Shown: piece after piece, positions 1 through 44,086 of the stretch
Layout: every line of letters starts with the position of its first letter
How positions within the stretch are numbered: position 1 is the first letter of the stretch
NCBI GenBank assembly: GCA_009602735.1
Contig: WELA01003469.1
Coordinates: 142,166 to 186,251, forward strand
Length of the DNA stretch: 44,086 nucleotides
From: Mesotaenium endlicherianum
Lineage: Eukaryota
Reading direction: 5' to 3'
Translations under genes and position numbers: made by a program
Notes under the pieces: model-generated
What the model was told of the DNA's origin: nothing
Seen by the model: only the letters and a program-made list of their open reading frames with translations
Databases searched by the model: none

Positions 1-2835
1 AACGCACGTATGGCTTGTCTTATTTGGAGAGTGAGGAGTTGAAAACACAGATTGCAGAGCTGGAGGAAAATGGTTACATTTCTCCCAGTAAATCACCGTA
101 CGGCGCACCTATCCTATTTGTTAAGAAAAAGGATGGCAGTATGCGGATGTGTGTGGATTACAGAGCCCTGAACAGAATTACAGTAAAGAACAAGTATGCT
201 TTACCCAGGATCGAGGACTTGCTTGATACCTTGTCCGGCGCTATGGTGTTCAGTAAGATAGATCTCAAGAGTGGTTATCATCAAATCAGAATTGCTGAGG
301 GGAATGAACACAAGACTGCTTTCCGCACACGTTATGGACACTATGAGTTCAACGTGATGCCATTTGGACTGACTAATGCTCCTGCTACCTTTATGGGTGC
401 TATGAATGACAATTTCAGACCTTATTTGGATAAGTTTGTGAAAGTTTTCGTGGATGATATTTTAATTTTCTCTAAAGATGAAGCTCAGCACACTGAACAC
501 TTTAAAACAGTCCTGGACACTCTGCGGAAAAATCACTTATATGCTAAAATGAGCAAGTGTGATTTCTTTAAGGAAAATATTGAATTCTTAGGACACGTTG
601 TCAGTAAGGAAGGCATCAGGGTGGATCCTAAGAAAGTCCAGACCATACGGGACTGGCCAGTACCACAGTCTGTCTCTGAAGTTAGATCCTTCCTCGGGTT
701 GGCTAACTACTATAGGAGATTTATTGAGAATTATTCCACAAAGGCCAGTAAACTGACTGACCTTACTAAGAAAGACATCGGGTATGTGTGGGGGGAAGAG
801 CAGCAGGCTGCCTTCCAGACCCTTAAAGATGCCCTTTGTTCTGCCCCAGTGCTAGCCGTGTATGACCCCAGCAAACCGGTGCAGGTGGTTACTGATGCCT
901 CTGATTTTGCCATGGGTGCTATTTTGTTGCAGCCTGCTGACAAAACCACAAAGGATGGTAAGGTACGGCAGGAGTGGCATCCTGTGTTGTATGAGTCTAT
1001 GAAATTTAATCCAGCGGAGATTAATTACTCAGTGCATGATAAAGAGCTGCTAGCTATCATTCATGTACTCAAACAGTGGAGAGCATACTTACATGGTAAA
1101 GCTTTTAAGGTGATTACAGATCATCTAGCTCTGACCCACTTTCAGAAGAAGTCCAAGCTGTCGAGGAGGGAGAACCGCTGGAGCCAGATGCTGGAGCAGT
1201 TCCAAGTCCAGATCGACTACAAACCAGGGAAGTTGAATCCTGCTGATGCACTCTCTAGAAGACCTGACTTGCAAGAAAGGAACTTTAGTCAGCATACTGT
1301 AGATAAAGTCCTGTGTGCACTCACTTCACTAAAGGTGAAAAAGTCCTTCCTTGAACAACTTAGGAAAGCCTACCTTTCTGACCCAACATTTGAGCCCAGC
1401 CCCACTACTGGTATGTGTCGTGCTACCGCACTCGGGTATAAGCTCAAGGGAGGGGTCTGGGTGACTGAAACCACTTCAGGCAGGCTGAAGCTGGTCATTC
1501 CTAATAATTTGGAAATAAGGTCTCTCTTACTGAGTCAAGCTCATGACAGTCTCCTGGGTGGACATTTGGGGCAGGCCAAAACTGTTGGCAAACTGGCAAA
1601 ACATTATCATTGGGAGGGGTTACCCCGGGAGGTCTTGAAATACGTCAAGTCCTGTGACCAGTGTCAGAGAAATAAGTCTCGGCACACACCACCCGGAGGT
1701 CTCCTGCAACCGTTGCCCATCCCAGCGGGACGCTGGGAAACTATATCCATGGGCTGGGTGGTCTCACTACCAAGAACTGCCAACGGGCATGATTCAATAC
1801 TGGTAGTTGTGGATAAACTGACAAAGATAGTCATTTTTATCCCCACAACTGTCGAAGTGACTGCACTCGAAACAGCCAGACACTTATACAACCATGTAGT
1901 ATGCCAACATGGGCTCCCTTCTAATATCATCTCAGACAGAGACTCAAAATTCACCTCTAAGTTCTGGAGAGCTTTAATGGGGTTAATGGGAGTCAAACAG
2001 CTGCTCAGCACAGCAAACCACCCTCAGACTGATGGGCAGACTGAAAGAACTAACCGAGTTCTGCAGGAGGTGCTGAGAGCATATATTAACCAAAAACAAG
2101 ATAATTGGGATGACCTGTTACCTCAAATTCAGTTTGCGATCAACAGTGCGATGCATGCGTCAACGGGCAAGACTCCTTTTGAACTAAGCCTGGGTAGAGT
2201 CCCTAAGTCTCCTGTAGATGTGCTAGGGGAATCCTTAAGGGATTGACAACCCGGTCTCCCTCCAGTTAACTCAGGAGTTTGCTGACACCCTGTCAGAAGT
2301 CCAACGAAACTTGCACACGGCCCAAGAAAACCAACAAAAATACGCTAATCAACACCGTCGTGAACTCACATTTTCCAAGGGGGATTTAGTCAAACTGCAT
2401 TCTCAGCACCTGTACCTCCCTGGTGTGGTCAAGAAAAAGCTTGGCCCTGTCTGGGTCGGTCCATATTCGGTGGTCCGTCGTGTCGGTCAGAATGCTTACA
2501 AACTGAACATGTCAGCTGAATACAAGGGGCACCCGGTCTTTAATGTCTCCTTCCTGGAACCGTACATCAAAGGTGATACACTGTTCACAGGTCGGTTCCC
2601 TGTCCAACCGGGACCGGTCCCCGCTGTCCGGGACGGCGACCCTGAGGAATATGAGGTCGATGAGATTTTAGACGCTCGCTCGGTCCGTCGATCGTCTAAA
2701 TATGTCATGAAATACCTCATTCGATGGAAGGGTTACGATGCCTCTGGGGACACTTGGGAGTTTAAGGACCACTTGACCAATGCCAAAGGGGCGTTGACAC
2801 GGTTCCACCTTCGGGCCGCTGGAGTCCCTCCATAA
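1..2835 (+). pseudogene. pol: pol polyprotein (RT, RNase H, integrase, chromodomain), disrupted copy
   Basis: RT motifs [43 protein letters not shown] (447-458). RNase H motifs TDASD, KELLAI, TDH, ADALSR. Integrase zinc finger [23 protein letters not shown], and GPY/F module WVGPY. Chromodomain EYEVDEIL..YLIRWKGY..DTWE (~2644-2810). The first frame stops at 2244-2246 and the continuation frame is open from 2239, a +1 shift. The first catalytic Asp reads Gly (SMGW, codon 1752-1754). Confidence 0.93.
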
Positions 2836-3102
2836 CTGTCATTTCAGTTGACACGGGAAGGTGACAGGCGGTCCTGTCTCCATTTAAGTTGGAGGGGAAA
2901 ATATATGACAGTTAGTGAGCGAGAGCGATAAAAACACACTCATACGTTTATGTGTAGCGCATCGCAACTACGTCAACTTTTAGCAATCATCCTGTAAGGT
3001 AAACAGCAGCGAAGCCACTATACTAAATACTAACATACTTCCTGCAATCCCTATGACAAAGGTCCATATCCTACTAACTTGTGCCCTGGTTACATGTGCA
3101 GG

Positions 3103-4779
3103 ATGGCGCCCACCACACAAAAGGAGGACAGAAAGCGCAAGGCAGAAGAAGCCAGGAGGACAATGGAGCAATACCAGAAGGAGCTGGCGGCGACGTCCCT
3201 CACCAGGAGAGAACAAGAAAGGGTCCGCAAGCAACAAGAGGCGGCAGAAGAGGCACAGAGGAAGAAGGATCAGGAAGCGGAAAACCTCAGGAAGGCTGAG
3301 GAGGAGAGACAGAAGAAACAGCAAGAAGAAGCGGCAGCGGCAGAAGAGGAGAAAAGAAAAAAGATTGAAGCGGACAGACAGAAGAGCTTGGCCACTTACA
3401 GGTATACTGTGGTGGGTGGCCAAAACTTCGATAACCTGAAGGAAGCATTGCTGGCAGCCCAGGAGATCAACAGGCTGGAACAGACAACACTGCTACAGAA
3501 GGAAGGAGCTACAGCACTGGACAGGTACATCGAGACACACACCGGCGTGGTCCTTTACGAAGATTATGCTAAGATGGTGGGCTATACAGCAGAGCAGGCC
3601 CGGTATCTCGCAGATGATTCAGAGGACAAGCCGGTCCCCATACCGGGAATAGTGGGAGATCAGAGACTCATCCGGATGGTGAGCATGCGGCCCGATAGCT
3701 TTAAGGATACGGTATTCTACCTCACACTCCTGCCAGCTTACAATGAAGTTGAGAGAAGGAGCTGGGAGTACTTGGCCAGGGAAGCAGGACAGCAGATGTT
3801 CTCTCCCCACTGGTTCCCGTGTAAACTGAGGAAGGCTGAGCACGGACCCCAGTACTACCAGCAGCCAACAGACTGGAGGTGGATGACCGTCACAAATAAG
3901 AAGCAGGAGTGTGACCGAGCCCAACCGGATGACTTCCACTATGGCCTAGACGGCTATCTCATCCTACCACCTCACATTGCCCCTTGGGACCCCAGGCTGA
4001 ATGGATGCCTGAGCAATATGAATGCAGAGACCAAGGAACATAGGAGGAGGGGAAGAGAGTACTTCTCTAAGGGAAAGCATGCCTTTGTCAAATGGGCAAA
4101 GAATGCAGGCCGGATAGATATCAGTAGGCTGAAGGCCAAGCAACCTCCAGCGCGCCCTAAGAAAGGGAGGTCGGTAGACTACTCCATGTCTACTAGGGAG
4201 CAGGACGACTTAGTGGACGAGACCCCTACTCTCTCCGAGGAGGAGGATGAGGAGGATGAGGAAGAAGAACAAGGCAGAGGAGAAGCATCAGCAGCAGGTA
4301 CTCAGGATACCCAGGGACAGGCAGTGGCACTTCCTAAAGAACCACGATCAGGTGTGTGGAATGTGATCCCCGTTATGGCGACAACTGGACCCCGCGCTCG
4401 CTCCCCCAGCCCACCTGCCCAAGCAGGGGAAGAAGCTGATCTGACTGTACTGGGCAGCAGACACAGACAGAAATCCCCAGAGGACAGGGGTGCCAGAAGA
4501 GGGACACGCGGGTGGGCCAGAGGTATGCCAGCCTCCCCCTCCGCTCAGGGGCATGTACCTCTAGCCAATGTATTTCAGCATCCTACTGGAATGCCTGTCT
4601 ATGTGGGAATCAACACCCAAGTGGTTGAAGAGCAGGCCACCATCCTCCGTTCTCCTCGAGGGCCAACTTTAGAGCAAACAGGGTTCTTTAGAAGGCCAGC
4701 TGACAGACCTAGAGGGCTGTCCAGATCTAGGTCCAGATCTCCGTCTCCTGATTCTGAAGCCCCAGGAACAACCCCTTAA
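3103..4779 (+). CDS. Extra ORF (ORF3) of the retrotransposon, ~558 aa, unknown function: N-terminal charged coiled coil, aromatic-rich central region, acidic and RS/Pro-rich tail
   Basis: 1.7-kb uninterrupted ORF between the pol stop and the PPT. In-frame ATGs at 3094 and 3103; TACTAAC (3072-3078) and TGCAG|G (AG at 3100-3101) lie directly before ATG 3103. No signal peptide or hydrophobic TM segment is visible. Confidence 0.8.
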   Translation: MAPTTQKEDRKRKAEEARRTMEQYQKELAATSLTRREQERVRKQQEAAEEAQRKKDQEAENLRKAEEERQKKQQEEAAAAEEEKRKKIEADRQKSLATYRYTVVGGQNFDNLKEALLAAQEINRLEQTTLLQKEGATALDRYIETHTGVVLYEDYAKMVGYTAEQARYLADDSEDKPVPIPGIVGDQRLIRMVSMRPDSFKDTVFYLTLLPAYNEVERRSWEYLAREAGQQMFSPHWFPCKLRKAEHGPQYYQQPTDWRWMTVTNKKQECDRAQPDDFHYGLDGYLILPPHIAPWDPRLNGCLSNMNAETKEHRRRGREYFSKGKHAFVKWAKNAGRIDISRLKAKQPPARPKKGRSVDYSMSTREQDDLVDETPTLSEEEDEEDEEEEQGRGEASAAGTQDTQGQAVALPKEPRSGVWNVIPVMATTGPRARSPSPPAQAGEEADLTVLGSRHRQKSPEDRGARRGTRGWARGMPASPSAQGHVPLANVFQHPTGMPVYVGINTQVVEEQATILRSPRGPTLEQTGFFRRPADRPRGLSRSRSRSPSPDSEAPGTTP

Positions 4780-4877
4780 GGTGACACGCTGAAGAGGCAG
4801 TCAGTAAGGGAGGCTGGTCAGGTTCAGTTCCCTTATTTAAAATTTCTGCAGTTTAATGTTGTCGAGGCGACAACAAG

Positions 4878-4892
4878 TTAAGTTGGAGGGAT
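4878..4892 (+). other. Polypurine tract (PPT) abutting the 3' LTR
   Basis: TTAAGTTGGAGGGAT immediately precedes TGTAATG, the standard PPT position. Confidence 0.8.
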
Positions 4893-5610
4893 TGTAATGA
4901 ATCAGTATATTAGTGGATATAATATTCATTTAAATATAATAGTTAATTAAGTTCAGCCTGCTGAACTTTAGTTAATAGTCAGTCTGCTGGACTTTACATA
5001 ATTATCAGTTTGCTGACTCAGTCGAAAGCAGCAGGCTGAAAGTCCATATAAGTCAGCTGCTGACACATTCTTTGACAGCAAGCTGACTTCCGTGCTCGGT
5101 AGCAGCGAACTGCCTTGATATGCATTTAAGTGCGATATGCTAGATGAATAGCCAGATGACATCCCTATGATGGATGGCTATTCGGGATGATGGGAGATGG
5201 CGGTGGATTTGGTTAACCGAGGTCCTACCAACGTGGTTAACTCCCGGGTAGGCGGTGCCATCGCACTGACCGTTGAACAGTAAACTCATTCCATGTACAT
5301 ACGCTAGGCATTGCTCTCGAGTTCGGCATTCGGAAACGAGGCCAACTCTCTTGTACAGCTTACTGAGAGAGATCTGAATCCAAGGCGAGAAGCCATTGAT
5401 ACGCACTGTCTTCTAACCTTGCTTATGTATGAGTTTACTGATTTGCATCATTGATGCTAGTTTACTCGCATTTGACTTACGAGTATTATTCTATGCTAGT
5501 GTATTGTCCTTTGCCGTTTAACTAGTTAACGGAAATACCATAAGATTACTTGCTGATGTAAAGATCTTTATTAATTGTCAATCGCCTATTTGGTAAGTCG
5601 ATTCATTTCA
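4893..5610 (+). repeat. 3' long terminal repeat (718 bp)
   Basis: Starts TGTAATGAATC and ends GATTCATTTCA (5600-5610), a 10/11 inverted match with TG...CA termini. TATA-like CATATAAG at 5045-5052. Confidence 0.85.
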
Positions 5611-6560
5611 ACCAATGACCAAAAAACTTGGTGTCAATTTGGGTCCCAAACATTGGGCTGGTGTAGCAGCTAGGATACTAAATGAATTTCATATTTGTAA
5701 AGTGCACTGTCGTCCTTACATCTAGATAAATGCTGGAACAAATCAGGACCTAAAAATAAGTTGTACTTTTCCGGATATTGTGCTGAGAAGAAATGTACTT
5801 GTGAGACCTCACACGTTTTCCTTGTAGTACCAAAAAGTGCACTAAAAAATCTCGAAAAAATCGGAAAAAGTACATTGCCAGATTGTTTACTCAAAGTAGA
5901 TTCAATATATATATGGCTCTTATGTACCACATAAGCACTGATTTTAGTATGAGCATTCAAAGATAGGCAATTGTGGTGTCCGTTTTGGTCCTATAGGCAG
6001 TGAATCTAGTGTTAAAGCTCACTTCACGCATTGAAGTGTGCTACTCTTACAAAATACATGATTTTTATTTTGAACAACGCTGGTACATGAATCAACCTAT
6101 TCTAAGAAGTATAAATGCCTGGAGACTCTTCGTAAAATGACCATCAACTTTAGAAAGAGAACAGACACACCATGGAATATAATTAACGAGATTTAATGGA
6201 CTTGAGGTGTAACGATCTGAGCTTTTTAGGCATAATTAGGATATATTTCTAATTTCCAAAAATACGTTACACTTTTGAATCGATGAAAGATTGCACTGTG
6301 ACGAATTTCTCGCCACACACTTGTGCCCACAACTTCCGGTCGATTGGCGAAACGACTAGCAATTTTAACGATAACGTATCTTTGATACTTTGCAAAAGAA
6401 TATTGTGATTAATCATAAGTTTTTTTGATTAATTACAAACGATTAATTAAGAACTACTTAACTTATTATGACTTTCATTATTTCGGATAATGTCTGTCAC
6501 AATGTTTCGACTTAACGACGATCGCTAAATCGAAAAAAACCCGAATCGGTGACTCAAGAA

Positions 6561-6726
6561 TGTCACCGACCGAAATCGAACCCGCGACCTCCCGGTCGCG
6601 TCAGCGCGATTCTACGATAGTTATAATTCCAATGAACCCAAAATTACAAAGTTACTTTGTACACGAAGGGATTCAAACCCTTGTCCTTTGTTTGAAACGT
6701 TCACACCTGACCAATAGGCCAAAGAG
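6561..6726 (-). other. Two tandem degenerate tRNA-like (Pol III A/B-box) units, SINE-like or TE-derived
   Basis: Minus-strand unit ~6726-6658: TGGCCTATTGG (A-box-like) and AAGGG-TTTGAAT-CCCTT (T-arm with 5-bp stem and 7-nt loop). Unit ~6630-6561: GAGGTCGCGGGTTCGATTTC (B-box). Neither has an intact acceptor stem. Confidence 0.5.
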
Positions 6727-9700
6727 TTTTTATAAGCTCCCGGTTCATGTTAGACGTACACGTACGCGACCAATCGAACAGTCGCGACTTTTTCAGAAAG
6801 TCGCGTGAACATGAAAACACCCTTTTGGCTTGAAACGATATATCGGAAATCGTCGAAAAGTCTCCAAACGGCCAAACGACGCGTTACAAGCATTCAACCG
6901 AATGGGTCATACCCCTTCGCCTGTTTTCGTCGAACATGAACCAGTGCCCTAGCAGGTAACTCGAAGCACTCCAGTGCCTCACATTGTGCAGATATATGTA
7001 CTTGCAAGAGTCATTGTGAGTGCAATTCTCACAGCACGCATTCTACGACTTTACGTTTTTTTTCTCATAGTCTCAAGTATTTAGAAATTCGCAAAGTTGT
7101 CGATGATTCTTCCATTAAGTAATTATTTTTTCTTGAATACCGAGCAAAGATCCTTGAGAAAAGCAAAAACGTTACATAAGGATGGTGCACTTGTAGCATG
7201 GGCTTTGGTTTCTACGCGTTGCAAAAACACGACTTCGAGAATAAAACGGACGCTAACTTTAAATGTTCCAATCTTTAACCAATTCCGGTTAGTAATTCCA
7301 CAAACAATGAGATTTGTAACTTCGAATCTTTGTTGACAAGAAAAATTGAAGATGAAACCACTGAAGAAACTATATTACACGCACCACTAGCCTGGCATCC
7401 ATAGAACAATGAGTAAAATGGTCTTGTTTTGAGGTAGGCTAAAGATCTGTTAGGATGAAGCTCAAGTATCAGGGTTGGTGACTTTCCTTAACTGCCCTAA
7501 GTCTCGACCACCCTCAGGCTCCAATCACTCCCAATTTGAAACGGCCGTGTGCCAGGCACCTTTCGTGGTATTTGCTTGGATAGGGTCGGGACTCGGAACT
7601 CAAGGCTTGGGTATCGAGAGTCGGAACTCAAAAACTCGGAGGTTAAGAATGTGAACTCTGGACTTTAGACTTGTCGGCATGTGCTGTTGATCACTTTTGA
7701 CGCACCATTTTTCAATCTTTTTTGACAAACATGATGGCAACATGACATATTTGAACATGACAAGCACAAGTTCAATAAAGTGAGGTGCACGTCAAGTGGA
7801 AGCCGCCATCAAGCGTTTTAGATAGCCTGTAAGGTCATAGGATTGTGGAGTGCATTTTTTGGTCATTTTGATATAAAATTCGTCAAATTTGGTTAAGAAT
7901 TGAGAAAGTTATGGATTTCAGAAGTTTAATTAGTTTAAAGGTTGGTCGACAATTGTCCTTCATTTGCGGTGAGCGCAATCGTCGGATTGACCGACAGCGT
8001 CGAGCGATCTGGGTCATTAGAGAGAATTCAAACCTTCGCGTAATTTCGGCTGACGCGGAGTGCCGACTAGGTCGATTTACCTTTAAGTTTTGAATTAGCC
8101 TAGCGCGCCTGAGTTAGTATTTTTTAGATATTTTGATGCATGCATGTGGACGTCAAATCGGCCTGCCACGTCATATGAGGCTGATCTGGCCTACTCAAGA
8201 TTATTTTGGAAGGGACGATTTGACAAACACTTAGAGATTTCGTTGCTAAGCGGCCCTCCCTCTTGGGGGCGAGCGGTCGTCATAGAATACTATAAATAGA
8301 CATAACTTCTTCGTTTTTTTTATCAATTTTCAATTTTGTAAATTTCTACGAGTTTGTAATGACAAGGTCTTTCATCCTATTCCATTTGTGAGCAATTTCT
8401 TGCTACTCAAAATGTCAAGTAAATTTTCATGGCTTTCTTAGTGATATGCCGTTGCACTCTAGAGTATGATTGCAACTAGTCTGGTTCCTCGTGAGTCTTT
8501 ACGCTTCCACTAGGGCACTCCGCTCCTTTCATAGCTACAGTTGCCTATGTGATAGCAACATCAAACTTGACATATGGGCGGCTCAAGCAAACACAATGTG
8601 CGCGGTGTGATGGCACGTGAAAAAAGATAAAGTTTTGATTGTTCTATCATATTTAAAGTTACAAAAACTATCAGGTTGTGACGACTTGATAATGATTTAC
8701 AAGTTCCTTCAGTCTAACGAGCTTGATGCAAACATGCAATTTTTTGAGTCCTCGCATTGCATCCTATTGCAGGTACTTCACATTTTGTGGACAATTAGTT
8801 ATGAACCGATCTAATTTTTAGATCACTTCGAGAAATGGAAAGTATTTGGATTTGTACACAAGTGATTCTCTTATCTTCAAACTTATATCCCACATAAGTC
8901 TCGGCGCAAATATTTCTTATCTTGAATGATAATCAACAGCCTTCGCATTTTCGTATATTTAGAGCAATTCACTACCTCCACATACACAAACTTAAGTGAA
9001 GGTTTGGAATGTATAAGAGGCCGCAAATTCAAGTTTAAATTACTTGGTTAGGTTTTGGATATTGGATTTTATCTACGCTATGTAGATAAACTTTGATAAT
9101 TGTACTTCGGGTCTAGTACGCTACACGCGTCAAATATCTGGATGAAAAGTATTTTTGGACGATATTGAAGTATATAGCAACAATATCGAATAAAATACAA
9201 CAATTGACAAATTTCATACAACGCACGACTCGACCAACAACTCAAAAAATAGTTTTGCGTCTTGACCTATATTTTGAACCAATAATATTGGGGTAAGTCA
9301 TGTCATGTCCATGTCGGGAAAGATTGAATTACGCATGATTAAAATCTCATCTATTTGGAGCTTGATGAAAGGATACATCCCAAAAGACTCCCCCATAAAA
9401 ATGCCGCTTGAATTGACCAAAGTCTTGTTTTCTAAAAATCATCTCTGGCCAACGCTAAGGGTTTCGGGGAACATTTGGCAAAATTGGAAAATTTTTGGAA
9501 GCATTTTTGTTTGGCAGGATAATATCCCAAGACATTTTAGGTAAAACCGCACGATATTGGGATTTATGCGGCATCCACTCAAGATTATTATGATGTACCT
9601 TTTCGTCGAGAATCGAGTTTTATGACATCTAAACGATTTTAAAACATCCAAAATAGCAAATGCATCGAAAAAGTTTTCAATTGTGGCGTCTGCCCGTGAA

Positions 9701-10194
9701 TCCACACGAGATCCTATCATATGTGCCCATCGGTCTCGCTATCATGTAACATGGTAACCAAAAGTGGTAGTTTGTGACATATGCGCTTCAGATATCCCAA
9801 ATAACTACATAACATATTAAATATAAATATAAGAAAATATACTATGACGAATAGGCTTGTGATTAGAATAGGAGTAGGAAGTAGTACAAATGCAATCTAT
9901 CTGCACTTGCACAAACTTCTTAGTCACTGAAATGAATGGTGAGTATTGTCTTCGAGGATAATAATGTGTGCGAAGTTCTTTGACTTTCACTTTCGATGGT
10001 TCGTTAGGATATTTATTTTGGCGAGTTATCATAATTATGTGACACTTGTCTGATTGCTTATGTCACAAATCTAGTTTTGCGCAAAGTACTTGTCGCAATA
10101 CTTCTATTTGAGATTTCGGAAACGAAGGAGGGAAATGGAGGGTCAGGTAGGGTCCGTGCGAATTCGTGTGGCATGTCATTTGTTCGTGTAAGGC

Positions 10195-10303
10195 CTACGT
10201 GGACGTCATCTACATGCGCGAGGGGTAGTTTGGTAATTAGTTTGAAAGCAGGGGTAGATTTTGTAATAAAAAAGTTGGGAGGGGTAGTTTTGTAATTTGC
10301 CCT
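10195..10303. mobile_element. Mutator (MULE)-like terminal inverted repeat remnant
   Basis: Three copies of AGGGGTAG(T/A)TTT(T)G(G)TAAT at 10221, 10250 and 10280, ending ...TAATTTGCCCT. The reverse complement GGGCAAATTACAAAACTACCCCT resembles plant MULE termini. No partner TIR was found in the window. Confidence 0.5.
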
Positions 10304-11239
10304 TCAGCAAGTGTCGGGACTCGGGACTCATGTATGACAAGATATGAACCTGGCGGCTGGTTGTAGCCTATTTGCAATGGCCCACCCAGGCATACCAGTC
10401 TAACGTCGGTTTTGCTGCGCCGCCATCTGCCTGGAGCAGCCTGGAGCAGCCTGGAGCAGCCTGGAGGGCCGGACCGTGCATCGAAAGCACGAATACGGAG
10501 ACCTGTCCAGACTCCAATTCGACTTTTTGCCCTGGAATTATGATTCAAGCGCATACACTCCCGAATCGAGACTTCAGACGGCTGGTCTAGACTCCATATG
10601 TTCCAACTTCCGATCCGGGGGTCAAGCTGGTGCTTTGGATAACAGCTAGCATGAGCTCACCCACTGCCCAGGGGTACCGGTACAACTGGGTGCAACTCCT
10701 CTCGGATAGAGAGGGGAATAGCGGACTTTTCAAGTTATAAAAGCTATCTCAACAGAATAGACAAGATTCCATATAAGCCGCAGAATATAATTCATTTGTG
10801 TAAAACTCGAAATTTCTCATTCTCATAACAAAAAAAGAAAATATGCAATGGAGACACAGGCACTTTGCAGGCTATTTACTGTGGGCAACAATTGGGATAA
10901 CTTGGGGTGGACCTGGGCCGTTGGGGCCGGTGCTCCGGTGTACTCCGGTAGGGTCGAAAGCTTTTGGTCGTTACTTTTGCGTATCCACGTTGCAGCAGAT
11001 TGTAGCTGTCTGCAGCAGGTCTGCAGTGGGCTGCATTCATTTGCAAAATTGCACGTCGACAAATATAAGTAAAGTCGGTGCCACTGTTAACTGGCAGCTG
11101 CACTTACCTGCACACTGCTGACTGGTGCAAACTGGTGCAAACTGGTGCAAACAGAAAGCACAGGAAATATATTGGGAAATATGGCTGTGACTAGGATGCC
11201 TTCATTGAAAACGCGTACATGCGCAGCGCTGATTGTCTA

Positions 11240-11275
11240 TGGGCCACATTGGGCAGTCCACTGCTTCCTTATAAA
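11240..11275 (+). promoter_or_regulatory. Putative core promoter of the EGF-CAP gene (TGGGCC site-II-like motif and TATA box)
   Basis: TGGGCC at 11240-11245 and TATAAA at 11270-11275, ~105 nt before ATG 11381. Confidence 0.5.
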
Positions 11276-11380
11276 TTTGAGCTGCGCAACAAGTATACGA
11301 ACGTCTAATACAAACCACTCTTACGACGGCCATAGATCGTAGAACTAGTGCCCAAACAACGCATAGTAAGTCGAAGTAAC

Positions 11381-14300
11381 ATGGGACGCCTTTTGACTAT
11401 CGTATTGCTGTGTGCCATCGTAAGCTGCGCCAGTATCTTACACTCAGCGGAAGCAAGGAATGACGCAAGTTCGAAGCCTGCTAAACCTACTAAACCTGGT
11501 GCGTGCTCAGGACACGATAATGACGCCGTAGCTGTGCGCTGTCAATTTCTCTTCAATCTGTTGTGTACACCGAATTTGGGCATGCAGCCGCAAGGCTGCA
11601 AGTGCTGTGCATCCTTTGTCCCAACTGGTTTTGCCATCACTTCTTGTACAATGCTTGAGGTTTACAACCTCTCAAACTTAGCCTTAGTTTGAGAGGCTGA
11701 CATTTGATAACCTCTATCTTGCCTCTGAGAAGCGAGAAGGCAATAACTTCTATGAGAGTGCGTACGTGACCTTGTTTGTGACGGAGTCAGGCGTTTGAGG
11801 TTCACTCAGAGTTGAATGAATTAAATGCCAGATAGCGCCTTTGACGACGAACTTCCACGATCACCGCACTTCGAGAACTTTTCCAAGCTCACACCGTGTG
11901 TTCTGCTGCATCTGCAGTTTGCAGTGCGACGTCATGCCCCGCCAACTCAGTGTGCAAAGTGACTGGTAACACGATCAAGTGCTCCTGCGCTGCCGGCTTT
12001 GGCGAGAGGAGAGGGCAGTGCCTCTCAGCTGGTACACCTCGGACATCCCTTCATCGCGATGCATCCCTTCTCCTCCTCATCCTGTCTTGCTTCGGCCGTC
12101 CATACTGCCAAATTTGCACGGAAGCCTAGTTGGTGCTGTCTCTCTGGGATGGCTACACCCTTATAATTGCATAATTGTATACATAGACGCCTTATTGCTT
12201 TGGAAGCCTTGATTCAAGCAGCACTCATCTACTTTGGCGTAGTCCTTCATTTGCACCCCCTTCTGATGATTGTACCAGCAGCAGCAAGCGACAAGGAGCA
12301 AGGGCTTGCAAGTTGCACTGCTGCCGCTTGCTGACATGCGGCTGTCCATGCGTGTGCGTGCGCGCGTGCATGCAGCGTGCATTTCGGCCAACTGCCCCGC
12401 GAACTCGACGTGCGCGACTGGCAAGAACAAGAAGGTGGCGTGCCAGTGCAATGCCGGCTTCAAGAGCGTCCGGGGCCAGTGCGTCACCCTCAGTGAGTGC
12501 GCCACAGCTCACCTCCACGACTCACGACCCTATAGCTGCTTGTTTGATTGCGTTCTAGCAGCACGCTTTCTGTACCGCAAGGTACGGCGGTTTAGTCCGG
12601 GCTGGCATTGCACGCATGAGAAGACACAGATAATTGTCTCCTGTCATTTATCTCGAGTTTGTTGGGCCTAAAAACTCCTGTTCGACTGTGTGCACCTCAA
12701 AGAGCATGTGTGTGTGTGTGTGCATCTCCTGACCGTCGCTCCATGTGCGCGTGCAACTCCCCCGCCGCTCCCCCGCCCGGCTAATGTGTGAGCAGACCCC
12801 TGCGCCAGCACCACATGCCCGACCAACGCCGCGTGCTTCAACGAGGCTGTGGGCGACGACATCAAGGCCAGGTGCCGCTGCGGCGCCAACTTCGTCCTCC
12901 AGAACGGCGTGTGCGTTCCCCTCGGTGCGTGCGTGCGTGGCGTGAGCGCTATTCCTGTCCTTTAAGCTCCCTCAGCTTCTGAGCTGCTCGTCAGCGATTG
13001 GACGCGTTGCACGCTGGGCCCCCCTCGAGCACCTGGCTCATTTCTGGACGTGCACGCTCGCTCGCTTGCATGCTGCCATGAATGCCACAACTGGCACGCT
13101 CCCCCTCGCACCGTACCTGTAGCTGCTTCAGCTGTGAGATCTTCCCGGCCGGCTGTGCTGGAGCATGCCGCGTGTCCTGCGTTGATCCTACTGCTGGGAA
13201 CAAATTGCAGATTGAGGAGGCGGAGACGGTGATGTATTTGATCTTGCCTTCATTGCTGCCCCGATTACTGCTGCTGAATGTCTCTTTTGCGGCCCAACAG
13301 ATCCAGCCTCTGCCAGCTGACTAACTTGTACTTCTACCAACTGTCGTCCTCCGTGCTTGTGCCCTTCGTTCCGTGCGGTCTGCTGTGCAGACCCCTGCGC
13401 CAAGAAGGTGTGCCAGCCCAACGCGGCGTGCACCGTGACAGGTGGCAAGGCCGTGTGCTCCTGCAAGTCCGGCTTCATTGCCAAGGGCGACGTTTGCGCT
13501 GTCCTCTGTGAGTACATGACCCTCCCTCACCATCCGTGCCTCAGCCTCCTCCTCGACCTCTACCTCCCCTCGCCTCGGGAGTATTAAGCCTATCTGTATA
13601 AATGGAGGTGTTGGTGGTTGGATAGTCCGCAAGCATTTCCTCCACCACCAGTCTGCAGTTAGCTGGAGCACTGCCATTGTGAAGCACCAGCATCATCGTG
13701 CTAGGAGAATCGAGGCCGGCCTTTACATCCCCGTGCCGCAGTTCAATGGCCAATCATAACCCTCGCTACAGCTGGCTACAAGCAAGAGGACCTGTCGGTC
13801 GATTGACGCGTCCGCTAAACGGCGAGTGTGGCATGTTGGCTGGTGGTGGCGTGGTGGCGTGGATGCTTGCAGCATGTGCGGGCGTGAGGTGCCAGGCCAA
13901 CGCGGCGTGCTCAGTCGCCAGCGGCAAGGCCGTGTGCAGCTGCAAGCCCGGCTTCAAGGCCAGCAGGGGCCGCTGCATTGCCGCTGGTACGCCACCAGCC
14001 CCCCTTCCCTCCCTCCCTCCCACCCTCCCTCCCCTTTCTTCCTCTCTCCCTTCCCACTCCTTAATCACCTCTGTGCTGGGCTGTGCTACGAGCTGCTGCC
14101 GCTGCTGCTGCTGCTGCTGCCCGCAAGGCAACCATGCACACAGCGAGCTGGTGGGGCCATGTTGTGAAGGAGGGGAGAGGAGGCTGAGAGACACCTGTGA
14201 CTGCAGTGCACATGCGGGGCTCCCCGACACAAATGTATGCACGGCGGGACCCTCTTGTGAGGCAGCCAGAGGGGGCCACGACTGACTTGATTGCACTCGT

Positions 14301-15819
14301 CTATGTCGCTGTGCCGCACGCAGACCCGTGCGCGAGCGCCACCTGCCCCGTCGACTCCACGTGCTCCGCTGTCAACAACATGGCCGTGTGCACGTGCAAC
14401 GACGCCACCTTCACCATCGTGGAGGGCGTCTGCACTCCCCTCGGTCAGCCCCTTCTGCCCTCCTGCCTCTCCTGCTTCTGCTCGTACAACGCGGTTTCTT
14501 TTTGCCCACTCTGAAGATGGGTAATTGCCTCAGCGCCCCACTCCAGTATACAGGGTGGGATGCATCTTTCAGAAAAGCGCCCCTAGTAGTTTGTTTGTGA
14601 AGGTCCCTTCTCGCCTTCCTCTGTGGTTTGACAGCTGGGTGACGATGGTTTTGGAGACGGCGGGCGCAGATAACGGAGGCGACGACGTCAGCACACTCTA
14701 CCTGGCCGGTCACAATGACGCGAGAGCAGCTGTGGGCGTGGCTCCTCTGGAGTGGGACGACGCAAGTAAGTCGGCCACCCTGTGCACCTTTCACACCCCA
14801 GCGCTGCTTGACTCGATAGGCACACGTACATGCGCATGTGATCCTTTATCTACACGCGTGATTTGTCCGTGGAACTCTCATGCAGGCCCTGCAGGCTGCC
14901 ATGGCTCTCAGTAGCTGGCCTTAGAAGCAGTGCCGTTTTTCTTCATTTGTTTTTTTGTTTATTTTACCCTGAATGAGGTAACAAAGAAGCAGACAATGCG
15001 CCGCCATCTTGCAGCAGGCACATGCACGTTGCATGCATTGCGGCTGCCATAGCCTCCAGCCGCAGTTGCCTTTGCATCTCTCCAAAAAAGAAACCTTGCC
15101 CAGCTGGCTGCTCTTGGCCCCTCCTCCTCCTCGCGTCTGACTTGTGCCATGTGCGTGCGACCTCCGTGCGTGATTTCTGTTTTCCTTCTCCACCTGGCAG
15201 TTGCCGCCCAGGCCACGTCGTGGGCGGCTAGCCTGGCCAGCAGCGGGTGCGAGCTCACCAACGGCGACAACGCCGACCTCGGCCAGAACCTGGCCATGGC
15301 GGACGGCGCCATGACCCCCGAGGATGCGGTGGCGGAGTGGGTCGCGGCCGCAGCTCTCTACACTCCGGCTGCCTACCCCGGCGGCTGCAGCGAAGCTGAC
15401 GGCGCGTGCGACTACTACACTCAGGTAACTCCAGGCCCCAGGGGAGTGTGCGAGGCTGCTCACTAGGCAGAGCTCTCCACTGCGGGGTTGTTACTGTGCC
15501 GCTGCAAGCTCAGCGTTAGGATGCATCCACTCCACTACTTGGCTCCAGTGCATGCAGAGGGAGTTTCGAAGCATGCAATTCCTCCTAGTGCCACGAACCT
15601 CTCTCTTGGTTATTTGTGCCTTGCATTGCGCTTTGAAAAGGGGCTGGCCTGGGTGTTCTGTGATCTGATTGGCTAGCTTCCTTGCTGTGCGAGGTGCAGG
15701 TCATATGGGGGGCCACCACAAAGGTGGGATGCGGGTCTAGCTCTTGCGCCAGCGGTGCGACGATCCACGTGTGCGACTACAGCCCCGCAGGCAATGTGGA
15801 TGGTGAACTGCCCTTCTAG
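11381..15819 (+). CDS. Secreted protein with six EGF-like repeats and a C-terminal CAP (PR-1/SCP) domain, ~422 aa, 10 exons
   Basis: Exons 11381-11498 (signal peptide MGRLLTIVLLCAIVSCAS..), 11918-12031, 12376-12492, 12796-12924, 13391-13507, 13873-13986, 14324-14443 (each a 6-Cys C-x4-C-x5-C-xn-C-x-C-xn-C unit), 14670-14765 (YLAGHNDARAAVGVAPLEWD), 15201-15424 (GQNLA..W..YTQ), 15700-15819 (VIWGATTKVGCG..VCDYSPAGN..PF*). All introns are GT-AG and the frame is continuous (1269 nt). Confidence 0.9.
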
Positions 15820-17954
15820 GGTGCCCAGCGGCTCCCAGGCCCACTATGGGATGCCATGCAGCAGGGAGGCACATTCCCGTGTCTGACACCAATGTAATTC
15901 CCTGAGGCGTGCATGAAGTGACGGAGAGACTACACTCATCCAAGTTTGGTAAAGTAGCAGGTTCATGCGTCAGCTTGTTTTAGGCATTGTAAGCATCTCT
16001 TCATTCTTCATAATTTTTATTTTTATTCTTTCACATTCTCGGTAAGTATAGTTGTCTGGGAGGATTGGCTCTTGCATGCTTACTGGAAGGGTCAGGACTC
16101 CACACAGAGTTTAGATTACTCAGAATATGGGCATAGGGCAGAGGGCTCATTGGAGGAGCGTAGTTAGCATTCCACTGTAGCAGTGGTGATGGCATAGATT
16201 CAAGGCTTTTAACTGAGTTATTTGTCCAAGGTATAGATATCGTTAAATACCTCTGCTAAAAACCTCGACTGTGGCTGCACCACTGTTGCCAGGTGGAGCG
16301 TGTTATCTGGTATTAGAGAAGTAGTGCCTTCAGCTCTATGCTTAACAACACTTGTATATGCAGGTTATAGATTTATTGAAAGCACTTACTCCCCTTATGT
16401 ATCTGGCATGTATTGCTTGCTTCTGTCAGCTGTATTTATACGGGAAGGATGAGGGAAGAGCGTACATTTATGATGATTACTGTATTAGTTTCTTAGTAAA
16501 AAGAGTAGTAGAGATGTCCATTGTTTGAGGTGATGCTAATATCATGAGCCAAAGTTTGCTCTATCGTTCAGATAGAGAAAGGGCACTTATTTCCTTCCCC
16601 TAGTGCTCATATGTGACTAGCCTGTGTAATAGCTTTTTGTAATACAAACAGGGCTCTATAAGAAAGTTACGACTAAGGAAAGTAAATGGGAGTTAGCTCT
16701 CGCTCACTTGAGAATTACTGACCATGGATTTGTTAAGTCCCCCCCTGCTTCTCTCCCCCATGCTGACGCTCTTCAAGGGCAGATACTCGAGGCTTGGCCT
16801 TTTCCCCCTGCTTGTTCTTGCCCACCCTGCTCCTGCGTCCTCTTATTACATGCCTAATAAAATAAATCGAAATTTATACACCAGTTCCAAGTTCCTTTGT
16901 CCAAGATTTTACAACACACATGCAGGCGTGAACTTTAAGCTGACTTCCACGTCAACCACTCGTGTCTGATTTTATTTTTTCACTCAGTGCCACTTTTATG
17001 CAACAGTGTGTAGTATGTAAGGCATGACACAACGCAAGCACATATGTTAAAGCAGCTATAAAGCCCCAGAGAAGAGATGATGCACGTATGCAATGTTCAT
17101 CTTCTCTATCTCAAAAATAGTCCAGGTAGAGAATTTCAGGACCTAATGTCTTTAGGGTACACATTAAGCAAATCTTCACGACACTTAAACAAGTAGTTTC
17201 TCTCAGACAGGTCAACCGTCGCCTACATTTTTCTCAGACGTTCAAACATTAAGGCCCACTTTCCTTGCTCGCCCAGGAATCATATTCATCATGGCCTCAA
17301 AAGAATCATCATAAGTTGAATAAATACTGCACATTGTAGCTTTAATTGTCCAAGAAGCGCAGGCACATCTTCATCCATCTCTGCTGGACAACAAATAATT
17401 CAGACATCTCTTCAATAAAAAACTGGAAGTCAATGCTGTCCCTTCCAAAGCAGCAAGGTGCACCATGCACATCACGAAAGCCACTGCAATTTAACAAATG
17501 GAGGGCATAGAAAGCATTATTGATACATTAAGGGAGCAAAATAGTAAAATCGAGAGACTTGTCCAGATTATTTATTTCCATTTTTTGACCCCTTGGCTTT
17601 GAATAGCTTCGTTTCCCAAAAGTGAGCATGCAACAGTTGAAATATTTCATATCCGAAATCAGGGTCGCACAGGAGGAAAGCAAAGATGCGGACCATGCCT
17701 TCTTGCTGCATTAATAGCCCGTCGACCACAATATCAGTCAACTGGCTGGCATGCCATGAACCCAAGGGACACCACATGGAGAGCTTCTCCATTCAGCCTC
17801 AGCAGAACCTCCAACCACAGACTCCGTGGCAATAGCATCACAGGCAGCCTTCACGCTCGTTGCCTGAAGCTCTTCCGGGCTGTCTTCAAGTCATGCCAGC
17901 CGCACATCTCTACCAACACTGGGACATGGTGCCTGAGGATCCTGTAAGGCTAGC

Positions 17955-20294
17955 TTAGTAGCGTGAGCTATAATCGCCCCCGCCTCCTCCGTAACCACCC
18001 CCGCTGCTGCCACCGTAGTCCCCACCCCCACTGCCGCCATAACCACCACCACCTCCTCCATAGCTGCGACCTCCACCGTATGAGCCTCCGCCACCACTTC
18101 CAGTGGGGCAGTCCCTCGACAAGTGACCCTCCTCACCACATGAGTAGCACGCTCGGCTTCCGCCACCTCGGCCACCACCACCCCCTCCGTAGCTACCCCC
18201 TCCTCCTCCATAGCTACCCCCTCCAGATCGGCCTCCGTAGCTGCTGCCACCGGCAGATGGATTGGGGCATTCCCGAGAGAAGTGACCAGTCTGCACCACC
18301 AACCACCCAGGAATAATCAACCAACAGACACTCACACTGGTGTTGACTACATGGTGCAGTAAGGCTCAAACTCGTCAAAACTGATGTGTCTTGAATACAT
18401 AATGGGTCAGCAGCATGATAGTCCCCAGCAGCATATAAGCAAGGCCACTAGTCAAATGAAGCCTCAAAGCTTAGATCACCACCTCGGCAGCAGTGCAGCC
18501 CTCAAAGCATGCTGAAAGCAAGTAAAAAATGTAAACCCGACAGAAATCTCGTCCCATGTCTTTTGCATCAGATTACAGGTCTCTCCAGAGATCCCCCCTG
18601 AAAACTGGCTAGTCTCCACAACAGGCGAGCTCACAACTTGCATGGAACTTCAACAGATTCTCCTTCAGCCAAACACGTGGTCCACCTTGTGCAGGACCGC
18701 AACAGAATGTACAACATCACCCGCTGTCTGCACTCTCCTCACAACAAGCGGCCGCTGAGGAAGATTTCGTCTTGAGGCAATCGCTTGTTGAAGCTCACCA
18801 TCACCTTCCAAATCGAGCTGTTTGTCAAGTTTTGGAACCCTTTGGTTGGTTCGTCCAGAAACGGACCCGTGACCGCCCTGATTTTGCCACCCAAAAGCTT
18901 CACTGCTCAGATATCACAAAATCTATGAGACAAGTGGCAAAAAAGGGACAACACGCTTACCTCTCCACAGTTGTAGCAGGCGCCACCTGAGCTTCCACCT
19001 GCGCCCCCTCGTCTGCCTCCGCCCCATGCATCGCCATACCCCTGGCGATCGCCACCAGCTGGAGCCCTGTCTCTTCTCGTGAAGCTGCTGAAGCCATCCT
19101 GGTCACCGCCAGCACCTCCACCTCCTTCCCGAGCCTCTGCCTCCCGGCGCCTCTCTGAAGGCCTCTTCCCTCCGCCAGCTTGAGACTTCTCTAGTGCCAT
19201 TTTCTGTACAGAGGGAAAGGAGGAAAAGGTATAAAAGGCAACTTTGAAGTGGGGTGAGGAATGCAGCTCAAAGCGCATGAAAATGTGTGCATTTCGGCAC
19301 AGTATATGCCAGTCAATCCACTGCAGGTCCACTAGCAACAAGATACCACGGAGGACAAAAGATGTACTTTCTTCCACGGGCACCTCATGCACCAAAGTGT
19401 AAGGGACTCGTGGCTAGCCCTTTGAGCATACCACGTATTAAGTTCGAATTTGCCAATTGCAAGTCCTCTGCTCTGTGCTTGGCGTAAGCAGACAACTAAA
19501 AGTACTGCAGTCCCCTTCATCTCACAGAACCACGTAACTCAAAGTTGTTTACCTCAAATGACTGCAGAAGGTCATCAAGTTTCTTCTCCTTCTGCGAAAC
19601 TTCCTCCTTCAACTCCTTGGATTGTAGAGGATCCGTAGCTTTCTCAAGCTCGCTCTGGGCAAATGCAAGCTCTGCCTCGGCAGCCTTTTGCTCCTCTCTT
19701 TGAGCCTCGCTGAGCATAAGCTGGACATAACAAAGGGAAAGGACCAAGATAATCAGTATCCAAAAGAGAACAACTTTATGACATCATAGACTGATGGTGC
19801 CATTTATCGTTAAAAATAAAGGGGGTCAAGGAAGAAGCACTTCAAGGTAACATGCCAGAGATGCACCTACCAATTTATGAGAGTGTCAAGGAAGAGGATG
19901 AGAGGTACATGCACACAAAAACAGACAATATGGACAAGGAACACAAAACTCACTTTGGTCTTCCACTCCTTGCTAGCCAGCTCTTTCAGCACTTCATCCT
20001 CCTTCTTCCCCTCCCGCTCAGCCATAACCTGTTCACGAGGTCTGGCTGCTCCGAAAGGGCTTGGCTGTACAGGCATTCCGAAATGACCGCATGTCAGTTT
20101 AGGGGAATCACAATGTTAGACCAGTTACGAATGGCACGCAAGCTGTATTCTACATTAAAGGACTTGAACAATTCATATACCTTCGAAGACTTGGCAGATG
20201 AAGCTGCCGAAGCATCTGCGTTTGCACTACGAGGCTGAAGCGACAACTTCGGCCTGCCTGCTGAAACGGCATCGGAATCCTCGTAGCTGCTCAT
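17955..20294 (-). CDS. Protein with plant eIF4B-type motif, coiled coil and Gly-rich region with two CCHC zinc knuckles, ~323 aa, 5 exons
   Basis: Exons 20294-20181 (MSSYED..RPKLSLQPRS), 20064-19954 (PSPFGAARPREQV), 19720-19553, 19203-18961 (..ACYNCGE), 18290-17955 (TGHFSRECP..CYSCGEEGHLSRDCP..YGGG repeats). All four introns are phase 0, GT-AG. Confidence 0.85.
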
Positions 20295-20729
20295 CTTCAC
20301 TAGGCAACAACTTCCAGAATTTAGCAAGGTATAGCAAGGCAGTCTCAAAAAAGACCTCGGAAGAAACTGCAATCGATGTAAAAAATAAGAGCGGCTATAT
20401 CAGGGCTTTCGGATACTTTTCAGAGGAGGCCTCGTGCATTCTCGACGCAGCTATATTGACAGCAGCCACCGATGTGCGATATTTCGAACACAAAACTCTT
20501 TACGTGCGTTTCGAACGTCGAAGAGAGCCCACTGCAAAGCGGATCCTCTAAGGGTCGTTGTCGGGATGATAACCAAATAGGATCCCTCTTCCAGTGAGTT
20601 GCATGGGCGAGTCCACCAATGATGAGAAAACCGCAGAGGAGTTCGCGGTCACGTTGGCAAACTCCATAGGCAAGGGTTTTGACAAATATTGCAGAATATT
20701 GTATGCATACCAGGCTCCACTCAGCTTTA

Positions 20730-20782
20730 CAGTGGGCCACACTCGGCTACACAGCAATTTGGTGCTGGGCTTCACTGGGCTT
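20730..20782. promoter_or_regulatory. Cluster of TGGGCY (site II-like) motifs in the divergent promoter
   Basis: TGGGCC ~20733 and TGGGCT ~20766 and ~20777, upstream of the translation-related gene. Site II motifs are typical of plant translation-machinery promoters. Confidence 0.35.
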
Positions 20783-21558
20783 CGTCGTTGAAAACAATTG
20801 TCAACTAAAGTCATCAAGGTTAAGTAGTCAAGATCAAACTGATTCCTCGAATATATTGACCTGAGACGACCTCAATTCTTACGACGCCGGAACTGGCCTA
20901 AACTGGGCCTAAATGCTGCTAAATGCTGCCTGAATTGGCCTGAATGTGCCTGAATGGGCCTGAGACAGTCGAACCCACCCAAATTGACTCCAACATTCCA
21001 CACTCGAAACTGCTCGAAACTGCTCGATAACGCACCCCATTGATCCTCGAGAGTGCTCGCGAGCACGCGTCTTGACTCGTGACTTCAATTCAGCTCGAGG
21101 AACGAAAAGCATTTGTGGGCCAGTGCCCGCTTGTGACCAGCTTGTGCCGGGGGTGGTGAGTCGTGACTCGTGAGACGGGTCGGGAGAGACTCGAGAGTCG
21201 AGACCAGGTGAGCCACGTCGATATCGTGACGCTCTGTAGAGACTGGTAAAAGAGTCCAGACCCTGAACGTTAAAAGCTCTAACCGATAACTGTTGTCGGG
21301 CGTGCATGAGCTCTTGTAAATGTCTTGTTCCCTGTAACACAGGTGCCGGTTCGGGAGCTCGTGTACCACTTCATTCCTGTTATTTAACGCTTGAGGTGCT
21401 ATCTCACGCAGATAGGCTGTAAGGAAATGGTTATTTGCGTCGTGGATCCATGGTTACGCCTTAGAGCCTGCGTGTTGATGTAAATGTAAATCCGTGCCGC
21501 TCTTTGACCTTTCTCGAAATGAAATCGCTTGTTTGATCTTGTCATTCGGCTCACGAGA

Positions 21559-24542
21559 ATGGCCTCTCATTCCGCTTCTGTGGGTTTTAAAGCCCTCGCC
21601 CTTGATTGTATAGACATAGGGGCGGCGGGTGGTATTCTTCACAAAGCCTTCTCTATCTCCTCTGTCTCTGTAGCACTCGCTGCTGCTGCCACGACAAGGG
21701 TCCGGGTTGCAACGGACGTTTTCTTCCATGACCGAGCCTCCGAACAATTTGGGTAATAGTGGTGTTCTTTTTTTTGGGCCGTTTTCCAGTAAGACTACAT
21801 CTGCAAGGGTCGGTGAATTAGAGCTGAAGTGAATGAGACCTTCTTTCAGACAATTTATGCAAATAGAAAGCTTTGCAAAAGAAAATCATCATTGTTGTGG
21901 TCTTGTGTAGCTGCTTTTCTTCCAGGGAAATTTTCGTTGTTTTTTAGGTTGTGGTTTTCATTTTGGGTATGTTCTTGCAAGTGGACAGCAAACTGTAACC
22001 CATGGCATTTCACTGATTCTGCAAGCCTTTAAATCAGTTTCTTTAGGGAGCAAGACTTGTACACATATTTATGGAGACAGTGGGTCTGTTGATGATGCGC
22101 CAATCTTTGTTTGCAGGCCTTCATCGTTCTGGTTCAGAACAGCAGCTTGTGAAGAAGTGGCAGTCCCATATGTGAAGCCTGGATACCAACGGGAAGATAT
22201 ACTGCATCTAAAGGAGTTGAACAATATTGGGACAAAGGTGAAGGTATATTACATAAAGATAAAGCCGATATTTTCCATCTTCACTCCTAAAGTGATACTC
22301 ATTAGTGCTATCAGAGCTCTTCTCCTCAACTATTTACCAGTTTTGGAAGCATACCTTCAGCCGGACGAGGAATATGATGAAGACTATGAGTTGGACAGCT
22401 CCCGTGCCCCTGACTTTGTCAGACCGGCTCCTGACCTCATCAGACCTGCCTGGGGCACCTTGAAGACCATGGTGAGAGAGGTAACTTTTTGCAGCTTCTT
22501 TATCGCTTGTTTGTGATTGTAATTCATCAGAAACAATCTTGTCTCTGTCCCTACAATCTCGTCAAGACCTTATGCGGCATGTTTTCTTCATATCATGTGT
22601 ATGGGAGCTAGCTGCTGGCACTTCGAGGTGATAATCCCATGTATGCCTGAAGTAGCTCTCAATCTTATATAGGTGAAAGGTTAGCTGATAGCAATTCAAG
22701 GGCACATACCATCTCGTTCGCAGATATCTGTCATGACAATGCGGAGGTTGCTGGAAAAATACTTGCTCAAGTACCTTCCGGCAAGATGGGTGTGGAAGCT
22801 GACGAAAGGTAGCATCAGTGCACAGCCCGACCTCAGTGATAAGAGCTCAACTGCAAGATCAAGCACTTGGTGCCCTATTATGAGATGCCAGTGATGAAGC
22901 ACAGGCGCTGCTTCTGTAATGCAGCCATATCTCTTTGCCTGTGTGATGTCAGTATGACCTCAGGTTGCTCCTACTGCCTGCCTTGCCTGCAGTCAAATGA
23001 GTCCTGATTAGCTGCAGAGGATGTGTGGAATGTTATGGCTTCATATTCCTGCAATTGCAGCAATGATGGGGTGCCCACTTTGTATAAGTGAAAGAAGGGG
23101 GTCATGCTCACCTCTCTCTTTTTACTTCTTTCTTGAACAGATACTCTGGAATCTACTCAGAGGAAGTCAAGGAGGGGGATAGGTGCCGTTCTACTATTTG
23201 TAACTGTTGCGCGCTCTCAGTTCAGAGGTAAGCTTGCTTCACATTGTCAATCTCTTTAGAACTTCAATCAGGGCCAGAGGGCGGGAAGCAGACGATTCAC
23301 ATCGAAGCGGACGATGTGGCGTGCTATTGGCGTCTTCAGTTTCTTGTCTGAAACCGAAGATGAGGCTTCTGGAAGCCGTGATGGGCTCTTTTGGTCCACT
23401 AAGTTCACTTAGTCTGGATGCCCTATCATTGCCATATTATGTCCTCAAGATCTGGTGATGGTGTTGGGTAAGGTGCTGACGATAGTGAGCACATCGTGGC
23501 TTGTGACATTGGTGTGGAAGTCGTCGAGTGATCAGAACATTAAAAACGTGCGTGCTTTGTGTCTATTTCAATCTGAGTTTATTATATCCTTTCCTGGCCA
23601 CAAATTAAGGAGCGTGTGCCATAGTTTGTCACGCATCCTTCCTCCACTCTGGAGCAGGGCAGCAGCGCCTCCCAGGAACATAGCTTTCTGGACTGATCAA
23701 ATAGCTAGAAACGGGTGCATAAAACTGTGGGGCTGCCACAATTGTAGGCTGCTGAGGGTTTCCCCTTTAGTTGTTAACTAACTTTGTGGCTTCACCTATC
23801 AGCAGAAGTAATCTGCAGAGGCGAGAATCATGAATGGTTGTTCTTTTTCACTCTTTCACTGATTAAAGGACCGAAAGTAGCTCGGGTTTTGGCTCTTTAC
23901 TTCGCAGCCATCACGTCTTTGCCTCCTCTCTCATCTCTTTCTCTGTCTGTGTGCGTGTGTGTTTGGGTGTGATTGTGTGGAATGTGGCCAGGGCATATAA
24001 TCCAGTGCTTGGCGGGGTGGCTCATCCAGTTGAAGATTGACATCTTCAGATGCGTCCGCAGCTACAGAAGGAGAAAGGAGAGAACGCCACGTGCGCAAAA
24101 GCTGCTGCAGGGGGAGCTTGTCCGGCTTGGAAAGAGAGTAACGGGGCACACCGTCAAGACTGTTGGAGCGCTGGCCTGTGGGTCGCTGTGCAGTGCCTTG
24201 GGTGCCCTTATATGGGTGAAGCAGGGCCCCTGGATAGGTATCTCCCTCTCCCCCCCCCCCCTCCCTGGACACGCGAAAGTTGCTGCATAACTTAACTGGC
24301 CCTTTATGGTTTAAGGGAACCTGGGCCTGGTCAGGTAAGAGTTGGTATGCATAGCACTCACTTGTTGCGCCTGTGGCTGGAAGGGGCATACTGTGTGGCT
24401 TGATGTGAATTACAAGGGGCAGGCAAAGCACTCATCATTGTGGTTTATTGTTGCTGCAGGTTTTGTGATTGGAGATGCAGCAGGGCCATTTCTGGTGGGT
24501 TACTTTATCGATGGCTGGATGTACAGCACAAAGCATATCTAG
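21559..24542 (+). CDS. Conserved uncharacterised green-plant protein, ~352 aa, 6 exons, hydrophobic Gly-rich C-terminus
   Basis: Exons 21559-21752, 22117-22480, 22724-22808, 23141-23227, 23992-24237, 24460-24542 splice in frame (1059 nt). Motifs IKPIFSIF..RALLLNYLPVLE, RRLLE..WKLTKD, FRGH, GPWIGFVIGDAAGP recall a land-plant family of unknown function (from memory, not searched). Confidence 0.8.
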
Positions 24543-25919
24543 GCGCATGTGCAGTGGTTCTCACGACATGTCTTGCAAATTAAGTGGCGCAAAGGGGGCA
24601 TGTTGGCAATGTCACGCATCAGTGTTTGCTGTTCTGTGGTATGGAGAGTATTTTTTTTGGGCTGGCAAGGATAGATTTTTATGTGGTCTTTGAAGTTCAC
24701 ATTGACTTGCATGTTCCATCTTGTATGCACAGCTTCCGAAGGGTTATGTCCATTGCTACCTCACCAGTATGTTGTATTACGTACGAAAAGTGTTTAGAAA
24801 TGTGTCTTGCTTTTTCTGAAGAGACTTGGTGCTCAATACCTTTGTCAATTTTGGTGGTATAGACATAGATCCTGGACTCATTTGCGAAGTAGGGCAATGC
24901 TTTTGGAGATTACTGACACCCGCAGCAATTTGATACTGTCATTTAAGATGAAAATGAAGAACTGGGGTGCTTTTGAAACAAATATGGGTAGTTTCACAAT
25001 GGTTGCAGCAGTAAGCTGCGTCTGCACTTGCTAAAAGATGCAATAATTGTATTACTATATCATGCCAAAGATAAACTTGCACATTGTCGGGGAAGATGAG
25101 ATGTGAAGTTCTTGACTAGATTCTCATAGTACTTCCAATGAACGGTGCACTAAGATTCCAAAATCGACAACTGCACAATCTTGGAAAGCGGCATTCCTGA
25201 ATGCCACTTTATTGGCCAATCTGCTCATGTGCTATATCACCATCACCGTTTTGGAAATATGAGTGAGGCCACATGCTCTTATGAGTATAAATAAGAGGGT
25301 TTAGAAACATACGTATGACCCACTCGCAAACACTCAAATGTACACTACGATAAGATGTGGAACTTCACCATAAAAATGTGTCATGTCAAATTGGTATGGC
25401 GGAAGGTGCAAGTACAGCGAGCAGCTGTTTCTCCCATGGAAATCTTAAATTATTGGCTTCTTAGAACCATGCCTTTAACCGATTTCCACATCAATTTTAA
25501 ACTTGAGCTGCATTTCTAGAGAGTCGAACATCAGTCTTACAGGTGATCAATTACACCATACTTCTACTTTGGTCTGAAAACATTGAGATTCTTGATCATA
25601 ATCCTTCAAAGACCAGGATTGCCCCAGGCGACAAGGGGATGTCGCGTTGCTGAGGAGGGTGCATACATGAGAATTGACCAGCTGGATATGCAAAGCTTCA
25701 TGCTGACGATATATCATCACGCTATCAAGGCCGCAAAAATGGTGGTTGGTGGCCGCAACCACCATGAAAGCACTTCAGTTCACTCATAACACGAACCATT
25801 TCACTGGAATGACCTCACTACTTCAAGCCCCACCAAATGCTGTCACAGGCCAAGCGAAGCATGCATCTCCCCAAAAGTGCGCGCAACACTGGACTAGAAG
25901 CAGGAGCAACTTAGTGCAT

Positions 25920-26028
25920 TGGCGTGCAGTGAAGTGCCGTGCAGTGCAGTGCCGTGCAGTGCAGAGCAGAGCAGGAAGGAGTCAGAGGGAGGAGCAGAGC
26001 GCGGCAGTGCAGTGCAGTGCAGTGCAGA
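25920..26028. repeat. (GCAGT)n pentanucleotide microsatellite patches
   Basis: gtgcagtgaagtgccgtgcagtgcagtgccgtgcagtgcag.. and gcagtgcagtgcagtgcagtgcag. Confidence 0.8.
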
Positions 26029-27268
26029 GGCCCCTCCTTGAGAATCACAAACAGCAAAAGAGACAGATTTCGCAAGTCAAGGTTGACGCGAGTAGGAGCC
26101 TAAGACCATCCAACTACAGAGATACTTTGGCACCAGAGATGCTGCATAGCAAAGAGTAGGAAAGAAACGGCAGTAAGAGATAGACCAAGTAACGACATGG
26201 AAATGAGCCAGTCACTACGCTGACCACCCCGCAAAAGTCTCACTCCGCACACACTACAAACACGACAGACTTTAAGATGCCCAGGCACCTCTCAGCCGTC
26301 TGTGTTGGAAGACACTGCTCCGCCTTACATGTCTCGCTCTCAACATCCCGAAGGACAAACATAGCCTGTAGCTAAACACAAGACCCACCACGAAAACTAA
26401 TGCACAAGCACAAGAAGAAACGGCACACAGCCATCTCAGTTATAAGTCACACTCCTTATCCATATAAAACAGTCAGATGACGTAGTCCTCCTGAATCATA
26501 CACCCCGCTGTCTACCAGTACTGTAACGTGTACGTCCACACACAGCCCACACGCGTAAAACCACTACACGCGCCGCGCCTCACGCTTGTTCTGTTCTGCC
26601 TCTCCCTTCAGCATTTTTTTCGCCTCCCTTCTTCTGCACTGAGCACCACTAAGCCCACCCCCTAGAGCCTACTCTTACCACCAGAACAGCACAATTGCAG
26701 GGGCACAGCCTCACCTACTAGTTTCTAGCTGGGCTCATCATACAGATGTCCTCTCTCGCTCTCGAGCATCCTACAGCACCTTTTGCAGCCCACAGGGGAA
26801 GGCCCTGATGCAGATGCGCTCACCCAGACACCCAACATGTGCGCCAGCTACATGCAATGCTACGTGCCCCCCATCCAGCCAGGAGCAATCTACGACCAGA
26901 GAGAGAAGCAAGGCACAGGGTAGGCGGGCCAGGAGCATGGCAGGTGCCACAGAGAGCAGCTGCTGCTGCTGCTGCAGCTTGCAACGCCTAAGGCGAGCGG
27001 CGCCTGGGGCGAGGGCTGGGGCTGCGGCTGCGCTCTTTGCTCGCGCTGCGCTCCCGCGACACGCTCCTGCCACATCAAACCCCAGGGGAGGGAAGAAGAG
27101 TCAGCGCCAGAAGAGGACATGCACAGAGAACTCCAGACTGGAACCAGTCGGCCAAGTCCTTATGTACTCAGCACTGCCGTACAAGCCCACAGCTGTCCAA
27201 CCAGGAGCAGCCACGGGAAATACGCGCGTTACGAGCACGTCAGGGGCCAGGGGCACGGCACGGCGCTC

Positions 27269-30200
27269 TTACTTTGTGTAGGAGCGGCGGCGAGCGGGCG
27301 AAGCGGAGGGGCTCCTCCTGCCGGGGGACACGCTTCTCTTGCGGGGGGACACGCTCCTCTTGCGCGGGGACAGGCTCCTCTTGCGGGGGGTCAGGCTCCT
27401 CCTGCGCGGGGACAGGCTCCTCCTGCGGGGGCTGATAGCACACACCTCACCGATTCTTGTAGCTTTAGCCTGGGGGATCATCCACAAGAGACCTTGGCAA
27501 GCGGGAGTTTCCCATAACCCAGAGACAACTTCCGGATGGATTGGCAAGTCCAACGACAAGAACAGAAGCTGGAGACGAGAAGCCCACACCGCACGACACC
27601 GAGACCCAGAGCAGCTCCGCGTTCCTCACTACCTTGATTCAATATGCAACAGTCGGAGTGGACATGTGGGGCCGCCAGCACAGACACCCTGTGAAGGAGG
27701 TGGCACCAAGACCCCAGGAGCCAGGAGGAGGCAGCTCTGCACCCGGTTTGCGCACGGCAAGCACCCCTACCCCAAACATGCCAAATACGTGCGAGCGCGT
27801 GCCATCTTCCGCCCCAACATAGAGCGCGTGCCATCTTCCGCCCCAAATATGCCCCCAAGACAAGACACTTCCCGCCTACGAGGCACCAGCCAGGCAACAG
27901 GGCAACATCCTGGACTGCACACTCAATCCTCCTCTCAGCACAGCACGGCATAGTGAGCAGGTCCCAGCCTCTCAAGGTGCCCCCTCCCAGAGCATCACAC
28001 GAAGAGCACACCCTGGCATCGATGCATCAAATGAAGCCGGGAGGAGAAGGGCATGCATCCAGAACTCCACCTGCGGCTGCGGCTACGGCTGCGGCTGCTA
28101 GGACGGGGGCTGCGGCTGTGGGCGCGGCGGGGGGGTGGGCTTGGACTTCTGCCAACACGCGCACGCGGACGACCGTTCAAATCCCGACCCCTGTCGCCCC
28201 CCGGCGGACTCCCGCTGCGACTGCCGGTCCGACTTCGACTCCGACTGCGACTGTAGCTCCTCCAGCTGCGGCCAGGGCTAGGGCTGTAGCGGTGCAAGGG
28301 GGGCAGGCTTGGGGTGCGCCTGTAGCGGCGCCTGCCAGGGCTGTAGCCAGGGCTGGCGCCGCGCCTGCCCCTCAAGTAGGGGCTGCGGCTGCGGCTGACG
28401 CGCCGGTAGCTGTCGCTGTAGCGGCTTGCATACCTGTCAAAGGGGCTACGGCTGCGGCTGCGACTGCGGACGGGACTAGGGCTGTAGTAACGGCGACGGC
28501 CGCGGGGGGGGCTGCGGTAGGGGCTGCGCCTGTAGCCCCCGCCAGAGTATCTGTATGGACTGCGGCTGCGGCTACGAATGGGAGTGGGACTGGGACTTGC
28601 TGCATAGCTGACGTAGGGTGGGCCAATTGGACACCGATGACGCCATTCACAACCCCACAGAGACGCAGAGTCCGCCGGGGGGAGAACATAAATGCAGAGG
28701 TGGAAGGGTGGGTCATTGACAGCAGACACGTTGAGAGGTACCGACACACAAGGAGGTAGCCGCGACGCACACACAGGAGCCCATGAGAGGCCCGCAGCGA
28801 CGCAATTAGCAGAGACCACCCATATCACCGGACGGACAAAGTCATGGTCAACAATGGGAGACGACATGACAGGTGCCCGGTCAGGTGGTAGTGGGGCAGG
28901 ACAAGTGGACCCCGTGATAAAAGGAGCCCCCAAAGCCCAGAGATGGCACCCCAGTGGCAACACAGGGGCAAGATGAAGACAGGCACATGCGCAGGAGGAG
29001 AAGCATGTGCAGCGTGCGCGCCGGCAACAATCCCCCCCCCACAAAGCCCAAAGAAGAAAGGCAGGTATTAGCGCTGGTGGTACCACGGGGGCACAGCATC
29101 AACTCTGTCCGTCTGCTTTTCATTCCAAAACTCATATCAAAACAGTTCCGGACCATATCATGCGCAAAAGACATTTCCAGCACTTTGAGGAGGAGCTGGT
29201 CAGAACTGGTCACCATATGCGCCCCGCCCCGCACACGACCCCAAGGAAAGGGACACCATTCAGAAGCTTTGAGGCATAAAACATGCAGCTCTGAAAGACG
29301 CCGCTGCACACTGTTGCAAGGGATGGCACACCGTGCACAGGAAAATAGCAACTGGAGGTACTGGGTGAAAGGTAACGGGAGCGTGAGGAAGACATAGGGG
29401 AACAGGAAGGAGAAAGACCAGCAGAGATCACGGAAGCGGGCGAGGAAGAAGGGCTTCGCAGAAGGGGGTACTAGTGGGGGGGCGTACCGGTTGCGGCCAT
29501 AGCTAGGGCTGCGGCGATGACGGGAAGGAGGGCTCCTGCTGCGGCTGCGACTCCGTGCCCCGCCGCCCCGGCCCCCGCTTCCCATGCCACCCGGCCCAAC
29601 GCGCATCCTGCACTCGCGCGCAAAGTGACCGGGTTCACCGCACTCATAGCACTTCATGTCCTCCCCACGTCTGGGACCAGGGCCACCTGGCCCACGGGAC
29701 AGTTCAACACGCCAGCCATTCTTCCCTGTGGCGCGGCACACACACGTACAGAGACGAGGAGAAGGAGTGAGTTTGCAAGAAGTCACTCTTCTACGGCAAC
29801 TGGTGACACCATTGCCATGAGGCTCATTCCAGCGGCAAAATACATGCAGGAAGTCCAAAGACCAAGGTGGCCTGCCAAACCAAGAGAGCTGTAGTTATAG
29901 ACATGACGAGGCAAGGGGGGGAGGTTACATAGATTCCAATCACCCACGTAATATACCCTGTTCGAGCCCTGGAGCTGAGCACAAAGGAGGTTAAGTGCTC
30001 CTCCTTAGTCCTAGTTGACTGCTTGCACCAGTGCCACCGGCTCCAGAAAAACAAATCAGAGCGATTATAAAATAATCCTAAGACTGCAAGGAAGAGATAC
30101 TGATTGGTCCACTGTGTATAACACCAAAACCATGTAAGCACCCACACTGAAAGAAGAGACACTTCCTCAATACACACACAAGCAAGGCCAAGGGAATAGA

Positions 30201-31240
30201 AAAGGACGTACGCACCATTCTTGGCACGGATGGCATCACGACCATCGCGAGGATCGTCAAATTCAATGAACGCAAATCCAGGAGGCTTGCGTGCCACCCA
30301 CACGCTGCAAATGTCCACACCAGAAAACTTACTGGTTAGCGTGACTTACGCGTCACGTGCATTCCATCATATATTTCTCTTAACCTTGTACGTGATCATG
30401 CACCCAAACCCTGCCAATAGCCTGTCTCTCAGCACCGTAATATATGATTTGCTATTTCAACCATCCTTGCCAGATAGTTACTCAAACATATATTTAAGCA
30501 TCCTCGCCAGGTTCCTTAAAATAAATGTAAGTTTGGTCCAGATACGAGGGCAAACATAAAACGTTGTCTAAACTCTCCTTCCCTGATGGGTTGTGATATG
30601 CTGAAGAAAACAAAGAAAGAACGAAAAACGACAACACGCGTTCAACCTGTACCCAAAAGCAGCCCCACGCATACTAGGAACAATCCGCAAGAAACACGTG
30701 GTGGCACTTGGTTGCAGCCAAAACCATGCCAAAAGGGAACAGATCAGATGCACTGAACCAATGAAGCGAGGAACTCCAAAAAGATAGCTCAGTGTATATG
30801 AGTCGATGAATCTGTATACTCATGGCTGCTACATTCAAAACTGACTCCAACCAACTGACTGCCCTACAATTTCTTGACTCTAAGTATCTTCGTGGGAGCA
30901 AAGCCTGCAGTTCCATCACGGTAAATTACCATGTCATAACATATGACTATCAGCTAACTGTAACCTCCATAAAAAGCGGCAAAAGAAAAAACCACAATCG
31001 TTTTACAAAAGCTTACTGTCACACTTATGCGAATGCATTTCTTTAAAATCGGTACAAAGCGCTCTCGGGTAGTAACATGTAGATGAAGGAAATAACAGGC
31101 AACTTCAGTCACGAACTTCACGAACTTCAGAGAACTATGCTGTAGACAAACCTTCTGAGGACTCCGAACTCACGAAATTCGTCTTCAATGTCCCGCTCAG
31201 AAAGCCGGGGATCGATGTTACCCACATACACGCGCTCCAT
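27269..31240 (-). CDS. RSZ: SR splicing factor of the RSZ subfamily (RRM, one zinc knuckle, long RS domain; SRSF7/9G8-like), ~371 aa
   Basis: Exons 31240-31152 ([22 protein letters not shown]), 30304-30216 ([17 protein letters not shown]), 29725-29488 ([24 protein letters not shown]), 28607-28071 and 27431-27269 (RS/SP repeats). Intron phases are consistent. The 3' end may be extended by a further exon. Confidence 0.92.
27310..27431 (-). repeat. Coding 21-bp minisatellite encoding (S/T)PR(R/K)RS(L/V) heptads
   Basis: Translation [42 protein letters not shown]. Confidence 0.85.
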
Positions 31241-32670
31241 GATTAATCAAGTCAAAAACTCGTCAAGCACACTGCGTGTATGACCACCACAAGAACGCAG
31301 CTCTCCCTTTTGTAAGTTTTCTGCTCCACTGTAGAGGTTATTTCAGTAGTAAAAGCCGCGGGAATTGAGTCGAGACGACAGGCAGCTTCTAAGCCAACCC
31401 TAATTGTAGGTGTCGGAAGGAGTCGGGACCCCGGGGCACTCCGGGGAGTTGAAAGACCGAGGTTCCGTAGGTCCAACTAGGTCCCACAACGGCCAAAGCT
31501 CTCGTGCGACAACGTTGACACAAGCTGACACACCTCTCTAGAATGCTCTAAACTGCTCTAAACTGCTCTAAACGCATCTGTGGCCATCTGCAAGCGCAAT
31601 CCGAGGTGGTTTCGAGAGTACAATGCAGTCCAATGTGTCAAAATCGGGTCCAATGGAGCACTATAGAACGCTCATTGAGAGTGAAATGAAGTAAGTGCAG
31701 AGCCACAAGTGCACAGGTGGCACTGTGTACGCACCGTACGCGTGCACTCCATGCATGCAGAACATGTTCACCTTTCTTGCATGTTCACCTGAATGCTGAG
31801 ATAGCTTTTAAACAAGGACAACAAGCGCAATAGTTCGTGAAAGCTGCAGTTTGAACGGAGCATGACCAGAAATGCACCCCACCACCTTCGTAACCCGCCG
31901 ACAACATCGTGGCACACCCTGGCGTATGTGCACTCCGATTGAGAGCTGCGAAGCCTCATGGGTGCTGGTGCTGCTGATGTATTTGTAGTCGCTTCTCTGT
32001 ACTATGCACTTGCAGATTCGACGAGGCGGCAAGTCGTGCATCCCCGCAACATAATATCTAACATAGTTCCTCCTCTTACGAAATGGTTAGGAGTGAGAAC
32101 AGTGTTGACAAACTTTGATGTGAGGAGTTCCATAATGAGAGCCACGACTCCACGTGCTTACAAAAGAACGAGTGCCAATGAAGAAAAGTGAAGTTTTTCC
32201 TTTTGAGTCTTGAGTCGCAAAATTACATTCTAAGCAACCAGTCGTGTTACCATCTGGATTTTGCCAAAGAGGGCCCTTCAACTTCAATTACAACATCATA
32301 CAAATTCATGACAAAGTACGTGGAAATACACATGGGACTCAATGAGCAATTTGATTACAGAAAAGAAACACCAATGCATCAGGGTGGGCAACAGACAAAT
32401 AACTGTATTGATGGCTAAACACGTTTCATGTATAACCTGGAAACCATTAAATTAAAGAAGAGATCCACAAATAACATATGCTCTTTTGCTTATGTTGCTC
32501 GCACCTCCTGTGCGCCTCGAGCCTCAGAGAATTTCTCACCAATTAAATGATGCCCTCAGCACCGTGTGCTACTTGCTCCCACTCTGCTCCGTGAATTACA
32601 ACCGGGAAGAAACGTAAGAAAAGGTGCAAAGGACTTGCAATCAAGAAGCTACACTACGGCCCACGGCGAA

Positions 32671-35600
32671 CTACCACACGGCTCGGATGCCAGAACTTTC
32701 CAAAAACTGGTTGGTGTGCCACCCGGTCTGCTTGAGCCCCTCCAGCAGTGGGGGCAGCAGCTTCTCCATGCGCGCATATGCTTCCTCCAAGACATCCTCT
32801 GCCCGCGACACGGGCGCATGTGGGCCCTCGCTGTCCGCGCCTACCCTTCGAGCGCCCCCCGCGGGCTGTCTGCTGCTCCCAGGAGAGTGGCGCTGGGCAA
32901 GCCCAGGCGCGCCTTCGCCGCCCGTCCTGCTTCCCTCCGTTGCCCTCGCATGGAGAATCTCGAGGGAACAGGTGGCGAGCAGCCAGCCCCTAACTGCGTC
33001 CAGCCCCGTGGCATTGCGGTGCAGCACCAGGTCCGCCGTCCGCGCGGCGCCGCTCGAGAAGTTGACGAGAAAGCGCTCGCCCCTGAAGCGCTGGGCGAGG
33101 CGGGGCACCTCTGAGGGCGCCCCCAGCGCGCGCTTGAGGGGCGCGCCAACGCGCACGCTCCCCGACGTGCGGTCCAACGAGGACCCGAAGAACAGACGCT
33201 CGCGGTACTTCAGCTCCCCCGGATGCGCCACCTTGCCAGTCTGCACCACGTCCACACGCACGCGCACACGAACACGCACAGGGCATGCACGTACGAAAGC
33301 ACGCGCATGCACACAGTCATACAGGTGTTAAAACGGGCACACAACGCCCCAACAGGCTAACGGCTTAAAGGACTGGTCTCTCTGTCTTTGGTGCGCGTGC
33401 GTGCCACCACAGGAGAGGTTGGCGGACGGGCCAGCTAAATGGGGTGCGGTGGAGGTAGTCAGTCAACAGCTCCTCGTGTGCCTTCTCTCTCTCCCACACA
33501 CACACACGCACGCGCGCGCGAACACAAACGTGGGCGCGCGCGCGCAGAAGGAGCACAGGTGAGCCATGCTCCTGGCACGACGCTCATTATGCCGTTGCTT
33601 CGGCTGTCACTACCAAGATACGCTTCAAGGCGTGTGCCAACCAGCGGCTGGCTGCCTGTGCACGTGCGCGTGCATGTGCAAGTGCGTCTACGAGGAGAGC
33701 TACCAAGGAGTGGGCACACATGCACTGCCTGCCCGTCGCGCATCCACGAGCGCGGGCGTGGGCATGCGCAGGGGGGCACACCCCAGGCTGGCACGTTTGC
33801 CCCTGGTGCTGCTGAATGGGCTTGCAGCCACGGCACATTGAGTGCATATGGAGAGGAGGAAGTGCCAGCTGGCACCTTTTTAGCTCAGCTAGCCTCACGC
33901 AGTTGCTAGTGAAACGAACAGGCCTGCACAGGGCCTGCCCCTCTAGAAACTCCTTGGAAACTCCCGGCACACAGGCCAGCGAGGCATAGGAGAGAGGGAG
34001 GTGGGGATTGGCGAGTGAGTGCAAGGGGAAGCCTGAACGAGGAGGAGAAGAAAGAGGAGGAGGGGGAGGAGGGGGACCTGGAGGTAGTCCTGGATGAGGA
34101 GCGCGGTGCGCTCCGCGTTGAGCGTGTTGACGGGCGCTGCGCGCATCTCCTGCGCCACGCAGAACACGTGGACGGTCGACAGCGCCGCCCCCATCAGCAG
34201 CTGCTCCCCGCGCTCCACCCCCGCCCCCACCCCCATCGCCGCCACCCCCATCACCACTCCCGGATGCTGTCAGGTGCGAGGTGCGCAGCAATATCTGCCC
34301 CAGCCAGCAGGCGTGCTGTGCTGAGGCAGCACCAGCAACGTACCCGCTTGAGGGCAGGCGGGCAGTGTGCAGGTAAGCTGCCAGGGCCCAAGACAGATGT
34401 CTGTTTAGCCAGCACTCTCTCAGCTGCTCCAGCCGCAGCAGAATTTACTATGCTCCACTATTACAGACTGAATCAAAACTTGCAAGGGGTGGACTTGAAG
34501 GGGAAGGGGGGGNNNNNNNNNNNNNNNNNNNNNNNNNNNNNNNNNNNNNNNNGGGGGGGGAGGGCTCATCACATGACTAAAAGGGGGGAGGGGGTGAAGG
34601 CAGGGCCCCTCAGGGGGAGGGGCAGCAAGAGTGAGGAAGAGGAGGTGGAGGAGGAGGGTAGCGAGTAGGGGGAAGGAGTGTAGCGAGACGAGCACAGCCA
34701 GTACCTTGCCGGGGGTGGAGCGACAGAGGGAGGAGGAGGCCAGCTGGATGCCCAGGCCCATGCCGGCGATGTTGGACAGCACGGAGATGGCCTCGCCCTT
34801 GGCGTACAGGTCGCTCAGGTTGTTCTCCAGCGCAAACGACGAGTAGATGGGCAGCCTCGTGGCGCGCGCCGACACCAGCGCCGCGCCCTGCCGGGCAGGA
34901 GGCAGGCAGGCAGGCAGGCACGCACGCATGCGTCAGGAAGAGAGAGGGTGAGGGAGAGAGTGAGAGGGAGAGAGCCAAGTGAAGCAGCACTGACATCCCT
35001 CCCACTTTGGCCCACTACCCTCCGGCCTATAGAACAGCACCAGGCTACTATGCAATGTCTGATGCCCCTCCCCTCCAGTGTGCCATCATCCCCCGCCAAC
35101 AGCAACAAGGTGCTCCGTACGTTACAACAGCCACTAGCTATCCCCAAATCCCCTTTTCATTGATACACACTCGCAAGAAGAAGGCTGCGAGGGAGCGGAG
35201 AGAGCACGCCCAAGGACAGCGGTGTGGTTTAGGGTTTCACACAGCGGTTCACCCAAGGACAGAAGCGGCCGCAAAGCCTCTAGAAGCAGGGGGGAGGACG
35301 TTGAGCGTGTGCTTACCTTGGCCATCTGGGCGAGACCAGCAATGCCCAGGAACTGCTGCGGGCACAGGGGCACCAGAATCTCCAGCATGGCGCCCACGTC
35401 AAACATGCCGTCCGCTGCCAGGTCACCACCAACGCTCACACACACAGAGGGAGGGAGAGAGAAAGAGAGGACAGCGGCCCAGATCAGATACGTCCACCGT
35501 ACACATAGTCAGCTAGCACCATCTCCCCCCCCCCCGGAGTTCCGACGGCCCCCCTAAAGAGGATACTGCTTTGATAAAGTCGCCACCATGGCTTCTGTCA

Positions 35601-38600
35601 GGAAACCACCGGCTGTCCGGACCTGCCGGTGCCATCTCAGAGACCCAAAGGTGCACACGGAGACGGCCGCACATGGGCAGGGCAGCCCAGAGGAGAGCAG
35701 GCACATTGTCCCCCCACTGTGGAGAGCCTCCAGGCTTGCGTGAGAGCGAGGGGCTAGTGCTACCAGCAGCCTCGTCCTCCCTGAGCTCAGCCTTTCCTGG
35801 ATCAGGGCTGGCCTGGCCCAGGGTCTTTGGCCTTCCAGTGACCATGGCCGCGGCGGGGCCAGAAGCCACTGAGTGACTCCTCTGGCCGATGCTCTCGCTG
35901 GCGCCCCCACGATCTGCCCTGCCCCCTCAGGCGGGGGCACGCCCTCGACACGACCGGGCAAATAGGCTAAAAGAGTGGCACCGTATGATAGGGAGGCGAG
36001 GGGTAGGGAATGGGGGTGGGGGTNNNNNNNNNNNNNNNGGGTGGGGGGAGCGGGGAGGAAGAAGGCGGGGGGGGAGGGAGCGCACCGAGCACGCGCCACT
36101 GCTTGGGCTGCGCGTCCATGCGGGCGCCCAGGGAGCTGCACATGAACTTGCCCACGTGGCCCAGCCCGTCCTTGAGCACCTGTCGCCACTCCCCAGCACA
36201 CACGCACACACCGCGACACCGACGTTGAGGAGGGCGCGCTGGGCTGCTGTCGGTGCGCTGCTGGGCCACGTCCTCACACCAGCAATGCTGCTCCTGTATA
36301 CTACGTCTTGCCATTAGGTAGATACTGTAGCAGACGACAGCCCACGCACCAGGTCCACAAAGTCGGGGAGAAGGAGAGGGAGCGGGAGAGAGAGGGAGAG
36401 GGGACGGGGAGGCGGGGGAGGAAGAGCATACCCAGCTTGCAATGGTGGCGTGCGCTGAAGTCGAAGGCAGCCCCGCGGTGACCAGCAGGGACTGCATGCG
36501 CACACGCTCACGCGATGTCAGCATATGTATGTGAGCACCCCTGTCTGCCCCGACGGTACACAAGCGGCAGGCACTGGCAAGAGGACATCTCTCCTTCAGA
36601 GAAGGAGGGGNNNNNNNNNNNNNNNNNNNNNNNNNNNNNNNNNNNNNNNNNNNNNNNNNNNNNNNNNNNNNNNNNNNNNNNNNNNNNNNNNNNNNNNNNN
36701 NNNNNNNNNNNNNNNNNNNNNNNNGGGGGGGGACCTACTTGCGTGGAGAGCACCCCAAGCACGGCGGAGGCGCAGTGCTGCACGGCCCTGTATGCGGAGT
36801 ACGTCACATATCCGTCCGCCACGCTGCCCCGCCCAAGCCCCGCCACCCCACCCCGTCACGAACCTCGTCAGTCCCTGCTGCCCAGCACCGGATCCGGTGT
36901 TGTGAGCAGCTACTGCTGCCGCTGCTGCCCCTGCTGCTGCTGCTGCACCGGTTGCAACGGATGATGCACCAGTGCTGGTGACGAAGAGGGGGGGTGCAGA
37001 ATACTGGGGGCCAAGGGCGTGCATGCGTGCGTGCGTGCGTGCGTGCGTGCGTGGCTGGCATAACGTGAGGGCTAGGGCTGCGCGGGGCAAGCCGTACGTG
37101 CACGAGGGTGTAAGTCGTCTCTCCCACAGCCACACTGCCACTGCCACTGCCACTGCGGAGTGACGTGGCGAGCCGCAACTCCGGACCATCGTCCGTGCAG
37201 CAAATGTTCCCTCCCTCCTCCTCCCTGCCCCCCCTGATCCTCGCTGGCACCCCCGCACCCGCCCTCCAGCTTTCCTCCCTTCTGCAGGCCTTTTGTCACT
37301 GCAACTCCGCAGCTGAAAGCTGAGTGTGTGAGTGCATGCGTGCGCGGGTGGCGGTCGTGAGAGAAAGGGCCGAGCCAGTGTGAAGGTCAGAACCACAGAA
37401 AGAACTGCAGGCCGCCTCTCGTACATGGCATGCAAGGGGTGTGTGTGACTGTGTGTAACTGTGTGCGTGCGCGCACGCGAGTGTGCGTGGGGGAGAGGGG
37501 GGGGGGGAAGGGGGGAGGCATGTGGGTGGGTGCGCGCGCGTGTGTTTGTGTGAGCCTCTTGTGCACTCCCTCCCTCGCCTCACCCCGGGCTTCACGGCTG
37601 CTGCACATTTTGCAGCTGTTGTAGCAGAGCCCGAACGCGGGCAGTGGAAGAGCACACTTGTAAGGACCTCTGATCTGGCTGGGCAGTCCCCTCCCTCTCA
37701 CCTGTGCCCCTGCCCCTGTTAGTGCAGTAACTATGACAAACTGCGCGTGCTGCAATGCATCAGCCTGCAGCGAGTAAGCTCCCAGCGTGCGCCAACCAGC
37801 AAAGTAAAAAAGTTGTTCTTCCTAGGCCCGTCCGGGGGGGGGGGNCCTCCCCCCCCACCATTTCACGCGGGTCACAGACCCGCCCGCCCGCCCACCCGCA
37901 CGCACGCAAATCTCACGTGGCCTTTAGCTCGCGAACGTGCACGTGCAAATCTGTATATCGGACATGGTTTTTTTTTTCTAGCGTGCAAGGCTGGCCCACC
38001 CAAGCAACTAGGGGAGCTGGCCCTTGTTCTCCCTTTGCACTCTCTCACACACCACGCTCGGGTTCCTTCACTCCAGCCTCATCCTCTTGATCCAGGTCTA
38101 GCCACGGACTTCGCAAGTGACGCATACCCGACGACCCGGCAACTGCCATACGTCTCCTGTCCTTGTTCTCGTCCTGTCTTCACTTTGCCGTGGGAGCTGA
38201 TTCTGAGAATCGTCAAATCCAAGGAGCGGTGTTCCCACTCTTGCCACATGAGCCCCTCTTTGCTTTGCTTGTTCTCCGCAGAGAATACAGTGAAAACAAA
38301 CTATTGAAAACATATACACACATATATATGTGTGGTTGGAAAAAGAGAGGAGAGGGAGTGGCAAGAAAAGCAGGGTCCCCACAAGCTTTTTCAGCATTTC
38401 CAGCAAGCCACGCGCAAACAGCAGAGATTTTGCATGGTAGGTGCTGACAACCGCGAGGGACAGCTCGATCCACCAGCTGGGTATCTTCTCAGCACACCGC
38501 AGGCCTCTCCGTACTTCTGATGGGTGGCTAGCTGCTCAAAGGCTACCCAATGACCACGACCTGCTACTGGTCCGTGTCCGGGTCAGGGGCCTCTGTAAGA

Positions 38601-40196
38601 AAGAAAGAGTTTGCGGACCCCTATACATGTAGCACTGCAGCTGCTGGCAGCAGCAGCAGCAGCAGCACGACAGCATTCCCACACGGAGAATGTTCTTGTC
38701 TGCCTGTGGCAGCGGAGTCGTGGTAAAGCGGTGATGCCAGAGGCCAGCCCCCGACCCCTTGTTCCAGGTGCTGCCGCTGTTACCACCTACAACTGCCTCG
38801 CTCTTTCACAAGCTTAAGTCACACACCCCCACCCAAACTTGCAAGCGCACACACACACACACACGGAGTGAGGCACTACATAAACACACACAACGGGCGC
38901 TCGCGCGTGTGTGCATGCCCTCTGTGTCCAATCTGTGCCGGCCTGGTCTGCTACATTTGCATCAGCTGTTTGTTTCACCTGAGATGCTCTGACCAGAAAG
39001 ATTAAATCAAAGGTGCTCCCCCCCTTGCCCCCCGAGAGACGGGCACCGCACAAAGGGTCCTAGAGAAAAATCAGCAGCGCTCATGTCCGCCGTGCAGCTG
39101 GCAGCGCATGGCCTCAAGATGCAAAAAGGATGAGGGAAGAAGACAACACAGTGCGCCCCTGACTTGTCTGGCAGCTCGACGGTCACATCGACAATGCGCC
39201 TTCATTTGCCCCCATCTTACCAAACTCGTTGACGACGTGTCGAAATATGAGAACTCCTGGGAAACAAAGTCATGGCCGAGTGGGCCGAGTGGGCCGAGCC
39301 GGCAGCCCATTGCGTGTTGACAGGTCAGGGCCAGGTGTACTTGTGGACCTTATTGGGAACAGAAAAACGTAAAAAGGGGCTCCGATGCTCACCTCCAGCC
39401 GAGGGCTGCCCCCTCCTCCTCCTTCCACAAATCTGTACTTCTTGTGTACCTTCCCCGAGCTCTCTATCCAGACTTGCGCCTGAGTTTCTGCTCTGCCTTC
39501 ATCCCCCACTTTTATGTCTTTATATTCTACTTTCGTACCCCGCTTGCTCGACTCCCGCTTGCCCAGGCCTCCACTTGGCAGCAAACTGAAGGCTTCTTCC
39601 TCCGTTTCCACGTCTGTGTGCAACCCCTTCGGCCTCATCATTCCAGCCGACAAATCATGCCCCAAACCTTTCAAAGATCTGCTGGACACTCTGGACGAGA
39701 CAGAAGCCAAAGGCACGGTGTGAAGAGCACCCCACGTCAAATCCGGCTCCTGCTCTACAGGGGAACAAGCTTCTCCGCCCTTTCGCTCTTCGTACTGCAT
39801 GCTGCTACCAAGTTCAGGCGCATTGAGAAGGACGCTGGAGAGCGCTCTACTTAGGTCCACACGCTTGAAGAAATTTGCTGCTGAGCTTGTCAAATGTTCA
39901 TTCACAGACCTGCCCTCCGTTGCAGGCTTCGGCTGACACCTTCTCGAAATCTTAGCTTCCTTGAGAGAAATCAGAAATTGTGATCCACGTTCTAGCTGCT
40001 CCGAACAGCCTTTCCCAGATGCCATCTCTCTCTCCAAATACTGTTGTGCTTCCTGCAAGGAGCTAGCTACGCCACATAGCAGCTTGCATATGTTTCCGAA
40101 GTTATCTTTTCTTTGAGTTGCTATATTTAAAGTATCAGTATTCTGTTTGACATCTCTTTGTGAATGGTCACCCTCCAAGTTATTATCTCTAGCCAT
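32671..40196 (-). CDS. RUS2: ROOT UVB SENSITIVE 2 / WXR1 orthologue (DUF647) with long N-terminal extension
   Basis: Exons 40196-39393 (..VWIESSGKVHKKYRF), possibly 39256-39221, then 36823-36739 (SVADGYVTY..VLSTQ), 36491-36432, 36179-36086 (VLKDG..LGARMDAQPKQWR), 35414-35317, 34887-34705 (RATRLPIYSSFA..AKGEAIS), 34200-34078 (EMRAAPVNTLN), 33240-32671 (..GWHTNQFLESSGIRAVW*). One short conserved exon (FFPxGYP) was not found and may lie in the gap at 37845. Confidence 0.9.
34513..37845. other. Assembly gaps (N runs at 34513-34552, 36024-36038, 36611-36724, 37845) beside G-rich tracts in RUS2 introns
   Basis: N characters flanked by poly-G runs. Confidence 0.95.
37018..37052. repeat. (GCGT)n intronic microsatellite; other simple repeats include (CTG)n at ~14095, ~36915, ~38645, ~43158 and (CCCT)n/(CCAT)n at ~42310-42355
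   Basis: Directly visible tandem units. Confidence 0.85.
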
Positions 40197-41398
40197 GTCA
40201 AATATATATCACTCTAAAACGTAGTCCTATAATATGCCACCAGGCAACTATGTGCAGCGCTGACTTTCAGTGCTGTGCAGCGATCTGCACGGCTGCATGG
40301 ACTGAAGCTGGACTAAGACCCCTTTCCCTTCTGCGCCAAGCTCTTAGCCCAGCCGTAATCAAATGCAGCTGATAGCAGCGCCCTTTTCAGTGACCCCAGC
40401 TGTTAGAGTGCAATAGCGTGAGTAGCACCCTTCCCAGCGCAACCCAAAACGATTCGATGGCCAACTCACGTGAAACGTCAGCTACTACCGCCCTATATCT
40501 AATAAGTTTAATCTATTGATGAGGAATGCCCTGCAAATTGGTGTCCGCTGAGTAATAATGAATACCCTCGAAAATGCCCCCGAATGTTTTGTCGCTTTTT
40601 TTTGTTCTCCCGTCTTTTGGTGCCGATGGAGTTGGCAAGCGGTGCGCGGTTGATGGAGCTACCTACGATAGCGATCGATCGTCTAAATCGAAAAGTTACT
40701 AAGAAACCGCAATACTCAATCATATAATTTTCAAATTTTCATGAGCGATTAACACGGAATTGTGGAGAAGTTGTCATAACTGGTCGTAACGTGTCGTAAC
40801 AAGCTGACAGTGGTGGGAACACATTGACAGAGACGGGGATAGCTAGGCAGGAACGGAGGGGTACACGGGGGGAAAACAGGGGTTGAGGAGAAATTACGCA
40901 AAAAGCTATTGAAGGATTTTTAAGCTACGGAAAATGTCAACGTGAGGCAAATATTTTTGCATATAATATTACTTTCGATATATTAATAAAATCGTCCTTC
41001 GAATAAGTTTAAAAGTTTTGAGATAAAAAAAAGGCAAATACTGAATGCAATCAAGCAATATTCAAAAGATCCGCCAAATCTTACGCAAGTTTCCCCCGTG
41101 GACGGAAGCATCTTACAAGACTGGATTCCTTGAGAAATTTACCTCGCCCAACCTCTTCAGAACGCCTTACACTGAAACTTAAAGAGGTCGTCCTGTAGAG
41201 GTCTTCACGAATGTCTATCATTGGTACTCTCTTCACGTAAGGGGGGCAGCTGAGGTACAAGCGCATTCTTCAGCTGCCAGTGCTCGGCCAACGGCAGTAT
41301 TAAGCAGCCCCCTTGATTGCCATTGTCGCCATCTCAGGCTTGTCCAGGTATCCCTTTTACTTTGTTCAAACTAGTCACTCTGGCCTTCAACATTTAAG

Positions 41399-44030
41399 AT
41401 GGCGCCTTCAGCCGGTGCTTTGTGTATGCAGTGGACGGGGAGCGCCATTCTCGGGTCTAGTACAGGTGCAGCAGGAGCAAAGAGACTATTGCATGCAGCT
41501 CCTCCACAGGCCTGCTTATCAGTCAAGAGCCTTTTCCAATTGTCGGATCAGGCTTTTAGGATCAAATGCATGAGACAAGCAGCAACGCCTCATAGAGTGG
41601 GCCATATTACCAGACGGGGAGACAGAGCAAGTACAAGATGCGTTGCAGCTCCTTCGGCCCCACCCCTGGTCTCGCAGGCTCCAGATATGCGCAAGGTCAG
41701 GCTGCTCCCCTCATTTGGTCCTACCCGCTTCGGACATTTGCCAGAGCAGTGGAATCTTGCAATGCAGTCCCAGCGAGCACCTTTCCCTTTAAAAGTCATC
41801 TGTAAAGACACAAATCCCTTAGGTGAAGCAGCAGCAGCAGCAACAGCAGCTGGAGCAGGTCGCCAGAAGCTACTGCCGCGCTTTTGGGTGACTGTTGGCA
41901 CTGCCAGCTTTGCTCTATCCGGCTGCTGACGGTTGCATGTGAGGTCAGGGGTATTTGAGGAGACTGGAGATGAGAGAGAACTCTGATGGTGTAAGCCTCC
42001 GCAGTCCATGCATGACGAGGGGGAGGGGGAGGGGAAGGGGGGGTAGGAGGGCGAGTGTGCTCTTATCTGACTGGCTGTGAATACCGTGCGAGAGGGGACA
42101 CAAGCAGAGGAGACGCGGATACGCGAGCGCACACACACACGCACATACACGAGAGTTGTCTGCTAAATGCAAGCGTGCACAGCGAGCCAGCCTGGCTTGC
42201 CAGCAGCCAGCTCAGCGCATCTGTCCCCTAGCCCCTCTAGACCGGACCAGAGCGCAAGAGGGCCGCTTGCTGAGCTCCAGCAGTAACACCAGCACCCTGC
42301 CGTCCTCCCCCCCTCCCTCCCTCCCTCCCTCCCTCCATCCATCCATCCATCCATCCCCTTTTTCTGGTGCTTGCACCACCTCTCTCTGCCTGCTGCTCCT
42401 CCCGCCGGCTGGCAGCTCGATGAGGCGTGTGTCGTACGCACGCGCGTAAGATGAGGTTCCTAGTTTCCTCGGCCTCCCTTCCCTCCCAGCAATGGTGACG
42501 CGGACAAGGAATGTCTGATGTTTGGGGCTTTGCTCTCTCCCAGAGGAGAAGAGCGCAAGGACAGGCTTTGGGTTCTGGGGCCTTCTTGCGTCAGTGGGGC
42601 ACACTTCGTGCTGCCGGCGTTGCACACGCTAGGTAAGGGGATAGGTGGACGCTGACTCGGCGGGGTGGGGGCCAGACAAGGGGCCGACAGGTCTCCAGTC
42701 TGCCCTGCAGGTTTGTCTAAAAGGCTCTTTTGCTCTCCCACTCAAATTTTCTCGATAGGGGCCAATGCTGGCGCTGCTGGCCAGGACCTGGGCGACCGAG
42801 GACCTGAAAGGCAATGGAGGGACGGCGGTAAAAGGGGGGATGGGGGGGGCGCGGGGTAATACTCTTGTGTCATCTGTATGGAGGCTGAGGTGGACGAGGG
42901 GCAGGGGGGCTAGGAAGAAGGCGCGGGTGGCCGTCCTCTCCTCCGCAGCGCCCTCGCCTCGTTGCTCTGCCTGCCTCCCCTCCTTCTCCCAAACTAGGCC
43001 TATTCTCAGAAGGGCAAGGGAGGGGGCGGAAGGGGGGGAAGGAGGCGGCCCCTGGTGTGCACGCGGCGGGGGGCTCCTGCATGGGCCTGCCAGCTCACGC
43101 TGTTCCTGCCGCAAGGACAGGGGGGGACAGCCGGGGGGGAGTAACACCCCTTCCCCGCTGCTGCTGCTGCTGCTGCTGCTGCTGCAGCGGCGGCTTTTAG
43201 CCCCTCAGGCCCTCGGAGCTGCGTGCGTGCCCCTCCCCTGGCGGGCTGCAGGTGATAGAGCGGCTGATGGAGCGCGAGGATCTCAGCGAGGAGGACACGC
43301 AGGCGGCCATGGAGGCGCTGCTGCAGGAGGGCGGCGCGGAGGTGGCGCAGATCGCCGCCTTCCTGGTGCTGCTGCACGCCAAGGGCGAGACGCCCGAGGA
43401 GGTGCGTGCCCACCTGCCCGCCTGCACGCCGCAGCCAGACGCAGCAGCAAGGGCAGCGGCATTGGGGCCGCCGGCCGGTGGAGGCTGCGCGGTGGTGGCT
43501 CATTCGGCTTGCTCCATGCGCGTCGTTGTGGCCTTGCTGCTGCTGCTTCTTCTGCTGCTGCTTCAGTTTGACTGTGCTTTCAACTTGGTGGGCATGTGTG
43601 TGTGGGGGTGTCTGCGAGTGTGAGCGTCCACGCATTTTTTCTGCTCAATATCCCCCCTCCTCCTCCTTCTCCTCCTTCGGGATAGTCCCTTTCCAAAGGA
43701 CTAGCCCCCATCCCTCGCCTCTGCAACAGCTCCTTTCTGCCTCCTCCCTCCCTCCCTCCCTACACTCAGCAACCCCGTCGCTGGGCAACCTCAAGCACAA
43801 AGCTCCGATATAAGCTCAACACTCTCTGGCTACTGGCACCACCCTGGCGATGGTGGCAACGGCGACAGGTGGCGGGGCTGGCAAAGGCCATGCGCAACAG
43901 CTGCGTGCCGGTGCACACGGGGCTGGACACGCTGGACATCGTGGGCACGGGCGGCGACGGGGCCAACACCGTAAACATCTCTACGGGCGCGTGCGTGCTC
44001 GCCGCCGCGTGCGGCGCCAAGGTCGCCAAG
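41399..44030 (+). CDS. PAT1: Plastid anthranilate phosphoribosyltransferase (TrpD), 5' part; runs off the window
   Basis: Exon 41399-41695 (Ser/Ala/Arg-rich transit-peptide-like), 43252-43401 ([18 protein letters not shown]), 43869-44030 ([27 protein letters not shown], the PRPP-binding motif). Phase-0 GT-AG introns. Confidence 0.95.
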
Positions 44031-44086
44031 GTGGGGGATCTGCCCTGCCCCTCATTCCCCCCTCCCTCCCTCCCTCCCTCCCTCCC

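Follow-up and report, generated by a model that had tools for sequence, protein, structure and literature searches.

A candidate accessory gene between pol and the 3′ LTR of an algal chromovirus: an orphan open reading frame with splice-like signals

The window, by which is meant the whole 44,086-nucleotide stretch of Mesotaenium endlicherianum DNA analysed here, opens within a retrotransposon that, by its domain content, is a Ty3 chromovirus. A third open reading frame (ORF3) behind its pol is open well beyond chance expectation. ORF3 quite probably belongs to the element, and selection within that lineage would have maintained its frame, as the splice signals ahead of it and a signature of long residence favour an element gene. 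The reading tentatively preferred, by analogy with known systems, is that of a resident accessory gene, spliced and probably served by an internal promoter, which would encode a nuclear activator or anti-silencer. As the searches gave no homologue, sibling copy or confident structure, the proposed function rests on composition and analogy. The features of the region are listed in Table 1.

Table 1. Features at the 3′ end of the chromovirus, in positions of the window
Feature	Position	Strand	Basis
pol, 5′-truncated at the window edge: RT, RNase H, integrase zinc finger and core	3..2246	+	ORFs, Pfam
Integrase C-terminus, in another frame: SH3 (GPY/F) and chromodomain	2239..2835	+	Translation, Pfam
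CpG-retaining, AG-poor, GTC/CGGTY-rich island over integrase tail and spacer; candidate internal promoter or cis target	2240..2990	+	
First (internal) PPT copy; candidate central PPT	2884..2900	+	Repeat search
Two candidate 5′ splice donors (intron starts 2994 and 2999)	2994..3004	+	Resemble host donors
Branch point TACTAAC (3028–3034) and first AG (3060–3061); candidate alternative acceptor	3028..3061	+	
Branch point TACTAAC (3072–3078) and TGCAG acceptor (3097–3101)	3072..3101	+	One base ahead of ORF3 ATG
ORF3, 558 aa, orphan	3103..4779	+	Translation, shuffles, homology searches
ORF3 residues 1–90: charged, helix-like E/K/R/Q/A segment with basic clusters	3103..3372	+	Composition
ORF3 residues 91–348: complex-sequence core	3373..4146	+	Composition, searches, AlphaFold2
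ORF3 residues 349–558: a basic cluster, an acidic run and a low-complexity, SP-rich tail that closes with an RS stretch	4147..4779	+	
3′ hairpin and 3′ PPT (13-mer 4878–4890)	4841..4892	+	Fold z = −5.2
3′ LTR, with donor-like GGTAAGT at 5592–5598	4893..5610	+	

The region of interest (2836–4892) extends from the pol stop codon (2833–2835) to the TG that starts the LTR at 4893. An earlier note had placed a sense ORF of about 558 codons here, between pol and the PPT, and this is confirmed: it runs from the ATG at 3103 to the stop at 4779, with the chromodomain-integrase upstream and the PPT and 3′ LTR downstream. An in-frame ATG at 3094 would give 561 aa, and the frame is free of stops over 581 codons (3034–4779). 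None of 2000 shuffles of 60-nt blocks reached 581 codons, the longest frame being 287, and the remaining two sense frames across the region contain numerous stops. The CpG observed/expected ratio of ORF3 (0.40) resembles that of pol (0.37) and not that of host coding sequence in the same window (0.84, from the one host gene measured), which was counted for residence in the element. Codon usage, scored for pol against one host gene, came to −0.004 per codon for the ORF3 core and +0.023 overall, and the core is not separated.

The charged N-terminus, basic clusters, acidic run and RS tail described previously are all present. Residues 1–90 are 53% charged, with a further 29% Q and A, and motifs occur at residues 10 (RKRK), 84 (KRKK), 353 (KKGR) and 541 (RSRSRS). 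The acidic run lies in the C-terminal part, and the RS stretch consists of three dipeptides only. The core had also been called rich in W, Y and P; residues 91–345 (255 in all) include 15 Tyr, 6 Trp and 14 Pro, and Pro is not notably enriched. NES-like patterns at residues 200 and 278 are at chance level. The basic clusters are in keeping with a nuclear role, and the RS/SP tail would suit RNA processing equally well. Given the other steps of the scheme, the chances are about even that the protein enters the nucleus, self-associates by its charged helix and acts on CpG-rich cis regions of the element through its core and acidic/SP tail.

The large homology searches were queried with the core (residues ~85–348), the low-complexity N- and C-terminal parts being left out. 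No match to the core was found in 1.84 billion representative proteins or among 3862 word-sharing candidates (lengths 306–977 only), and ORF3 had none in a collection that includes the predicted proteins of this host. The best E-values were 1 for the core against the PDB, 0.006 for the whole ORF against Pfam (low-complexity), 0.001 for five fragments against families (Obc1_C, under the cut-off), 0.04 against PHROGs and 0.05 against NCBIfam. The top ESM Atlas score was 0.84, where scores below 0.9 were taken as noise-level, and of the pattern matches, 70 metagenomic and 3 viral, none was confirmed. AlphaFold2 run without an alignment returned pLDDT values of 33.4 and 33.9, which do not bear out the globular nature suggested for the core. 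Neither ORF3 nor its 3′ DNA was matched in any of 101 pol-related loci. The accessory protein family that had been proposed is thus not borne out, with no second member in the proteins or the 101 related loci searched.

It is very improbable, and largely refuted, that ORF3 is gag from a TR-GAG-like element, nested or in tandem, or the captured coat protein of a filamentous virus. In short circular contigs gag does come after pol–PPT–LTR, and the ESM Atlas returned flexivirus and potyvirus coat clusters at 0.79–0.80. However, Pfam, fragment and profile searches found no capsid domain (Retrotrans_gag or Ty3_capsid) or zinc knuckle in ORF3, no LTR-like repeat lies beyond the first PPT, and against a profile built from the upstream ORFs of relatives ORF3 does no better than shuffled sequence, 388 of 500 shuffles scoring as high. 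Downstream ORFs of relatives are recognizable by such means. Among the 39 loci with a chromodomain match, 12 have pol followed within 3 kb by a sense ORF of 180 aa or more; 11 were scanned, L101 being excluded because its call was an upstream element. Six of these match gag in Pfam, L043 can be classed as gag from its position and zinc knuckle, and three of 182–188 aa belong to no family. The coat-protein lead, drawn from the Atlas rows and a motif resemblance, was rejected, as a 70-sequence coat-protein profile gave no domain and the flexivirus/potyvirus coat core had no profile match in ORF3. A match to a host gene or a nested gag, which the earlier note had named as refuting its reading, was not found in these searches.

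ORF3 would likely be translated from a separate spliced RNA by way of the acceptor at 3101, which would make its ATG the first in the exon and skip an out-of-frame ATG at 3053. The TGCAG acceptor matches host acceptors, and the donor at 2999 is a closer match to host donors than that at 2994. No AG intervenes between either TACTAAC and its acceptor, and two TACTAAC..AG/G units within the 270-nt spacer were seen in 1 of 5000 dinucleotide shuffles. These motifs were spotted first and tested afterwards. They are the only plus-strand copies of TACTAAC in the 44 kb, a window-wide count at chance level, and the looser pattern CTRAY..YAG is not enriched (P 0.51). The RNA would start either inside the element, at a promoter in the integrase tail where CpG is retained, with an intron of 103–108 nt, or at the 5′ LTR, with a long intron of the env type; the balance is tipped slightly towards the internal promoter.

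The same acceptor could be joined to donor 2994. This 108-nt intron preserves the frame from an ATG at 2950, adding 15 residues to give a 573-aa form that could be membrane-targeted or secreted, and ORF3 would then be envelope-like or particle-associated. The added residues include a short hydrophobic stretch (best 8-residue hydropathy 3.2), and the env position and acceptor recall the env-like genes of Athila and Bagy2. Against this, the frame would fit by chance in one case in three, the hydrophobic stretch is short and donor 2999 is nearer to those of the host. The maximal 19-residue hydropathy of ORF3 is 0.73, too low for a TM helix; no signal peptide is seen in the 558-aa form, N-glycosylation sequons are absent and there are three Cys. 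An envelope-like product is improbable, and the earlier description stands, that of a third ORF which occupies the env position without being an envelope gene and has neither signal peptide nor TM helix.

The candidate internal promoter coincides with an unusual tract of the integrase gene. The CpG ratio of the integrase tail is 2.2-fold that of the rest of pol, a value equalled by none of 26 relatives, and the scan statistic for the island was reached in 0 of 300 permutations. Arg is encoded by AGR in 0 of 13 cases and Val by GTC in 17 of 19 (Fisher p ~1e−5 against pol), while the lowest p for synonymous skew in the 26 relatives is 0.029. CGGTY occurs nine times in 651 nt on a single strand; with the codon usage of the tail itself preserved, the excess is weak (P 0.02–0.04), the motif sits in coding DNA rather than in tandem repeats, and the LTR is not enriched. 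The island contains a 12-bp palindrome (2610–2621), and no clear TATA box was established for the candidate promoter. The island starts near the frameshift and could be the trace of a recombinant join, but its best-fit edges vary by motif (1411, 2251 and 2451).

The same resident spliced gene might instead encode an RNA factor resembling Rev or Rec, which would balance spliced and unspliced element RNA or export genomic RNA. The RS/SP tail and basic clusters would suit such a factor, the strong splice signals would make protection of unspliced RNA necessary, and the depletion of AG in the integrase tail (z −5.6) could avert cryptic acceptors. The strong RNA structure at 4801–5040 (z −5.7 and −5.0) could serve as a response element. 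This reading is considered unlikely. Pfam and fragment searches found no RRM or other RNA-binding family in ORF3, the RS stretch is brief, the island is unstructured as RNA at the 120-nt scale (z −0.3 to −2.0), Rfam has no match in 2200–6500, and the hairpin ahead of the PPT is also common in relatives without an extra ORF. The comparisons with VANC and Rev made in the earlier note are analogies, for which a sequence or structure link was not found.

Two 13-nt PPT cores flank ORF3. The internal copy is identical to the 3′ PPT over these 13 nt and lies ~50 nt beyond the pol stop with no LTR behind it; a relic LTR at this point was rejected, as no LTR-like repeat is found there. In none of 100 shuffles did the 13-mer occur twice. 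The flanks of the two copies do not align (P 0.28 and 0.40), which fits selective retention of the 13-mer. A second copy was found in 0 of 17 relatives; three of the PPT calls in these (L027, L043 and L059) are probably false, and in the other 14 the distance between pol stop and PPT is −5 to 912 nt, compared with 2057 in this element. A hairpin drawn on paper at 2863–2878, ahead of the first PPT, is not significant (z −0.8). In the preferred scheme plus-strand synthesis would be primed centrally from the upstream copy, and the downstream copy, embedded in its hairpin, would set the LTR edge.

The repeated 13-mer also admits a different history, in which ORF3 is of foreign origin and brought along a promoter and 5′ intron of its own. 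It would have been captured in one copy or a small sub-lineage by read-through transduction, or by insertion with a 13-bp duplication at the PPT, and would be useless to the element. Deleting one 13-mer and the segment between leaves an ordinary chromovirus 3′ end, ORF3 is present in 0 of the 101 related loci, and transduction into one or few copies is known (PMC7264820). Nor does the open frame argue otherwise. The earlier note had set an intact ORF3 against a broken pol, and both parts are correct: pol changes frame near 2225–2246, and the first integrase catalytic Asp, kept in 117 of 118 relatives, is Gly (nt 1752). The contrast carries no statistical weight, however, since one to two lesions in 945 pol codons give a probability of 0.55–0.31 of none in 558 codons, and in a copy decayed to this level chance would account for the intact ORF. 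Capture as a passenger is nevertheless unlikely. Protein searches found no donor gene, and the segment ends show no terminal inverted repeat or poly(A). The 3′ end of the segment pairs with the PPT and LTR edge and bears the hairpin typical of relatives, the CpG depletion of ORF3 equals that of pol, and the skewed integrase codons upstream are not explained by insertion alone.

The carrier itself has the order RT–RNase H–integrase, with Pfam matches to these and to SH3 (GPY/F; PF24626, E 2.5e−16) and Chromo (PF00385, E 2.2e−9) at the integrase C-terminus. Its translated chromodomain carries the Y/W/Y aromatic-cage residues (motif after the part of PMC6317226 used here), and an aromatic-cage chromodomain in a non-seed-plant host, as found here, is in that part a feature of the Tcn1 or Chlamyvir clade; a host gene of the window is 99% identical to a Mesotaenium protein. 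In an RT–RNase H tree of 201 sequences, which holds no reference Tcn1 or Chlamyvir, the element is sister to P0008/P0009; the next clade contains three Closterium proteins (support 0.94), and four angiosperm proteins fall outside. Chlamyvir and Tcn1 are the groups that the element most resembles. The start of the 3′ LTR is secure, its first 8 nt being identical to those of relatives L035 and L093, while the end is uncertain (5610 favoured, 5720 and 6437 as alternatives).

Accessory genes of several known elements share parts of this arrangement. Gene23 of maize Grande (Tat/Retand) encodes a nuclear protein expressed from its own promoter (PMC7264820) and lies in a long pol-to-LTR region, but it is antisense and in a non-chromovirus, a sequence link to ORF3 was not found, and for ORF3 the nuclear role and internal promoter are candidates only. 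The Athila/Bagy2 env-like ORFs and bdelloid ORF3s occupy the env position and are expressed from spliced subgenomic RNA, for which ORF3 has candidate signals; the former encode proteins with TM helices and the latter enzymes, and ORF3 shows neither. Sunflower Tekay 5′ aORFs are chromovirus accessory genes whose proteins, with predicted NLS, long helices and disorder, are proposed silencing modulators (PMC11728184), but they lie upstream of gag in an angiosperm clade and no similarity to ORF3 was detected. In the excerpt of PMC5735166 used, VANC of VANDAL DNA transposons binds dense same-orientation motifs, for which CGGTY would be the counterpart, with binding putative; there the motifs measure 9 nt and sit in tandem repeats outside coding sequence, in elements of the MULE type, and Pfam and large protein searches found no homology of ORF3 to VANC domains. 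Foamy virus has an internal promoter, spliced accessory genes (tas/bel) that follow its structural genes on the 3′ side, and an additional PPT in a central position, as the consulted portion of PMC7828637 describes, a likeness that is architectural only. It belongs to the animal Retroviridae and has a true env, and the internal promoter here is a candidate. Foamy virus Tas binds its promoters.

These likenesses can be joined in a bolder but doubtful proposal, namely an independently evolved complex chromovirus of foamy-virus-like design, with an island promoter set in synonymous sites of the integrase tail, a central PPT and a spliced nuclear anti-silencer of new fold, VANC-like in action, that binds the CGGTC-rich island and LTR. 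Such a switch would keep island and LTR unmethylated and active, in a host from the algal sister group of land plants. ORF3 would then be a sequence-specific counter-silencing factor in a retrotransposon, probably with a new fold; no demonstrated case was found in the literature searched. As a passenger, it would represent a commonplace capture that left an unusually clear trace. Plant LTR retrotransposons contain thousands of extra ORFs to which no function has been assigned. ORF3 comes with cis features that lend themselves to testing, namely a defined acceptor, a second PPT and a candidate internal promoter in which a motif is repeated. What is new here is the PPT flanking ORF3 twice, the TACTAAC/acceptor pairs and the skewed integrase tail.

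The third ORF is real, but the rarity of 3′ extra ORFs in chromoviruses had been overstated. In the available part of the survey by Neumann et al. (2019, PMC6317226), eORFs are counted in 3372 Ty3 elements and fall into 314 groups with no relation to one another; those of the sense 3′ type (eORF-3′F) occur in 18% of 782 Tekay chromoviruses, with none tabulated for Chlamyvir (44) or Tcn1 (1500). ORF3 resembles that class, as far as the same part and that of PMC7264820 describe it, in having at least 250 codons, sense orientation, a place between pol and the 3′ LTR, and neither conserved domain nor tandem repeat. It differs in its zygnematophyte host, and in the flanking PPT pair and skewed integrase tail, which are not seen there. 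The remaining scanned relative, L087, carries a sense ORF of 390 aa that overlaps the pol end; it looks like a genuine 3′ ORF and bears no relation to ORF3.

ORF3, the sense frame in the env position between pol and the 3′ LTR, is a real orphan third gene within the known and common class of sense 3′ extra ORFs. None of 2000 block shuffles reaches an open frame of this length (the longest spans 287 codons), which shows past coding. The composition described in the earlier note is largely borne out: the N-terminal 90 residues are charged, the core is of complex sequence, the tail is of SP/RS type, and the protein also has basic clusters and an acidic run but lacks any hydrophobic segment. Two shadow ORFs over the purine-rich start of ORF3 are probably by-products of composition.

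The core of ORF3 has no match in 5.8 billion clusters (word search), 1.84 billion representatives (full HMMER), PDB sequences, Pfam, PHROGs, NCBIfam, the ESM Atlas (top score 0.84), viral and metagenome contigs, or 101 pol-related loci. Two alignment-free AlphaFold models were uninformative. As the word-searched collection includes the Mesen1 proteins of the host, an annotated host gene is an unlikely parent. It is highly improbable that ORF3 is a gag or coat protein, with gag and filamentous-virus coat protein both rejected by purpose-built profiles and shuffles; for gag, the gags of relatives (pol-related loci) served as controls. No match to a host gene or to gag was found by the sequence searches or by the gag profile and shuffles.

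It had been stressed that ORF3 is intact and pol broken. Both statements are true, but they are uninformative on selection after insertion, because a lesion-free ORF of 558 codons has a 31-55% chance of occurring, given one or two lesions per 945 pol codons. The observed/expected CpG ratio is 0.40 in ORF3, 0.37 in pol and 0.84 in one host gene (0.91 in its exons 2-9). This depletion, common to ORF3 and pol and unlike the one host gene measured, favours, without proving, a long residence of ORF3 in the element. By codon likelihood, ORF3 as a whole leans only slightly towards pol, and its core leans neither way. That ORF3 is a captured passenger is considered unlikely.

The supposed rarity of such genes in chromoviruses is overstated, as sense 3′ extra ORFs are carried by 18% of 782 Tekay elements (PMC6317226, supplement 5). 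None is tabulated there among 44 Chlamyvir and 1500 Tcn1 elements, or for Reina, Galadriel and CRM; the per-element list may include rare exceptions. The figure legend of Novikova 2010 marks an “add. ORF” among fungal Gypsy elements (PMC2864245), and env-carrying elements with a chromodomain are described in animals (PMC13524379). One relative, L087 (40% pol identity), is a chromodomain Ty3 element with a 390-aa sense 3′ ORF (L087:2852-4024, +) that overlaps the pol end and is unrelated to ORF3; its product contains a WCCH motif and has a coiled coil at the C-terminus. No earlier report of a sense 3′ extra ORF in this lineage and host, or description of the cis architecture around ORF3 (PPTs, splice signals, skewed tail), was found in the literature searched. 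Another relative, L043, has an unusually long 639-aa gag (L043:2452-4371, +), of which residues 1-541 lack a Pfam match.

The window starts within the RT of this Ty3 element. Pol is damaged: its reading frame shifts near 2225-2246, and Gly replaces the first of the catalytic Asp residues of integrase, which 117 of 118 relatives keep. Pol identity to relatives is at most about 53-55% among the matches listed (at least 120). A tree built from 201 RT-RNase H sequences, none of them a named Tcn1 or Chlamyvir reference, places pol as sister to two proteins and beside three Closterium proteins, with four angiosperm ones lying apart. This position and the aromatic-cage chromodomain point to a Tcn1/Chlamyvir-like element, from the chromoviruses of non-seed plants. 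The first 8 nt of the LTR are identical in two relatives. Its end may lie at 5610, 5720 or 6437; at 5610, an inverted match (10/12) coincides with a composition shift.

Coordinates of features in the window
Feature	Position	Strand	Remarks
RT, RNase H, integrase zinc finger and core	frame 3-2246	+	Pfam
SH3 and chromodomain	frame 2239-2835	+	Pfam
Perfect 12-bp palindrome	2610-2621		inside the island (CpG-retaining integrase tail and spacer); possible dimeric factor site
Shadow ORF	2980-3492	-	170 aa, antisense
Shadow ORF	3053-3439	+	128 aa, other frame
ORF3	ATG 3103 to 4779	+	558 aa; 267-nt spacer after pol
Strong RNA structure	4801-5040		across 3′ UTR, PPT and U3 start (z -5.7 and -5.0); U3 has short inverted and direct repeats of a GCTGA-containing unit
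PPT then TG-starting LTR	4878-4893	+	
Host gene	11336-14400	+	signal-peptide-like start; repeated Cys-rich EGF-like exons
Tandem repeat	27311-27436		five 21-nt copies
Host SR-type splicing factor gene	27995-29894	-	RSZ-like, with a long RS region and a zinc knuckle
RUS-family (UVB_sens_prot) host gene	32674-40196	-	99% identical to M. endlicherianum (JGI Mesen1) protein

The 13-nt core of the PPT, the DNA-priming signal of the element, occurs at 2884 and 4878, flanking ORF3. No such repeat arises in 100 shuffles, and the other 13-mers that recur within 1-5720 belong to purine-rich codon repeats of ORF3. The first copy lies about 50 nt past pol, the usual chromovirus PPT site, with no LTR behind it. 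The second is inside a stable hairpin (z -5.2) and the first is not. No second copy was found in 17 relatives with a PPT call (three calls doubtful). The flanks of the two copies fail to align, and this retention of the exact core without flanks suggests that the upstream PPT may prime the plus strand centrally, as described for Ty1, EVADE and foamy virus (PMC7197481, PMC7828637). A rival to central priming is a 13-bp duplication left by a capture event.

The integrase tail carries a second code over its protein. Its CpG ratio is 0.81 in 2239-2835 against 0.37 in pol, a tail-to-pol quotient that none of 26 relatives reaches (median 1.02), and the scan statistic is reached in 0 of 300 permutations. 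Arg is encoded as AGR in 0 of 13 cases (27 of 40 in pol), Ser as AGY in 0 of 11 and Val as GTC in 17 of 19. This codon skew has a p of about 1e-5, the lowest among relatives being 0.029. The segment is also poor in AG (z -5.6) and rich in GTC (z +7.2). CGGTY occurs nine times in 651 nt and never in the preceding 2239 nt (+ strand), though this excess weakens to P 0.02 when the codon usage of the segment itself is preserved. The island, immediately 5′ of ORF3, is read here as a candidate unmethylated internal promoter or protein-binding site. Alternatively, AG depletion could reflect avoidance of cryptic acceptors, or the skew a recombinant join near the frameshift.

The best branch site for U2 splicing is TACTAAC. 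On the + strand of the 44 kb it occurs only at 3028 and 3072; downstream of each lies a stretch devoid of AG that ends in AG|G, at 3061 and 3101 respectively. Two such units in one spacer arise in 1 of 5000 shuffles, a test made after the motif had been noticed; a looser plant branch-point pattern is not enriched in the spacer. The acceptor at 3101 (TGCAG) resembles host acceptors, leaves one base ahead of the ATG, and bypasses an out-of-frame ATG at 3053 that starts a 128-codon frame. Local donor candidates at 2994 and 2999 would give introns of 108 or 103 nt. The alternative is a 5′ LTR donor, seen as GGTAAGT at 5592 in the 3′ copy, but 16 ATGs lie in the preceding 520 nt. Use of donor 2994 would add 15 in-frame residues including a short hydrophobic stretch; an env-like form made through alternative splicing is very unlikely.

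The layout of ORF3, PPTs, motifs and tail can be read directly from the DNA. Foamy virus Tas binds its promoters. The leading reading, tentative and short of probable, is that ORF3 is a resident accessory gene whose RNA would start at an internal promoter and be spliced at 3101, and whose product would enter the nucleus and activate or de-silence its own element. The models for this manner of action are Grande gene23 (PMC7264820), foamy virus tas (PMC7828637) and VANC (PMC5735166). The earlier note had proposed a VANC- or Rev-like nuclear factor; for a protein with basic clusters and an RS tail, a Rev-like RNA factor is the doubtful member of that pair.

The 99% identity of the RUS-family gene marks the host as M. 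endlicherianum, a zygnematophyte alga, or a very close relative. In the Mesen1 model of this protein, residues 1-268 derive from a single AT-richer exon without a Pfam match. Two of the mapped segments of the gene lie only 28 nt apart, possibly a gene-model oddity.

Follow-up and report, generated by a model that had tools for sequence, protein, structure and literature searches.

Extra open reading frames (ORFs) at the 3' end of plant chromoviruses have been catalogued by clade: a sense-oriented frame is found in 18% of 782 Tekay elements, and none is listed for the cage-type clades of algae and mosses, Chlamyvir (44) and Tcn1 (1,500) (PMC6317226). Their expression and role are described as an open question in the accessible part of PMC7264820, and for the ORF3s of rotifer elements a spliced mRNA is taken as typical in the available portion of PMC5408684. 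Plant LTR retrotransposons are generally without introns, according to the accessible text of PMC12786077, and an extra polypurine tract (PPT) lying just after the chromodomain is recorded for Bongo3 of Beta vulgaris in that of PMC3605345. Here we analysed a 44,086-nt stretch of DNA (hereafter, the window), in which a chromodomain retrotransposon carries a third frame, ORF3, between pol and its 3' LTR (Table 1).

A high-copy chromodomain element and its ORF3

The element is a high-copy chromodomain Ty3/gypsy retrotransposon, its host being most likely Mesotaenium endlicherianum, since an exon of a neighbouring host gene is 100% identical to a protein with the label Mesen1, taken here to denote this species. 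The 5' end of pol, and likewise the 5' half of the element, lies outside the window. Within it, the domains follow the chromovirus order of reverse transcriptase (RT), RNase H (RH) and integrase, with a chromodomain (PF00385, above cut-off) at the integrase C-terminus, in which aromatic residues presumably occupy all three cage-like sites, as judged by eye against the HP1 pattern. A TG...CA LTR with a preceding PPT was found as well, and in seven RNA reads of run X23 the LTR end is followed by a primer site, marking the context of the 5' LTR copy; from its motif, we take this site to be of the tRNA-Met type. The frame of the first pol part is broken near 2233 by a frameshift in the window copy; 16 contigs of run X1 carry a different, longer stretch there, and the break is therefore likely specific to this copy.

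Table 1. Features of the element in window coordinates.
Feature	Positions	Strand	Remarks
pol part 1: RT, RNase H, integrase zinc finger and core	3..2246	+	Pfam RVT_1, RT_RNaseH, Integrase_H2C2, rve
pol part 2: integrase SH3 and chromodomain	2239..2835	+	Pfam SH3_Tf2-1 E 2.5e-16, Chromo E 2.2e-9
55-nt non-coding block, near-unchanged in the diverged sister family	2843..2897	+	ends in the extra PPT
Candidate relic LTR 5' end	2903..2918	+	loose ends behind 2897
TATA-like GATAAAA, candidate internal promoter	2927..2933	+	imperfect motif, at a site of length variation
GT-AG intron of 103 nt in the 5' leader of ORF3, very likely real	2999..3101	+	X1 contig joint skipping 103 nt, GT..AG (cut +2), depth 473.5
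Local splice donor	2999..3004	+	6/9 matches to the U1 consensus
Upstream perfect branch motif	3028..3034	+	next AG is a weak AAG at 3061; TGCAA near-acceptor at 3043-3047
Downstream branch motif, canonical distance	3072..3078	+	branch A 24 nt before AG
Splice acceptor TGCAG	3097..3101	+	
ORF3, 558 aa	3103..4779	+	open frame; no transmembrane segment
3' PPT	4878..4890	+	
3' LTR, 718 nt, TG...CA	4893..5610	+	loose ends of reads and contigs at 4893 and 5610/5611
GTAAGT near the LTR end, without sign of donor use	5593..5598	+	12 nt before the LTR end

The summed contig depth of run X1, which is not a copy number, is 687 on the flank but climbs into the hundreds of thousands across the element, and the family is therefore very abundant. 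The nearest pol relatives found are at most 54% identical over RT-RH, and a tree of this region with 49 rows, built from 48 of the 109 usable hits (at most 8 per host group) and holding no clade reference elements, gave the window's node a support of 0.47 and did not assign the element to Chlamyvir, Tcn1 or Tekay. Runs carrying four other organism labels (X5, X6, X8 and X9-X14) contain 0.68-0.76 of the element's words, near letter for letter where compared; most simply, a highly abundant repeat was carried over at a low level, spread between species being the alternative. X5, X6 and X8, in which the depth is low and hardly a letter differs, were taken to contain this one family at a low level, and we rejected them as evidence of cross-species conservation.

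Host genes occupy other parts of the window. One at 11381-15820 has repeated cysteine-rich (EGF-like) exons and a CAP-like end, as judged by eye, and one of its introns apparently has a GC donor at 14762. Another at 32671-40196 (minus strand) matches Pfam PF04884, which we take to be the RUS-like family, and is 100% identical to a Mesen1 protein, and at about 17990-20300 and 26600-30350 (minus) a glycine-rich RNA-binding-like gene and an SR/zinc-knuckle splicing-factor-like gene were recognized by eye.

ORF3 is laid out as a charged, coiled-coil-like N-terminus, an acidic tract, one or more basic clusters and an RS/SP-rich C-terminus, and each of the other five frames over it holds 9-30 stops. 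No homologs were found among 1.84 billion representatives (HMMER), by word search or at metagenome loci, no Pfam family scored above cut-off, a feature search gave scores of up to 0.84 only, which is chance level, and single-sequence structure prediction yielded no usable fold (pLDDT 33.6). The highest hydropathy over 19 residues is 0.73 and that of the N-terminal 30 residues -1.78, revealing neither a transmembrane segment nor a signal peptide; furin sites (RxK/RR) and N-glycosylation sites (NxS/T) both number 0, and no fusogen homology was detected. Since it has no transmembrane segment, signal peptide or furin site, ORF3 is not an Env, and it failed every test for an Env or env-like protein. 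Its composition suggests a nuclear regulator instead.

A probable leader intron and copies that lack it

The initial annotation had proposed that splice signals could produce a subgenomic mRNA for ORF3, naming a local donor (AAG/GTAAAC at 2999), two perfect TACTAAC branch sites (3028-3034 and 3072-3078), an acceptor (TGCAG/G, ending at 3101, with an ATG at 3103) and a second donor near the LTR end (TG/GTAAGT at 5593-5598), and all of these motifs are present as described. The two TACTAAC copies are the only ones on the plus strand of the window, and of 20,000 dinucleotide shuffles 0.05% yielded two or more within the 267 nt that separate pol from ORF3 (P about 0.0005). Likewise, among 1,382 YAG sites on the plus strand, the acceptor at 3101 is the single one with a TACTAAC upstream. 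A GT donor is thus combined with a branch A 18-40 nt upstream of a YAG, as in U2-type introns, the downstream motif likely being the one used. The fold predicted for the leader RNA was no better than that of shuffles (z 0.0).

For comparison we took 14 introns of neighbouring host genes, eight placed by eye and six solved against protein P0124, junction-wise matching having solved 6 of 7 junctions of the RUS-like gene. Their donors match the consensus at 4-8 of 9 positions, their lengths range from 191 to 837 nt (n=14), and none of the 14 contains a perfect TACTAAC; against this background the intron of the element is short, its donor is of middling strength and its branch motif is unusually perfect.

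Evidence for removal of the intron came from run X1, in which one contig has a joint at 2996>3100 (cut +2), equivalent to the exact loss of 2999-3101 (contigs compared over 1-5800). At 473.5, it is the deepest among the 15 joints listed of 82, the other 14 having depths of 70-180 (median 85), and among these 15 it alone has GT..AG ends. A random deletion with three letters of microhomology at this pre-named pair is expected about 0.0003 times among 82 joints, or 0.003 times counting short deletions only. The joint comes from one contig of one run, with 23 letters on its shorter side and three letters of microhomology. As X1 contigs cover the whole element and its flank, the longest reaching 29.6 kb, the run is probably genomic, its status as DNA being a guess, and it is possibly the window's own source. 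Because the joint skips exactly the GT..AG stretch, the intron is very likely real, a judgement that holds across all the models weighed below, and the acceptor at 3101, as had been proposed, is likely used, with the local donor as its partner.

Precise removal at GT..AG, as expected of a U2-type intron, was thus seen in one contig of one probably genomic run, and the intron-less joint was not seen in four other runs, all of them shallow (depth 6-61). At position 3025 it accounts for 0.18% of the summed depth, which is a minimum because overlapping contigs were added together. With none found in the four shallow runs, intron-less copies are rare, constituting a small minority of the family. 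Contigs of run X15, whose kind is not given, read through the intron unspliced. A precisely intron-less DNA copy is the expected product of reverse-transcribed spliced RNA, as set out in the accessible part of PMC12786077, and in a few copies spliced RNA has likely been copied back into DNA.

Across 2931-3260, the contigs that span this interval show a single letter of difference from the window, a sameness of the signals that reflects the youth of the family. In a diverged X15 copy, with six differences in 213 nt, the five that are listed all fall at 3078-3108, and both a YAG and a YTRAY branch are kept despite these nearby changes, which may be read as weak support for the splice signals. 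The same copy has lost the ATG at 3103, a caution on this start codon; an in-frame ATG inside the intron, at 3094, has no listed change. Conservation of TACTAAC and AG among copies had been offered at the outset as a check; in so young a family near-identity is expected, and we rejected it as proof of function or selection.

Two further observations concern this region. An out-of-frame ATG inside the intron opens a frame of 128 codons (3053-3439) whose product would begin with hydrophobic residues and then turn strongly basic; splicing would remove it, and it could dampen translation of ORF3 from unspliced RNA. In addition, an X15 contig of depth 3 leaves the window at 3087 and continues with a match from 4561 onward (3086-4558, minus strand), and the skipped stretch reads CT..AC, that is, GT..AG on the minus strand, possibly representing either an RNA that was spliced in antisense over ORF3 or a deletion where three letters of microhomology occur.

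A putative internal promoter and the expression of ORF3

Upstream of the intron, 13 letters at the end of the non-coding block (2884-2896) are identical to the 3' PPT (4878-4890). All four runs compared contain a variant that departs from the window sequence immediately behind 2897, where it has two letters and then TG, and its next 13 letters are identical to window positions 2906-2918 in X5, X6 and X8 (13/13; chance about 4e-7) and similar in X15. At the place of this TG, the window has TA. Contigs of X5 and X8 that presumably represent this variant keep the block at 2843-2897 but are changed in most of the codons at the end of pol; 30 letters of this sister family are visible behind the first PPT. 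A 3' LTR usually begins with TG behind a PPT, and here this pair stands 50 nt past the stop of pol, for which reason we read the stretch as a probable relic LTR: the sister family probably ends right after the first PPT, and the window family would have kept a decayed LTR start, with TA for TG, ahead of ORF3. The 5' part of an LTR carries a promoter, and the relic may accordingly serve as an internal promoter of ORF3. Roughly 120 extra nucleotides are found at 2931-2933 in about half of the copies (X15, with loose ends in X8), apparently reflecting two variants of this putative promoter region. Alternatively, the sequence shared with the sister may be a diverged cassette common to both, or the extra PPT could be a central PPT, such as those treated in the available part of PMC7197481. 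Between the leader (2899-3102) and the present LTR no similarity exceeds 10 letters, and a 19-mer of the shared block retrieved eight metagenome loci, all chance matches without retrotransposon protein hits, and 0 viral contigs.

Expression was followed in three polyA runs of 2026 with the same species label (29.0 M records; reads placed at ≥90% identity). These placed 539 reads on the element, only 13 of them at least 99% alike, and 0 of the 539 fell on 2911-4850, so that ORF3 and its intron have no read coverage, and the proposal that ORF3 is actively expressed finds no support in them. Over the 3' half of pol (1553-2910) the first mate lies mostly on the plus strand, which in usual stranded libraries denotes antisense RNA, and the reads over pol stop at 2910, where the sister family diverges. 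Read-through from solo LTRs and from older or sister copies would explain these reads, most of which are antisense under the common strand convention, and a family that is silent in these runs is suggested.

We favour, with a probability of about 0.5, a chromodomain retrotransposon in which ORF3 stands behind a host-spliced intron at 2999-3101 and is carried by a separate mRNA from the internal relic-LTR promoter. Transcription would start at about 2905-2975, yielding a short first exon, the intron and an ATG one base into exon 2. The intron-less form would arise when spliced RNA is reverse-transcribed, the template being a full-length RNA that is spliced now and then or, through a template switch, a co-packaged ORF3 mRNA; as intron-less copies are rare, the packaged genomic RNA would mostly keep the intron. 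More speculatively, ORF3 could act as a nuclear accessory protein that regulates the processing, export or silencing of the element's RNA. An extended version, which we consider unlikely, holds that the former 3' LTR, its PPT kept and its TG end lost, was demoted to an internal promoter driving a spliced, orphan, nuclear and RS-rich regulator, like Rev and CERV or like Tas, which would let the intron-containing genomic RNA be exported or shield that RNA from silencing and help the family to its very high copy number, making the element a 'complex' retroelement.

A rival close to the reading offered initially is an env-like strategy, in which a transcript from the 5' LTR undergoes a long splice to 3102 that removes gag-pol, its donor being the GTAAGT at the LTR end or a site in the leader or gag; as a variant, the long splice would reach an acceptor just upstream of 3102 and the 103-nt intron would then be removed. 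The local donor would be a minor alternative. We regard this strategy as somewhat unlikely, and the present data leave it unsupported. No second GTAAGT stands on the plus strand of the element within the window, and this one scores 7/9, but at least one GTAAGT occurred in 14.6% of 5,000 shuffles of the LTR, placing the motif at chance level, and the element has five more GT sites that fit the U1 consensus just as well. Spliced subgenomic RNAs for a 3' ORF are described for Athila and Bagy2 in the accessible parts of PMC7197481 and PMC7264820. Here, the sole junction found uses the local donor, no joint or loose end at 5592 was present among those listed, and the seven X23 reads (strand not given) pass unspliced over the LTR end and on into the primer site. 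DNA contigs would not be expected to contain the product of a splice upstream of the primer site, since such an RNA cannot serve as a template for DNA, and the 5' half of the element lies beyond the window. Antisense read-through probably accounts for most of the reads at the LTR end, which have no bearing on donor use.

It is decidedly unlikely, in our judgement, that the intron is real but spliced only at low frequency on full-length, LTR-driven RNA, with no separate mRNA for ORF3, which would then be a passenger or poorly translated. The three polyA runs showed no ORF3 RNA, and splicing of packaged full-length RNA is the simplest source of intron-less copies, following the classic intron-loss logic of Ty given in the available part of PMC12786077, where partial splicing in a non-coding spacer is also cited for Ogre. 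Against this, an acceptor one base before the ATG and an open frame of 558 codons are what one would expect of a gene with an mRNA to itself. Eukaryotes, moreover, translate the third cistron of an unspliced RNA poorly. Very improbable, finally, is that no splicing occurs, the motifs being accidental or a captured relic and the contig lacking 103 nt a product of DNA deletion or of template slippage at the 3-nt microhomology. Three letters do fit either side of the joint, which was seen in one contig only, and the family holds many other deletions; however, both ends of the joint coincide with the predicted GT and AG (chance 0.0003-0.003), no listed joint is deeper, and the two perfect branch motifs are themselves improbable by chance.

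Comparison with known systems

In the freely accessible literature covered, we found no description of this element, of an intron before a chromovirus extra ORF or of intron-less copies of such a region. The algal chromovirus described here thus has an accessory gene that is an orphan and not an Env, with an intron in its leader that is likely real. With its rare intron-less copies the element offers a natural marker of intron loss, and it sets a family that bears the ORF alongside a sister diverging from it behind the PPT, in a host close to land plants. Should the relic-LTR promoter prove true, it would represent a simple route to an independently expressed accessory gene without an env-type splice.

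In its order of RT, RH, integrase and chromodomain and its tRNA-Met-type primer site, the element resembles the plant chromoviruses (REXdb clades); it shares sense 3' extra ORFs with Tekay, and an extra PPT after the chromodomain with Bongo3. As in Athila, Bagy2 and the env of errantiviruses, pol and the 3' LTR enclose a sense ORF that is immediately preceded by an acceptor. Athila and Bagy2, however, are non-chromoviruses, and their mRNAs are spliced from the LTR transcript and their proteins often transmembrane, according to the accessible parts of PMC7264820 and PMC7197481, whereas the present element has a short local intron and an ORF3 without a hydrophobic segment. A spliceosomal intron in the non-coding spacer of a plant Ty3/gypsy element is also found in Ogre, as described in the available part of PMC12786077. 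The Ogre intron parts gag-pro from rt-int, in contrast to the element's intron, which lies in the leader of a third gene. Splicing of the Ogre intron is reportedly partial. As a putative nuclear and regulatory accessory ORF expressed from an internal promoter, a spliced mRNA or both, ORF3 may be likened to tas/bet of foamy viruses, which have an internal promoter (PMC13220597, accessible part), to gene23 of maize Grande, which has its own promoter but is antisense, unlike ORF3 (PMC7264820, accessible part), and to CERV of C. elegans Cer1, a spliced export factor (PMC10309623, accessible part). None of these three shares sequence similarity with ORF3, and the likeness lies in the promoter and function that we would ascribe to it.
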